A DNA stretch of 52,126 nt from NCBI GenBank assembly GCA_043819555.1, contig JBDREQ010000015.1, forward strand, positions 1 through 52,126. The letters are read 5' to 3'. This DNA comes from Candidatus Zixiibacteriota bacterium. GTDB taxonomy: Bacteria > Zixibacteria > MSB-5A5 > GN15 > JAAZOE01. This document shows positions 1 through 52,126 of the stretch, in pieces. A program made the position numbers and the translations under genes. Within the stretch, counting starts at the first letter, position 1; each line of letters begins with the position of its first letter. Below the pieces are notes generated by a model, which saw only the letters and a list, made by a program, of their open reading frames with translations, ran no database searches and was not told where the DNA came from.

Positions 1-688
1 CAAATGGCATTTTCCCGGTGACCATGCGATATAAAAGAATACCGAATGAAAAAATATCACTGCGGGTATCGATTAATTCCCCGCGAATTTGCTCGGGCGA
101 CATGTATGAGACGGTTCCGATAATTTTTCCGCTTTGTGTCAGATCCTGCGAAACTGTATCAGTACTCTCGCCAGCTGTGTCGGTTTGAAAGGTATCTATA
201 GGTTTTGCCAATCCAAAGTCGAGAATTTTGGGATGATTGGTTTCATCAATGATTATATTACTGGCTTTGATATCGCGGTGAATGATATTTAATTTATGGG
301 CCGCCGCTAATCCGGCGGCGATGTGCTCCGACAGATGAATAATTTCAGCGATATCAATAATTGGTTTATTCAAGTAGTCCTTGAGAGATTGACCTTCAAT
401 ATGTTCCATGACAATATAGTTAATTTCACGACCGGAATCGGGAAGGGTCACCGAACCAATATCATATATGCCCATGATGTTTTGATGAGTCATTTGTGCA
501 GCCGTGCGGGCTTCTCTCTGAAAACGGCTTTTTCTTTCATCATCCTCGAAAAATTCGGCCAGAAGGATTTTCAGGGCGACGCGGCGTTTTAATTTTGTAT
601 CTTCTGCCAGATAAACCTCGCCCATACCGCCTACGCCAATTTTCTTTACAATTTTGAAATGAGCTATTTGTTGGTTCGGTTCAAGCAT
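1..688 (-). CDS. Hanks-type Ser/Thr protein kinase, N-terminal part; runs off the left edge (not in the ORF track)
   Basis: Manual translation from ATG at 688 (TAATG overlap with the upstream stop): MLEPNQQIAHFKIVKKIGVGGMGEVYLAEDTKLKRRVALKIL...IHRDIKASN...KILDFGLAK...GTVSYMSPEQ...SDIFSFG. The Gly loop, VALK, HRD, DFG and SPE motifs are present. Confidence 0.95.
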   Translation of the reverse strand, partial: MLEPNQQIAHFKIVKKIGVGGMGEVYLAEDTKLKRRVALKILLAEFFEDDERKSRFQREARTAAQMTHQNIMGIYDIGSVTLPDSGREINYIVMEHIEGQSLKDYLNKPIIDIAEIIHLSEHIAAGLAAAHKLNIIHRDIKASNIIIDETNHPKILDFGLAKPIDTFQTDTAGESTDTVSQDLTQSGKIIGTVSYMSPEQIRGELIDTRSDIFSFGILLYRMVTGKMPF

Positions 689-2337
689 TATTCGTCCCTC
701 TTGATAATAATCATGGTTATATCATCCGAACGGGGAGAGTTTCCCATAAAATGATTTATTTCTTTCATGATGATACGCGATAATTGGCCGGGTTGAGAAT
801 TTCTATTTTCGGCAGCCAGTTTTTCAAGACGTTCATCGCCAAATTCTTCATCATCAAAACCAGCCTCGGTAATACCATCGGTAAAAACAATCAGGGAGTC
901 GCTTTCGTTCAAGGTGGTTTTGCTCTCAGTCCATGAGCTAAAATCAAAGGCGCCGATCATAGTCCCTGAAGCTTCAAGAAAATCAATATTTCCATTTTCC
1001 TTTACAAGCAGCGGGGGATTATGTCCGGCATTGACGTAGCACAATTCGTGCGTCCTTGGGTTTATAACAGCGATAAATAATGTGGCGAAATTGTCCGAGG
1101 TACTGTGATGATATACTTGCAGCGACACCTGAGTTACAGCACGCACAAGGTCGAATCCGGTGTCATCAAATAATATTCTAAATGAGGCTAAAATATTCGA
1201 CATTAACAGAGCGGCCCCCATGCCTTTACCGCTGACGTCGGCTAAAAGAAACAGGAGGCGTCCATCGGGCAGGATTGCAAAGTCATATAAATCACCGCCC
1301 ACGGCACGGCATTGTTCCTGTACGGCATGAATGGAATATCCCTGTAATTCCGGAATCTCACTGGTAACTAGTGTCTCCTGAATCAATGAGGCCCGCTTAA
1401 GCTCAGCTTCATAAATCTGCTTTTGTTCCCGCTCATGGAGAAGATTATAATTGGAGAGTTTGGAGGCGATAATATTTCCAACGGTCGCGAACAGACGCAG
1501 GTAATCATCATTATAGCGCTTAACCGGATTAGTTGTATCAGCGTATAGAATTCCAAATACGACATCTTCATCAAAGAGAGGCACAGCCATGGCCGATTTC
1601 AAATCCGATTTGATGATTGACTCTTTACTCGAAAACCGCGGGTCGGCGCTGGCGTCATCAATTACAATGGCGTTTCTATTGGTTAAAATATCGCTCAGGA
1701 TAGTCTGTGAAAGTGAGAAAAAGCCGGGATCATTGCCGCTCGACAAACAACAGGCGGCGGTATATACCTGAGTATGGTCTTCTTTGGTCAAAAGCACAGC
1801 CAAACGCTCATTTGGAATAATTTTGCCTATCAGCGCCAATGATTTCTCAAGCATGACTTCGCGGGGTTCCGGGAGAACCAGCATTTTGGCCATATCAAAG
1901 AGCGTCGGCAGAAGTTCCGGCAATTCGGTTATTTGCGATGGGAGAGGTTTCAATGCTTCGGCCATGGGGAGCAAAACCGATTTTTCGGCATCGGCGGTTC
2001 CCGAAAAGCGAGGTTCGGCTCCGAATTTATCCAAGTCGCTATCATCACCGGATTGTATTTTAAAATCAGTTCGTCCGAATTGAATGCGATCGCCCATTTT
2101 GACAACCGTTTTTTCAATCAGGCGCTCACCATTGATATAGGTGCCGTTGTGGCTGCCTAAATCTTCAATAGATATCGAGCGGCAGTCTTCTTTGACGCAT
2201 ATGCGGGCGTGTCGGCGGGAAATAGTATTATCCGAAATAGTAAAATCACAGGAAGATTTTCGACCCACAATATATTCACCGGGAACGAGTTCCCACGTAT
2301 AAAAACGACTCTCATCGGTTCCAATTAGCTTGATCAC
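688..2337 (-). CDS. FHA-GAF-PP2C (SpoIIE/RsbU-type) protein phosphatase
   Basis: FHA motifs VGRK, ISRRHA, DLGSHNGTYING; central GAF (SAMAVPL, GILYADT); PP2C motifs VGGDLYDF, LADVSGKG, NAGHNPP, FTDGITEA, DDIT. Confidence 0.92.
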   Translation of the reverse strand: MIKLIGTDESRFYTWELVPGEYIVGRKSSCDFTISDNTISRRHARICVKEDCRSISIEDLGSHNGTYINGERLIEKTVVKMGDRIQFGRTDFKIQSGDDSDLDKFGAEPRFSGTADAEKSVLLPMAEALKPLPSQITELPELLPTLFDMAKMLVLPEPREVMLEKSLALIGKIIPNERLAVLLTKEDHTQVYTAACCLSSGNDPGFFSLSQTILSDILTNRNAIVIDDASADPRFSSKESIIKSDLKSAMAVPLFDEDVVFGILYADTTNPVKRYNDDYLRLFATVGNIIASKLSNYNLLHEREQKQIYEAELKRASLIQETLVTSEIPELQGYSIHAVQEQCRAVGGDLYDFAILPDGRLLFLLADVSGKGMGAALLMSNILASFRILFDDTGFDLVRAVTQVSLQVYHHSTSDNFATLFIAVINPRTHELCYVNAGHNPPLLVKENGNIDFLEASGTMIGAFDFSSWTESKTTLNESDSLIVFTDGITEAGFDDEEFGDERLEKLAAENRNSQPGQLSRIIMKEINHFMGNSPRSDDITMIIIKRDE

Positions 2338-2618
2338 TGTTGGTTTTCTTTATATCCGCTGCCGGGATTGTCCCTAGCGTATTTGTTAAATATTAAATAG
2401 CCGCCATCCTTATTTAATAATAAGCAATAACCCATACTATACGCAACACAAATGAATTTATTCAAAAGAAGGGGAGAAATTTCCGGAATCTCTATAATAT
2501 ATCTCTTTTATTTTAGGAGGTAATATAATCAAGTTGCTTTTTTCTTGTTATATTTGTAAATTGATCTTTAGTGCTTTTCTCTATTGGGCGTTCTTGATTA
2601 AAATAACAAAGGGTTTTC

Positions 2619-5150
2619 GTGAAATATCGAACTCAAATTATCGCTTGGGTAATTTGTTGTGCCGCGGGGTCGTGGGTGATTTATGCTTTGGCTGACTATT
2701 TCATTTTCTATTCGGGTATTGGGTTTTGGGATTTATTGATATTTAATGTCCCCACACATGAATTATATATAAGGACCGTGGCATTTATCGTTATTCTCAT
2801 TCTGGGATTATCAATTGAGCGAATTTATCAAAAATGGTACGGCGCTGAAAAAAGGTTGCTTGAGCAGGAGCAATGGCATTCAATGACGCTGAAAAGTATT
2901 GGCGATGCTGTAATAGCCACCAATAACAATGGTAAAATTACTTTTTTAAATATAATCGCCGCAAATTTAACAGGTTGGGACGAAAAAGAGGCGATTGGAA
3001 GGAAGTTAGAGGAAGTTTTTACTATTGTTGATAAGTTTACCGGAGAAAAAGCTGTTAATCCAATCGAGCGGATCTTAAAAGAAGGTATAATTGTCAGACT
3101 TGCCAATCATACTGAATTGATATCAAAAGATGGAGACAAATATCCGATTGTTGATAGCGGCGCCCCAATAAAGGATAATCAGGGGAATCTCATAGGCACG
3201 GTTTTGGTGTTTAATGATATCTCTGAAAGAAGAAGCGTGGAGAGGGTGATCTGCACCGAAAGAGATCGAGCTCAACAGTATCTGGATTTAGCCGGCGTTA
3301 TACTTTTATCCATTGATACCAATCAGAACATAACATTAATTAATAAAAAGGGATGCGAGGTTTTAGGCTATGATTCCGAAGATGAATTGTTGGGAAAAAA
3401 TTGGTTTGATTGTTGCCTGCCTGCCGCCATACGCGAGCAGGTCAAAGGAGTTTTTAATCAACTTATAGCGGACAATCTTGAACCGATTGAGTTTTATACG
3501 AATTCGGTTATTACAAAATCCGGCGAAGAGAGGATGATAGCCTGGCATAATACATTGATTCGAAATGAAAGCGGAGAAATAATTGCCAGTTTGAGTTCGG
3601 GAGAGGATATTACTGAAAGGGTGAAAGCCGAAGATGAATTAAAGACTTCCGAAGAGCGATTCAGGGCTATTTTTGAATCGGCCAACGACGCCATATATAT
3701 TAAAAATAGGGATTTGGTGTATACAAATATTAATTCAGCAACTAAGCGAATATTCAATTGCAAGGCACAGGATTTTATAGGAAAACCAAACCAGGCTTTA
3801 TTTGATATCGAAAATGAACATAAGTCGGATAAGAAGGTCTTTGCCGGCCACATTGTCAATGAAGAAATATCGGTAGCAATTGGGGGAAAGACGAGATCTT
3901 TTCACAATATAAAAGTTCCAATGCGCGACAATGCCGGTACGATATATGGGATATGCGGCATTGCCCGAGAAATTACGGAAACAAAAATCTTACAGGAACT
4001 TACGGAACGGACTCAAAGACTTGAAACGGCGGGACGGATCGCCGGGCAGGTTGCGCATGATTTCAATAATCTCCTGGGACCCTTGATGGCTTATCCTGAA
4101 TTAATGAAAGAAGAGTTGCCCGACGATCATCCACTGATTCAATATATCGAGGATATCGAAAAGTCGGCCAGGCAAATTGCTGATATTAATATGCAGCTTC
4201 TGACATTGGGACAAAGAGGCTATTATAATCAAGAGTTGCTGAATGTAAATGATATAATCCGCCAAATCATCAAACAGCAGCCAATGGAGCTGGAGACTAT
4301 CAAATTCTCTGCCGAATTGGAAGAAGGTTTGATGAATATTAAGGGGGGGGCTTCTCAAATTTATCGAATAATTTCAAATCTGATGACTAACGCAACCGAC
4401 TCGATCAAAAATGGCGGTGAATTAGTCGTCAGGACGGAGAATTATTATGTCGATACGAAAACTGGCAGTTATGGCGGGATCAGCAAGGGGGAATATGTAA
4501 AAATTACAATAAGAGATTCCGGATGCGGCATATCGCCGGATATTATCGCCAATATATTTGATCCTTTTTTCACCACCAAAGCCACCGATAAGACTCGCGG
4601 TTCGGGTTTGGGATTGAGCGTTGTTCATGCCGTAATGAGCGATCATAATGGATTTATTGATCTTGAGAGCGAGTTGGGGAAGGGATCCTCTTTTTATCTG
4701 TATTTCCCGGCGACCCGCGAATCCATATCCAGGGAACCGGAACAGGATGAAGTGGTTGGCGGCAAGGAATCAATTTTGGTCGTGGATGATGATACAGTTC
4801 AAAGAGAAGTGATCAAAGTTATATTAAATCGTTTAGGGTATAAAGTCTATACCGTGGAAAGCGGTGAAATGGCATTGGATATCCTCGGTAACGAGAGTTA
4901 TGATTTGTTGCTCCTTGATATGATAATGCCACCCGGCATTGATGGAGTTGAAACTTATCGCGGGGCGCTAAAGATTAATCCCTTTCAAAAAGCAATTGTA
5001 ATTTCCGGTTATGCCAAATCTGAGCGCGTACAGGAGGCGTTAAAACTAGGAGTCGGGGCATTTGTCAGAAAACCTATGACAATGCGCGTTCTGGCGACGG
5101 CAGTGCGAGCTGAGTTGGATAAAGTCGGCGTGGACGACGGCAAGGCTTAA
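2619..5150 (+). CDS. Membrane-bound hybrid sensor histidine kinase (2 TM, 3 PAS, HisKA, HATPase, receiver)
   Basis: N-terminal TM helices; PAS repeats; H-box AGQVAHDFNNLL; NLMTNA, DSGCGI, FDPFFTTK, GSGLGL; receiver ILVVDDD...LLDMIMP...KP. Confidence 0.93.
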   Translation: MKYRTQIIAWVICCAAGSWVIYALADYFIFYSGIGFWDLLIFNVPTHELYIRTVAFIVILILGLSIERIYQKWYGAEKRLLEQEQWHSMTLKSIGDAVIATNNNGKITFLNIIAANLTGWDEKEAIGRKLEEVFTIVDKFTGEKAVNPIERILKEGIIVRLANHTELISKDGDKYPIVDSGAPIKDNQGNLIGTVLVFNDISERRSVERVICTERDRAQQYLDLAGVILLSIDTNQNITLINKKGCEVLGYDSEDELLGKNWFDCCLPAAIREQVKGVFNQLIADNLEPIEFYTNSVITKSGEERMIAWHNTLIRNESGEIIASLSSGEDITERVKAEDELKTSEERFRAIFESANDAIYIKNRDLVYTNINSATKRIFNCKAQDFIGKPNQALFDIENEHKSDKKVFAGHIVNEEISVAIGGKTRSFHNIKVPMRDNAGTIYGICGIAREITETKILQELTERTQRLETAGRIAGQVAHDFNNLLGPLMAYPELMKEELPDDHPLIQYIEDIEKSARQIADINMQLLTLGQRGYYNQELLNVNDIIRQIIKQQPMELETIKFSAELEEGLMNIKGGASQIYRIISNLMTNATDSIKNGGELVVRTENYYVDTKTGSYGGISKGEYVKITIRDSGCGISPDIIANIFDPFFTTKATDKTRGSGLGLSVVHAVMSDHNGFIDLESELGKGSSFYLYFPATRESISREPEQDEVVGGKESILVVDDDTVQREVIKVILNRLGYKVYTVESGEMALDILGNESYDLLLLDMIMPPGIDGVETYRGALKINPFQKAIVISGYAKSERVQEALKLGVGAFVRKPMTMRVLATAVRAELDKVGVDDGKA

Positions 5151-5166
5151 TTTATATAAGTTCAAA

Positions 5167-5676
5167 TTACCAGCGATTAAACCTTACTTTTGATTTGGCA
5201 AACCGGTTTGATGGTTCTTTCGATTCGGCCGGATAGCCCAGGGATATCAGGGCGACCGGTTGAATATGTTCCGGAAGCTTTATAAGATTTTTTATTCCCT
5301 CGATACGTTCTTTCCTCGGAAAAATTCCCAGCCAGACCGCTCCAAGACCCAACGCATGAGCGGCAATCAGGATGTTTTGTGTGGCGGCCGAACAGTCAAG
5401 ATAGATATATTCGGGATGCGAAACGGCTGTGGTGTCGCCGCATATTAATATCGCGAGAGGTGCCTGCGCCAGCATTTTTGAATAAGGGTGGAATGAGGGG
5501 ATGGCGTCGAGAGTTTTTCGGTCGTTAATAATAACAAAATGCCACGGTTGAATATTATTGGCCGAGGGCGCGGCCATGGCCGCCCGCAGAAGGGTTTCAA
5601 TCTTTTCTTCCGGTATTATTTTATCAGCATATTGGCGGATACTCCGCCGGCCGAGAATAGCTTCAATTGCGTCCAT
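5167..5676 (-). CDS. Nitroreductase family protein
   Basis: RRSIRQY, AAPSANNIQPWHF, AATQNILIAAHALGLGAVWLG, ISLGYPAE motifs. Confidence 0.93.
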   Translation of the reverse strand: MDAIEAILGRRSIRQYADKIIPEEKIETLLRAAMAAPSANNIQPWHFVIINDRKTLDAIPSFHPYSKMLAQAPLAILICGDTTAVSHPEYIYLDCSAATQNILIAAHALGLGAVWLGIFPRKERIEGIKNLIKLPEHIQPVALISLGYPAESKEPSNRFAKSKVRFNRW

Positions 5677-5742
5677 ATTATATTCTCCTAAGGAACATTA
5701 ATATCCTATTGATTTAAACGAGGCAAGTAATTTAAATGTAAT

Positions 5743-5770
5743 AAAAAAGGCCGGGACAACCGGCCTTTTT
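5743..5770 (-). terminator. Intrinsic terminator after the C10 peptidase gene
   Basis: AAAAGGCCGG-gacaa-CCGGCCTTTT hairpin with A/T runs on both sides, about 25 nt downstream of the stop at 5795. Confidence 0.8.
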
Positions 5771-5794
5771 GTTTGGATTAATTTTCAATCGCGG

Positions 5795-8700
5795 TTATTT
5801 GGCGCATCCGGGAGGCGGGCCGCCTTTGAAAGCGTGATTTATCAAATAGACGGCGTCACCGACATTAACCTGAGCATCACAATTAGCGTCGCCCATGATG
5901 AACGGAACCGGCGGCGGGCCACTTTTAAATACGTGGTTGATGAGGTAAACGGCATCGCCAACGTTTATGTTACGATCAGCGTTGGCGTCACCTTCCAGCA
6001 TGGTCATGTATATTCTGATATTGGAACAAACTGTTTGAGCTCCAAACAGGTCGGTTGCGACAACTTTCCAGTAATAGTCAAGCCCGTATTCCAATGGTGC
6101 TGTTAAGCTGTACTCCTCGGCAGTCAGATCATAAAATGATTTGGGTGAGGCAAAATCGCTGTATTTGGAATACCGGAGCATATAGGTGAATTCGTCGTTG
6201 AGATCAGGGTCTGAGGTAGCTGTCCAGGTGAAAGTCGGGAGGAGGTTTTCCATCAAGATGGCACTGTCAGGGTTGGTCAATTCAAATGGGGCCGGCGGTT
6301 GATTGGAAGCATTGACGCAGAACGAGGCCAGTTCCGACCATTCGGTGCCATCCTCAAGGGCATCATCGGCGCGAACTCTCCAGTAAGACATCTGGTCTTC
6401 TCCGAGAGATACAGGAACCTGCCATGTAACCGGATTGGAACCACCAGGCTGATCGTCGGCTGAAGCGATGAGCGTAGTCATAGACATATCCGCATATACT
6501 TCATAACTGTAATCTACGGCCAACCCATCGGGATCAGGGGCGGTGTCATGAGAAAGTTCCGGGCTGCTTGACGTCACCATCTCCTCATTATCAGGGGATA
6601 ATCCGACAGGCGGGTCAGGCAGGCCGTTCATGGCGAAATCGGTCGAAACCCAATCGGACCAATATAGACTATTGGAAACTCGAACGCGGACAAAATATGT
6701 AGTTCCGTCCATTAATTCACTGCCCAAATATGTCGCTGATGTTTCACTTCCCGCTACCGGGCCGGTATCCCACATATCGATGAAATACCAGTCAGCATTG
6801 CTGGTTACCTGAATTTGATAATGCGATTGAGGAGCGGCATCACCGTCATAATAAGACCATGAAAAATCGGGAATATGATCGGTCATGTGATCCGGATCTC
6901 CGGGAGCGACACTGATACCGGATGCGCTCGGTGGACTGGGAGGACCGGCCGTGCCGAAGAAATCCATAATATAAGCCATCATACTGTCACGAGAAACAAA
7001 GCGATCGGGATCGTTTCTGATGGCTTCAAAACCAAATGCAAAAAAGACTGTTTTGTAATCCTCTCCGGAATATGAAACGGCGGCGTAATGTTCTCCCGAT
7101 ACATATCTCGCCTCGGCTATTCCGCCGTTGACGGGCGTTATGCGTTCGGTGTTAGTTTGATTATCAGCTCCGGATGAGCCATAAACAACAAGAGTATCAT
7201 TGAGATTCAAAACTTGCGCCCCGGATTCGGCGATAATAATCGGAGAATAAGTTCCAGATTGATATTCTGTTTTGAGGTAGTTGTTTAACAAATCGGGGTC
7301 GTCAATGGCCAGTTGTGACGCGATTCCCTGACCGGTCAGAAAGAGGTTGCCTCCGTCATCAAGATATCTTTTTATAGTAGCAATATTTGTCGAATTTAAA
7401 GTAGTTGCGCGGTCGTCGCCGGTGAACCATATCACGAAATCGTATTTGTTAAGCTCGCTGAGCGGGGGAGGATTAAGGCTGGCATAAGTCCAGACGCTGC
7501 AGGGCATGCGGATGTTGTCAAAGCAACCCTTGAAATAATTCTCATAAGTCTTGTAGTTGTCGTCATCTATGAGGATTATGTTTGTGGAACCGATTGAAAT
7601 AGCGCCGGAAAATTGTTCGGTATCCTGACCGCCATTCCATGAGATATTTATAAAGAATGAATCAATACGGGAGATGTAATCGACCGGGATTTCAAAAACA
7701 AACGGGTCGCCGTAGCTGGTAACTGAATCGAAGGCTGGAATCAAAGCAAAAAATGAGGCATCGTCGGTAATAGTTATTGTCCCATCATCAATTGTTAAAG
7801 TAGCCGAGATATTTTCGAGCGGGGCACCGCCATAATTGGCCAATGTAAAGTACATCTTAATAGTTTCACCGGCTTCCGGAATCCCATCGCCGTCTCCCAA
7901 ATCAGTATCAGAGATTTCATGTCCGCCCTTGTAAGGAGCTCCATTGAGAGGAATGATATTGACAACCATACCTTCAACCATGGGATTACATCCAGGCCAC
8001 GGACAATAAACATTATCAAGGGTATACCAGCTGTTTTGGCTCCCACCCCATCCATAATTCATGTGGTATTGCTTGGTTGTCCCAATTTCACGCCAGCCAT
8101 CACAGACAATGGCGTGGCTATAAATCCTGTAAAGAGTCGGACGGTTTTTATCAATATTTTCTTTGATAAGATCAAACCATCCGTCGGCAGAATAACTGCT
8201 TCTATAGGCTCGACTTGCAGATTCGTCATATTGAAAATACTGAGGGAATATATATTCACCTTCTAACGTATATGCTCCTGAACCACAGGTGCCGTAATTC
8301 ATTTCATAAGCGACACCCATTTCGTAGCTTATTTCCGCTACGCTGGCGTTAGAATGGTCGTAAGTATAAGGGTCAGAGAAATCGGCATAGAGGGTTTGGC
8401 CGGGTGATGATCCGTCGCAATCCGGATCATTATCACCTCCCCAGTAATAAGAATGACTTCCAGTACCTTCCGGCGGCCATTGATGATAATAAATGATTTG
8501 AGATGCCGCCGTTGATACACATCCAACATAGCATCTGCGTCCCAAGTATCCGGTAGGACATAGGCTATTATAAGGATAACTCTGGTGCCATACTGTAGAT
8601 AAAAGGGGACCGACGGTGGAAGTAGTACCCAACAGACCTTTATTCATGGTCTGGTTGAAATCTTTTTCAGATACGGTAAATTCATTCCAGGCTTGTTCGT

Positions 8701-9169
8701 TTTTTCTATCAAATAACGGCTCAGTTCCCGTTTGAGTAGTTTCGAGACTGCCGTAAATTTCGGTGTAAATATCCATGCGGCTTTTTAACACCTGCCGGAA
8801 CATCAGAGACATACCGCCGTCGTCTTCATTGATATTCAATGAAGTTTCCTCGGAGTATGCTTTTACTGGCGCCAATTCACGCAGGGCCGGTACAACAATA
8901 AAGCCGCTGGGGGAGATAGAGTAGTATCTTCCCAAAAGGGTATCGTTTTCTATAATATCCTGTGAATTTTCAATTTCCGGATATAAACTGCCGCCCCAGC
9001 TCCCCAGTTCTTTTACAACCTGGCTGAGCCAATTTTTACATACCTGATCCATTTCATTTTCGGTCGCGATTGTGGCAAAAGCGGAATTGGAAAATAAAAT
9101 CATAATGGCCAAACTAATAAATCCGGCTGTTGCGAATCTACGCGCGTGGTGTAAAAATTCTTTTAACAT
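5795..9169 (-). CDS. Secreted C10 (streptopain-like) cysteine peptidase with propeptide, beta-sandwich domains and C-terminal dockerin-like domain
   Basis: Signal peptide; GPLLSTVWHQSYPYN, VGCVSTAASQIIYYHQWP (catalytic Cys), HAIVCDG (His), YHMNYGWGG; duplicated GDAN...VGDAVYLINH.FK tail. Start placed at ATG 9169 (GGGAG RBS); the ORF track gives 9184. Confidence 0.88.
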   Translation of the reverse strand: MLKEFLHHARRFATAGFISLAIMILFSNSAFATIATENEMDQVCKNWLSQVVKELGSWGGSLYPEIENSQDIIENDTLLGRYYSISPSGFIVVPALRELAPVKAYSEETSLNINEDDGGMSLMFRQVLKSRMDIYTEIYGSLETTQTGTEPLFDRKNEQAWNEFTVSEKDFNQTMNKGLLGTTSTVGPLLSTVWHQSYPYNSLCPTGYLGRRCYVGCVSTAASQIIYYHQWPPEGTGSHSYYWGGDNDPDCDGSSPGQTLYADFSDPYTYDHSNASVAEISYEMGVAYEMNYGTCGSGAYTLEGEYIFPQYFQYDESASRAYRSSYSADGWFDLIKENIDKNRPTLYRIYSHAIVCDGWREIGTTKQYHMNYGWGGSQNSWYTLDNVYCPWPGCNPMVEGMVVNIIPLNGAPYKGGHEISDTDLGDGDGIPEAGETIKMYFTLANYGGAPLENISATLTIDDGTITITDDASFFALIPAFDSVTSYGDPFVFEIPVDYISRIDSFFINISWNGGQDTEQFSGAISIGSTNIILIDDDNYKTYENYFKGCFDNIRMPCSVWTYASLNPPPLSELNKYDFVIWFTGDDRATTLNSTNIATIKRYLDDGGNLFLTGQGIASQLAIDDPDLLNNYLKTEYQSGTYSPIIIAESGAQVLNLNDTLVVYGSSGADNQTNTERITPVNGGIAEARYVSGEHYAAVSYSGEDYKTVFFAFGFEAIRNDPDRFVSRDSMMAYIMDFFGTAGPPSPPSASGISVAPGDPDHMTDHIPDFSWSYYDGDAAPQSHYQIQVTSNADWYFIDMWDTGPVAGSETSATYLGSELMDGTTYFVRVRVSNSLYWSDWVSTDFAMNGLPDPPVGLSPDNEEMVTSSSPELSHDTAPDPDGLAVDYSYEVYADMSMTTLIASADDQPGGSNPVTWQVPVSLGEDQMSYWRVRADDALEDGTEWSELASFCVNASNQPPAPFELTNPDSAILMENLLPTFTWTATSDPDLNDEFTYMLRYSKYSDFASPKSFYDLTAEEYSLTAPLEYGLDYYWKVVATDLFGAQTVCSNIRIYMTMLEGDANADRNINVGDAVYLINHVFKSGPPPVPFIMGDANCDAQVNVGDAVYLINHAFKGGPPPGCAK

Positions 9170-9361
9170 CTGTGCTCCCATCACAAGTTAGATGCCTTCA
9201 ATTAACCCGATGCCAGTTCCTTACAGGTTATCGGCAAATTTAATGACTATTTCAATTTCTTCCAAGACATACGTTTGTATCTTAGAAAAAGAAGTTAGTA
9301 ATTTTGAACGGCGGTCCATGCTGTAGTTCCAATGCAGAACTTTTTAGCCCTCTTTGGATTA

Positions 9362-9389
9362 AATATACCCAAATTCAGATAATTGACAA
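9362..9389 (-). promoter_or_regulatory. Putative sigma70-type promoter for the C10 peptidase gene
   Basis: Minus strand TTGTCA-N16-TATATT, the same pattern seen before several other genes in the window. Confidence 0.45.
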
Positions 9390-9591
9390 TAGTTTTATTG
9401 CTTCAGGCCTAAAAAAATGTCGGAAAAGGAGTTGGAGGGGAATTATCTACTATTTGGAATTGGAACGAAACACATGAGTCATAAATTGCGTATTGATAGA
9501 CAAAGAAGCTATCGGCGAAGGACAGGCAACGCTTTATTGAATTATATCGTCTAATCTATAGAAGAAGAGCATTAAAGGAGGTTACTCTAAG

Positions 9592-10545
9592 ATGTCAAAT
9601 CTCAAGAAAGTAGCATTGGCGTTATTTATTATCCTGTCAGCAATGTCGGTAACGACCTGGGCAGGGATAAAACATGAAATCACTCGTAATTTTGAGGTAT
9701 CTCCAGGCGGCGAATTAACAATTGATACAGAAATTGGATCTATTGAGATTAAGGCATCAGATCAAAGCAATATTGGCATTGAAGTTATCCTTGATTCCAA
9801 AACCAGGGATGAAGAACGCGCGCAGGAAATGTTTGATGATTTCGAAATTACATTTAATCAAGATGGCGACGCAATTGAGATTTTTGCCGAGTATTTTGGC
9901 AATGATACAAGGCGATGGAATATATTTGGCACAGGAAGACGAATATCGTTACAGGCGGAATTTATCATAACTGTTCCGCAAAAATTCAATGTTTACGCCA
10001 AGACTTCGGGCGGGAGCATTCATGTAGGCGATTTGGAAGGTGAAGTCGATGTCCGGACTTCTGGCGGTTCGCTTCGATTTGACAATATATCAGGCCCAGT
10101 CAAGGGTAAGACGTCGGGTGGAGGCATTATGCTCCAAAGCTGCAAGGGGCGCGCTGATGTTTCTACTTCGGGAGGTTCAATCGAAATTGGACGTGTTGAG
10201 GGAGAAGTGTCGGCTCATACTTCAGGGGGCGGCATCGAAGTTGAAGAAGTTATGGGAGAGATTGACGCTTCGACGTCGGGCGGTTCGATTTATGCCCGGA
10301 TTAGCGAGCAGCCCCGGGGCGATTGTCGATTGACGACATCCGGAGGAGGAATAACGGTTTATTTATCTCCCGATATCAATGTATATGTTGACGCTCGTAC
10401 CAGTTCGGGCAGAGTAAAATCTGATTTTGAAGTGTCTTCCGGCAATCGCAAGAAAAAATCATCATTGAGAGGTGAAATAGGCAAAGGCGGGCCTGAATTG
10501 TATTTAAGGACTTCCGGAGGCAGTATCAGAATTATTGAAGATTAG
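9592..10545 (+). CDS. Secreted DUF4097-type beta-strand repeat (adhesin-like) protein
   Basis: Signal peptide, repeated xTSGGxI motifs, strong AAGGAGG RBS. Confidence 0.85.
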   Translation: MSNLKKVALALFIILSAMSVTTWAGIKHEITRNFEVSPGGELTIDTEIGSIEIKASDQSNIGIEVILDSKTRDEERAQEMFDDFEITFNQDGDAIEIFAEYFGNDTRRWNIFGTGRRISLQAEFIITVPQKFNVYAKTSGGSIHVGDLEGEVDVRTSGGSLRFDNISGPVKGKTSGGGIMLQSCKGRADVSTSGGSIEIGRVEGEVSAHTSGGGIEVEEVMGEIDASTSGGSIYARISEQPRGDCRLTTSGGGITVYLSPDINVYVDARTSSGRVKSDFEVSSGNRKKKSSLRGEIGKGGPELYLRTSGGSIRIIED

Positions 10546-10578
10546 AGTACTTTATTATACATTATTCATAGCTTGCTA

Positions 10579-10611
10579 AAACCCGCTCTTTTGATTCATT
10601 TGAGCGGGTTT
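10579..10611. terminator. Hairpin between convergent genes (probable bidirectional terminator)
   Basis: AAACCCGCTC...GAGCGGGTTT 10-bp inverted repeat followed by a T-rich run. Confidence 0.65.
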
Positions 10612-11500
10612 ATTTTTTATACCTATCGACTAATTTTCGAATTACCGCAATATGTTCCGGCGTGGTTCCGCAACAGCCGCCAATTATGGAAATCCCAAGC
10701 TCGATGAGATGGGGTATTTTATGTTCAAAATACTCAGGGGGCTGATTATAAACCGGCTGACCGTCCTGTATGACCGGCAGACCGGCATTAGATTGAATTA
10801 ATATTGGCAAATCTGATTGGGCCTTGAATTCTCCGGCGATTTCAATCATCAAATCAAGACCGTTTCCGCAGTTGGAACCGACGATATCGGCGCCCGCCTC
10901 TTTTAATTGTGTGCAAGCCTGATTTACATTGACACCCATGACGGTAAAAAATCCTCGGGGCGTTTTTTCAAAAGTCATGGTGGCCATAATTGGTATAGAG
11001 GGAGAAATATCTCGGGCCGCTTTGACCGCGAGAATAGCCTCGGATAAATCGATCATGGTTTCGATGCAGATTATATCAACTCCGGAATTTATGAATGATT
11101 GCATTTGGCGTTGGAAGCTCTGATAAAGAATTTCGGGATCGGTATCTCCATAAGGTTTTAATAATTTCCCGGCTGGACCGCAGGAGCCAGAAACATAGGC
11201 ATTGTTTTTAACAACATTTCGCACTGATTTAACGGCAGATTCAATAATCGATTCCGTTTTGTCCTGAAGATTGTAGTTGGCCAATTTGACGGGAGAGGCT
11301 CCAAAAGTATTGGTTTGGATAATTTCTGAGCCGGCCTGAAGATAATCCAAAGCGATTTTTTCGAGTAATTTAGGATTTTCCAGATTGACCGATTCTACAC
11401 ATTGATTAATATCGATACCATAGCGTTGGAGCATTGTCCCCATAGCTCCGTCGGCAACGATTATCTCACCACGCTTTAATCTGTCAAGAATTGGAACCAT
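10610..11500 (-). CDS. Homocysteine S-methyltransferase domain protein (MetH Hcy-binding module)
   Basis: DGAMGTML, AGSEIIQTNTFG, CIETM, zinc ligands GSNCG and IGGCCGTTPEHI, SNAGLP. Confidence 0.92.
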   Translation of the reverse strand: MVPILDRLKRGEIIVADGAMGTMLQRYGIDINQCVESVNLENPKLLEKIALDYLQAGSEIIQTNTFGASPVKLANYNLQDKTESIIESAVKSVRNVVKNNAYVSGSCGPAGKLLKPYGDTDPEILYQSFQRQMQSFINSGVDIICIETMIDLSEAILAVKAARDISPSIPIMATMTFEKTPRGFFTVMGVNVNQACTQLKEAGADIVGSNCGNGLDLMIEIAGEFKAQSDLPILIQSNAGLPVIQDGQPVYNQPPEYFEHKIPHLIELGISIIGGCCGTTPEHIAVIRKLVDRYKK

Positions 11501-11520
11501 CCATTATCTCCGGGTTATGA

Positions 11521-12153
11521 CTATGATAATAATTTGTCAATGCACTCAACGGCGTCCATGCCGTCAAAACCATAAGCGTCGGCGCCAATTTCATCGGCAT
11601 ATTGCTGGGTAACCGGAGCTCCGCCGATAGCAACCTTTATTCTCCCGCTCAAACCTTCTTCTTTGACTAAGTCTACGACCGATTTCATAACCGGCATGGT
11701 TGTCGTCAGGAGCGCCGAGAGGCCGATGACGGGAGCATTTTCTTTTAGTGCGGTTTCTACAAATCTTTGCGGCGAGACATCATTGCCCAGATCAATAACG
11801 TCAAAGCCTGAGCCTTTAAGCATTATACTGACGAGGTTCTTGCCGATATCATGCAAATCTCCCTGAACCGTGCCCAGGACGATTTTGCCACGGGAAGGCA
11901 TATCTTCATCAATGAATAATGGCCTCAATATATCGAGGCCGGCGTACATAGCTTTGGCGGCAAGCAGTACATCCGGCAGAAATATATCATGGCATTTGAA
12001 TTGTTCTCCGACTATTTTCATTCCGGCGATCAATCCATCGTCAAGGATCTGTTTGGGCGGAAGTTTTTGTTTGACCGCTTGAGCAGTCAATTCGGCCGTT
12101 TTGTCAAACTCCCCTCGCTTAAGCGATAATGATATATTTTCGAGCAAATCCAT
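11521..12153 (-). CDS. Cobalamin-binding corrinoid protein (MttC/MtgC-like)
   Basis: Cap domain (GLIAGMKIVGEQF...FLPDVLLAAKAM) plus GDLHDIGKNLV (DxHxxG), SALLTTTM, GGAP. ATG 12153 has a GGAG RBS. Confidence 0.93.
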   Translation of the reverse strand: MDLLENISLSLKRGEFDKTAELTAQAVKQKLPPKQILDDGLIAGMKIVGEQFKCHDIFLPDVLLAAKAMYAGLDILRPLFIDEDMPSRGKIVLGTVQGDLHDIGKNLVSIMLKGSGFDVIDLGNDVSPQRFVETALKENAPVIGLSALLTTTMPVMKSVVDLVKEEGLSGRIKVAIGGAPVTQQYADEIGADAYGFDGMDAVECIDKLLS

Positions 12154-12186
12154 TTTTATCTCCAAATCTTATAATTGATTTTCATT

Positions 12187-12876
12187 TTACCCCATTCTTT
12201 CCAGACAGGGCTGGCCTGGGCATTGGGCGCAAAATGAATATTGATGGTCGAATAAATGAATCTCATTAGGACCGTGCAGAAGCACCCCTGAGATTGATTT
12301 TAGAGGCTCCATTAAACAGCTTTCACGCAAGGTAATATCAATCTCCTCGGGCTTCAGAAAAACAAACAGCGCCTGTTGGGCACTGACATGCCATCCGCAA
12401 TACCCGGGGCTGTAGCACATAGTTTTGCCTGGCTTTGTATTTCCAATTATATTTTCCCGATACCAGGATGCGGCAAAATCTGAGGCGAGATCAGCTCCGG
12501 CTGATGCCGCGGTATCGAGCATTGAACCGAGGGCGAAGTCATTTCTGGTGAAAAGATCGGATATTTTATTGCATATTTCCTGACCGATAGTCAAGGCAAA
12601 GATGGCCAAATTGTCGGCACGAGGATAAATATCCTCGATGGGGGCAGGTGATTCGTTAAGATCTGTACTGTGGTATATGTTCTCGAAGTTTTCACGCGAA
12701 ATCTCAGATATCAAAAGAACAGGTCTTGCCAGCTGAATAAAAATATCCTGAGCGTTTTTTGCCAAATCTACAATTTCAGGTTTGACTTTGCTTCCCTCGG
12801 GGATACTTTGACCTTTCATAATTAAAGATATCTCAGGAGTAATTTTATCTACCGGGATATTGATAATCTCGCGCAT
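12187..12876 (-). CDS. Stand-alone methionine-synthase activation-domain-like protein
   Basis: ALTIG...LDTAAS...YSPGYCGW...Q..LF...LRESCLMEPLKSISG and a C-terminal CxxCxxxxC. TAATG-coupled to the upstream methyltransferase. Confidence 0.8.
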   Translation of the reverse strand: MREIINIPVDKITPEISLIMKGQSIPEGSKVKPEIVDLAKNAQDIFIQLARPVLLISEISRENFENIYHSTDLNESPAPIEDIYPRADNLAIFALTIGQEICNKISDLFTRNDFALGSMLDTAASAGADLASDFAASWYRENIIGNTKPGKTMCYSPGYCGWHVSAQQALFVFLKPEEIDITLRESCLMEPLKSISGVLLHGPNEIHLFDHQYSFCAQCPGQPCLERMG

Positions 12877-14333
12877 TAACTCCGCTCCGGTAATTTATCC
12901 ATGCCGTTTATTCTTGCTTCAGATAACATTAACCCCTCCATCTCGTCTTTAATGTCATCAGAAATGCGGGAAGGATTATAATTGGCAATCAGTTTATTGA
13001 CTTCGATATTCGCTCGTTCCCCCAGAGTCATTCTGCCTTCTTCGGCCCAGCGAGAACGATTGGCCCGTTCAATAACAGGGCCGGGAAAATGAATTTCCTC
13101 TTTCAAGTATTTTCGGGTATGATCGGCAATGAGAAGATGGCCATCTTTAAGAAGTTCCTCGAAATGGGAAAGACTGGGAAAATCTTCTTTAGGTTCAATG
13201 CCCTGAATCATGCGATGAGTCAGCCCGCAAATCTCATTATCGACGACCAGTTTCTCAAGACTAAAACAACTTTCAAAATCCAGCATGCCGGGGCCGGATA
13301 TACTATTTATACCTGACAGGGCGGCCATGGTTGCGCCCATGGACGTTTCCAGGCCGGCCTGGGCATCGAGCTGTTTGGCGTCACTGAGTCCAATATATGC
13401 TTGAGTCGGAAGTCCGAGATATTTGCCAATTTCGTTGTAGGCGCAATCAATCATTTGGGTTTCGACAGCGCCCATCGGAGTTGTCTCATAGCGAATGTCG
13501 AATATGGCCGGGGAACCTCCATATACAATTGGAGCGCCCGGGTAGGCGAGCTGACTAATGACAACACCGCTTAAGGTCTCGGCCGTATGCTGGATAAGCG
13601 TGCCGGTCAGTGTCACAGGAGAAATAAAACCGGACAGAGGCATGGCAATAAATTCTACAGGAATTGAATATTTGGCACAATCAAGTACATTTTGAGACGT
13701 GACATCACTCCATTTTAAAGGAGACGTCGGACAACAGGAAAACATAGTAAGCGGTTTATCCCTGAGATTTTTTTCATTGCCGCGAACCGCCAGTTGAAGA
13801 TTTTTCATAATTTCAAAGGCTTTAATGGTAAACGCTCCCGTAACAACCGGTTTTTCACAAAACAGTAAACTCAGAAAAAGACGATAGCTGTCGGATATTT
13901 TCTCATTGACGTCGGCTGGAATAATTGCGGTACTTTGCAATGATATATGATTAAGCTGGCTCATTAATTGGGCATATTTGATATAATCAGCCGTTGTAGG
14001 ATTCCTGAATTTGTCAGACCCCTGATCCTGAATAAATAGCGCCGCCGAACCGGGAGTATAATTGATATTATATCCGGATAAATCAGCGGCCTCTTCGCCC
14101 ATCACATTATAAAATTTAATAGAAGATGGAGCCGCCGCCAGGGATTTATCGATAAGTTCATCTTTGATTCTTACTTTATGTCCCGAGTCATCCACATGAG
14201 CGCTATGATCCGAAAGCAGTGATACGATTTCGGGATTATGAATAGTCACTCCGATTTTGTCCAATATATCGCGGGCTTCGGAAATTATTCGTTCTATCAG
14301 AGTATCATCGAGGAATTTCAATATGGGGCGCAT
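12876..14333 (-). CDS. MttB-superfamily (trimethylamine/quaternary amine):corrinoid methyltransferase, non-pyrrolysine type
   Basis: TSPLKW, PVTLTGTL...AETLSG, PGAPIVYG, GLPTQAYIGLSDAKQLDAQAGLE, GMLDF...LEKLVVDNEI. No in-frame TAG; Leu appears at the Pyl-equivalent position. Confidence 0.92.
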   Translation of the reverse strand: MRPILKFLDDTLIERIISEARDILDKIGVTIHNPEIVSLLSDHSAHVDDSGHKVRIKDELIDKSLAAAPSSIKFYNVMGEEAADLSGYNINYTPGSAALFIQDQGSDKFRNPTTADYIKYAQLMSQLNHISLQSTAIIPADVNEKISDSYRLFLSLLFCEKPVVTGAFTIKAFEIMKNLQLAVRGNEKNLRDKPLTMFSCCPTSPLKWSDVTSQNVLDCAKYSIPVEFIAMPLSGFISPVTLTGTLIQHTAETLSGVVISQLAYPGAPIVYGGSPAIFDIRYETTPMGAVETQMIDCAYNEIGKYLGLPTQAYIGLSDAKQLDAQAGLETSMGATMAALSGINSISGPGMLDFESCFSLEKLVVDNEICGLTHRMIQGIEPKEDFPSLSHFEELLKDGHLLIADHTRKYLKEEIHFPGPVIERANRSRWAEEGRMTLGERANIEVNKLIANYNPSRISDDIKDEMEGLMLSEARINGMDKLPERS

Positions 14334-14372
14334 TAGTACCCTCCGTATGATTTGACAAATTTCTAATGATGC

Positions 14373-14401
14373 AAATTACGGGTATCATTTGAAAATGTCA
14401 A
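14373..14401 (-). promoter_or_regulatory. Putative sigma70-type promoter of the methyltransferase operon
   Basis: Minus strand TTGACA-N17-TAATTT about 40 nt upstream of ATG 14333 (GGAGG RBS). Confidence 0.45.
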
Positions 14402-14483
14402 TTGAAGGATTCCAAAAATACGGACTGAGAGGCAATTTTAAGTTTAAGATAAATGATGATATTCTTAGCGTGATTGGCCAAAT

Positions 14484-14512
14484 AAAAAAACCGGCTCGAG
14501 AGCCGGTCTTTT
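14484..14512 (-). terminator. Intrinsic terminator after the lysine-rich protein gene
   Basis: Minus strand ACCGGCTCTCGAGCCGGT hairpin followed by a T run. Confidence 0.8.
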
Positions 14513-14540
14513 ATGCAATTACTAAGGTCGTTTGATATTT

Positions 14541-14771
14541 CTACTTGTGCAAATGGCAGCACTTGGCGGGAGGGGCAACCATGCGCTTACAGCGCTTGCC
14601 ATCTTTTGTCTTAGCGACGCACCGGACTTTTTTCACCGGTTTTTTCTTGGCCACTTTCTTCTTCGCTACTTTTTTCTTGGCAACCTTTTTCCTGGCTACC
14701 GGTTTCTTCTTAGCAACTTTTTTCTTAGCTGCTGGTTTTTTCTTTGCGACTTTCTTTTTCGCTTTCGGCAT
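14541..14771 (-). CDS. Small histone-H1-like lysine-rich protein with C-terminal Cys/His motif
   Basis: TAAGGAGG RBS and its own terminator; KKKVA/KKKPV pentapeptide repeats (32 Lys in 76 aa); tail RCVAKTKDGKRCKRMVAPPAKCCHLHK. Confidence 0.85.
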   Translation of the reverse strand: MPKAKKKVAKKKPAAKKKVAKKKPVARKKVAKKKVAKKKVAKKKPVKKVRCVAKTKDGKRCKRMVAPPAKCCHLHK

Positions 14772-15049
14772 TCAAATCCTCCTTATTATGATAAACTCGA
14801 CCTTACCGTATTGATTTTGTAAAAACATGTCAACAAAAAAACAATAACATTCTTTAAAATAATTTAAAATTTATTTATCATTAACCACATGCATATAATT
14901 CTGGATATGTGCATATTAATCATTATTCGGCTTAAAAATCTCGATATGAGAGAAATGTCGAAAGAACTTGATATTGATGAAGGATTAAATTAATTTGCGA
15001 GCCGGACAATTATAAGCTTATAGTGCCTTATCAATGACTGGAAATAGGA

Positions 15050-17041
15050 ATGAGTATGGCTTCTGGCAATGATATATATATAAGGTCCATGCGATCGATT
15101 GGCTACGTAAAGAGAGAAAGCGCGACCGCGGATACATATCAACAATTGGGATTTATAAGCGGGCTTGAGATTCATCAGCAATTATTGACTGCTAAAAAAT
15201 TATTTTGCCGCTGCCCGGCCGGTTTATATCAGAACGGCGATGATTATGACGCTGAGCTGGTCCGGCATATGCGCCCGACTCTCAGCGAGCTGGGCGAATA
15301 CGACGGTACGGCGTTAATGGAATTTAAAACGCGCAAGAATATTATCTATCGTATCAAGGACGAATCGGCCTGCACTTATGATATTGACGATACTCCACCC
15401 TTTGCCATAAATCGCGAAGCGCTGGATAAGGCCATAGAAATTGCATTACTCCTCGGCACCAATATTGTCGGAGAATTGCATATCACCCGTAAACAATACC
15501 TTGACGGATCGATCCCTACCGGATTTCAGCGGACGGCCATTGTCGGCATCGAAGGCGAGATACCTTTCGGCGGGAAGAGAATTCGAATTATTCAATTAAG
15601 TCTGGAAGAAGATTCATGCCGCGAAGTGTCAGATGAGGGTCATTGGCGGACTTACACGACCGACAGGCTTGGGATGCCATTAATCGAGACCGTAACCGCG
15701 CCGGACATGAAAACCCCGGATGAAGTGGCACAGGCCGCTCATTATTTGCGGTATTTAACTCGCAGTTGTGACAGTGTCCGGACCGGAATCGGGGCCGCTC
15801 GAGAAGACGTAAATGTAAGCATAAGCGGAGGCACAAGGGTTGAGATTAAAGGAGTGGCACATATTCGCCGGATACCAGAACTGACACATAATGAAGCATT
15901 CCGACAAAAAGCGCTTCTATCTATAAAGGATGAGCTTTCATCTTTAAGTATCGTTCAAAATGAATGGAGTCCGTCATCGGTTGATTTGACTCAAAATAAT
16001 ATCATTCCGTTAAAGGGTATATTGAATGAAATTAGAAAGAAGAATTTTCAAATAATTGGAATAAATCTGCCGGGATTTTATGGTTTGTTATCATTTTTTA
16101 CTCAGCCGGGAAAAACATTTGCCGACGAGTTGAGCTGCCGATTGAAAGTAATCGCCTGCATTGAAAGACCAAATATGATTCATTCGGAAGAGATTGTGGA
16201 TCTACCCGGAAATGAAATGGTAAATAAAGAGGTATGGGATAAACTGGCAAGTCATTTCAAGGCCGATGAAAAAGATGCCCAATTGATTCTGTGGGGTAAC
16301 GCGGATGATATCAAAACGGCAATTGAGACTATTGAAGAAAGATGCCGTCTGGCTTTCAATGGAGTACCCAATGAAACAAGAAAGGCATTGCCCGATGGAA
16401 CGACTATTTTCGAACGAGTTTTACCCGGCCCGGACAGGATGTACCCCGACACCGATTCGGCTCCGATTCCAATAGAAGACGAGCATATTGAGAGCATAAA
16501 GAAGGATTTGCCTGTTTCAGTTCGAGATCGTGTACTTCAGCTACAAGGATGGAACGTCCCGGCGGATACATTCGATTATATACTGCGAAGAAACCTCGCA
16601 TGGCTGATAGAGAAAATTATCAATGATTTCAATCTTCCGCCCAAGTATATTGGGACCTTATTCGGCCATACTTTCCGCGGTATTGAAAGGAAAGTCACGC
16701 CATCCGCCGATTTTAATGATTACTCTATATACGGCTTGTTTAAGTTTATTAATGCTCAGGGATTAAAAATCGAAATAGCGGAAGCCATGCTTCCTGAACT
16801 GTACGCTCACCCCAAAATGGTTTTCGATTCTATCTTAAGCATTATCGGATATAAAAAATGCGTGCGGGAATCAATAATTGGCCTGATTCCAAATCTCATA
16901 AATAAATTTGACTCGATAAAACGAAATATATCTCCGTTTGCGAAACGTGACTGGGTGATGGGGCATCTTAGAAAGATGGCTTTGGGAAATGTAGCTCTCA
17001 ATGAAATCGCGAAGACGGTAGAAGAGGAGTGCGCGAAATGA
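15050..17041 (+). CDS. gatE: Glu-tRNA(Gln) amidotransferase subunit E (archaeal GatDE type)
   Basis: SGLEIHQQL..KKLFCRCP, MRPTLSELGEYD..A..E, RKQYLDGSIPTGFQRT, LEEDSCR, DRLGMPLIE, RTGIGAAREDVNVSI.GG.RVEIKGV, AspRS-like insertion, GVPNETR...RVLPGPDRMYPDTD. Confidence 0.92.
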   Translation: MSMASGNDIYIRSMRSIGYVKRESATADTYQQLGFISGLEIHQQLLTAKKLFCRCPAGLYQNGDDYDAELVRHMRPTLSELGEYDGTALMEFKTRKNIIYRIKDESACTYDIDDTPPFAINREALDKAIEIALLLGTNIVGELHITRKQYLDGSIPTGFQRTAIVGIEGEIPFGGKRIRIIQLSLEEDSCREVSDEGHWRTYTTDRLGMPLIETVTAPDMKTPDEVAQAAHYLRYLTRSCDSVRTGIGAAREDVNVSISGGTRVEIKGVAHIRRIPELTHNEAFRQKALLSIKDELSSLSIVQNEWSPSSVDLTQNNIIPLKGILNEIRKKNFQIIGINLPGFYGLLSFFTQPGKTFADELSCRLKVIACIERPNMIHSEEIVDLPGNEMVNKEVWDKLASHFKADEKDAQLILWGNADDIKTAIETIEERCRLAFNGVPNETRKALPDGTTIFERVLPGPDRMYPDTDSAPIPIEDEHIESIKKDLPVSVRDRVLQLQGWNVPADTFDYILRRNLAWLIEKIINDFNLPPKYIGTLFGHTFRGIERKVTPSADFNDYSIYGLFKFINAQGLKIEIAEAMLPELYAHPKMVFDSILSIIGYKKCVRESIIGLIPNLINKFDSIKRNISPFAKRDWVMGHLRKMALGNVALNEIAKTVEEECAK

Positions 17042-18420
17042 GTGATATATTCAAAGGATATAAAGGCGCGGCTCTGGAGGCTCTGAAAAAATTCAATATG
17101 CGGGTTTGGGGAGAAGCGCTGGTTGAAACCACTCGCGGAGATTTTTCGGGAATAATTCTGCCGCGCGCGGAAAGTGATGACGATCGGCATATCGTATTGA
17201 AATTAGCGACCGGATATAATGTCGGAATTACAGTAGAAACTATAACAGCCATGGGCGAGACGGGATACAAAGAAGCGCATTATAAAATCCCCGAAAAGGA
17301 ATTCCCCTATAGCGAAGGCAAGCCAAATGTTAAACTATTCGGAACAGGCGGAACGATTGCCTCGAGGCTCGATTATCGAACCGGTGCGGTGATTCCGGCT
17401 TTCTCCCCGGGTGAATTGTATGGAGCCGTTCCGGAACTGGCAGATATTTGCAATTTGACCACCGAGAAGCTATTTGCCGTATTTAGCGAAAATATGGGGC
17501 CAAAACAATATATCGCTCTTGCCAAAGCAATAGGCAAAGAGATTGAGAACGGAATTGACGGAATTGTTATTGGCCATGGTACGGATACGATGCATCATAC
17601 CGCGGCGGCCCTGTCATATATGATACAAAATTCACCGGTTCCGATTGTTTTGGTGGGATCGCAGCGTTCATCGGACAGGCCGTCCTCGGATGCGGCTCTG
17701 AATCTGATGCATGCGGCCAAAACCGCCGGCGAATCGGATATTGCCGAAGTGGTTGTCAGTATGTTTGGGCCGACGTCGGACCAGTACGGGCTTTTGCACC
17801 GGGGAACGCGCGTTCGAAAAATGCACTCCTCTTATCGTTCGACTTTTAGGACAATCGGCGACATTCCTATCGCTACTGTCGATCGAGATAAAATTACGCC
17901 GATTCGGGATGATTATAATCGCCGGCGGAAGGACAGAAATGTCAACGTCGTGCCGGTTTTTGAAGAGCGGGTGGCGATGGTTTATTATTATCCCAACATG
18001 CATTCCGATATAATTGATTCTTTGGTGAATAACGGTTATCGGGGAATCATTATTGCCGGAACCGGATTGGGGCATGTCAATAAGCCGGTTTATCCAGCCA
18101 TAGAGCGGGCCACTAAAGCCGGGGTTGCGATTTATATGACAGTCCAGACGCTGTGGGGTTATGTTCATATGTTCGTTTATGACACCGGTCGCGATTTGAT
18201 GAGCAAGGGAATAATCCCGACAGAAAATATGCTCCCAGAAGTGGCATATATCAAACTCGGCTGGGCGCTGGGGCAGACTGATGATCTGGAGGAAGTCAAA
18301 AAAATAATGTTGACGCCTATTTGCGGAGATATTACTGAGCGGGAGCCGTATGATGGATATCTGATTTATCAGGGCGGAACGCCGGAAATACGAAAATTCC
18401 TGAAATCAAATATTCGATAG
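17038..18420 (+). CDS. gatD: Glu-tRNA(Gln) amidotransferase subunit D (glutaminase subunit)
   Basis: N-terminal GatD domain (VLKLATGYNVGI) and asparaginase-like motifs GTGGTIASRLDYRTGAV, HGTDTM, GSQRSSDRPSSD, KMHSSYR, GTGLGHV. ATGA overlap with the gatE stop and GAGGAG RBS. Confidence 0.93.
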   Translation: MSDIFKGYKGAALEALKKFNMRVWGEALVETTRGDFSGIILPRAESDDDRHIVLKLATGYNVGITVETITAMGETGYKEAHYKIPEKEFPYSEGKPNVKLFGTGGTIASRLDYRTGAVIPAFSPGELYGAVPELADICNLTTEKLFAVFSENMGPKQYIALAKAIGKEIENGIDGIVIGHGTDTMHHTAAALSYMIQNSPVPIVLVGSQRSSDRPSSDAALNLMHAAKTAGESDIAEVVVSMFGPTSDQYGLLHRGTRVRKMHSSYRSTFRTIGDIPIATVDRDKITPIRDDYNRRRKDRNVNVVPVFEERVAMVYYYPNMHSDIIDSLVNNGYRGIIIAGTGLGHVNKPVYPAIERATKAGVAIYMTVQTLWGYVHMFVYDTGRDLMSKGIIPTENMLPEVAYIKLGWALGQTDDLEEVKKIMLTPICGDITEREPYDGYLIYQGGTPEIRKFLKSNIR

Positions 18421-18443
18421 TTCAATAATCCAGCCCGGGTAAA

Positions 18444-19637
18444 TTATCTAAATCGAAATGAGACGCCGGTGGTTATTGAATAATCATCAAAATTGTATAA
18501 TGGCTTATTTGAGTTGTTGTTCATATGCTCGATATTAAGCACCGGTTCGATCAAATACTCATGATTTAATTTGACAGGGCATTGAAGGCTTAAATAGAAT
18601 CGATTGACACTATCTTCACGTGGTTTATCTTCAGTTTTGACTTCCAAATATGTTCGATCAAGTCCATCGGCATCATATCGATTGGAAGTGGTCAAAAATC
18701 GTTTATTCCAATGGCCGTATCCAGTGTTTACTATTAATCCTGGTATGGCAAACGATTTAATATTGACTGAAGCGCTTTGCCCTTCCCAGACTGTCGCCCA
18801 AGGTGATAAATATCCGGTTGAAATATCCCACAAAAATCCGCCTCGATAATTTTGAAAATTCTGAATGGTATAGATCAGATTCAGGCCAGTTTTTCTGCCA
18901 AGCGAACGGGATAAACGTGGTGATAGATAAAGCACCCATAAATCGTCTTTAGTGTCGGCGATATCTTTAATCCACATAATATCATAGGGAATGGGTTCGG
19001 GCAAATCGGGGCGCGACAGCGGCCAGCCATCTCCGGTCAGGTTGGCGTCTTTATATAAATAATTGGTACGTCCGTATCCGGCCTCAAAATCAAAACTTGT
19101 CTGCATGGGGAGAACAGCATTTATTCCCATAATAAAATCAAAATCACGCTTATAATCGTTGCCGGTATTGATATAAACCGTCGAGCGAAAAGAAAGGCCG
19201 CCTCGAATATGGAAGCGCGGATTGAGTTGGAATCCGCCAATTAATTTTACCTCGCCAAAATTATTATCGACACCACTAAAATCACTATGATATTTCCGTC
19301 CGTTTAAGCTTGCCGCAAAATAGAGGGAAAATCGTGATATCTCAGATAGGGGGATATAGGTTACATTAAATCTGCCAAAAATATTGCTCAGGCCTATCGT
19401 TTCACGATAATATGTTTGCTCTCCTGATAAAGACACTTTCAGTGAGGGGAGAGGAATATAATCAACTATCGCCGAAGTTATTGAACAGGCGTCATACGTA
19501 GAACTGCTGTCCTGAAGCAGATTACTGCTTGATTTAGTACTGGCGGAAAAATCGATAGAGATTTGTGCCTGAAGAGCCGGCGAGAGAAAAGCTAAAATAA
19601 AAATTAAAGCGGAGAGGATTGAAACTATATGCCGCAT
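18444..19637 (-). CDS. Putative outer-membrane beta-barrel protein of unknown function
   Basis: Signal peptide, many amphipathic Tyr/Gly/Ser-rich strands, C-terminal strand YSITTGVSFRFR. Confidence 0.65.
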   Translation of the reverse strand: MRHIVSILSALIFILAFLSPALQAQISIDFSASTKSSSNLLQDSSSTYDACSITSAIVDYIPLPSLKVSLSGEQTYYRETIGLSNIFGRFNVTYIPLSEISRFSLYFAASLNGRKYHSDFSGVDNNFGEVKLIGGFQLNPRFHIRGGLSFRSTVYINTGNDYKRDFDFIMGINAVLPMQTSFDFEAGYGRTNYLYKDANLTGDGWPLSRPDLPEPIPYDIMWIKDIADTKDDLWVLYLSPRLSRSLGRKTGLNLIYTIQNFQNYRGGFLWDISTGYLSPWATVWEGQSASVNIKSFAIPGLIVNTGYGHWNKRFLTTSNRYDADGLDRTYLEVKTEDKPREDSVNRFYLSLQCPVKLNHEYLIEPVLNIEHMNNNSNKPLYNFDDYSITTGVSFRFR

Positions 19638-20047
19638 ACGCCACCTGCGCAGCCGTTGGCAATATTACCCAATCCAATTCCATTGCCGACTCCGAAATCT
19701 ATGCCGAATGTAAAGCCTATCCGTTGATTGGAATGGCAGCGAACATGGAATTCGCGAGCCCCAAAGGCTTCCCGATTATTCAAATAGAGCTTTGTGGAGG
19801 TATTATTACTTAAAGATTCGTTTAGCGACTGACCCAGAATGCCTGGGGCAGCCTTATTTTCAGCGTTTTTATTTTCAAAATCATCCGGAATGCCGTTGCC
19901 GTCATTATCACGATAATTATCGTTGATCCCGTCACCGTCAAAATCGATATATATTGAATTATATATTTTCATCGAGTCTTCGGCATGGGCTGAATCCGTA
20001 GAATATATAAAACTAAGCGCCGTAAATGCTAGAAGCAATAACTTCAT
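19625..20047 (-). CDS. Small exported protein with DxDGDG Ca-binding-like repeats and C-terminal CAGGVC
   Basis: Signal peptide (…SAHA|ED); IDFDGDGINDNYRDNDGNGIPDD; Gly-rich tail ending GCAGGVCGI; overlaps the next gene by 13 nt. Confidence 0.75.
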   Translation of the reverse strand: MKLLLLAFTALSFIYSTDSAHAEDSMKIYNSIYIDFDGDGINDNYRDNDGNGIPDDFENKNAENKAAPGILGQSLNESLSNNTSTKLYLNNREAFGAREFHVRCHSNQRIGFTFGIDFGVGNGIGLGNIANGCAGGVCGI

Positions 20048-20128
20048 ATAAATCCCAATCCATACTATGCTTTTGCTCCGTTAATTTATCCACTGCTGGC
20101 GGTTTTGGCAATACCTGTCTTATGATGG

Positions 20129-20159
20129 TTCAGGGATAGATTTTTAGCCAATCCCTGAA
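20129..20159. other. Intergenic inverted repeat (RNA hairpin without U-tail)
   Basis: TTCAGGGAT-N13-ATCCCTGAA about 20 nt downstream of the selenoprotein stop; no poly-U on the minus strand. Confidence 0.5.
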
Positions 20160-20178
20160 TGTACTTTAAATATGACGA

Positions 20179-21573
20179 TCATAAACAATTGGGCGGATTG
20201 CCGCCTTTGAATATATGATTTATTAAAAAGACAGCGTCACCGATATTGACATTATTATCGCAATTGGCATCAGCCCTTTCTGCGGGATCGCTTGGAGGAC
20301 CGCCTTTGAAAATAATATTAATAATGTAAACGGCGTCGCCGACACTTATGCCATAGTCGCCGTTAGCATCACCCCGATTGTGAACGGTTATCTTTAGATT
20401 AGGCGACCATATACTTTCGGCGTCCATTTCATCCTTGACTTTTACACGGTAATTATAATTTCCGGCCATGTTCCAGGCGTGCGATTCAATTGTTTGCGTT
20501 CCCGATTCCACAGGACCAGTCCAATCAGATATATTTCCGTCGCCCCAGTCGAATTTGTACCATAAATCCTGGCCGTCAGGATCGGTGCCATTGGCGGCGA
20601 TTTCGTACGTTCCGTAGGTTATTCCGATTGACGGACCGCTTATATCCATAGGCCGGGGCGGAGTCTGATTTATAAATTGATTGTTGATTATGGAAACCGC
20701 AATTCCGAGATTACCTTCGCTTAGCCAGTTAAGCGTTACGGACAGGCTGATATTCTTGACTTCTCTTACGCCGGAGGATTGAGAAGCGACAACGTAGTTG
20801 GAAAGATTGCCGGACAGGTCACCCGGTGATGCGCCGACCACTACTTGATAACCCCCGTCAACAAAAACGGTAGGAGCGGCTTGTAAATTAAAATCATCAA
20901 AAACCCGACGACTGGCTTCGTTGTTTTTATTATAGATAAGGGAAGCATGATACACATTGTATCCGGCCGCTTGCAACGCTGCTAACGCCTCACGGGCGTA
21001 AGGGCAAAATGGTCACGTGGTTCGCGTCCCTTCTTCAAAGAGAACCGAATGGGTGTAGTTGCCATCACCTCCTGCAATGCCGGTTTCACCCGGATGAGCT
21101 CCGGTTACAGCGTCCGGGAAATAAGCTGTAAATGGGCCGCTTCCGTCACCCGGGTAAGACAATCTGAATTCACCGTCATTTCCCGAAATAACCGCGATAA
21201 CCATGATATTATCTTCGGCAATATCGCCATACCCATGCGTCGAGCCGCTCCAAACCCGGGTCTCTTCAAAAGTGCCAAGATAAGGAATGGAAAGAGTATC
21301 GTAAAAAGCAAAACCAAGAAATCCATTTTCATATGTCGAGTAATTATAATCTCTCCAGCGAGATACCGGTTCAATTACGTAAACTCGAAGAGTGGCATCA
21401 TAATTGGCGCTAAGGGATTTTTTCGACGGTGAATCTTTATGGACGTTAACTTCTGAATTTATTTTTCCATCTGTTATGGTAATTTCCTTAGATGAATACC
21501 CGGAGTTATCAGCCAATATTCCTCCGCAGACAAGAAATAAAATCAGGATTGCATTGCAACAAACTCTTGTCAT
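20179..21573 (-). CDS. Candidate secreted selenoprotein, 464 aa: Omp28/thioredoxin-like UxxC domain, PKD-like domain, dockerin-like tail (Sec at TGA 21015-21013)
   Basis: ORFs 21013..21573 and 20179..20976 are in the same frame, separated only by one TGA and 12 sense codons: HSVLFEEGTRTT-TGA-PFCPYAREALAALQAAGY. Later APTVFVDGG (cis-Pro loop), DPDGQDLWYKFDWGDG (PKD-like) and a dockerin-like tail. SECIS-like hairpin follows the TGA. Confidence 0.85.
20980..21006 (-). promoter_or_regulatory. Putative bacterial SECIS element
   Basis: mRNA after UGA: CCAUUUUGCCCUU-ACGCC-CGUGA-GGCGU-UAGCA. 5-bp upper stem (20999-20995 with 20989-20985), 5-nt loop with GU at positions 2-3 starting after an 18-nt spacer, possible lower UGC/GCA pairing. 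Confidence 0.7.
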
Positions 21574-21652
21574 GATTTGATCTCCGAAAAGTAAAAAGTC
21601 AAGTCTTAATACGACCCTAAAATTGGGCCAGCCCAGTCTCTTTTATGCGAAT

Positions 21653-21680
21653 AATATACCAATTTAGTTTTCTTTGGCAA
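21653..21680 (-). promoter_or_regulatory. Putative sigma70-type promoter of the selenoprotein gene
   Basis: Minus strand TTGCCA-N16-TATATT with TGn extended -10, about 80 nt upstream of ATG 21573. Confidence 0.5.
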
Positions 21681-21896
21681 GGCAAAAAATATTGCAATTT
21701 ATCATTTATACGAAGGGAATAAGAATTTGGAGTATTTCATTTTCTGAGAGATACTTGATTAATATTAAGGATGAAATTGGACCGGGAATCCACCGGCCGG
21801 CCAGTTGTAAATGTAAACAAAACTAATAAGGGCCATTTCGTAAAAGCGGGGGAAAATCATCCAAATCGGTTTAAAGATGTACTTTACATAATGACT

Positions 21897-23426
21897 CTAT
21901 AGCGTTATAGGCATGCCCATTAGTGGCCATACGAATCTGACAAAAACAGCTATAACCACAATTAAGAGGATGCTGGCCGGGATACCATAATTAAAGAACT
22001 CTCCGCTTGTAAACTGTTTGCTTTCGTAGGCAATTGCGTTTGGCGCCGCTCCGACGAGAAGCAAGAAAGGCATTCCGGCCGCTACAAGAGACGCGAATAA
22101 AACGACTTCAGGGGCCACACCAAGATATGGCGCCATGGTCAGAGCCACCGGCATGGTAATGGCGATAGCGGCGACGTTCATTATAAGATTTGTCATTATA
22201 AGCACAAATAGCGCGATCCCAATCACGAACGCGAACCAGCCTAAATCATGAAGAATGACAAGCCATTGAATAGCCAGCCATTGGGCGGCTCCCGTTTGCC
22301 ACAGACAAAAGCCGATACTCATGGCCCCGCCAAACAGTAATACGATATTCCACGGGATTTTTTCGAGGTCCTCGATAGTCAGAATTTTAAAAAGGAAAAA
22401 CAAGGCAGTGGATGTCAGGATGATGGCACTTTTATCGACATGTTCAAGTCCGGGTATGTGTTTACTAATGCTAATAGCTAAGATTGTTAGTCCTACTATA
22501 AGAAGAGTCAGTTTTTCGGTTTTGGTAATTTTCCCCAAATGTTTATTTAGCGTCAATGCTCGTTCCCTAAGGCCGGGGATAATTTTATGTTCCGGCCTTA
22601 AAAAAACCATGAAAAATCCCCATAGCAAAAAGACCATGAGAGCGCCGATCGGAAACATATAATACGTTAATTGGAAAAAAGTTATTTCGTGGCCAGTGAT
22701 ATCTCTAAAGAAGCCGATAGCGACCGCTCCTCGTGCCGCACCTAATAGGGTAATTATACTTCCCGCACCGGCGACAAAGGCCATACCCATAAACAAACCT
22801 TTACCGAATTTTGTAGGTCGGTTGCTATCGTCGTATAATGCATAGATGGCCATCAAGAGCGGATAGACAGCGGCGGCAACGGCAGTATGGGCCATGATCA
22901 AAGTCAGGGCAGCAGTCATAATAAAAGTACCCAAATAAATCATGCTTGTTTTTTCACCAACGACCAGCAGCATTTTGTAGGCCATACGCCTGGTTAAACC
23001 GGACCTGGTGAAAGCCATTCCTATTACGACCGAACCGATAATAAACCAAACCGACGGGTCCATGAAATCATTAAAGGCGACTTTGGCCGATCTGATTAAG
23101 AAGATTGCTTGAACAACCCCGATGACAATACTTGTAACTCCAATAGGGACGACCTCAAAAACCCACCAGGTTGCGGCAAGTAAAAACAGCCCCAGCGCGG
23201 CTTTTCCTTCACGAGACAAGATAAAATGTTCTCCCTGTGGACTGACAGCATTGGGCCAGTCAGGCGATATATATATTCCTATAAAGAGTATTAAACCCAG
23301 CGCGATAAAAACCAGGCGCCGGTAGTCTATGCGGCGAGCAACGCCGGCGACATGAATATCGTGCGGCGCTTCAGGAAGTTCTGCTCCCGGAGGTACGCTT
23401 CCTTTAGGTTTAAACTCGTCATTCAT
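21897..23426 (-). CDS. SLC13/DASS family anion (dicarboxylate/sulfate) transporter
   Basis: Many TM helices; WWVFEVVPIGVTS, SGLTRRMA, IPWNIVLLFGGAMSIG, MTNLIMNVAA, GAAPNAIAY. Confidence 0.9.
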   Translation of the reverse strand: MNDEFKPKGSVPPGAELPEAPHDIHVAGVARRIDYRRLVFIALGLILFIGIYISPDWPNAVSPQGEHFILSREGKAALGLFLLAATWWVFEVVPIGVTSIVIGVVQAIFLIRSAKVAFNDFMDPSVWFIIGSVVIGMAFTRSGLTRRMAYKMLLVVGEKTSMIYLGTFIMTAALTLIMAHTAVAAAVYPLLMAIYALYDDSNRPTKFGKGLFMGMAFVAGAGSIITLLGAARGAVAIGFFRDITGHEITFFQLTYYMFPIGALMVFLLWGFFMVFLRPEHKIIPGLRERALTLNKHLGKITKTEKLTLLIVGLTILAISISKHIPGLEHVDKSAIILTSTALFFLFKILTIEDLEKIPWNIVLLFGGAMSIGFCLWQTGAAQWLAIQWLVILHDLGWFAFVIGIALFVLIMTNLIMNVAAIAITMPVALTMAPYLGVAPEVVLFASLVAAGMPFLLLVGAAPNAIAYESKQFTSGEFFNYGIPASILLIVVIAVFVRFVWPLMGMPITL

Positions 23427-23469
23427 GACCGCTCCTGCGAGATTGCGCTATTGGATTAAACATTGAATT

Positions 23470-23994
23470 CTACAGTAAAATATTGGCGATTTCGTGAAAT
23501 ACATCAACGCTTCGGACAACGCCGACGACATTAGAATCCTTGAGAACCGGTAACAAGGTCAATTCGCGGCTGACCATTTTATAAATTACTTTGGCCAGGT
23601 GATCATCAAAATGAACGGTCGCCACTATTGGCTGCATCACCTCGCTGACCTGTTGCTCAGCTTGTTCCTGCATAGCTTTGGCTATGCGGCCGGCGGATAA
23701 ATCAACCAGGTCAGGATCGATATCAACGTCGAATAGTTGGCCGCGTTTGGGGGCGGTCATGGTTCTCATAAATTTTGGTTCCAGGCCGCGGAAGATATCT
23801 CTCCGACGGACAATTCCCAGTAATTGATATTTTTCGTCAAATACCAGCAGGGCTCTGGGAAGAGAAGTACGATCCTTGTGAGTCAATTCGGATTTATCCA
23901 GTTCCGCCACAGCCTGCCTGAGTGTGAACCAGTACGGAATATGGGGATAATTTTCAAGGGGAATCATAATTTCCCCGGCGCGTTTAGATATCAT
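23470..23994 (-). CDS. CBS-domain pair protein
   Basis: AGEIMIP...LLVFDEKYQLLGIVRRRDI and VSEVMQP...LPVLKDSNVVGVVRSVDVF; directly upstream of the DASS transporter. Confidence 0.88.
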   Translation of the reverse strand: MISKRAGEIMIPLENYPHIPYWFTLRQAVAELDKSELTHKDRTSLPRALLVFDEKYQLLGIVRRRDIFRGLEPKFMRTMTAPKRGQLFDVDIDPDLVDLSAGRIAKAMQEQAEQQVSEVMQPIVATVHFDDHLAKVIYKMVSRELTLLPVLKDSNVVGVVRSVDVFHEIANILL

Positions 23995-24117
23995 TGCGCA
24001 CTCCTGTTTTAAATTCTCTAAGAAGATAAATAAGTGTAAGAAAACAACCCGTACAGGTGTTACGGATTATACTTTTGTTGTCCCACATAAGAAAGCCTTC
24101 CTCACTTTTCAGCCGTC

Positions 24118-24146
24118 AATATAGTAAGCAGTATTAAGCAGGTCAA
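24118..24146 (-). promoter_or_regulatory. Putative sigma70-type promoter of the CBS-DASS operon
   Basis: Minus strand TTGACC-N17-TATATT. Confidence 0.45.
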
Positions 24147-24280
24147 CAAAGATTGCAGGGTAGTTTTGGATATAATTTTGAATTATATTTCAGGCTGCCA
24201 ATTCCTGGAATGACTAAAAGTTTCTCAAATGCTAATTAGGATTTTGCGAATTTCATTGGTACCTATATTGTTGATAAGAA

Positions 24281-24487
24281 GGTTCTGGTACCGGAGAGCC
24301 GGATAATACCGGTTATTTGTCAACACCTGAAGGTATAGCGCGGTCTGAAATATCGAGCGTTATTGATTCATCAACGGGGCGCACATATGGTCAAGAATTT
24401 GTTTATCGTTATAATCTTGCCCAGAGGAATCCGTTAAATTATGGCCAGCCAAGGATTATTTATTTTGGATTGAGAACAACGTTTTAA
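24281..24487 (+). pseudogene. Start-less remnant resembling the C-terminus of a TonB-dependent receptor
   Basis: 68 open codons GSGTGEPDNTGYLSTPEGIARSE...YRYNLAQRNPLNYGQPRIIYFGLRTTF*, with a stop two codons upstream and no start codon. Ends in a PR-x-x-x-x-G-x-x-x-x-F terminal beta-strand. Confidence 0.6.
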
Positions 24488-24677
24488 ACTTCGGTTAGTC
24501 GCGGTAAATTAGAAAATTGCGATGGCAATTTTCTGTCCATGTATCTCTGGAAATATTTAGTCAAAGAGTACGTCTGGCGAACTAAATCCAGGCAATCGCT
24601 TGCTAAAATCGACAAAAATTCGTATTTAACCACAATATATTCTCACAATATCGCACACATGTTCAAATGGAGGTGTA

Positions 24678-26690
24678 ATGAGGCTATTAAAGTTTACAAG
24701 CGTGATAGCGGTGTTTTACCTTCTTCTCTTTGGAAGTATATTGCAGGCCGCCGCAGAGTACAAATATCGCAATCCTGAAGCAGTTAATACAGACCTTCAG
24801 AAGATCGCCGGGGATAATAAGGATGTGGCTAAGTTGCATAAACTGGCCGTGACGCCGGGGGGGCGAGATTTTAATTTATTGGAATTAAGTACTGATAAAT
24901 CAAAAAAACCGGCCATTTTGGTAGTCGCCAATATGGAAGCGAATTATCCGATTGCGACCGAGGCGGCTGTTAAATTAAGCGAGCTACTGGTTGGGGATTG
25001 GAAAGAAGAATTAAATTCCCACAACTGGTATATCGTGGCGATTGGCAATCCTGATGGTTATGCGAATTTCTTTGACAAGCCACTTTATAGTAATTTTCAA
25101 AATGAGAAACCTTTCAACGATGATAAAGATGACGCGACCGATGAGGATGGCCCGGATGATTTGAATAATGACGGATATATCACCCAAATGCGCCAGAAAC
25201 ATCCCGAAGGGCGATGGCTGCCGGCTGCGAACAATCCTCTATTTATGAAGAAGGCTAAAGGGGAAAAGGGTGAAATTGGCATGTACCGGCTGTTTCCCGA
25301 AGGATTGGATAACGATAAAGATGGCGAAATAAATGAGGATGGTCCGGGAGGAATCAATCCGGGGCATAATTTCCCGCATAAATTCCAGCACTATACCAAA
25401 ACCGATGGTATGTTTGCGGCTTCGGAATCAGAATCGCGCGCGATATTGAATTTTGCTTTTGCCCATCCAGAAATTGCGATGGTAATTGTCCTGGGCCGGA
25501 GCAACACGCTTCAAGCGGTTCCGCCCAGTTCTAATCAGGGCGAATCCGCCGGTGGTAAACATAAATTGCCGGAATGGATGGCCCGCCGAGCCGGAGTTGA
25601 TCCGGAACAAAAATACGATATCGCTGAGATAGTCGAAATGGCAAAGGCCTTTTGGGGAAATGACGACGTTACTGAAGAGGACGTCGTTCAGTTTCTTGGC
25701 CTTGGCGCTGTGGTTAATCCCAATAAAAGCGATATTGCGTACTGGGAAGAGATTACCAAGAAATATGAAGAGTTTTTGAAAGAGGCAGAGCTTGATGCCA
25801 AGAGTTTGGATAAACCGAAGTTCTCAAATGGCAGTGTTGAGGAATGGGCCTATTACCAATATGGCGTCCCGACTTTTTGTATGGATTTCTGGAGTTTGCC
25901 CAAGCCTGAAAAGAAAAAAGATGAAGCCGACAGCGGCGCGGTAACTCCCGAAGACATTGAAAAGATGTCAAACGAGGAGTTTATTGAGCTGGGCGAAGAA
26001 AAAATATCGGAAATTCTCGAGAATGCCGGCGCACCGGAACAGTATTCGGCTGAAAGAGTCATCAAGGGTTTGGAGGGCGGCCGGATGGATACCAAGCGAA
26101 TGGCTAAAATGCTGGAGCGGATGAAAAAAGATGATGACGAGGATGTAGGCGGTTCCGAAACGGAAGAAGCTCTTTATGCGCAAAATCCCAACGCTTTTAT
26201 ATCATGGACCGAATATGATCATCCGACATTGGGCAAAGTAGAAATCGGAGGGATGATTCCGTATTCAACTGTTCTGCCTCCGGCTGATAAGGTCGATGAT
26301 CTTATCACCAGGCAATTGCCATTCCTGCGCAAATTAGTGTCAATGACTCCGTCTATTAAAATTAAACAGATAGATATCGAAGAACTGTCAACCGAGATTT
26401 GGAAGATTGAAGCATGGGTCGTAAATAACGGTTATTTGCCTTATCCGACTTATCAGGGTAAGCGATGCGGCAGGCCGGCTCCGGCGGTGGTTACCATCGA
26501 TGATAAGAATATAGAATTGCTGCAGGGGAAGGTGCGGACCGGATTGGATATTTTACCCGGGTCCGGCGGTTATGAAAAGGTTCGCTGGGTAATCAAAGGA
26601 CCTGGCGGAAAGGACATTACATTGAAAGTGTCTGCGCCAAGCCTTGGCGAAGATTCCCGGTCGATAACTTTGAAAGGAGGCGCCCAATGA
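24678..26690 (+). CDS. Secreted M14 carboxypeptidase-like protein, probably catalytically inactive
   Basis: M14 fold landmarks (TPGGRDF, KPAILV, NPDG, ESRAI) and Asp-rich DxDxDG/EDG inserts, but HxxE is replaced by ExxY and the other ligands are absent. Confidence 0.8.
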   Translation: MRLLKFTSVIAVFYLLLFGSILQAAAEYKYRNPEAVNTDLQKIAGDNKDVAKLHKLAVTPGGRDFNLLELSTDKSKKPAILVVANMEANYPIATEAAVKLSELLVGDWKEELNSHNWYIVAIGNPDGYANFFDKPLYSNFQNEKPFNDDKDDATDEDGPDDLNNDGYITQMRQKHPEGRWLPAANNPLFMKKAKGEKGEIGMYRLFPEGLDNDKDGEINEDGPGGINPGHNFPHKFQHYTKTDGMFAASESESRAILNFAFAHPEIAMVIVLGRSNTLQAVPPSSNQGESAGGKHKLPEWMARRAGVDPEQKYDIAEIVEMAKAFWGNDDVTEEDVVQFLGLGAVVNPNKSDIAYWEEITKKYEEFLKEAELDAKSLDKPKFSNGSVEEWAYYQYGVPTFCMDFWSLPKPEKKKDEADSGAVTPEDIEKMSNEEFIELGEEKISEILENAGAPEQYSAERVIKGLEGGRMDTKRMAKMLERMKKDDDEDVGGSETEEALYAQNPNAFISWTEYDHPTLGKVEIGGMIPYSTVLPPADKVDDLITRQLPFLRKLVSMTPSIKIKQIDIEELSTEIWKIEAWVVNNGYLPYPTYQGKRCGRPAPAVVTIDDKNIELLQGKVRTGLDILPGSGGYEKVRWVIKGPGGKDITLKVSAPSLGEDSRSITLKGGAQ

Positions 26691-28426
26691 TTTCAAGGAT
26701 ATTAATGATTAGCGCCTGCACCGTCATTCTTCTCACCTCTTCAGCGTTAGCAGGAAAGGTCAATTTATCTTTTGATCATTATTATAATGAGGCAGAGATC
26801 CATGACGCGCTTAAACAGTTAAATAAAGCGTATCCTGAATTAACTGAATTGCGTTCTCTTGGCAAGAGTGAAGAAGGCCGCGATATAATGCTGTTTACGA
26901 TTAATAATTCGAACACCGGAAATGACCTGGAAAAACCGGCCGTGTACGTTGACGGAACCATTCACGGGAATGAAATCCAGGCGACCGAAGTCTGTCTATA
27001 TCTGGCCTGGTATCTGCTTGATTCTTACGGTACCAATGAAGTAATGACGAAACTGGTTGATACACGCGCGTTTTATATTGTTCCCATTGTCAATGTGGAT
27101 AATCGCGAGAGGTTGATGTCTCAACATAAAAACTATGGAATCGGGCGCAGCGCTATAGTACCTTACGATGATGACCGTGACGGGTTGTTCGATGAAGATG
27201 ATTATGATGATGTTGATGGCGACGGTGAAATTCTTCAGATGCGAATTCGCGATCCCCAGGGAAATTTTAAAACACATCCCGATGATCCTCGAGTCATGGT
27301 GCGCATTAAGCCCGGAGAAAAAGGTGAATGGCGTCAGCTTGGGCGGGAAGGAATCGATAACGACGGCGATGGGCGGATTAATGAAGATACCCCTGGTTAC
27401 CTTGATATGAATCGCAATTATGGGTTTAAATGGCAGCCGCCTTATGTTCAAAGCGGGGCAGGCGATTTTCCGCTATCAGCTAAACCAAATGAGGCCATCA
27501 CCAAATTTGTCTTAACCAAGCCAAATATATGTTTTGATTTCGCGTTTCATAACTCCGGCGGTTTGTGGGTGCGCGGCCCTGGGTCGAAGCTGGCCGGTAT
27601 GTACTCGCCCCGCGATGTTGCCGTCTATGATTATCTTGGCGGAGAAGGCGAAAAAATCGTTCCCGGGTACGAATATATTATAGGCAGTTTGGATATGTAT
27701 ACCACTCACGGCGATTTCGATGAATTTATGTATTCCGGACTCGGCGTTTTTGGCTTTGTTGGCGAGCTTTATATGGGCGGCGAGCAGATGACATATCGCC
27801 CTCGTGATGTGCAAAAGGAAATCCCTGATTACTGGGGAAATACCTACGAAACGGACCGTGACCGGGAAAAAATGTTATTTAGCGATCGAGTTTACCAGGG
27901 TAATCTATTCAAAGACTGGAAGAAATATAATCATCCCCAATTGGGTGAAATTGAAATTGGCGGTTGGAGGACGTATGCCAGTCGAATTACTCCGCCTTTT
28001 CAATTATTGGAACAAGCGCATCGCTGTGCGGCTATGGTTATTTTCACGGCTCAGAATACACCCGAAGTATCCCTTGAATTGATTGAAGTCAAGGATTTGG
28101 GTGACGGTATAAAGCGGGTGCGAGTGGCCGCAAAGAATTCCAGGGCTATTCCAAGTTTGTCGGATAAAGCCATGAAAAATAATCTGACGCGTAAGGATAT
28201 TTTCAAAATTGAGGGACGGGGCGTTGAAATCGTAGCCGGCGGATTTGTCTCTGATTTGCTTTATGATCGCGTTGATTATGTCGATCATCGTCCCTTTATA
28301 CTATTTTCAAACGTTCCCTCGTTTGGGATTCGGAACATAGAGTGGATTGTCAAAGGCAGTGGCAAAGTAACGGTGACCTTTGACGCGGTCAAGGCAGCCA
28401 ATCGAACTCTCAATATTGATTTGTGA
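26687..28426 (+). CDS. Secreted M14 zinc carboxypeptidase
   Basis: GKSEEGRDI, DGTIHGNE (HxxE), DMNRNY, AFHNSG, VGEL; Asp-rich inserts; ATGA-coupled to the upstream paralogue. Confidence 0.9.
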   Translation: MISRILMISACTVILLTSSALAGKVNLSFDHYYNEAEIHDALKQLNKAYPELTELRSLGKSEEGRDIMLFTINNSNTGNDLEKPAVYVDGTIHGNEIQATEVCLYLAWYLLDSYGTNEVMTKLVDTRAFYIVPIVNVDNRERLMSQHKNYGIGRSAIVPYDDDRDGLFDEDDYDDVDGDGEILQMRIRDPQGNFKTHPDDPRVMVRIKPGEKGEWRQLGREGIDNDGDGRINEDTPGYLDMNRNYGFKWQPPYVQSGAGDFPLSAKPNEAITKFVLTKPNICFDFAFHNSGGLWVRGPGSKLAGMYSPRDVAVYDYLGGEGEKIVPGYEYIIGSLDMYTTHGDFDEFMYSGLGVFGFVGELYMGGEQMTYRPRDVQKEIPDYWGNTYETDRDREKMLFSDRVYQGNLFKDWKKYNHPQLGEIEIGGWRTYASRITPPFQLLEQAHRCAAMVIFTAQNTPEVSLELIEVKDLGDGIKRVRVAAKNSRAIPSLSDKAMKNNLTRKDIFKIEGRGVEIVAGGFVSDLLYDRVDYVDHRPFILFSNVPSFGIRNIEWIVKGSGKVTVTFDAVKAANRTLNIDL

Positions 28427-28444
28427 GATAAATAATTTCTGGTG

Positions 28445-28467
28445 AAGGCGGGCTTTTGCCCGCCTTT
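28445..28467. terminator. Hairpin terminator between convergent genes
   Basis: AAGGCGGGC-TTTT-GCCCGCCTT perfect 9-bp stem. Confidence 0.75.
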
Positions 28468-28469
28468 AT

Positions 28470-29720
28470 CTATTTATCAATTGCCGCAGATGCGGCCGAT
28501 ATGCCGGCCAAATAACCGGTTGAAAAAGCGGCCTGCAAATTATAGCCGCCGGTCTCTCCGTCAAGATCTAAAATTTCGCCACAAAAATATAAACCTTTTA
28601 TAATTTTCGATTCCATTGTCCGAGGATTTATTTCTTTGAGAGATATCCCGCCAGCTGTAACAATGGCTTCATCATATGATTTGTGACCGGAAACCTCGAG
28701 CCGAAAATCTTTAAGGTGGCTTTTTATTCGTTTTCTCTCCTCGGCTGTGATTTGTTGAGTTGTTTTATCATGCTCAATATTCGTTAATTCGCAAAATACT
28801 GGAATTAGCTTTGAAGGTAAAAGACCTTTTAGCATGTTTTGATATTTTTTCTTCCCGCCTTCTTTTATATCTCGCAAAAGACGATTATCCAATTTCTTTT
28901 CATCAAGAGCAGGTTTGAGATCAATTGATAGTTCCACGGCTTTTTTATCTCTCAAGGCATCGACAATATGTTTACTCAACGACAGAATAATCGGACCGGA
29001 AACGCCATAGTGAGTAAAAATCATTTCGCCAAATTTTGAATGTTTCTTTTTGCCCTCAATAAATACCGAAACGGATATGTTTTTTAGACTCAAACCCTGC
29101 AAACGCGCGGCCGTATTTCCACAAGTTTCAATTGGAACGAGGGCCGGACGAAGCGGGACAATTGTATGACCGGCGGTTCTTGCAAATTTATATCCATCGC
29201 CGGTGGATCCGGTTAGCGGATATGATTTACCTCCGGTGGCAACTATTATGGCATCGGCCGGTAATTCATCATTGCCGGAGATGCCAATCACATGATTATC
29301 TTTTATAGTAATTTTGTTTACGGGATATTTCCTTTTGATTGTCGCGCCTTGAGATTCTGCCCACTCGGTCAGAGCGTCGACGATTTGCCGGGCATCGTTA
29401 CCGGCCGGGAAGACGCGGCCGCCTCGTTCGGTTTGAACATCAACGCCCAATTCTGTCAGAAGAGTAATCAAGTTATCAGAAAAAAAACGAGCGAATGCCT
29501 GATGCAGAAACTTACCGTTTTTTCCAAAATGCGAAATGAATTCGGGGATACCGGCGATATTCGTCAGGTTGCAGCGGCCCTTGCCGGTAATGCGGAGTTT
29601 TCTTCCCGGGCGGTGCATTTTTTCCAGAACGACAACCTGGACACCCGCACCGGCCGCTGTCCCAGCCGCCAGAAGCCCCGAAGCTCCGGCTCCAATGATA
29701 ATGATTATTTTGCGAGCCAT
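28470..29720 (-). CDS. HI0933/YhiN/BaiN-family flavoprotein
   Basis: IIGAGASG, GRKLRITGKGRCNLTN, GRVFP, ATGGKSYPLTGSTGDGY, FTHYGVSGP, VTAGGI, GEILDLDGETGGYNLQAAFSTG. Confidence 0.93.
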   Translation of the reverse strand: MARKIIIIIGAGASGLLAAGTAAGAGVQVVVLEKMHRPGRKLRITGKGRCNLTNIAGIPEFISHFGKNGKFLHQAFARFFSDNLITLLTELGVDVQTERGGRVFPAGNDARQIVDALTEWAESQGATIKRKYPVNKITIKDNHVIGISGNDELPADAIIVATGGKSYPLTGSTGDGYKFARTAGHTIVPLRPALVPIETCGNTAARLQGLSLKNISVSVFIEGKKKHSKFGEMIFTHYGVSGPIILSLSKHIVDALRDKKAVELSIDLKPALDEKKLDNRLLRDIKEGGKKKYQNMLKGLLPSKLIPVFCELTNIEHDKTTQQITAEERKRIKSHLKDFRLEVSGHKSYDEAIVTAGGISLKEINPRTMESKIIKGLYFCGEILDLDGETGGYNLQAAFSTGYLAGISAASAAIDK

Positions 29721-29725
29721 TTATT

Positions 29726-30763
29726 TCACGGTGCAATCAGGTTTTCAAAATCAGTATGATCCTTCAATCCATCCAGATCGCCGTCCACTGCCGCCTGCTT
29801 TTTTAATTTGGGATTCTGCTCGATTGCTTTTTTTAAAGCTCCCATGGCGCCTTCCGAATCTCCCGCGGCCAGTCGAATCACAGCCAAATCGTAAAACACT
29901 TCGGCATAGGCAGGTTCATATTTGGCGGCTCTTTCCATCAAAGGTAAAGCATCCTCAAATCTCTTTTCTGAAAAGGCTGTCCAGGCGACATTCCAATCGT
30001 AATTCATTTCGGCCATTTGCAGGAGGCGTCCCAGTTCTTTAAATGGTTCAGGATGATCATCAACCCGAATGTCGATGGCGTTGTCGATATATCCGCCATA
30101 CCCGGCGCCTTCTTTGGCGATGTACATTGCCGCCGATTGTCTGCCTCGTGAATCCCCTCCGGCTTCATCCCCGGCAACCAATGCGGCATACATGCGGGAT
30201 GCCAGAGTGCCTTCGGTTTCAAGAAACACTTTTTCCATATCTGAGACAACATCTTCACCGGTAAGGATGTTGCCCTGAACGGCATAGCTGGGGCCGTTTT
30301 TGCCTCCGGCCCAATAAAGACAATTTTCGCCGGTGTAAGTGGCCGATTTGCCATCGGGAGAGACGATTCCGACCTGACGCTGAGTCGGGTTATCATCATC
30401 CTTGAGCAATATATCCATAGTTTGTTCGGGAGTGAATCCTAATCCCAGTAATTCAAGTCCTTTGTATCCAAACGAAGTATTGGCGTAAGATTGAGTAGCG
30501 ACAGCTCCGATATTGGCCTTGGCCCAGGGAACGACACTGCCAACGGCAAAAAATTTGGATGCCACGGCAACTCCGATTTCTCCGGTGGCAGGATCACAGG
30601 CGACAATTGAAAAAGTTGATACCACTTGAGGCGGATTTTTCGTTTTGGTTGTGCTATCGGCGGGAACGGAACTACCGAATGCGCAGATTAATAAAAGGAA
30701 GCACAACATATAAATTATTGATGTTTGATTTTTCCCATTTCCATTTAACATTTCGACCCCCAT
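29726..30763 (-). CDS. DUF1028 (Ntn-hydrolase-like) protein with C-terminal TPR
   Basis: TFSIVACDPATGEIGVAVASKFFAVGSVVPW, VATQS, RQVGIV, QGNIL, GGDSRGRQSAA, DIRVDDH; TPR helices; signal peptide. Confidence 0.88.
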   Translation of the reverse strand: MGVEMLNGNGKNQTSIIYMLCFLLLICAFGSSVPADSTTKTKNPPQVVSTFSIVACDPATGEIGVAVASKFFAVGSVVPWAKANIGAVATQSYANTSFGYKGLELLGLGFTPEQTMDILLKDDDNPTQRQVGIVSPDGKSATYTGENCLYWAGGKNGPSYAVQGNILTGEDVVSDMEKVFLETEGTLASRMYAALVAGDEAGGDSRGRQSAAMYIAKEGAGYGGYIDNAIDIRVDDHPEPFKELGRLLQMAEMNYDWNVAWTAFSEKRFEDALPLMERAAKYEPAYAEVFYDLAVIRLAAGDSEGAMGALKKAIEQNPKLKKQAAVDGDLDGLKDHTDFENLIAP

Positions 30764-30840
30764 TTATACCCAAATTTTAGTTTGTCACGGCCGACTATTT
30801 ATCGGGAGCGATTAACGTAATTCACTAAAGAGAATTACGC

Positions 30841-31455
30841 TCATTTCTTAATTTCGAGACCGTTTAACAGTTCTTCAAAATCACCTTTATATTCGGCGAA
30901 TAAATTTTTCCGTGTGAAAGCTATTGCCTGGAGAGTTCCGTTTCGACCGGTATAGTAATAGCCGTAATACGTAAATGGGATTGTGTTTATCGAACCATCT
31001 ATCTGCAGACATAGTATCTTAACTCCGTTTACGATTCGTTCTTCTTCGAAAATGCTTTTGGCATTTGTGGCGGCAGAACGGGCGTTGACCAGAGCTATTT
31101 CTTTAAGACTGTCAATAGCCAATTCGGCTTTGCTGTACAGAACGACAGCATGTGCATCTCCGTTGATGTGTTCGAATTCATACTCCGCGTCGGGATTAAT
31201 ACCCAATTTGCCCCTGAGCCATTTATTATCATTAATCCAGATTCCGTATTTCCCTTTTGAACCCTCATAATAATGATTGGATAAAAACGATTTGGAATAT
31301 GAATCAGGTTCTTTAGGCTTAGTATTTTTTTCAATATTTGCCGCTGAATGGTTCTCTGATTTTGCAGAATCATTTGCTTCGGAGTTATTTGTGCCATAAG
31401 AAGGCGTTCCCAATACCAAAGAGATAACGATGATATAAACGTATGTTGAAAACAT
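30841..31455 (-). CDS. Hypothetical exported protein
   Basis: 204-aa ORF with hydrophobic N-terminus, co-oriented with neighbours; no family recognised with certainty. Confidence 0.7.
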   Translation of the reverse strand: MFSTYVYIIVISLVLGTPSYGTNNSEANDSAKSENHSAANIEKNTKPKEPDSYSKSFLSNHYYEGSKGKYGIWINDNKWLRGKLGINPDAEYEFEHINGDAHAVVLYSKAELAIDSLKEIALVNARSAATNAKSIFEEERIVNGVKILCLQIDGSINTIPFTYYGYYYTGRNGTLQAIAFTRKNLFAEYKGDFEELLNGLEIKK

Positions 31456-31529
31456 GGCTATACCTGCAAGTCTAATAATTATCCGGAACCTGCGACAAAC
31501 TAATATAGAAACGATGTGAATATCAACAA

Positions 31530-31874
31530 TTATTGAGAAATTTCTTCGATTACGGATGTACCCTGCAAAGGTTCAGGTTTGTCAATCGTCCACGTTTCAT
31601 GCAGGCGATATTTTCCGTCAGGAAGAATTTCAACTTTCGAAACGGTCGTTCCCGATATGAATTCATGTGATACGTTCAAATACTGCCAGACCATTTGGAT
31701 TAATCCCTTATCATTAATATAACCGACAATAGTTCCAAAACGAGTGCCACCGCCCTGAAACGTCGCCCAGACAATATTATTATCCTGACGATAATGAAAG
31801 ACTGTCTCCTGATTGAAATCGCCGTCGTCGTAGTTTTCAATTCCTTTGAAGTATTTATTATTTAGATTGAACAT
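31530..31874 (-). CDS. Conserved hypothetical small beta-rich protein
   Basis: Pattern TVFHYRQDNNIVWATFQGG...G...EILPDGKYRLHETW recognised as a widespread uncharacterised family; function not inferable. Confidence 0.75.
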   Translation of the reverse strand: MFNLNNKYFKGIENYDDGDFNQETVFHYRQDNNIVWATFQGGGTRFGTIVGYINDKGLIQMVWQYLNVSHEFISGTTVSKVEILPDGKYRLHETWTIDKPEPLQGTSVIEEISQ

Positions 31875-31925
31875 TGGAGGCGGATTCCTTTCAGAATGAA
31901 CATGCGAGTAACCCGATCATTAATG

Positions 31926-32690
31926 CTAAAATATCAAATCGATAACGCCAAGAAGTTTGGCCGCGGATACCGCCACAACGACAATAAGTATCCAGCGAAT
32001 AAAGCCGTTTCCCTTCTTAATGGCAACTTTTACGGCCACCCATGCGCCCAGCATATTTCCGACTGCCATGATTAGCCCCACCGTCCATACTATCTGATCA
32101 TTGATGGCGAAAACAATTACGGCGAAAAAAGTGAAACAAAGAATGATTAAAACTTTTACGGGGTTGGCATGGAGTTCATCAAAACCGACGCTGAGCATCA
32201 ATCCGGCCAGCAGGAAAATTCCGACTCCGGCCTGAATAAACCCGCCGTATATTCCTATTCCGAAAAAGATTAACATCTGGACAAATGATGTTTTAGTTAT
32301 ATCATCAAGAGTTTTCGCTTTGAACCATCTTTTGGGCCGCAATAAGAGTATGATTAGCATGCAAACCATAATAACGCCGATGGTATGATGCATTAGGCGC
32401 TCATTCAAATCGGACGCGATTTGGGCGCCGATAATGGCTCCGATTATGGCCGGGATAGCCAGCCTGAGACCATGCCTGATATTTAAAAGATGGCTGTTAT
32501 GAAAGGTCCTGACTCCGACAATATTCTGCAGAAGAATGGCGATGCGATTGGTTCCGTTTGCGGCATTAGCCGGCAGACCGAGAAATATCAAAAGTGGCAA
32601 AGTAATTAGCGAACCGCTTCCAGCCAGCGTGTTTATAAATCCGGCGGCAAAGCCCGCTCCGATAACGGCCAGATACATATACCATTCCAT
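31926..32690 (-). CDS. TSUP (TauE/SafE) family permease
   Basis: AGFINTLAGSGSLITLPLL, ANGTNR, GIYGGFIQAGVG. Start placed at ATG 32690; the ORF track gives 32726. Confidence 0.9.
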   Translation of the reverse strand: MEWYMYLAVIGAGFAAGFINTLAGSGSLITLPLLIFLGLPANAANGTNRIAILLQNIVGVRTFHNSHLLNIRHGLRLAIPAIIGAIIGAQIASDLNERLMHHTIGVIMVCMLIILLLRPKRWFKAKTLDDITKTSFVQMLIFFGIGIYGGFIQAGVGIFLLAGLMLSVGFDELHANPVKVLIILCFTFFAVIVFAINDQIVWTVGLIMAVGNMLGAWVAVKVAIKKGNGFIRWILIVVVAVSAAKLLGVIDLIF

Positions 32691-32812
32691 GGCGGCGAAT
32701 GTATGCGATTGGACACTTGCTGTCAACAGTTGAATTGTCCAAATATTAGGCTTGCCTTAGCGAAATATTCTTCTCTTATTTCAAATTATCAATTCAATAA
32801 AAAGAGGCCAGG

Positions 32813-33556
32813 TTGGAAAATTCAAGATTATCTCATAAAAGGTATGCCGCGATATTGGGGGCGGCGTTTTTAATTCTCTGGATTATGCTGTCAATAAATC
32901 CTCATGACCGGCAGGATTGGGCTCTGGAGAATCTCCTGGCGGTTATCTGTGTTGGTGTTCTGGTCTTCACCGCAAGTAAATTTCCACTTTCCCGAATTTC
33001 CTATTCATTGATATTTTTATTTTTGTGTCTTCATGAAATTGGAGCCCATTATACTTATGCCCAGGTTCCCTATGACGTCTGGTTTGACTCGCTTTTCGGC
33101 CGGACATTTAATTTGATAATGGGATGGGAAAGAAATCATTTCGATAGATTTGTTCATTTCAGCTATGGGCTGCTTCTGGCGTATCCGATCCGCGAGGTGT
33201 TTTTTCGAGTCGCTCACGTAACCGGATTCTGGGGATATTTTTTGCCGCTGGATGTAACGATGTCAACTTCGATGCTTTTTGAATTATTCGAATGGGGCGC
33301 CGCCAGGATATTTGGAGGCGATCTGGGGGTGGCTTATCTGGGTACGCAGGGAGATATCTGGGACGCTCACAAAGATATGGGTCTGGCCAGCCTGGGGGCG
33401 TTTTTGGCAATGCTGGTGACGGCTTTTATAAACTATCGCCTGCAAAGAGATTTTGCCCGGGAATGGTCGGACAGTTTAAAAGTAAAAAATAATTTGCCGC
33501 TTGGTGAAGATGAGATTAAGCGATTGATAAAGAAACGAAAAGATGAAAGTGAATAG
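32813..33556 (+). CDS. DUF2238 (YjdF-like) inner membrane protein
   Basis: DWALEN, LHEIGAHYTYAQVP, RNHFDRFVHF, ELFEW, LGTQGDIWDAHKDM. Confidence 0.9.
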   Translation: MENSRLSHKRYAAILGAAFLILWIMLSINPHDRQDWALENLLAVICVGVLVFTASKFPLSRISYSLIFLFLCLHEIGAHYTYAQVPYDVWFDSLFGRTFNLIMGWERNHFDRFVHFSYGLLLAYPIREVFFRVAHVTGFWGYFLPLDVTMSTSMLFELFEWGAARIFGGDLGVAYLGTQGDIWDAHKDMGLASLGAFLAMLVTAFINYRLQRDFAREWSDSLKVKNNLPLGEDEIKRLIKKRKDESE

Positions 33557-33575
33557 ATATAATTAGGGGCAAAAA

Positions 33576-33986
33576 ATGAAACTGCTAATGATATACACCG
33601 ACAAATTTGCTTATAAAACCAGCGTCAAGGCGGTTGATGAGCTTCCCGATGTTGAGGAAAAACGCGAGATTGCTGATACGCTGGTTGGATTTATACAGGT
33701 TGAAAAAGAAGATGAAGAAAATCTATCAGTGGTCGAGACAAAAATGATTAAAAACCTTAAATGGGCCGCTCGAAAAAACGATACGCGAAAAATACTTCTG
33801 CATTCATTCGCCCATTTATCTGAAAGCAAAGCTTCACTCGAATCTACAAAACAATTATTTGACAGCGCTGAGCTAAGATTAACCAAGGCGGAATACGAAG
33901 TATCACAAACGCCGTTGGGATATTTTCTTGATCTGGATATTCAGGCTCCGGGCAAATCGCTGGCCCGGATTTTTGTGAGTATCTGA
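33576..33986 (+). CDS. Stand-alone archaeal-type threonyl-tRNA synthetase editing domain protein
   Basis: MKLLMIY.D.F.Y, LVGFIQVEKED, LHSFAHLS, QTPLGYF...I.APGKSLA match the recalled pattern of the archaeal ThrRS N-terminal editing domain. Confidence 0.85.
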   Translation: MKLLMIYTDKFAYKTSVKAVDELPDVEEKREIADTLVGFIQVEKEDEENLSVVETKMIKNLKWAARKNDTRKILLHSFAHLSESKASLESTKQLFDSAELRLTKAEYEVSQTPLGYFLDLDIQAPGKSLARIFVSI

Positions 33987-34718
33987 TTAGCGATATGCTT
34001 TATGTACCAGAATATATTCTTTGGCAAGTTTTCCATATTCGCGGGCTAATTTTTCGGTCAAATGAACTTTGCTGGTCATTTTTTTGTCTGCCGTTTTGGC
34101 ATCTCGAAACGTTGACTCAATTATGGCAAGGTCGGCTCCTTTGATCAAATTCTTATTGAACTTTTCCGTTCCGGTATCACCGGTTATGGCGATAGTCTCA
34201 TCGCCACATGAAATTCGATATCCGAGAGCGGGGAGAGGGTCGGTTATTCCGGCTCCGGCAATACTGCCGTGATGAGTCATTTTATATGCTTTAATATTCA
34301 TCCCGGCGACGGAACGCGCGTCGCCATCGCCAATATAACCCAGAATAATTGGAAATTCAGTTGTCAAATCGTACATCCGTATGAATTCACGCACAATGGA
34401 TTCAACTTCAATGCAATTGACCGGAGTATTTATAACGAGCGTATCTTCGCGGCCAATCATGCGGAGAAAACCCAAAAGCGAATGAAGTCCGCCCATATGA
34501 TCAAAATGTCCATGAGTAATGAAAATGGCGGTTAATATTCCGTAATTGATTTTGTTTTTTAATAAATCTCTTAGAATGCCATCACCGCAATCAACTAATA
34601 TTGCGCCTTCTGAATTTTCGATCCATATTTGATTGGCAATCCCTGCCCGGGAATATAAAATATCAACAGTCAGTGATTTGCCTATCCACCGAGCATGATT
34701 GTTTTTATCAAGATCCAT
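33987..34718 (-). CDS. Metallo-beta-lactamase-fold hydrolase, RNase Z-like
   Basis: LVDCGDG, THGHFDHMGG, ALGYRI, TGDT, IESTF, HLT, LVH. Confidence 0.85.
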   Translation of the reverse strand: MDLDKNNHARWIGKSLTVDILYSRAGIANQIWIENSEGAILVDCGDGILRDLLKNKINYGILTAIFITHGHFDHMGGLHSLLGFLRMIGREDTLVINTPVNCIEVESIVREFIRMYDLTTEFPIILGYIGDGDARSVAGMNIKAYKMTHHGSIAGAGITDPLPALGYRISCGDETIAITGDTGTEKFNKNLIKGADLAIIESTFRDAKTADKKMTSKVHLTEKLAREYGKLAKEYILVHKAYR

Positions 34719-34766
34719 GATTTATTTTCTGCATTGGTTGTTAATTCGAAATAAACAGAAAATTTG

Positions 34767-34940
34767 TTATAGCTTTTTGGGACCGATATTTTTTATTTTA
34801 ACGATCTTCTTCGCATTATTACTTTTTGATGAGCAATCGCACCCTTCACATCCCTGACCTTTACTTTCTTTCCATAAAATTTTGCCGACATACCAGACAG
34901 CAACAATAACAACAACAGAAACAATTATTAGCTCATACAT
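34767..34940 (-). CDS. FeoB-associated Cys-rich small membrane protein (57 aa, below the ORF-track cutoff)
   Basis: MYELIIVSVVVIVAVWYVGKILWKESKGQGCEGCDCSSKSNNAKKIVKIKNIGPKKL; GAGG RBS; starts 11 nt after the feoB stop. Confidence 0.85.
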   Translation of the reverse strand: MYELIIVSVVVIVAVWYVGKILWKESKGQGCEGCDCSSKSNNAKKIVKIKNIGPKKL

Positions 34941-34951
34941 ATCAGCCTCAA

Positions 34952-37111
34952 TTAATCTAACCCCAAGAGCTTTCCACCCTGATATACGATCAGCGCCAGT
35001 CCATACGCAAGGGACAAAGTATAAATTATTTGGTAAAACAGTTCTTTCCAGGATCCTGATTCACGCAGGAATATAGCAAGTGCAGCCATGCACGGAGTGT
35101 ACAAGAGGATGAAAACAACAAAAGCGTAGGCGATTAATTTGGAGTAAGCCGGGTCATGGGCCAGTTTTTGCCTTAGCGATGTCGATTCTCCACCGGAGTC
35201 GCCGACTCCATAAATAGTCCCCATGGTTGACACTACTACTTCTTTAGCTGCGAAACATGAAACGAGGGCAATACCCAAACGCCAGTCGAATCCAAGGGGG
35301 GCAATTATCGGTTCAATTGTTTTGCCAAGTCTGCCGGCAAAACTATTCAATAATTGTTCGGCCGCCTTACTGTTTTCAAAATTGGCCGGGGTCGCTTCCA
35401 ATTCGCCTCCCGTCAAATTACCAGTCTCATGCAGTGAAAGGGCCTCTCCGGCAAGAGAAGCATAATCCTGTGAAAATGTATCGGTCTGTGGAAAGGTCAT
35501 CAAAAACCACATGATTATGGAGATGCTCAGAATAATTGTGCCCGCTTTTCTCAGGTACAGCCATGAGCGTTCCCACATGTGAATAAACAGCGAACGAAGA
35601 GTTGGCACCCGGTAGGGAGGAAGTTCCATAATGAATGGCGCTGACATGCCTTTGAATCTGAAAGTACGGAGAATCTTGACCATTGCGACGGCAATAACTA
35701 TTCCCAGAACATAAATAGAAAAAACAATATTACCGGCGTTTTCCGGCCAGAACGCTCCACACACGAGAATATAAACCGGCAGCCGGGCTCCACAGCTCAT
35801 AAAAGTGGTCACGTGCAATGTAACTAACCGATCGGTTCTGTCTTCAAGAATGCGAGCGCCCATATAGGCCGGCACCGAACATCCAAAACCGATAATCATC
35901 GGTATGAACGATTTGCCGTGCAGGCCAATCTTATGCATGATGCGATCCATGATAAAGGCCGCTCGAGCCATGTATCCGCTGTCTTCGAGAATCGCAATAC
36001 ATAAAAACAGCATCATAATATTGGGCAAAAAGACGATAACGCCGCCGACCCCTCCGATAATGCCGTCAATTAATAATGAACTAAGCAGGCCGTCAGGCAA
36101 CGCCGACTGCAGCCAACCGGATAAAATTGAGATGCCGCTTTCAATCCAATCCATGGGGTATTTGCCCAGAGTAAAAGTCAGATTAAACATCAGCCAAATC
36201 ATAAAACCAAAAATTGGCAAACCCAGGACGGGATGGATAAGAGCCATATCGATTTTATCGGAAATGTCGTGGCGGTGAGTTCCGGTAAATGTTATCGCTT
36301 CCGTGCAGGCGCCGCTGATATAGGCATATCTTCGATCCGAAACGACCGCTGCTGTATCATCGCCAAAAAAAGTCTCTATATTATTTCGAGAATCATCAAT
36401 GGCCTTGTAAAATTTGGCATCGGAAACGGCATTTTCAAAATAGGATAGGATTTCCTTGTCATTTTCAAGAAGTTTGAGAGCCAGCCAGCGCGCGCGATAT
36501 CCATCAGTCAGGGATGAATAATTATCGAGCGATTTTTCGACCCGGGTAAGCTCAGTTTCAAATTCTCGTCCATAGTTTATTTCAATCGGGTTGTTTTTCC
36601 TGCCATTTCGGATCGTTTCAATTGCGGCCCGAATCAAATCATCCATACCTTTTCGTTTTGATCCTATTGTAGGAATCACCGGGACGCCCAGAAGCTGAGA
36701 CAGCAATTTGGCATCAATTTGGATTCCCCGAGAAGCAGTCATGTCGCTCATGTTGAGTGCGATTACAATCGGAATGCCCAGTTCAATAATTTGCGTCGTC
36801 AAGTATAAATTTCGCTCAATATTTGTAGCGTCCACGACATCAACAACGACGTCAGGTTTTTCCTTTATTATATAATTGCGCGCTATTATTTCTTCGATGG
36901 AGTAGGCTGAAAGGGAATATGTCCCGGGAAGATCGATCAATTTATAGCGATGACCATTAAAATTAGAAATGCCTTCTTTTTTCTCAACAGTTACGCCGGG
37001 ATAATTGCCGACATGCTGGTTAGCGCCGGTAAGATTATTAAAGATAGTAGTTTTCCCGGAATTGGGATTTCCGGCCAAGGCGATTGTAAATTCCTGTTTA
37101 TCCGAATTCAA
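34952..37111 (-). CDS. feoB: Ferrous iron transporter B
   Basis: GNPNSGKT, VGNYPGVTVEKK, DLPGTYSL, LNMSD, LEDSGYMARAAF, GFGCSVPA, FIMELPPYR, LYTPC. Confidence 0.97.
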   Translation of the reverse strand: MNSDKQEFTIALAGNPNSGKTTIFNNLTGANQHVGNYPGVTVEKKEGISNFNGHRYKLIDLPGTYSLSAYSIEEIIARNYIIKEKPDVVVDVVDATNIERNLYLTTQIIELGIPIVIALNMSDMTASRGIQIDAKLLSQLLGVPVIPTIGSKRKGMDDLIRAAIETIRNGRKNNPIEINYGREFETELTRVEKSLDNYSSLTDGYRARWLALKLLENDKEILSYFENAVSDAKFYKAIDDSRNNIETFFGDDTAAVVSDRRYAYISGACTEAITFTGTHRHDISDKIDMALIHPVLGLPIFGFMIWLMFNLTFTLGKYPMDWIESGISILSGWLQSALPDGLLSSLLIDGIIGGVGGVIVFLPNIMMLFLCIAILEDSGYMARAAFIMDRIMHKIGLHGKSFIPMIIGFGCSVPAYMGARILEDRTDRLVTLHVTTFMSCGARLPVYILVCGAFWPENAGNIVFSIYVLGIVIAVAMVKILRTFRFKGMSAPFIMELPPYRVPTLRSLFIHMWERSWLYLRKAGTIILSISIIMWFLMTFPQTDTFSQDYASLAGEALSLHETGNLTGGELEATPANFENSKAAEQLLNSFAGRLGKTIEPIIAPLGFDWRLGIALVSCFAAKEVVVSTMGTIYGVGDSGGESTSLRQKLAHDPAYSKLIAYAFVVFILLYTPCMAALAIFLRESGSWKELFYQIIYTLSLAYGLALIVYQGGKLLGLD

Positions 37112-37355
37112 CTTCCTTCACCTTGATTTTTAAGGCTATCCCTCGTCCAATCCCCAATCTGGTTTGTCGGACTTCAAGTCCCACCGGTCCATGCCCTGAA
37201 TTGGCAATTATAGTAAAATGCACCCCCGAATTAAGCCCCATCGATGCGATTTTTTCACGAAGTCTGAATCCCCCATCCAAACCCACCAGTTGATATATCT
37301 TGCCAACTCTGGCTTCACTAAGGCTAAGCTGGCCGAATTCAGTCGCGGTAGTCAT
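37098..37355 (-). CDS. feoA: Ferrous iron transport protein A
   Basis: LSEARVG...KIASMGLNSG...GPVGLEVRQTRLGIGRGIALKIKV; directly upstream of feoB. ATG 37355 has a GGAG RBS. Confidence 0.9.
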   Translation of the reverse strand: MTTATEFGQLSLSEARVGKIYQLVGLDGGFRLREKIASMGLNSGVHFTIIANSGHGPVGLEVRQTRLGIGRGIALKIKVKEVEFG

Positions 37356-37393
37356 TTTATTCTCCGATGCACAATGCGTTTTACCAAACATAA

Positions 37394-37864
37394 TTATCTA
37401 ACCCGTTTATTCTTATTTTGTTTCAACTCAGCCTTTTTCTGGCAGTCCCTGCAGATTCCAAAAATCTTATAATGATGAGAATGAGTCTCAAATTTGTATT
37501 TTCCTGCAATAGCCCTTTCTTCGGCATCCAGAATCTCACTGGAAAATTCAACAATCTTATTGCAATTCTGGCAAATCAGATGGTGATGATGTTTGGAATT
37601 GATAGTATGCTCAAAGCGGGTTATGCCGTCATTAAAGGATACTTCTCGCGCCAGGCCGCTGCCGGCAATAATTTTCATAGTCCGATAAATGGTGGCATAT
37701 CCGACTTTCAGACTGAGTTTATTTAGGATTAAATTAAGATCATCAACCGAAACATGCTTGTTCGTCGATAAAAAGGCGTCGAGTATAATTTCTCTCTGGG
37801 CGGTTTCTTTTAGTCCCGAAGATTTTATGTACTTATTAAAGACCTTATGGGCGTCAACGCTCAT
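37394..37864 (-). CDS. fur: Fur-family transcriptional repressor
   Basis: TAQREIIL, HVSVDDL, ATIYRTM, HHHHLICQNC, GICRDC. ATG 37864 has an AGGAG RBS. Confidence 0.92.
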   Translation of the reverse strand: MSVDAHKVFNKYIKSSGLKETAQREIILDAFLSTNKHVSVDDLNLILNKLSLKVGYATIYRTMKIIAGSGLAREVSFNDGITRFEHTINSKHHHHLICQNCNKIVEFSSEILDAEERAIAGKYKFETHSHHYKIFGICRDCQKKAELKQNKNKRVR

Positions 37865-37883
37865 AAACACTCCTGAAAATAGA

Positions 37884-37904
37884 AATTGATAATCATTATC
37901 AATT
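37884..37904. promoter_or_regulatory. Fur box
   Basis: Perfect 10-1-10 palindrome AATTGATAAT-C-ATTATCAATT containing TGATAATCATTATC of the Fur consensus; lies between the -10 element and the fur RBS. Confidence 0.9.
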
Positions 37905-37910
37905 GGCAGT

Positions 37911-37938
37911 AATATAGATCACTTTTACTTAATGTCAA
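37911..37938 (-). promoter_or_regulatory. Sigma70-type promoter of fur-feoA-feoB
   Basis: Minus strand TTGACA-N16-TATATT immediately upstream of the Fur box. Confidence 0.65.
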
Positions 37939-38218
37939 GGCTTAAGAATAATAAAATGCGCAGACAACCATGTTTATGTATCTCGTTACTACAATAATAG
38001 TTGCGCCATTTAGCGATAGTCAAAGACAATGTTTGGTCTTTATGTGATGTTTCGGACATATAATTTATTTATAAACTGGATATAGCGGTTGGAGAAGTTT
38101 TTGGGAAAAATATTGGGATTTGGCCGATATTTTAATTGTGGTGAGAATAGAAATGTCAATACTTATACAAGGCTGTGTTAAATAGAAGTTTAAATCAATA
38201 AATTACGGAGGATTAAGC

Positions 38219-38815
38219 GTGAAAAATTTATTTGTTATTATTGTGATTTCCGCAGTTTTGCTAGGGTGCGGATCATCGCGGCAGGTACATCGGCTCGATC
38301 CCGAGACCGTCACCGATGTCAGCGGAAAGTGGAATGATACCGACGCCAGATTAGTCGCTGAGGAAATGGTCGGCGATTGCCTCTCGCGGGTCTGGCTTAC
38401 CGATTTTGTGGCGGCTGCCGGGCAGAAACCTTTTGTTACGGTTGGTCCGATTCGCAATAAGAGCAGCGAACATATCGATACGGAGACATTCACGACCGAT
38501 TTTGAACGCGAGCTTATAAACTCGGGCCAAATAAAGTTCGTTGCTACGCGCGATCAAAAAGAGGATGTGCGCGCGGAAAGGTATGACCAGCGGGATTTCG
38601 CGTCGCGCGAGACGATGAAACAACTGCGGGCAGAGACCGGCGCCGATTTTATTCTCCTGGGCGCGATAAAATCAATCGTTGATGAAGCGGGAGGAGTTCG
38701 AGTAGTTTATTATCAAACCGATTTGGAATTAATCAATATTGAGACGGCCGAAAAAGTCTGGATAGGGACCAAGAAAGTCAAGAAAGAAATTTCAAAGGGT
38801 AAAACGAGTTGGTAG
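38219..38815 (+). CDS. LpoB-like lipoprotein (penicillin-binding protein activator family)
   Basis: Lipobox LLGC; DVSGKWNDTD, IRNKSSEHIDT, ETGADFILLG, YQTDLELINIETAEKVW. Confidence 0.8.
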   Translation: MKNLFVIIVISAVLLGCGSSRQVHRLDPETVTDVSGKWNDTDARLVAEEMVGDCLSRVWLTDFVAAAGQKPFVTVGPIRNKSSEHIDTETFTTDFERELINSGQIKFVATRDQKEDVRAERYDQRDFASRETMKQLRAETGADFILLGAIKSIVDEAGGVRVVYYQTDLELINIETAEKVWIGTKKVKKEISKGKTSW

Positions 38816-40227
38816 GAATCACGCGATTGATTTTAATTCGAAGCAAATTGATAATTACTCTGCTGCTTATTTTTGCACTGGGTGTCTATTCCGGTTGCAG
38901 CTCGGTTGCGACACAAAAGGCTTTTTATGAACCGATTGAAGCCGAACTTAGGCAGGGCAATTTTTCATCGGCGGTGGCTCAAATTGAGAAGGCAAAAACT
39001 GACGGAAAGTACAAAAAGAAGGATCGCTTTTTGTACTTTCTTGATGCCGGTTTGGCCTATCATTATAATCTTCAGTTTGATTCCAGCAATTTACGCCTGA
39101 CCGAAGCTGAAGACGCCGCAGACGAATTATATACCCGCAGTATCTCACGGGCGGTAGGTTCTATGATACTAAATGATAATATCCTTGAGTATGCCGGCGA
39201 GGATTACGAGATACTATATTCAAATCTTATCAAAGCCTTGAATTACGGTACCCTGGATTTTTTTGACGATGCCTTCGTCGAGATTCGCCGGGCCAACGAG
39301 AAACTGAATCTTCTTGAGCAAAAGTACCGCGATGAAGCCGATATGCTGAATGCTCAAAACAAAGATGAATCTTCCCGGGTCGATATTAACTACGAGGCCA
39401 AGGCAGCCCGATTTAATAATTCCGCTTTTGCCCGCTATTTGAGCATGCATATGTATGCCGCCGACGGAAAATATGATGATGCCGAGCTTGATTATGATTT
39501 AATGCGGCGGGCATTTATTGAGCAGCCCCATATATATGATTTCGATATGCCGGATGTTATCTACGCTTCTGATTCGCAAGCTGTTTTATCAATCGTGGGA
39601 TTGATTGGCTTTGCACCGGTCAAAGAAGCTATGAATTTACGATTGCGGACCGATAAAGAATTAAAACTTGTACAGGTTTTGTATGATGATCCCAATAAGC
39701 CGAATAGCGAGTATGGCCATATCCCAATGGATGTCAAAGAGGATTATTATTTCAAGTTCTCTATTCCGCAAATAGTTACCCAGCCCACCTATATAAAAAG
39801 TATTCGCGTCTTCGCCGACGATGCCTATCTGGGTGATTTGCGATTAATTGAAGATATCGGAAAAACCGCTATTGAGACTTTTGAGGCGAAGAAGTCTTTG
39901 ATATATCTAAAGACCCTGGCACGGGCAATTGCAAAAGGTTTGAAAACCCACAATATGAAGAAGAAATCGGATGAGGGCGGAGGAGGCTGGCTCAAAAAGC
40001 TGGTAATAGACGCCGTATCTGACTTTACCGAAAATGCCGACTTGCGATGTTCGCGCTTGCTTCCGGGTTATATTCTGGTCGGTGATTTTGAGTTGCCTCC
40101 GGGACAGCATAATTTGAAAATACAGCTCATTGACACATCTGGAATTATAATCAAAGAGAATTTTATTGATGATTTCCAATTGGGGAAAACCAAATTTAAT
40201 TTACTGGAAGTAATTCATCTGAATTAA
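38809..40227 (+). CDS. COG3014-like lipoprotein (typical LpoB-operon partner)
   Basis: Lipobox YSGC; LYFLDAGL, YAGEDYE, DDAFVEIRR, ENADLRCSRLLP; overlaps the LpoB-like gene. Start codon uncertain. Confidence 0.75.
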   Translation: MVGITRLILIRSKLIITLLLIFALGVYSGCSSVATQKAFYEPIEAELRQGNFSSAVAQIEKAKTDGKYKKKDRFLYFLDAGLAYHYNLQFDSSNLRLTEAEDAADELYTRSISRAVGSMILNDNILEYAGEDYEILYSNLIKALNYGTLDFFDDAFVEIRRANEKLNLLEQKYRDEADMLNAQNKDESSRVDINYEAKAARFNNSAFARYLSMHMYAADGKYDDAELDYDLMRRAFIEQPHIYDFDMPDVIYASDSQAVLSIVGLIGFAPVKEAMNLRLRTDKELKLVQVLYDDPNKPNSEYGHIPMDVKEDYYFKFSIPQIVTQPTYIKSIRVFADDAYLGDLRLIEDIGKTAIETFEAKKSLIYLKTLARAIAKGLKTHNMKKKSDEGGGGWLKKLVIDAVSDFTENADLRCSRLLPGYILVGDFELPPGQHNLKIQLIDTSGIIIKENFIDDFQLGKTKFNLLEVIHLN

Positions 40228-40247
40228 ATATTTAAAATTCTTTAGAT

Positions 40248-40278
40248 AAAAAAGGCCGGTTATATCCCGACCTTTTTT
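40248..40278 (-). terminator. Intrinsic terminator after the M28 peptidase gene
   Basis: Minus strand AAAAAAGGTCGG-gatataa-CCGGCCTTTTTT; the G-U pair forms only on the minus-strand transcript. Confidence 0.75.
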
Positions 40279-40295
40279 ATTGATGTTTTTTATAC

Positions 40296-42869
40296 TTAAT
40301 TACACGGCGCCGGGCCGCCTTTGAAGACGTGGTTGATTATAAAAACGGCGTCTCCGACGTTTGTCTGGCCGTCGTCATTGGCGTCGCCAGATTCCAACGG
40401 CTCCGGAGCGGGGCCGCCTTTGAAAACATGATTTATTATAAAGACCGCGTCCCCGACATTGACATCACCATCGCCATTGGCATCGCCGCATTTATAACCT
40501 GGTTCAAATACTGCCGCAAATAACCGTTCGGATATATTACCGTCTTCATCACCAACCGAAGCAACAAACTCAATTGTGCCCGGAATTATTGGTGTTCCAT
40601 TTATTAAACCTTCGGCGGAAACTGACAATCCCGTTCCTGCCAGAGCATTGTCCCTGTCAGACCATGAATAATTGCCGACGCCGCCAATGGCTTCGAGTTG
40701 ATAAGAATAAATAACTCCGGTCATCCCGCCGGAAATCGATTCGGTTGTTATTGCCAGAGGGGCATTTGCCTGATCGCAGGTGTAACCGGCGATAGAGACA
40801 TCATCAATATTCCAACCACAATAATGCCAGGCGTAATCTGTACTGCCCATTGTCCAGCGAAGCAATACGGTGCTTTCATTGTCAGCGATTTCTGAAATAT
40901 CAATTGTCTGTTCAATCCATTCGTTATCAGAAATTGTGGCGTCATTTTCCCAGACAGTTATAAAGCCTGTTCCATAACCGGCAACTTCAATAGAGGCGTG
41001 ATCGTAGCGGGACTGTTCGACACCCAGCCAGCGCATGAAATTTAGAGAAACGCCAATATAACCGGTGCAGTCAAGAAGCGGCGCCGTTAGGAATCTTGGG
41101 GGTAAATTGGGCGGATAATCTCCCGCCAAATTATATCCATATACATTATCACCGGAATAGGCCGACGAAGGATCCGGATAGCCATGATCGCCGCCCTGTC
41201 CCAGAGGAGTTCCACGTTCCCATTGTCCGGTTGCAATCCAGGATTTATCGGTTTCAAAATCATCCTCAAAAATAATTATTTGCTCCGACCCGACTATAGC
41301 CGTTAACGGCGATTCAGGCGGCGGATAATAAAACTGGCCATTTATAATTTCGGATGCGCTGAAATAGTATGATATTTCGTCATCACATGATAAGCCCGGT
41401 AAGTTTGCTTGATAAGTTGTCGGATCAAGAGAAGCCATAGGTATAATTTGATATTCGTCGCCATTGATGCTGTAATGCAGGTATCCGCTATTTTCAACCG
41501 GAGTACCACCGTAGGCGCCAACAATTTCAATCGTCACAGGCATTGACTTGCCGGGAAAAACAACATTGGGAGGGCTGCCAATTACGCTAAAATCCAAGCT
41601 GTTAAATGGTACATAAGTTTGTGAAACCGTATATGCTGTCGCCAACGAAGCCTTGACCATTCTCGTCATATATTCAAAGTTCATATGAGTCGTGCTGTCA
41701 GTTGGCTGATGATATACATTGGAAAATATGTACTCCGCCGAAAACGTTGCCTGATATCCATTTTGTATAAACGGATAATGGTCAGAACCGCCGGAGCTTC
41801 CATCAAGATGACCGGTTATGCCAGTAAGAGAATCTGCCAGGTCCTGCCATAAGTACGTATATTCCATTTGTGATCCATAGTACAGAGACGCGTCATTATT
41901 GTTTTCATAGTGCCCGATCATATCCATGTTGAGCATATAAACGATGCTGTCACCGCGGCCTTTGGCATCATTGGCATAATGCCAGGAACCGTGCAGTCCC
42001 TGTTCTTCACCTGAATACAATGAGAAAATAAAAGTCAAATCGGTATCAACATCTTTAAGGATTCGAGCGACTTCCAAAACTCCGCAGGTCCCCGAACCGT
42101 TATCGTCAGCGCCAGGAGAACCGGGGACGGCATCTTTATGAGCGCCGATAATAATATGATGATCCGGCATAACCGTACCAATTTTATAGGCGTGAATATT
42201 ATAGCATTCGGTGAGAACACTATAAATAGTCGCCTGAAATGTGTCAACAATGACCGAATCATAACCAAATTCAATTAATTTATTAAAAATCCAATCGCGT
42301 GAATCCTTCGCTGACTGTGAGCCGGAAACCCGAGGAGGATAAGACTCCAGATGAGTATCATAAGAATACAATGAATCCTCAAGAACTCCGGAAATCAATT
42401 CTGTTAGATTATCAGGATATCTGCCTGGATCAACAGCATGCTCAGACGGAGCGATATACTCAATTTCAATTCCATCACTACGAACCGGAAACAATTCGGA
42501 TTCCGGCATTTTATCCGGCGCCATGGTTTTATCGATCCTGAAGAATCTAAGCCCAATTTCGGAATATAATAGTTCGTATTTGCCAACATTTTGCTCATCC
42601 CGGCGTTGGTCAATCGCAATTTCATTTTTTGAGATATTATTAGCCAGTAGATGCACTCTTATCCCGGCGTCTTCGATTTGTTGAGCGCCCGACTCATCGA
42701 TTAAAACCAAATATCCATCGTTTAGTCTGGAAATTGGCACTGCCATAGATGATTTTAATATTAATGCGTCACTTGAGCTATTAACATCAACTTTATATAA
42801 ATCATCGGCATAGGCGGTGGCATCAATACAAATAAATGCAGTGAAAAATATCACAAGATGTTTAAACAT
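40296..42869 (-). CDS. Secreted M28 family aminopeptidase with accessory domains and C-terminal dockerin-like domain
   Basis: IGAHKD, PGADDNGSG, SGEEQGLHGS, LNMDMIG, SDHYPF, YHQPTD; GWNIDDV beta-sandwich; Ig-like repeat; duplicated GDAN...VGDAVFIINHVFKGGPAP. Confidence 0.9.
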   Translation of the reverse strand: MFKHLVIFFTAFICIDATAYADDLYKVDVNSSSDALILKSSMAVPISRLNDGYLVLIDESGAQQIEDAGIRVHLLANNISKNEIAIDQRRDEQNVGKYELLYSEIGLRFFRIDKTMAPDKMPESELFPVRSDGIEIEYIAPSEHAVDPGRYPDNLTELISGVLEDSLYSYDTHLESYPPRVSGSQSAKDSRDWIFNKLIEFGYDSVIVDTFQATIYSVLTECYNIHAYKIGTVMPDHHIIIGAHKDAVPGSPGADDNGSGTCGVLEVARILKDVDTDLTFIFSLYSGEEQGLHGSWHYANDAKGRGDSIVYMLNMDMIGHYENNNDASLYYGSQMEYTYLWQDLADSLTGITGHLDGSSGGSDHYPFIQNGYQATFSAEYIFSNVYHQPTDSTTHMNFEYMTRMVKASLATAYTVSQTYVPFNSLDFSVIGSPPNVVFPGKSMPVTIEIVGAYGGTPVENSGYLHYSINGDEYQIIPMASLDPTTYQANLPGLSCDDEISYYFSASEIINGQFYYPPPESPLTAIVGSEQIIIFEDDFETDKSWIATGQWERGTPLGQGGDHGYPDPSSAYSGDNVYGYNLAGDYPPNLPPRFLTAPLLDCTGYIGVSLNFMRWLGVEQSRYDHASIEVAGYGTGFITVWENDATISDNEWIEQTIDISEIADNESTVLLRWTMGSTDYAWHYCGWNIDDVSIAGYTCDQANAPLAITTESISGGMTGVIYSYQLEAIGGVGNYSWSDRDNALAGTGLSVSAEGLINGTPIIPGTIEFVASVGDEDGNISERLFAAVFEPGYKCGDANGDGDVNVGDAVFIINHVFKGGPAPEPLESGDANDDGQTNVGDAVFIINHVFKGGPAPCN

Positions 42870-42920
42870 TATGGTCTCCTGTCATTCCTGTTGGCGGAAC
42901 AAGTAAATGAGGTATAAATC

Positions 42921-42948
42921 AATATAGTTTTTTTAACCAATTCGTCAA
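42921..42948 (-). promoter_or_regulatory. Putative sigma70-type promoter of the M28 peptidase gene
   Basis: Minus strand TTGACG-N16-TATATT about 50 nt upstream of ATG 42869 (AGGAG RBS). Confidence 0.5.
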
Positions 42949-43108
42949 GCCCGGTTTTTTGCCATTCCTAACCACTTAGGAGCAATAAAAATGACCCAAA
43001 AACAGTTTGGAGACTATGCCACAATCAATTACTTTGATTTGGAACAATAAGAAATGAAAGAACGCAATAAGCTTATTTCTTTCATTGGAATTTGAGTAGG
43101 AGGATTTT

Positions 43109-44593
43109 GTGTACAAGCTAAGCATTTTATGTAGTCTGTTTTTGGTTATGTGTTTATCGGCCATTGTTGCAGGGGATGAGTACACACGGGAAGTCTTTGA
43201 TGAGAAATATAAGGCCGTGAGTACCGAAGAGGAAGTTGGACAGTTATGCGGGGAATTTATTAAAAACACTGCAGATATTGATGTGATGCGGCGAGTACAG
43301 GATAGGTGGAAACGAGATGATAAGGACGCGGCTCGGGCGTTTTTTCAGGAATTGCTTAAATCAGATATCAACTCAGCTAAATATACATATCTTTACGGTC
43401 GAGTTGCTGAATCTGCGATTGAGAAGATAAAGCTTGGACGCAAAGCAATTGTTCTCGACGCCGATTGGCCTTATGGATATCGACTTCTACTGACGACCTA
43501 TGTCAGCGATTTATTCAATGCCGACGACGATAATCCAGATGCCATTGAATTGGCAAAAATGCTCGAAGAAGATATTGGGTATTTTGGTAAACTAACCGAG
43601 CTTGAGCCGGAAGAATCATATCCGCTTGAATTCATTTTTGAGCTTAATGTTTATCAGAAAAAGTATGATAAAGCCCTTGAACTGCTCAATCAGGGTCAGG
43701 CCGCCAAAGCCCGTTGGGCTTCTGACAGAACTTATGCCAATCTATATGCTCTGATGGGAAAATACACTGAAGCTCTTGAAAAGGTTGACGCAATTTTGGA
43801 AGAGCGTAAAGCTCAGGGCTCACCTGATGATGAGATTGCGATGTATCGCGATTATTATTATGGCGGAGCGTTACGAAACGCCGGTGCGTTTGACGAATTG
43901 ATTAATTATCATAAATCTAAAGAGGCCTTTGCGACGAACGCAGAAGCTCATTATGATCTTGCCTGCGCATATAATCTGACCGGGGATTTGGAAAATGCTA
44001 TAACGTCATTAAAAATCGCCGCCGAACTTGGATGGAACCAGATAGGCTCGACTCAGAAAGATAAGGATCTGGAATCTTTGCATGATGATCCTCTCTGGGA
44101 GGCAATAATTGGAACCATCAAGACCAATTGGGATAAGGGAGCGTCAGAGCGCAAAGAAGAGGCATTGAAAGAAAAGCTCGACGAGATTGCCCCGGAATGG
44201 TCATTACCGGACAAAGACGGCAATATAGTCAATCTGGCCGACTTAAAAGGCAAAATAGTCGTCCTTGATTTCTGGGCGACATGGTGCGGACCGTGCCGCA
44301 TGACTATGCCGACTTTGAATAATTTTATTAGAAATGATGCCCATAAAGACGTTGTGGTTTTTTCGATTGATGTCTGGGAGAAGGGCCGCAAAAAGCAAAT
44401 TGATTATATGACCGAAAACGATTATGCCATGATCCTGTTATACGGTAATGATGATCTGGCGAATCAATATGGAATAACCGGGATTCCAACCCTGGTTGTG
44501 ATAGATAAAGAAGGCAAAATCCGCTATAAAGAAATCGGTTATAGCGAAGCTCTTTCAGATTATCTGATTTACTGGACGGAAGATTTGCTTTAG
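43109..44593 (+). CDS. Exported TPR protein with C-terminal TlpA-like thiol:disulfide oxidoreductase domain
   Basis: Signal peptide, TPR-like helices, APEWSLPDKDG, LDFWATWCGPC, YGITGIPTLVVIDKEGKIR. Confidence 0.88.
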   Translation: MYKLSILCSLFLVMCLSAIVAGDEYTREVFDEKYKAVSTEEEVGQLCGEFIKNTADIDVMRRVQDRWKRDDKDAARAFFQELLKSDINSAKYTYLYGRVAESAIEKIKLGRKAIVLDADWPYGYRLLLTTYVSDLFNADDDNPDAIELAKMLEEDIGYFGKLTELEPEESYPLEFIFELNVYQKKYDKALELLNQGQAAKARWASDRTYANLYALMGKYTEALEKVDAILEERKAQGSPDDEIAMYRDYYYGGALRNAGAFDELINYHKSKEAFATNAEAHYDLACAYNLTGDLENAITSLKIAAELGWNQIGSTQKDKDLESLHDDPLWEAIIGTIKTNWDKGASERKEEALKEKLDEIAPEWSLPDKDGNIVNLADLKGKIVVLDFWATWCGPCRMTMPTLNNFIRNDAHKDVVVFSIDVWEKGRKKQIDYMTENDYAMILLYGNDDLANQYGITGIPTLVVIDKEGKIRYKEIGYSEALSDYLIYWTEDLL

Positions 44594-44615
44594 TATAAAT
44601 TAAAGTTCGATGTTC

Positions 44616-44642
44616 AAAAGGCCGCCACAGTTGCGGCCTTTT
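44616..44642. terminator. Bidirectional terminator
   Basis: AAAAGGCCGC-cacagtt-GCGGCCTTTT between convergent genes. Confidence 0.8.
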
Positions 44643-44651
44643 GTTTTCAGT

Positions 44652-46472
44652 TTATACAAGAATCTTTTCCAACTCTTCAACCCGAGAAGCAAATAATTTG
44701 AGAGTCGCCTCAAATGGTTCAGAAGTTGTCATGTCAACGCCGCATTTCTTTAACTGCTCAATGGGGTAATCATTGCCTCCCGAGCGCAGGAGATTGAGAT
44801 ACCTTTCTATAATTCCCGCCTCACCGTCAAAAAATCGTTTGAGTATTGCCTGGGAAGCGGCGAATGACGTCGCATATTGATAGACATAATAGGCCCTATA
44901 AAAATGAGGTACCCGAGACCATTTGTACTTGGTGAAATTATCCATTGTATAATCGGGGCCAAAATATTTAAGTATCAGCTCCTCGAGCATGCCATTCATG
45001 ACATCCGGAGACAATGCCTGCCCGCCTTCAACATATTCATGAATTTTCAGCTCAAAGTGCGCGTACAGCACTTGCTGAAAGTAGGTTCCCAGGGCGCCCA
45101 TCAACCAGCGATCAGTCAGAAAAGCTTTTTTATTATCATCATCGGTTTGCTGAACGAGATAATGATGCAATAATCCCTCATTAACGGTCGAGGCAACTTC
45201 GGCGACAAAAATGGAATAATTGGCTTTTTGATATGGCTGGTTTTGATTAGCCAGGCGGCTATGCAGAGCGTGGCCCATTTCGTGGGCCAGGGTAAATTGG
45301 TTGCTCAGGGTATTGTTGTAATTCATTAAAACAAACGGATGAGTGCGATAATTGGCCCAGTTATAAGCTCCTCCAGCTTTTCCTTCGGTTTCATGTACAT
45401 CCACCCAGCGGGAGTTGAATCCTTCCATAAGTACCTGATCATATCCATTCCCGAGAGTTTTTGTCGCTTCGCGAATTTCATTGACAGCGGTGGTGTAGGG
45501 AACATCAATATTAAGTTCAGAAATCAGGGGACAATATAAATCATAAGCATGGATGGTATCGAGTTTCAATATTTTCTTGCGGAGAGTCACATATCGATGC
45601 AGACCTTTTATATATTTCTGGGTCGAATCCAGAAGAGAATGATAAACCGATATCGGTATATTATAAATATCAAGAGCATGATGCAAAGAACTGTCAAAAT
45701 TGCGCGCCCGGGCATAGAATACATCGGAATTAACAGATGAAGCGAGCATCGCTCCCAGGGTATTGGCATTATTGATATAAGGTTCAAAGAATTTTTCATT
45801 GGCATCGCGCCTGACGCGGGGATCCGGCGATTCCATAAATTTCGCAAAGCGCTGCTTGGTCAATTTGACCGCATTTCCGTTTTCATCCTTAATTTCAGGA
45901 TATTTGATATCGGCGCTGTCAAACATCGAGAAAATGCTCTGAGGCCCCCGGCTGATAACCGCCGACTGCGCCAACAACTCCTCAACTTCTCCGCTGCGGA
46001 TATGTTCTCGGGAGCGATTAAATTCTTTAATGTAAAAATCATACAGATCGGTGCGAGGGAACTTTCGCCCCATTTCCTCAAGCGATTCTTTGTCGATTTG
46101 CAATAATTCCGGTTCGATGAACGAAAAAGACGCTTCCGCCCTTGATGAAATCATCGCCGCTCGTTCAGTCATGGCTTGATATTTCGAAAGACGTCCGTCA
46201 AGATCTTTATTTAGCCGGGCGTATTGAAAGAGATCAAAAACAATTAGCGACAGTTCGGTACGAAGTTCAAGGCAGTCAAACAAAATGCCGGGAGAATTGG
46301 GGAATTTTCCCACATACTTTTTTGCTTTTTCAATTAGCATCTCTGCCTTCTTATAGCCTTGTTCCCAGGCTTCATCTGAATCAAAGATTACGGATAGATC
46401 CCATTTATGTTTTTCCTCAATATCTGAGCGTTGAAGAATCACGTTTTGTTTGGCTACCTGACTTTGTGACAT
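44652..46472 (-). CDS. pepF: Oligoendopeptidase F (M3B)
   Basis: RSDIEEKHKWDL, RWVDV..GKAGGAY, HPFVLMNY, TLAHEMGHALHS, IFVAEVAST.NE, WSRVPHFY..YYVYQYATS. Confidence 0.93.
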   Translation of the reverse strand: MSQSQVAKQNVILQRSDIEEKHKWDLSVIFDSDEAWEQGYKKAEMLIEKAKKYVGKFPNSPGILFDCLELRTELSLIVFDLFQYARLNKDLDGRLSKYQAMTERAAMISSRAEASFSFIEPELLQIDKESLEEMGRKFPRTDLYDFYIKEFNRSREHIRSGEVEELLAQSAVISRGPQSIFSMFDSADIKYPEIKDENGNAVKLTKQRFAKFMESPDPRVRRDANEKFFEPYINNANTLGAMLASSVNSDVFYARARNFDSSLHHALDIYNIPISVYHSLLDSTQKYIKGLHRYVTLRKKILKLDTIHAYDLYCPLISELNIDVPYTTAVNEIREATKTLGNGYDQVLMEGFNSRWVDVHETEGKAGGAYNWANYRTHPFVLMNYNNTLSNQFTLAHEMGHALHSRLANQNQPYQKANYSIFVAEVASTVNEGLLHHYLVQQTDDDNKKAFLTDRWLMGALGTYFQQVLYAHFELKIHEYVEGGQALSPDVMNGMLEELILKYFGPDYTMDNFTKYKWSRVPHFYRAYYVYQYATSFAASQAILKRFFDGEAGIIERYLNLLRSGGNDYPIEQLKKCGVDMTTSEPFEATLKLFASRVEELEKILV

Positions 46473-46498
46473 TTATATTGTTCCTCGCTTTTTAATAA

Positions 46499-47668
46499 TT
46501 ACAGAATAACCAGCTCGGTTTGCCGGGGTGACAGGAAACGAGCCCCATGGTTTTCAATTACTATGTCCTCTTCAAGAGAAACATGGCCGATATTTTCAAG
46601 GGTAATTCCCAATTCCAGAGTGAATACATTTCCGATTTCCATGGGAATATTGGGCGATTTTCCATAACGCTCCCACTGCGGCCCGATAAGGGCGCCGCCG
46701 TCATGAACAAATTGTCCCAGTTGATGACCAAGGGCATGTTTGTATTCTGGAAATCCTTTATTTTTCAAGACACTTCTGGCGTAAGAATCCACCGTCAGTC
46801 CGACATCTCCGGGCATGCATAGCCTGGCTGATTCGCTGATAATATTTTTTATTAACTTAAAAGCATTTAGCACTCCATCGGGTGCTCCGCTCTCATTCGT
46901 TTTTTTGAAATAAACAAGCCTCTGCAAATCAGAACAATAACCCTTATAATTCACTCCAAAATCAATATGCAATATTTCTCCCGGCTCAATTATGGCATCG
47001 GTCGGCGTGCCGTGACCGGGCATAGTTTTATCTCCGGCATTGACAATTGTCGGGAAAGAAATGGTATATCCCAGAGATTCAATTTCGGCTTCCGCAAGGT
47101 CTGATATTTCTTTTTCGGTCATACCGGTTTTAAGCCTGCCGACGGCGTTATCCCATGCCTGACATGCAAGTTTGGCCGCCTTGGAAATATTATCAATTTC
47201 AATCTCTGATTTACGGCTGCGCAGTTTTGAACAAATCTCTTCAGCCGAAATCAATTTATCAATAAAATGCGTGCCTTTTAGATAATCGCATAACAGATGA
47301 TACATCCCGTGCGTCAAGCCATCGGCTGAAGGATTTTCTTCGGAGTAATTTATCGCGATTGATTGGGGATTTAGTTTTGCAAGGGTTTCCTGGATTATAC
47401 CGGTCACGCCTTCGTCATAAGGAATAATTTCCGTGAAATATCCACTGCGCTGGTGGTCGGCCTGATCAATACTGCCAATAATGGCAATCGCCTCGCCCGA
47501 GCGAGTATAAAGAAAAAATGAAGGCCAGACAACTTCGTGTCCGACTACAAGAGACATGACAGGATCATTCGTGACCTCTGTTTCTCGAACAAAAACCATC
47601 CACAAATCGATATCCAATTCTTCCAGTAAATGCGGAACTTGTGTAATTTTACTTTTTATAATATCCAT
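46499..47668 (-). CDS. M24 family Xaa-Pro aminopeptidase/dipeptidase
   Basis: LRSRKSEIEI, HIDFGV..GYCSDLQR, HALGHQLG..VHD, FTLE, SLEEDI. ATG 47668 preferred; the ORF track gives TTG 47674. Confidence 0.9.
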   Translation of the reverse strand: MDIIKSKITQVPHLLEELDIDLWMVFVRETEVTNDPVMSLVVGHEVVWPSFFLYTRSGEAIAIIGSIDQADHQRSGYFTEIIPYDEGVTGIIQETLAKLNPQSIAINYSEENPSADGLTHGMYHLLCDYLKGTHFIDKLISAEEICSKLRSRKSEIEIDNISKAAKLACQAWDNAVGRLKTGMTEKEISDLAEAEIESLGYTISFPTIVNAGDKTMPGHGTPTDAIIEPGEILHIDFGVNYKGYCSDLQRLVYFKKTNESGAPDGVLNAFKLIKNIISESARLCMPGDVGLTVDSYARSVLKNKGFPEYKHALGHQLGQFVHDGGALIGPQWERYGKSPNIPMEIGNVFTLELGITLENIGHVSLEEDIVIENHGARFLSPRQTELVIL

Positions 47669-47840
47669 TTCCAAACCTCATTTAATGTATAAACCGCCAA
47701 TTTAGTCAAAGATTGCAAATAAGACAATATGAACTTTTCCTCAAACTATTTTTAGTAGCCCTTGAGCGTCAATTAACAATATATTATCTTCCGCAGGTAA
47801 GCAAATTATGAATGTACCCAAACGCTGTTGAGTTATGTAA

Positions 47841-50800
47841 ATGACTGATTGGTTAGTAGACAAATTGAGAGCGTATTTTCCATTTGGATTGCAGATTTCA
47901 AAGGCCTCCTGGAATTTGTTCAATTTAAGATCGCATCTGACGAATTATCAAGACGTTTACCAGGCGACAAATATAAAATACCTGAGAGAGCTGGCTCATC
48001 TTATCAATCAGGATAATATACGACAAATGAAGACCGGAGTTTTTATCCATGCCGGACAAATTAACACTGCCGGGCTGATTACTGATATTCTCAGGTATCT
48101 GCTTATTCGGTACTGTCATCAAGACTACCCGGATATTATCGATAAAGCCCTGAGAGAAGTAAAAACAGAGGGCGCTCAGAAAGCCATGGAAAAAACGGCT
48201 CCGGTTTTTGTAGATCATTATCCGCCCCCGGAAGTAATCTATGGGATGCGTGCGCGGGACGAATACCTGATCGAAAACACCGGGAATATTAAAAATCAGG
48301 AATTGATTCTTGCCGAAGCGATTATCTTGAATCTGACCGTTGCTAATCCGGCTTTCAATATCCTGAAATCTCTTTTCGATGATTCCGAGTTTGATTCCAA
48401 GAGCCGGTATTCGTTGTTAATAAGAGAGCTGGAGACTATATTCGCCAGCCTGCCCGTATTTGAACCTTTGGGGGTGCATTTGTTTGAATGCCTCAAAGCC
48501 CCAATGAAAGCCTGTCCTGATTCGCTCGAAGATCAACTCGAATATATAAAGGCCAATTGGTTATCATTTTTGCCGAAGTCGATTCTTGAAGCAATAATTA
48601 GAGCCCGAGATATCTCATCTGAAGAAAAGAAGATCAGGGGGGCTGGACCCGGCCCGAATATCCCATTGACATTCGATAATCGGGCACAGTGGTTTGAAGG
48701 AACTTATCCTGAGCATGCTGCCTTTAGCCATGACGCCGACTGGATGTCAAATGTCGTTCTTATGGCCAAATCGGTTTATGTCTGGCTCGATCAGCTTTCG
48801 AAAAAATACGGGCATCATATAAAATATCTCAGCGATGTCCCAAATGAAGAGCTGGATTTATTGTCCGGTTGGGGATTCACGGGATTATGGCTGATCGGGC
48901 TTTGGGAACGCTCATCGGCATCCAAAAAAATAAAACAGATTATGGGCAATCCGGAAGCTGCTCCATCGGCATATTCAATATTTGATTATGCCATCGCTCA
49001 TGACCTTGGAGGCGAGTCGGCTTACGCGAATCTCAAGGATCGCGCCTGGCAAAGAGGCATCAGGCTGGCCAGTGACATGGTTCCTAATCACATGGGCATA
49101 TATTCCAGGTGGGTAATTGAACACCCTGATCGGTTTTTAAATTTATCTGAAGCGCCATATCCATGGTACAGCTACACCGGTGTGAATTTGTCGGAAAATG
49201 ACAGAACCGTTATCCAGATTGAGGACGGATACTGGGAGAAAAGAGATGCCGCTGTGGTTTTCAAAAGAATCGACAAATGGACCGGGGAAGCCAAATATAT
49301 CTACCACGGCAACGACGGCACCAGCACCCCCTGGAATGATACCGCACAATTGAATTTTCTAATACCGGAAGTGCGTGAGGCTGTAATTCAGACAATCCTT
49401 ACGGTTGCCCGAAAATTCTCGATAATCCGTTTCGATGCCGCCATGACCCTGGCCAAAAAACATTATCAAAGACTATGGTTCCCCAAACCGGGAGAGGGAG
49501 GCGATATTCCCACCCGTTCTCAATTTGCGATGTCGCGCGGAGATTTTGACAGGTATTTTCCACATGAATTCTGGCGTGAAGTAGTTGACCGAGTTGCCGC
49601 GGAAGTTCCCGATACGCTTCTTTTGGCCGAAGCATTCTGGCTGATGGAAGGATATTTCGTCAGAACTCTTGGGATGCACCGGGTTTATAACAGCGCTTTT
49701 ATGAATATGCTTAAAGATGAGGATAATTCAAAATATCGAACGACAATTAAAAACGTTCTTGAGTTTAGCCCGCAAATATTGAAACGTTTTGTCAATTTTA
49801 TGAGCAATCCTGACGAAGAGACTGCGGTTGGCCAATTCGGTAAGGGCGACAAATATATAGGAATAGCGGTCATGATGGTCACTATGCCGGGCCTGCCCAT
49901 GTTCGGACATGGTCAAATAGAAGGATTCACCGAAAAATACGGTATGGAATATTACCGCGCTTACTGGGATGAAACCCCTGACAATAGTTTAATTGGCCGT
50001 CATAAACATGAAATATTCCCCCTGATGAGGCGCCGCAATCTATTCAGCGGCTCTGAAAATTTCGCCTTTTTCGATTTTGTACGACATGATGGAAATGTCG
50101 ATGAAAATGTTTTGCCTACTGCAATCGCTTCGAAAATGAACGGGCTATTATCATTTATAATAATTCTTACGGTTCAACCGAAGGCCGGATTCATACCTCC
50201 ACGGCTATCAATATTAAAGAAGGGGAGGATAAACAACTTATTCAAAAATCAATAGGCGAGGCGTTAAGTCTCAACGCTAACGAAAACATATTTTACAAAT
50301 TCCATGATTACAATGTGGGATTGGAATATTTGCGCAGCGCCCGGCAAATAGCAAACGATGGATTGCATGTATTCCTTAATGGCTATCAGTATCATGCCTT
50401 TTTGAATTTCGTGGAAATTTATGACGTAAATGGCGTGTGGGGAAAATTGAATGAAAGGCTTGGGGGAAGAGGAGTTCGGAATCTGGAAGAAGAATTAAAA
50501 TTTATGCAATTGGAACCGGTTCTGAATCCTTTGCGGGCAGTTTTATCGCAGAAGACAATTGATTCCATAAAAGGCGGCGCCAAAGAAGGCATGAGTATCA
50601 TTAAAAAAGATATCAGTAAGTTGTATGATGCAATAATGGCATACATGAATTGGGTTACCATGGATGAAAGCATAATGTCCGCATCAATTATGAATATTGA
50701 AAAATTAAGTTTGTTGTGTTCAGATAAACGCCTGGCAGATTCAATAATCGGGCGAGAGCATATTTTGTTGGGCGCTATAATTATTGATTCCTTTAAGAAA

Positions 50801-51259
50801 TTGCAGGCGGGAAAATCAGAGATAAGACAAAGGGAATTCATAAATGACTTGTTTAATGACTGGATGTTGAGACCTGCTCTTAGATCATGTTTTGAATCAA
50901 TCGCAGGTGATGAATCCACGGCATATGCAGATGTTCTGCTGACTGAGGTTCTCGTTAAATTCCCGGAACTTGTGTCCGATTTATATGAGAAGGAAGAAAT
51001 AAAATTCGGCGGAGATTTTATTGATACCGGGTTCGTAAAGGAATATTTACAGGTCAACGAATATGAAGGCAATTGGTATTTTAATAAAGAGTATTTTGAA
51101 AAATTAATTGAGACTCTTTTGAGTTTAACTATCATTAAAAATCCCCAAAAATCACTATCTAAGAAAAAATATTCGGCTTTGTGTAAAGTCGCTTTGAATT
51201 CCAAAAAGATGGCGGAAAAATTGTCATATCGATTGGATAAGTTTGTAATCCTTAAATAA
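47841..51259 (+). pseudogene. Large GH13 alpha-amylase-family gene interrupted by a 1-nt frameshift near 50110 (about 1139 aa if repaired)
   Basis: GH13 motifs LASDMVPNHMG, IRFDAAM, LLAEAFW, FMSNPDE. GAT GAA AAT GTTTT GCC lacks one T; the shifted frame reads FAYCNRFENERAIIIYNNSYG... without stops into ORF 50315..51259. Confidence 0.85.
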
Positions 51260-51392
51260 TAGCCAAAATCATGCCAAAGCATCTGATATCCATGTCTAAA
51301 TATTAAGCAGTTGCTGTTATATAAGTTAACTGATTTTAGTTAAAGCGTAAAATCATGATTTTTTTCAAAATAATTTAAATTGCCGTGTCTGC

Positions 51393-51851
51393 GTGTCCGA
51401 TAATCCGAATATGACAAGTTTATTCAAGGAAGATGCTAATCGAAAACTCAGGCGTCCGGCCGCCAAAGCTTTGCAAGTCTTTGATATTCATACTAAACAA
51501 CTTATGGGTCATACTCTCGATATGTCGCTGGAAGGTATGAAACTGCTGAGCGTATATCCGCTCCGGGTTCATCATTTGTATTTCTGCCGGGTGCCGCTCG
51601 ATAAAAAAATCTATGGATACAGTGAATTATCGTTTGATGCCGAATGCCGGTGGTGCAAGAAAAACGAAGAAACCGGGTTTTATAATTCCGGCTATTTGCT
51701 CAAATTCCATAAGGCCAAAAATATCGAAATAATAGAAGCGGTCCTGCGCGAATGGATGATGGATCATTCCGACAGACTCAATTCGCATCTAAAAGTCGAG
51801 CGCCGTAAAGGTCCGCGTTTCATTCCCAGTATCTTTGGAAAAAAGAAATAG
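51393..51851 (+). CDS. PilZ-domain protein
   Basis: RKLRR (RxxxR) and DMSLEG (DxSxxG) motifs, then AECRWC...YNSGY. Confidence 0.8.
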   Translation: MSDNPNMTSLFKEDANRKLRRPAAKALQVFDIHTKQLMGHTLDMSLEGMKLLSVYPLRVHHLYFCRVPLDKKIYGYSELSFDAECRWCKKNEETGFYNSGYLLKFHKAKNIEIIEAVLREWMMDHSDRLNSHLKVERRKGPRFIPSIFGKKK

Positions 51852-51985
51852 TAATTATCTCCAAAGATCGGATTTCTAAGGCGATTTTGCCGTCATCAAC
51901 ACTCCAAGATGGATTAGTTTTGTAAATAAGTACTTTTGGGTCATATCAAATCGGTGTTGATTACGAACACACCCCGTCCGGCTGA

Positions 51986-52126
51986 TGAACGGACGGGTAC
52001 ATAGGTAACAGATTGATCCGGGCAGATAGGTAACACTTTTTGTTAAATAAATCAATCATAGTCTTTTTTTGTTCTCTTTTTTGTATTCGGTGGTCTGATA
52101 ATGCTGCAATGATAATCATCAAGAAG
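51986..52126 (-). mobile_element. Probable terminal region of an IS481-family insertion sequence extending beyond the window
   Basis: Tandem ATAGGTAACA boxes at 52001-52010 and 52026-52035 followed by CTTTT, a pattern recalled from IS481-family ends. An open minus-strand frame enters from the edge (LLDDYHCSIIRPPNTKKRTKKDYD*, stop 52052-52054). Confidence 0.55.

Follow-up and report, generated by a model that had tools for sequence, protein, structure and literature searches.

The gene pair gatE-gatD of a Candidatus Zixiibacteriota genome encodes a true GatE-GatD pair, neither GatB nor an ordinary asparaginase, that falls in a large clade of bacterial GatDE. The two genes are under purifying selection and are long resident in the phylum. 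GatDE is the archaeal Glu-tRNA(Gln) amidotransferase, and bacteria normally use GatCAB or GlnRS. In the archaeal system there is no GlnRS, and a non-discriminating GluRS supplies the Glu-tRNA(Gln). Reviews of 2008 and 2022, in the portions of their text available, treat GatDE as an archaeal signature confined to archaea (PMC2330236, PMC8762117, PMC9499178), and arguments on the origin of Gln-tRNA pathways rest on this archaea-only distribution. Here most of a bacterial phylum carries the pair as an old trait under selection, and it is also present in cultured Bacteroidales, nearly always together with GlnRS. This breaks that rule, and likewise the rule that ties retention of an amidotransferase to the lack of a synthetase or of an amino-acid pathway. 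A literature search, carried out mostly outside subscription journals, found no paper on bacterial GatDE.

The gatE-gatD pair and its protein products

The window, i.e., the whole stretch of 52,126 nt that was analyzed, has the following features at this locus.

14334..15049, no strand assigned: upstream region, 716 bp, A+T-rich, intergenic, flanked by gatE and a divergently oriented mttB-like gene; presumed to hold the promoter
15050..17041, + strand: gatE, 663 aa, kinase/transamidase and tRNA-binding subunit; intact ORF
17038..18420, + strand: gatD, 460 aa, asparaginase-fold glutaminase subunit; its ATG at 17038 is inside the end of gatE

The first-pass annotation described both genes as intact and coupled by ATGA. 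This is borne out by the ORFs, by an overlap of the gatE stop codon (17039-17041) with the gatD ATG (17038), and by scores above the curated GatE and GatD cut-offs. The gatE start at 15050 is that of the longest ORF; the ATG at 15056 has, in our reading, the better Shine-Dalgarno spacing, and the 650 aa database copy would place the start at 15089. GatE scores 471.7 bits with the curated NCBIfam profile NF003107 (cut-off 456) and 382.5 bits with TIGR00134 (cut-off 319.55), whereas with GatB models it gets no further than 56-124 bits, their cut-offs being 314-680. GatD scores 513.6 bits with TIGR02153 (cut-off 324) and 508.4 bits with NF003217 (cut-off 310), and displays the GatD-specific N-terminal domain PF18195 (46.9 bits, cut-off 25.7). 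Among solved structures it matches 1zq1_A at 9.5e-122 and the best plain asparaginase at 2.8e-38. The motifs GTGGTI (102), HGTDTM (180) and RKMH (260) are found, and with them the Thr, Thr-Asp and Lys catalytic residues. GatD is not the ordinary type I asparaginase that had been named as a possible refutation.

GatE is a paralog of GatB, with the catalytic core and the overall reaction common to both. The best solved relatives of the window GatE are 1zq1_C (9e-84) and 2d6f_C (1.1e-82), and its identity to solved archaeal GatE is 30-34%. Compared with five bacterial GatB sequences, residues 71-104, 300-411, 427-442 and 450-461 are without a counterpart; the unmatched section 300-411 agrees with the earlier claim of an AspRS-like insertion absent from GatB. 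An AlphaFold2 model of the protein (pLDDT 87.7) is closest to solved GatE, with TM scores by target length of 0.83 for 1zq1_C and 0.80 for 2d6f_D (range over 1zq1_C and 2d6f, 0.79-0.83); GatB chains give 0.54-0.75. Matches of AspRS to the model are faint, as is expected of an AspRS-like insertion in GatE. Besides the helical domain there is a YqeY-like tail, which is alignable but has a motif unlike both the archaeal and the GatB forms. An alignment of 24 sequences shows no variation at H42, E186/E187 and E213. Our alignment maps H42, E186 or E187, and E213 onto His15/Glu157/Glu184 of the Methanothermobacter thermautotrophicus enzyme, given as Mg2+ ligands in the available part of the source (PMC2330236).

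Both subunits and the full domain set of archaeal GatDE, as known from Pyrococcus abyssi (1ZQ1) and M. thermautotrophicus (2D6F, with tRNA(Gln)), are present: the cradle, AspRS-like insertion, helical and tail domains of GatE, and the N domain and asparaginase fold of GatD. The catalytic residues match those of the archaeal enzyme, and gatE and gatD are translationally coupled in the window. Unlike GatCAB, the glutaminase is an asparaginase-type GatD and not an amidase-type GatA, there is no GatC, and the GatE-only insertions are present.

Genomic setting, distribution and origin

That the pair is an artefact, be it an assembly chimera, archaeal contamination of the bin, or a misnamed GatB with an asparaginase, has a negligible probability. 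Nothing was found in its favor; the sole ground was the initial view of GatDE as an archaeal enzyme. It is refuted by several observations: the window is collinear with the same-genus genome G001 over 8876-24191, on both sides of gatED, its GC is host-like, and the codon usage of gatE and gatD is at percentiles 53 and 78 of the genome. The chimera that had been considered at the outset did not materialize. Genome completeness is 97.13% and contamination 0.37%. GatE is found in 13 of 13 family relatives of the source genome. Scores exceed the curated thresholds of GatE and GatD and fall far short of those of GatB. The tree rooted on GatB sets GatB apart with a support of 100, and a grouping of the proteins with GatB is thus not seen. 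Neighbors of gatED are of bacterial type, as first described, and include a hybrid histidine kinase, FeoB, Fur, an FHA/SpoIIE-type regulator and dockerin/PKD proteins; an LpoB-like protein is also among them, with a score below the cut-off.

The upstream region was compared with known RNA elements. No Rfam family matches the window at gathering score, and 14300-15150 gives sub-threshold, chance-like matches only; an upstream riboswitch or leader is thus rejected for gatE. Promoter-like sites in 14334..15049 are not more frequent than in shuffled sequences. In G001 the gatE upstream region has approximately 1.4 kb of extra DNA.

The suspicion that a bacterial GatDE is not unique proves correct. 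In a phylum sample of 201 genomes (Zixibacteria by homolog names), GatE is found in 141 and GatD in 140, with near-identical family tallies. Relatives with 50-71% identity also occur in records whose titles name other bacterial groups, where titles of metagenome-assembled genomes are unreliable in at least one case. Among them are three cultured Bacteroidales (Marinifilum flexuosum DSM 21950, Labilibaculum sp. K2S and Perlabentimonas gracilis); the first two encode GlnRS beside GatE, with no GatB detected. Carriers make up 14 of 301 sampled Bacteroidota. GatE was not found in 60 of the 201 phylum genomes, including same-genus partners of carriers (G030 vs G162, G045 vs G134). In two families (f4 and f14) gatE and gatD are both kept although they are unlinked.

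In the GatE tree, rooted on GatB, the window protein groups within a bacterial clade that adjoins Asgard-labeled GatE, apart from GatB. The sister of the bacterial clade is a Heimdallarchaeota-named cluster (SH-aLRT 99); eight basal rows of the bacterial-type clade, and P0175 and P0179 outside it, are without an organism label. The first-pass annotation left a choice between horizontal acquisition and ancient retention. A singular acquisition does not agree with the presence of GatE in 141 of 201 phylum genomes and in every family relative, nor with the host-like codons. The closest labeled archaeal relatives are Asgard, which favors an old transfer over retention since the last common ancestor, although the basal rows of the clade are unlabeled.

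The dN/dS values against a same-genus genome are 0.079 (gatE) and 0.030 (gatD); five neighboring genes give 0.046-0.115. Sequences from other records, 68 bacterial GatD and 71 bacterial GatE, are on average 84% identical to the window proteins in the asparaginase N domain of GatD and 72% identical in the catalytic cradle of GatE. The tRNA-binding parts of GatE diverge fast, with identities to the window of 40% (insertion), 37% (helical domain) and 35% (tail). It should be noted that these fast-evolving parts, together with the altered tail motif, speak against an auxiliary or corrective route to Gln-tRNA(Gln).

The tRNA-Gln pathways of the source genome and the phylum

The source genome encodes GlnRS (759 bits), AsnRS (497 bits) and one GluRS of bacterial type; an archaeal-type GluRS was not found in it. 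GatCAB was not found either: matches of the GatB model in the genome are to gatE itself only (100 bits), and the best GatA-model match has 217 bits against a cut-off of 481, so that no true GatA is detected. The two tRNA(Gln) genes, CUG and UUG, both have U1-A72 and G73, and A1-U72 tRNA(Gln) is absent among the 44 tRNA genes. In the available part of PMC2330236, the archaeal enzyme recognizes the A1-U72 pair of tRNA(Gln), and bacterial GatCAB reads U1-A72 and the D-loop size. Thus the window pair differs from archaeal GatDE in its host, which has GlnRS and no archaeal-type GluRS, in the lack of A1-U72 tRNA(Gln), and in the tail motif. The earlier proposal was that Gln-tRNA is made by the archaeal route or that the enzyme is repurposed; the presence of GlnRS and AsnRS, a single bacterial GluRS, no GatCAB found and U1-A72 in both tRNA(Gln) speak against the archaeal route as the one that supplies Gln-tRNA.

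Two Gln-synt_C genes (glutamine synthetases), AsnB and an AsnA-like gene are also present. Missing Gln or Asn biosynthesis as a reason for keeping GatDE is rejected on these grounds. In Thermus and Deinococcus the function of GatCAB is Asn synthesis. As with the GatCAB of these bacteria and of Bdellovibrio, an amidotransferase is retained here although GlnRS and AsnRS are both encoded. Bdellovibrio, with its surplus GatCAB, is described in the available part of PMC4206432 as a predicted asparagine auxotroph. Since AsnB, the AsnA-like gene and the glutamine synthetases are present, the Asn-supply explanation does not carry over to the source genome.

Co-occurrence was assessed as raw per-genome counts, in which shared ancestry is ignored. 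By these counts GlnRS accompanies GatE in 129 of 141 GatE-bearing phylum genomes, and it is present in 51 of 55 GatDE-bearing genomes from other records. GatB, not GatE, goes with GlnRS loss in the phylum: GatB is kept in 28 of 31 GlnRS-less genomes. GatDE thus tracks GlnRS and is not a stand-in for it. GatE and GatB are not mutually exclusive (both 75, GatE only 66, GatB only 36, neither 24). Of the 12 genomes with GatE and without GlnRS, all but one retain GatB (11 of 12); the exception, G177, contains fragments of the C-terminal part of glnS. Candidates for bacteria with GatDE as their sole route are G177, G227, G256 and G258, where GlnRS and GatB are both below thresholds; the last three of these are without a completeness estimate; in G256 and G258 even the usual GluRS cross-match is absent. 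At least one amidotransferase is kept in 148 of 170 GlnRS-bearing phylum genomes, which fits a corrective or auxiliary role.

A rule from the Thermus thermophilus literature assigns the GluRS type by Arg358. Arg is found at the aligned position in the source GluRS. However, all 10 other phylum GluRS that were aligned have it too, including 5 from GlnRS-less, GatB-only genomes. The rule fails this control and is uninformative here, because those 5 enzymes must mischarge. A GluRS tree (40 rows) follows species groups and not pathway class. GluRS may therefore be relaxed in general, which would fit a corrective or auxiliary role. In G102 a second GluRS gene is located beside gatE; the tree shows it to have arisen by recent duplication and not to represent a GluRS2 lineage. 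In same-genus pairs with and without GatE the GluRS are nearly identical; loss of GatDE thus needs no visible change in GluRS. An odd tRNA-Glu(CUC), with G1.U72 and a short D-loop, is matched in 187 of the 201 genomes. These include genomes that lack GatE, and a special GatDE substrate in this tRNA is therefore rejected.

Possible roles of the bacterial GatDE

The role of the bacterial pair may be that of an active, heterodimeric tRNA-dependent amidotransferase by which Gln-tRNA(Gln) is formed along an additional pathway, either dispensable or corrective. This is a tentative reading, to which we give slightly less than an even chance. By homology, GatE would bind Glu-charged tRNA, phosphorylate the side-chain carboxyl with ATP/Mg2+ and then amidate it, with ammonia from GatD released from Gln or Asn. 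The main supply of Gln-tRNA(Gln) in the source cell would come from GlnRS and not from GatDE, and GatDE may convert the Glu-tRNA(Gln) formed by a bacterial GluRS that does not fully discriminate. Such a step would require that GatDE, in contrast to its archaeal counterpart, accepts tRNA(Gln) with the bacterial U1-A72 pair; the absence of tRNA(Gln) with A1-U72, the pair read by the archaeal enzyme, thus counts against it. In addition, a GatDE equivalent to other Glu-amidotransferases should sometimes replace GatCAB, yet nearly all GlnRS-less carriers keep GatB. The lack of mutual exclusion between GatE and GatB, and the nearly identical GluRS of same-genus genomes with and without GatE, also count against this reading.

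The same observations are consistent with a repurposed GatDE that has kept its chemistry, in which a carboxylate bound to tRNA is activated with ATP and amidated, and acts on another substrate, e.g., Asp-tRNA(Asn), one isoacceptor, or a non-translational aminoacyl-tRNA. Its distribution complements neither GlnRS nor GatCAB, GatCAB is kept in 11 of the 12 GlnRS-less GatE genomes, archaeal-type tRNA(Gln) is absent, and conserved catalytic cores contrast with divergent insertion, helical and tail domains and an altered tail motif. We consider this change of substrate rather unlikely; no candidate substrate emerged. AsnRS is found in 185 of 201 genomes, and its absence is not enriched in GatE-only genomes (6 of 65, vs 3 of 24 that lack both amidotransferases); the source genome encodes AsnB and has an AsnA-like gene, the odd tRNA-Glu(CUC) extends to genomes without GatE, and across 64 loci there is no conserved partner gene next to gatED (the commonest neighbor family is in 8, all Bacteroidota). 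Improbable, and less likely still, is a fully redundant relic, in which an old import would still work on Glu-tRNA(Gln) with no role of its own while being lost. The patchy presence in the phylum, with no GatE found in some same-genus partners of carriers, and the few carriers in Bacteroidota would suit a relic. The low dN/dS of both genes (0.03-0.08), however, points to selection and not drift, the catalytic parts remain 72-84% identical to relatives from other records, and both genes are kept even where they are unlinked.

In a broader reading, the bacterial GatDE is no supplier of Gln-tRNA at all and may have taken on a different substrate carried by tRNA, or a task in regulation or quality control; we hold this to be a minority prospect. 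If true, bacteria would possess a further, new line of amino-acid chemistry that depends on tRNA. The clade is widespread, apparently derived from Asgard-like archaea and nearly always accompanied by GlnRS, and its tRNA-recognition domains would have changed with the shift. Carriers among cultured Bacteroidales make the role of GatDE testable in culturable organisms.

Two gene arrangements, each seen within a single family, are weak contextual links in favor of the auxiliary or corrective route. In one family gatE is 1.5-3 kb from gltX-tRNA(Gln-CUG), and in another glnS is divergent beside gatE-gatD.

Identity of the gatE-gatD pair

GatDE "is an archaeal signature protein" according to PMC2330236 (2008) and "exists exclusively in archaea" according to PMC8762117 (2022). 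No paper on bacterial GatDE was found in a literature search that left subscription journals mostly outside, and the NCBI pipeline already labels these bacterial proteins GatE. The genes in the window are:

15050-17041, + strand: gatE, ORF of 663 aa
17038-18420, + strand: gatD, ORF of 460 aa, start ATG at 17038

The gatD ATG overlaps the gatE TGA stop in a shared ATGA. The window GatE scores above curated NCBI equivalog cut-offs (NF003107, 471.7 bits against 456; TIGR00134, 382.5 against 319.55), as does the window GatD (TIGR02153, 513.6 against 324; NF003217, 508.4 against 310), which displays the N-terminal domain specific to GatD. GatB models give GatE only 56-124 bits, their cut-offs being 314-680. 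Among solved structures, GatE (9e-84, 1.1e-82) and GatD (9.5e-122, 2.3e-114) both match best to the corresponding chains from P. abyssi and M. thermautotrophicus; the best plain asparaginase reaches 2.8e-38 against GatD. Relative to five GatB from related genomes, GatE has insertions at residues 71-104, 300-411, 427-442 and 450-461. Its AlphaFold2 model is confident (pLDDT 87.7) and fits solved GatE most closely (TM of 0.79-0.83 when scaled by target length), with GatB next; faint AspRS matches are consistent with an AspRS-like insertion. Catalytic motifs are intact in GatD, as are the residues of GatE that align to published Mg2+ ligands. Thus the equivalog scores, insertions, predicted fold and catalytic residues bear out the first-pass annotation of a true gatE-gatD pair in a bacterial genome.

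The window is the whole 52,126-base contig C15 of a 3.35 Mb genome (G000; 79 contigs, completeness 97.13%, contamination 0.37%). Positions 8876-24191 are collinear with the 131 kb contig C34 of G001, a genome from the same genus, and share 68-83% DNA identity with it. The two differ only in the intergenic region just upstream of gatE, which is about 1.4 kb longer in G001 (window 14441-14481 versus 12897-14339 of locus L114). The contig has a uniform GC content, and gatE and gatD lie at the 53rd and 78th codon usage percentiles among 1101 long G000 ORFs. The assembly chimera that had been raised as a concern is excluded by the collinearity, even GC and host-like codon usage; the window GatDE is neither an artefact nor a recent import.

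Distribution and phylogeny of bacterial GatDE

The closest homologues of the window GatE are named Zixibacteria, the best named one being 84% identical, with at least 59% among the 120 matches listed. GatE is found in 13 of 13 family relatives, and in a fixed phylum sample (201 genomes, completeness at least 80%) GatE is present in 141 genomes and GatD in 140, and their tallies by family are nearly the same. A one-genome-per-species scan gave 588 GatE relatives, the best 80 of which are all in bacterial records (46-71% identity) and include the cultured Bacteroidales Perlabentimonas gracilis, Marinifilum flexuosum DSM 21950 and Labilibaculum sp. K2S; a Bacteroidota sample has GatE in 14 of 301 genomes, starting genome included. 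It should be noted that MAG titles are not all reliable as taxonomy: locus L029 (genome G209), titled "uncultured Ignavibacteriales bacterium", is G009, from the family of G000 itself, with identical GlnRS and GatB coordinates. The same caution applies to the "Thermotogae", "Eubacteriales" and "Rickettsiales" titles among GatE records.

By blastp classification, gatD is downstream of gatE in nearly all of 64 loci with both genes on the matched strand; in the 2-3 exceptions a gatD-like ORF is about 1.3 kb away or upstream. In families f4 and f14 the two genes are unlinked and both retained. The f14 loci (L189, G102:C1:1512000-1526000; L190; L191) have gatE 1.5-3 kb from gltX, itself directly followed by tRNA-Gln(CUG), with differing intervening genes and a tRNA-Glu(CUC) some 3 kb away on the opposite side. 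In G102, whose genome is a single contig, gatE and gatD are 1.4 Mb apart, and one of two recently duplicated GluRS genes is at the gatE locus.

In a FastTree phylogeny of 141 rows, the window and 19 named loci were combined with 116 unnamed representatives (the ones among 150 listed with a length of 590-720 aa) and 5 GatB as outgroup; IQ-TREE with the site-heterogeneous LG+C20 model on a 66-row subset agrees. Of the phylogenies called for by the first-pass annotation, that of GatE places the window protein apart from GatB, in a tight clade with bacterial-titled records (support 100). This is nested in a larger clade (100) that also holds unnamed representatives, one named CSSED10-310 bacterium and a Rhodothermaceae record. 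Sister to the larger clade is a cluster that includes a Heimdallarchaeota-named sequence (99); a Thorarchaeota-named group is further out (81-83), and Thermoprotei- and Acidilobaceae-named clusters are found in the other half of the GatE tree. In a 14-row alignment, the motif variant RK-Q/N-YLDGS is common to the bacterial clade and the two Asgard-named rows and absent from the four other archaeal rows. The direction and depth of transfer are only inferred, because eight basal clade members were looked up without an organism name.

Co-occurrence with GlnRS and GatCAB

G000 encodes GlnRS (759 bits), AsnRS (497), bacterial AspRS (711) and a single bacterial GluRS (549) whose gene adjoins that of GlnRS, together with an AsnRS-like 345-aa paralogue, AsnB and two glutamine synthetases. 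The gltX and glnS genes (G000:C21:54287-57410, - strand) are about 120 bp apart on the same strand and look like one operon. GatB was not found in G000, where the sole GatB-model matches are gatE itself, nor was a true GatA (best match 217 bits against a cut-off of 481). The inventory proposed earlier is positive for GlnRS, AsnRS and one GluRS, and negative for GatB and a true GatA. Among 44 tRNA genes, both tRNA(Gln) (CUG, UUG) have the bacterial U1-A72 and G73, and the archaeal A1-U72 pair is in neither. On the conventional view, G000 does not need GatDE.

Presence (+) or absence (-) in the 201-genome phylum sample; counts ignore shared ancestry
GatE+ GlnRS+ GatB+: 64 genomes
GatE+ GlnRS+ GatB-: 65 genomes (state of G000)
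GatE+ GlnRS- GatB+: 11 genomes
GatE+ GlnRS- GatB-: 1 genome
GatE- GlnRS+ GatB+: 19 genomes
GatE- GlnRS+ GatB-: 22 genomes
GatE- GlnRS- GatB+: 17 genomes
GatE- GlnRS- GatB-: 2 genomes

GlnRS accompanies GatE in 129 of 141 genomes, a count that ignores shared ancestry; by our reading of genus codes the link is weaker at the genus level, and still there. GatE and GatB show no mutual exclusion (both 75, GatE only 66, GatB only 36, neither 24). GatB is present in 28 of the 31 GlnRS-less genomes and GatE alone in one, G177, which carries glnS C-terminal fragments. AsnRS is near-universal (185 of 201 genomes), and the GatE-only genomes of this sample do not lack it disproportionately. Outside the phylum sample, GlnRS is present in 51 of 55 genomes with GatDE, and among the first five of these GatB is in the Zixibacteria one only. 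A missing GlnRS is covered by GatCAB, not GatDE; GatDE is retained for a reason other than covering it.

Three family f7 genomes from two genera (G043:C34, G073:C39, G121:C28) have glnS head-to-head with gatE-gatD at a distance of about 1-4 kb. This arrangement links GlnRS to GatDE by genomic context, matching their co-occurrence. G258, the genome of locus L107, has two GatE-like ORFs of 506 and 646 aa (C21:249022-249636, C31:18991-19542); GlnRS, GatB and the usual GluRS cross-match were not found there at the thresholds used. G258 could be a bacterium with GatDE alone, or its bin could be incomplete.

Possible function and genomic context

The favoured reading, held tentatively, is that GatDE is an active amidotransferase that would convert a putative Glu-tRNA(Gln) substrate, as a second or corrective path alongside GlnRS. 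Counted in support are the retention of some amidotransferase in 148 of the phylum's 170 GlnRS-bearing genomes and GluRS sequences that are not sorted by pathway class, which leaves room for a relaxed GluRS. Counted against are the keeping of GatCAB where GlnRS is missing and the near-identical GluRS of same-genus pairs that differ in having GatE. A changed substrate or role for GatDE is less likely. The catalytic parts of GatDE are highly conserved among bacterial relatives in other records, which average 84% identity to the window over the GatD asparaginase N domain and 72% over the GatE cradle. The tRNA-binding parts are far more variable, at 40% for the GatE insertion, 37% for the helical part and 35% for the tail, whose window motif is unlike archaeal and GatB forms. 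That GatDE is merely a redundant relic seems improbable; dN/dS between G000 and G001 is 0.079 for gatE and 0.030 for gatD, with 0.046-0.115 for five neighbouring genes, values that are rough because dS is near 1.

An Arg358 test for GluRS discrimination failed its control. The unusual tRNA-Glu(CUC) of G000 (G000:C1:70748-70822) has a G1.U72 wobble, G2-C71 and a short 8-nt D-loop, and is very unlike tRNA-Glu(UUC) of the same genome. It was dropped as a lead since it is phylum-wide, with close matches in 187 of 201 genomes; position 72 varies, as many matches end at position 71.

Neither a conserved neighbour gene of gatE-gatD nor an RNA element was found. Divergent from gatE is a four-gene corrinoid methyl-transfer cluster (10610-14333, - strand), which looks like a quaternary-amine demethylation system. 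It encodes an MttB-family methyltransferase (PF06253; 351.8 against a trimethylamine equivalog cut-off of 525), a 229-aa protein matching the B12 methionine-synthase activation domain, a corrinoid protein (MtgC/MtbC-like) and a homocysteine S-methyltransferase-type protein. Two proteins encoded in the window carry dockerin-type modules, which are uncommon in organisms that do not make cellulosomes: one of 1129 aa with peptidase C10, Ig-like and weak dockerin domains (5795-9184, - strand) and one of 265 aa with PKD and dockerin domains (20179-20976, - strand). Elsewhere in G000, selenoprotein synthesis is probable because a tRNA-SeC(UCA) gene is present (G000:C25:38574-38668).

Follow-up and report, generated by a model that had tools for sequence, protein, structure and literature searches.

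The nucleophilic cysteine of the CxxC motif is the classic site of selenocysteine (Sec), and the prototype of the bacterial SECIS element situated within an open reading frame is that of E. coli fdhF. Bacterial selenoproteins carrying a UxxC motif include thioredoxin-like, glutaredoxin-like and DsbA-like types, as listed in Table 2 of PMC2398784. The same paper presents GOS_C as a hypothetical predicted selenoprotein with a thioredoxin-like fold, a UxxC motif, many Cys homologs and no known function; GOS_C is also named among the selenoproteins in the 2026 review PMC13188914. It corresponds to the NCBIfam model NF045500, “Omp28-related selenoprotein”.

The window analyzed here, i.e., the whole stretch of 52,126 nucleotides from a Candidatus Zixiibacteriota bacterium, harbors on its minus strand an open reading frame (ORF) of 186 codons which starts with ATG 21573-21571, possesses a ribosome-binding site and a signal peptide, and ends in TGA 21015-21013. 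Past this TGA, no stop interrupts the frame for another 277 codons, up to TGA 20181-20179, giving a total of 464 residues, with the in-frame TGA in the protein context EEGTRTT-U-PFCPYAREAL (Table 1). A promoter-like site is found ~80 nt upstream of the start codon. The mid-gene TGA very probably encodes Sec, in which case the two predicted fragments are one exported redox protein, and it is highly likely that the product is an exported selenoprotein of the thioredoxin fold. The preliminary description had noted this split layout, with the ribosome-binding site and signal peptide on the first part, and had proposed a secreted 464-aa redox selenoenzyme; the proposal holds up against the Sec genes of the host, the Cys/TGA alternation in the Sec column, the signal-peptide-like N-terminus and the thioredoxin fold considered below.

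Table 1. Coordinates of the features of the putative selenoprotein gene and its cassette in the window
Feature	Position	Strand	Remarks
Whole predicted selenoprotein gene	20179..21573	minus	464 codons + terminal TGA; Sec = codon 187
UGA very probably read as selenocysteine (U187)	21013..21015	minus	First residue of U-P-F-C
Cys190 codon, putative resolving residue of UxxC	21004..21006	minus	Near-invariant in the 68-sequence alignment
GGAG ribosome-binding site	21582..21585	minus	8 nt before ATG; read from sequence
Promoter-like site: TTGCCA, 16–18 nt spacer, TATATT/TATTAT	21651..21680	minus	Consensus match only; not indicative of function
Probable signal peptide, residues 1–21	21511..21573	minus	Probable cleavage after ILA; read by eye from sequence
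Catalytic domain, residues ~55–300	20674..21411	minus	Predicted thioredoxin fold with beta-rich elaboration; apparent Omp28-like circular permutant
SECIS-like hairpin CUUACGCC-CGUGA-GGCGUUAG	20982..21002	minus	5-bp upper stem, U-U mismatch, 2 more pairs
PKD-like module, residues 328–387	20413..20592	minus	PF18911, 25.5 bits vs. cut-off 27; PF00801, 21.5 vs. 23.5
Type I dockerin-like C-terminal module, residues 401–454	20212..20373	minus	Two D-x-N-x-D calcium-loop repeats
Cassette gene 2, 140-aa secreted protein	19625..20047	minus	Acidic motif D-x-D-G-D-G...D-G-I-P-D; C-terminal G-C-x-G-G-x-C
Cassette gene 3, 397-aa outer-membrane beta-barrel	18444..19637	minus	Overlaps gene 2 by 13 nt

Evidence for Sec comes from the column of residue 187. 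Among 36 related gene copies from 30 genomes/loci, it is occupied by TGA in 22 and by the Cys codons TGT/TGC in the other 14, always within U/C-x-x-C, a distribution which argues that the in-frame TGA is not a product of chance. The preliminary description had named Cys or TGA at this position in homologs as support for Sec; 14 of the 15 full-length database homologs carry Cys, the single exception being P0006 with Gly. Exactly one TGA was present in 55 of the 103 matches listed that span residue 187 (hand tally), and Sec is used in about half of the family copies in the phylum (also tallied by hand). The Sec/Cys label changed at least six times on a tree of 33 copies. Altogether, the family comprises 646 cluster representatives at E ≤ 0.001.

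The catalytic domain is confidently predicted to adopt a thioredoxin fold, with Sec located at the start of helix 1. Its structural model (pLDDT 94.3, pTM 0.89) places U187 (model residue 148) just before helix 151–163, i.e., helix 1, and the invariant Pro234 (model residue 195) just before strand 196–199, i.e., strand 3. The best structural match found with VIA was 3gnj_A (Z 11.3, rmsd 2.2 over 105 residues); nearly all of the other 49 VIA rows shown, down to Z 8.8, were thioredoxins or thioredoxin-like proteins, and Foldseek returned thioredoxin matches at E ~1e-3. The Glutaredoxin profile scored 17.6 bits against a cut-off of 22.9.

The protein is predicted to be exported, judging from the N-terminus MTRVCCNAILILFLVCGGILA/DN (the stroke marks the probable cleavage point), which displays a positively charged beginning, a hydrophobic core and small residues at −3/−1. 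Of the two C-terminal modules suggested previously, the dockerin stood above the Pfam cut-off (PF00404, 31.1 bits vs. the gathering score of 22.9, and 36.1 bits at the same coordinates in a genome-wide search), with the calcium-loop repeats GDANGDYGISVGDAVY and ADANCDNNVNIGDAVF; the PKD-like module fell just below it, and homologs are annotated with both PF18911 and PF00801 in precomputed Pfam. The host genome encodes 60 Dockerin_1 modules and 8 cohesin matches above the cut-off; the dockerin would probably tie the enzyme to surface proteins bearing cohesins.

The gene travels with two others, forming a three-gene cassette (Table 1), and the enzyme probably works with their products. The barrel was present in 19 and the small secreted protein in 18 of 21 regions. 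The latter matched no family in the Pfam search; the two cysteines paired at its C-terminus do not vary among 18 sequences, and its model, built for the protein alone, was of low confidence (pLDDT 59.1). When 90 ORFs flanking the cassettes in 16 of the 20 wider regions were scanned (the flank of the window itself and the regions L063, L064 and L076 not being among them), no conserved redox partner, such as one of the TlpA, DsbD or CcdA type, recurred, so a reductase role would lack a source of reducing power among these neighbors. One AhpC/TSA-domain protein was encountered ~2 kb from one cassette, and flavoproteins of the pyridine-nucleotide-disulfide-oxidoreductase type flank two cassettes of different families (L066 and L067). 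It is conceivable, albeit unlikely, that the cassette represents a dedicated outer-membrane redox device made up of the small CxGGxC protein, the barrel and one to five Sec/Cys thioredoxin-fold exoenzymes, where the barrel would export or hold the small protein, the Cys pair of the latter would serve as a relay or substrate, and the dockerin would park the enzyme on cohesin scaffolds near the many dockerin-tagged peptidases of the organism. If so, selenium chemistry would serve, outside the cell, to unlock substrates closed by disulfides or to deal with sulfur species.

A working mechanism can be proposed as follows. SelB and tRNA-Sec would decode UGA 21015-21013 as Sec, guided by the hairpin starting ~13 nt downstream. 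The mature protein would then consist of the thioredoxin-fold catalytic domain, in which U187-P-F-C190 sits where helix 1 begins, followed by a short linker, the PKD-like module and the C-terminal dockerin. Outside the cytoplasm, the selenolate of U187 would attack a disulfide or some other oxidized form of sulfur or selenium; the resulting mixed selenenylsulfide would be resolved by Cys190, the course taken by other UxxC enzymes of the thioredoxin fold. The small secreted C-x-G-G-x-C protein is a candidate substrate or relay, and the barrel in the outer membrane could serve as exporter or anchor. Taken alone, the disulfide-exchange mechanism has roughly an even chance of being correct. A smaller but appreciable chance belongs to a genuine selenoprotein with a function other than protein-disulfide exchange: it could act at the surface as a peroxidase or in detoxification, or it could bind or reduce sulfur, selenium or metal species, and the barrel might then be a porin for the substrate concerned. 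Such a function would suit the lack of a conserved reductase or electron donor beside the cassette, the Cys pair and the acidic calcium-loop-like motif of the small partner, and the polar residues N122, H175, D239, E68, R72 and E180, which are invariant or near-invariant outside UxxC in the 68-sequence alignment and suggest a larger active site; still, no specific pointer leads to any such substrate, and the fold together with the motif is of the thiol-disulfide oxidoreductase type.

The decoding of the UGA as Sec agrees with the genetic equipment of the host. Its genome (97% complete) was searched for selA, selB, selC and selD, which the preliminary description had named as a check, and all four were present: SelA (401 bits), the SelB wing domain (66 bits) adjoining selA, tRNA-Sec (detected by aragorn; 74.3 bits vs. 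the Rfam gathering score of 47) and a Sec-type SelD (389 bits). Of 201 genomes sampled across the phylum, 194 had SelA above the cut-off, so a contrast of Sec-form and Cys-form genomes by SelA presence is uninformative; one TGA-form genome, G109 (93% complete), yielded no SelA match. Read-through of the UGA as Cys, Trp or Gly via near-cognate or other suppression would accommodate the Gly of P0006, which could be a TGA translated under another code, and Sec insertion itself is something we infer. Nevertheless, such read-through is very improbable in a host with the full Sec pathway, where selD itself contains one in-frame TGA, where TGA acts as an ordinary stop elsewhere (it ends 7 of the 36 long ORFs of the window), and where the codon in question falls on the nucleophilic Cys of CxxC and is accompanied by a SECIS-like hairpin.

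The consensus bSECIS model, as outlined in section 5 of PMC13188914, requires a loop of 3–9 nt, an upper stem of at least 4 bp, a G at loop position 1 or 2, a spacing of 16–37 nt and a minimum free energy of −7.5 kcal/mol or lower. In our own implementation of this model (not bSECISearch), the hairpin of the window agreed with it, at −8.3 kcal/mol, the loop CGUGA (G at position 2) beginning 18 nt after the UGA, and a 5-bp upper stem. Of the 22 Sec copies, 8 passed the strict bar of −7.5 kcal/mol; with a looser bar of −4, the numbers were 18 of 22 for the Sec copies and 2 of 14 for the Cys copies. The hairpin covaries among the relatives: its covariation score was 0.384, vs. a mean of 0.170 for the shuffles (0 of 500 reached 0.384) and 0.039–0.195 for slid controls. 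Its register is not constant across the Sec copies, three or four being in use; since the hairpin shares nucleotides with the conserved R-x-A-L codons, part of its conservation is at the protein level. The 71-nt region around the UGA was not unusually stable (z 0.27; 119 of 200 shuffles at least as stable), and an Rfam scan of positions 20900-21100 (E ≤ 10) gave chance-level matches only, with no SECIS family.

The continuity of the gene is obscured by annotation, which cuts the family at the TGA; hence, databases hold seemingly unrelated fragments of ~186 and ~265 aa. The halves of the present gene are deposited as separate predicted proteins, P0122 (186 aa) and P0002 (265 aa), together with five further fragments of 179–189 aa and nine of ~260 aa. 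The start assigned to the second ORF by the gene caller is TTG 20976, separated from the TGA by 12 codons, just as described initially, and no GGAG-like ribosome-binding motif could be discerned by eye in the 12 bases before it. ORFs of both sizes exist, and a weak promoter-like match occurs near 20985-20947; even so, it is extremely improbable that translation ends at the TGA and that the locus yields two products, one secreted and 186 aa long, the other of 265 aa from TTG 20976. The break would cut through the active-site motif of one thioredoxin fold, which needs both halves, the second ORF has neither a signal peptide nor, as read by eye, a ribosome-binding motif yet carries extracellular modules, and the Cys-form relatives are single uninterrupted genes. 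A nonsense mutation in a pseudogene, or a mistake in sequencing or assembly, would likewise explain why gene callers split the gene but is close to refuted, with hardly any chance left to it, by the recurrence of TGA in the same column in copies from different genera, by a protein-level identity to the same-genus ortholog that is higher after the TGA (66.9%) than before it (53.8%), and by a hairpin that goes with the TGA forms and mostly not with the Cys forms.

Taken as an exported selenoprotein, the gene represents a family which occurs commonly in a bacterial phylum that has received little study, and which the catalogs of selenoproteins lack. No NCBIfam selenoprotein model fits the family, and a word search of the 2026 catalog review PMC13188914 did not find it. 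A literature search found no paper joining a selenoprotein with Omp28 or Zixibacteria with dockerin, nor, judging by titles, one on selenocysteine–dockerin proteins. The bacterial selenoproteome would gain an exported, surface-tethered member, and the natural pairs of Sec and Cys forms in the family lend themselves to asking why Sec is retained. The gene also directs attention to an unstudied outer-membrane cassette, while the picture of Sec decoding is left unchanged.

Among the known systems, GOS_C comes closest. The preliminary description knew of no characterized bacterial selenoprotein of this architecture, a statement to be narrowed, since this related predicted family has been in print since 2008 (PMC2398784). 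As far as it is described there, GOS_C shares with the present family the predicted thioredoxin-like fold, the UxxC motif and the many Cys homologs, and there is local similarity around the motif, where P0003 aligned to positions 35–65 of the 377 in the NF045500 profile. Membership in NF045500 was rejected: P0001 gave no match at E ≤ 1, P0003 reached 14.8 bits vs. the cut-off of 200, and the gene was left unmatched in the genome search. The motif lies near the N-terminus of the NF045500 profile; in the present protein it comes only at residue 187, with the other half-domain ahead of it, and the tail is formed by PKD and dockerin modules.

The kinship with Omp28 lipoproteins (NF033782, PF11551) is more distant. 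The originally suggested Omp28/thioredoxin-like assignment stands for the thioredoxin fold; its Omp28 part is reduced to a remote, circularly permuted link below the cut-offs. Membership in the Omp28 family itself was discarded (NF033782, 15.4 bits vs. the cut-off of 150; no PF11551 match in the protein or the whole genome). The link runs via an intermediate, P0164, whose halves match this protein in swapped order (E 4e-23 and 7e-19) and which aligns with positions 2–249 of the 264 in NF033782 (E 2.6e-9, 36.7 bits vs. the cut-off of 150); by this sequence comparison, the catalytic domain appears to be a circular permutant of an Omp28-like domain. Unlike in the lipoproteins, the signal peptide is of the ordinary type, with no lipobox obvious to the eye.

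Like the thioredoxin-, glutaredoxin- and DsbA-like UxxC selenoproteins, the family has Sec as the leading residue of a CxxC-type motif, right where helix 1 begins, and frequently exchanges Sec for Cys; in contrast to them, it stays below all curated cut-offs, possesses an extra beta-rich half-domain, and is predicted to be exported with PKD and dockerin modules. The gene would represent a new branch of the thioredoxin-fold UxxC selenoproteins. Its hairpin resembles the bacterial in-ORF SECIS in its place right after the UGA, its small loop, where positions 2–3 read GU, and its 18-nt spacing, but, measured against the model given in PMC13188914, the stem is short and weak, most relatives miss −7.5 kcal/mol, and Rfam supplies no match. 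Finally, the protein shares a C-terminal Dockerin_1 module above the cut-off, and cohesin matches in the same genome, with the dockerin exoproteins of the cellulosome type, with the difference that the cargo here would be a redox selenoenzyme and not a glycoside hydrolase.

The 186 codons preceding the in-frame TGA and the 277 stop-free codons following it constitute one gene, with the TGA embedded in the context EEGTRTT-U-PFCPYAREAL, as laid out in the preliminary description. The anticipated splitting of this gene by ordinary annotation has indeed taken place: the gene-caller start of the second ORF is TTG 20976, 12 codons beyond the TGA, and public collections harbor the upstream (P0122, 186 aa) and downstream (P0002, 265 aa) halves, both 100% identical, as separate predictions. 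There is no TGA reassignment in the host, since seven of the 36 long ORFs of the window (the others using TAA, 16, or TAG, 13) and the selenoprotein gene itself end in TGA.

Features of the selenoprotein gene, its product, and the two adjoining genes
Feature	Position	Strand	Remarks
Start codon ATG	21573	-	GGAG 8 nt upstream
Signal-peptide-like N-terminus MTRVCCNAILILFLVCGGILA|DN	begins at ATG 21573	-	read from sequence
In-frame TGA	21015-21013	-	preceded by 186 codons
Terminal TGA	20181-20179	-	277 stop-free codons after first TGA, same frame
Glutaredoxin match	residues 183-240	-	Pfam, sub-threshold
PKD	residues 328-387	-	Pfam, just under threshold
Dockerin_1	residues 401-454	-	Pfam, 31.1 bits vs 22.9
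140-aa secreted protein	19625-20047	-	downstream of selenoprotein gene; no Pfam family
397-aa protein with signal peptide	18444-19637	-	13-nt overlap with 140-aa gene; no Pfam family

A Sec/Cys column is conserved at residue 187. A word-indexed search retrieved full-length homologues (413-536 aa) running uninterrupted through this position; 14 of the 15 aligned carry Cys there, always as C-x-x-C. The remaining one, P0006 (453 aa), reads WGPYC, with Gly where its relatives have Cys or Sec; the Gly may be a true substitution or may stem from a TGA rendered under a TGA-as-Gly code. Nine more homologues of ~260 aa begin 15-20 residues past the column, as expected if their genes, too, are cut at TGA. 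The genomes of the phylum (201 sampled) were also subjected to a six-frame search in which stops were read through and counted: among the listed matches spanning residue 187 (n = 103, tallied by hand), 55 contained exactly one TGA and 48 none. After translation of the DNA of 30 loci from this search with TGA marked, and alignment of 36 gene copies, all 22 TGAs fell into one column, occupied by TGT or TGC in the other 14 copies. Several genomes possess tandem Sec and Cys paralogues. On a maximum-likelihood tree of 33 copies (three fragments shorter than 330 aa were left out), the Sec/Cys label changed at least six times, five of these changes being forced by well-supported branches. Neither a nonsense mutation nor an assembly error can account for this shared column together with the identity to the same-genus orthologue, which amounts to 53.8% before the Sec column and 66.9% after it. 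The gene product is thus very probably a selenoprotein in which UGA187 is read as Sec. In one region (L077, G113:C20:36000-55999), four or five tandem enzyme copies, TGA and Cys forms mixed, lie behind a single pair of genes for the small protein and the barrel.

The window's genome (79 contigs, 97% complete) encodes a complete Sec machinery. All four genes proposed for checking were found: selA (401 bits), selB (represented by a C-terminal wing domain within a frame of 641 codons adjoining selA), selC (a single tRNA-Sec with anticodon TCA by aragorn and, likewise, by Rfam RF01852, 74.3 bits vs a gathering score of 47), and selD (389 bits). Together with the Sec/Cys column and the signal-peptide-like N-terminus, this supports the initial reading of a hidden secreted selenoprotein. 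A single in-frame TGA also occurs in selD (L011, G000:C63:76059-76982), which makes the selenophosphate synthetase a probable selenoprotein as well. SelA scored above the cut-off in 194 of the 201 genomes; therefore, Sec use is general in the phylum and does not separate genomes with the Sec form from those with the Cys form. SelA was unmatched in one TGA-form genome, G109 (93% complete).

The mRNA contains a hairpin, ACGCC-CGUGA-GGCGU, 13 nt past the UGA, its stem being lengthened by a U-U mismatch and two further pairs (CUUACGCC...GGCGUUAG). The bacterial SECIS model, as given in the text of a 2026 review (PMC13188914), comprises a loop of 3-9 nt with G in its first two positions, an upper stem of at least 4 bp, a UGA-to-loop distance of 16-37 nt, and an MFE of -7.5 kcal/mol or lower. 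Under our own implementation of these rules, the window's hairpin passes (-8.3 kcal/mol, spacing 18), as do eight of the 22 Sec copies vs one of the 14 Cys copies; with the energy bar eased to -4, the counts rise to 18 and two, respectively. The loops are CGUGC/CGUGA/CGUGU, GGUCU, AGUU, or GUU, with G then U recurrent. When the 22 Sec copies were aligned without gaps, with shuffles and slid partner columns as controls, an 8-pair helix had 66.5% paired cells vs 54.2% in shuffles, and a covariation score of 0.384 (shuffle mean 0.170, reached by 0 of 500; slid columns 0.039-0.195). The mean local folding energy was -8.4 in Sec copies vs -4.7 in Cys copies, a contrast overstated by its Mann-Whitney p of 0.0016 because the sequences are related. 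At the same time, the 71 nt around the hairpin are no more stable than shuffles (z 0.27), the region matches no Rfam model, and the hairpin is short, varies in register across the family, and overlaps the conserved R-x-A-L codons. Overall, a weak SECIS is plausible, secondary to the Sec/Cys evidence. A Cys-form tandem paralogue in G171 (L018:3614-3667, +) has a stable hairpin past its Cys codon (-15.8 kcal/mol), which may be a SECIS remnant of a recent Sec-to-Cys switch.

The predicted fold is that of thioredoxin. An AlphaFold model of residues 40-310, built on a 68-sequence alignment (pLDDT 94.3, pTM 0.89), matched thioredoxins in both Foldseek and an exhaustive aligner, the top match being 3gnj_A (Z 11.3, rmsd 2.2 over 105 residues, model residues 38-231). 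The thioredoxin core is therefore placed in N-terminal strands plus residues ~176-270, surrounded in the model by a beta-rich elaboration. In this fold, the nucleophile normally sits directly before helix 1 and the cis-Pro loop directly before strand 3; in the model, these places are taken by Sec187 and the invariant Pro234. Further residues invariant or nearly so in the alignment (N122, H175, D239, G241, E68, S71, R72, W108, and E180) suggest a pocket exceeding the bare UxxC motif. Residues 55-300, used as the query of an exhaustive HMMER search, yielded 646 homologous cluster representatives at E<=0.001 (of which 460 reached 1e-10 and 67 reached 1e-30), among them five more fragments of 179-189 aa ending at the Sec column. 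The names borne by close homologues in public sources indicate candidate division Zixibacteria.

The thioredoxin-like reading made earlier is upheld; the link to Omp28 is remote. NCBIfam gave weak local matches only, around the motif: the Omp28 lipoprotein model NF033782 scored 15.4 bits against the protein (cut-off 150), and NF045500, "Omp28-related selenoprotein", 14.8 bits against the homologue P0003 (cut-off 200). In a profile search of the window's genome, NF045500 and PF11551 left the selenoprotein gene unmatched. Many HMMER representatives align in two pieces in swapped order. In the homologue P0164, residues 161-277 correspond to residues 44-161 of the window's protein (41% identity, E 4e-23) and residues 47-171 to residues 171-299 (36%, E 7e-19); P0164 itself aligns with positions 2-249 of 264 of NF033782 (E 2.6e-9, 36.7 bits, under the cut-off). 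Therefore, these alignments are best accommodated by viewing the catalytic domain as a circularly permuted version of an Omp28-like thioredoxin-fold domain. Another homologue, P0148, scored 17.3 bits with PF11551.

The selenoprotein gene belongs to a conserved three-gene cassette. The 397-aa protein was found by tblastn in 23 of 29 related loci, within 1.5-kb flanks only; when the ORFs of the window and of 20 wider regions were clustered, 19 of these 21 regions had it and 18 had the small protein. In the five regions of the window's own family, the enzyme gene comes first, then the small protein and the barrel. Twelve regions from other families start with the small protein and the barrel, followed by one to five enzyme copies, all co-directional; the exceptions are one divergent region, one without a called small protein, and two without both. 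Flanks outside the three genes vary between families. The ESM Atlas groups the 397-aa protein with outer-membrane beta-barrels (TM 0.64-0.83 to BBP2_2 or OMP_b-brl clusters); the Slam barrel family makes up a minority (19%) of one cluster, a lead only. The small protein, poorly modeled alone, has an invariant acidic motif D-x-D-G-D-G..D, a nearly conserved D-x-D-x-D-G-I-P-D, and a C-terminus ...G-G-C-x-G-G-x-C, in which both Cys and both Gly are invariant across 18 sequences. The stretch separating the selenoprotein stop codon from the following gene contains a 9-bp inverted repeat (20129-20159, -; TTCAGGGAT ... ATCCCTGAA, 13-nt loop), lacking a trailing T-run and absent from the terminator scan list. 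Adjoining GatE-type (GatB_N, 663 aa) and GatD-type (Asparaginase + GatD_N, 463 aa) genes occupy 15050-18420 (+); such a pair, regarded as archaeal and here present in a bacterial genome, lies beside the cassette in related same-family genomes as well (clusters 3 and 5). The 485-aa MTTB-family (trimethylamine methyltransferase-like) gene at 12876-14333 (-) is presumably a non-pyrrolysine member, since its frame is uninterrupted by TAG.

Of the two tail modules proposed initially, the dockerin is present on the protein, and the PKD module falls just short of its threshold. The genome contains 60 Dockerin_1 and eight cohesin matches over cut-offs, and most of the listed homologues that bear a dockerin are peptidases. 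The window also encodes a C10 peptidase of 1129 aa whose tail is dockerin-like (5795-9184, -) and two tandem M14 carboxypeptidases (24678-28426, +). Collectively, these suggest a large cohesin-dockerin surface system with mainly peptidases as cargo.

The likeliest course of events is as follows. Sec would be inserted at UGA187 on the ribosome via hairpin-bound SelB, and the protein, with its predicted export signal, would leave by the Sec translocon. The selenolate would then attack an oxidised sulfur or selenium bond of an extracytoplasmic substrate, Cys190 resolving the intermediate. Through its dockerin, the enzyme would be held at surface proteins that carry cohesins. It would act together with the barrel, which would serve as an exporter or an anchor, and with the Cys-pair small protein, which would be a substrate or a relay. 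The chances of such disulfide exchange seem evenly balanced, its main functional rival being another chalcogen, peroxide, or metal chemistry. The "reductase" reading is weakened chiefly by the lack of a conserved reductant supplier: no TlpA-, DsbD-, or CcdA-like gene recurs among 90 flanking ORFs from 16 of the 20 wider regions. Among these ORFs, an AhpC/TSA-domain protein occurs near one cassette; pyridine-nucleotide-disulfide-oxidoreductase-type flavoproteins lie beside two cassettes of different families (L066 and L067).

NF045500 appears in the text of the 2026 catalogue (PMC13188914) as "hypothetical protein GOS_C" with the motif UxxC; the text of the 2008 paper (PMC2398784) gives for GOS_C 74 Sec sequences, 312 Cys homologues, and a Trx-like fold, without functional evidence. 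Neither the main text of the 2026 review nor that of the deep-Sep paper mentions Omp28, dockerin, PKD, or Zixibacter; the family may be catalogued under a different name. Compared with what was found in print, the novelty lies in the permuted domain order, the combination of a selenoenzyme with a PKD-dockerin tail, and the outer-membrane cassette of three genes. The protein resembles the UxxC thioredoxin-fold selenoproteins in its predicted way of working, but curated score and domain order exclude it from NF045500/GOS_C and Omp28, its nearest named relatives.
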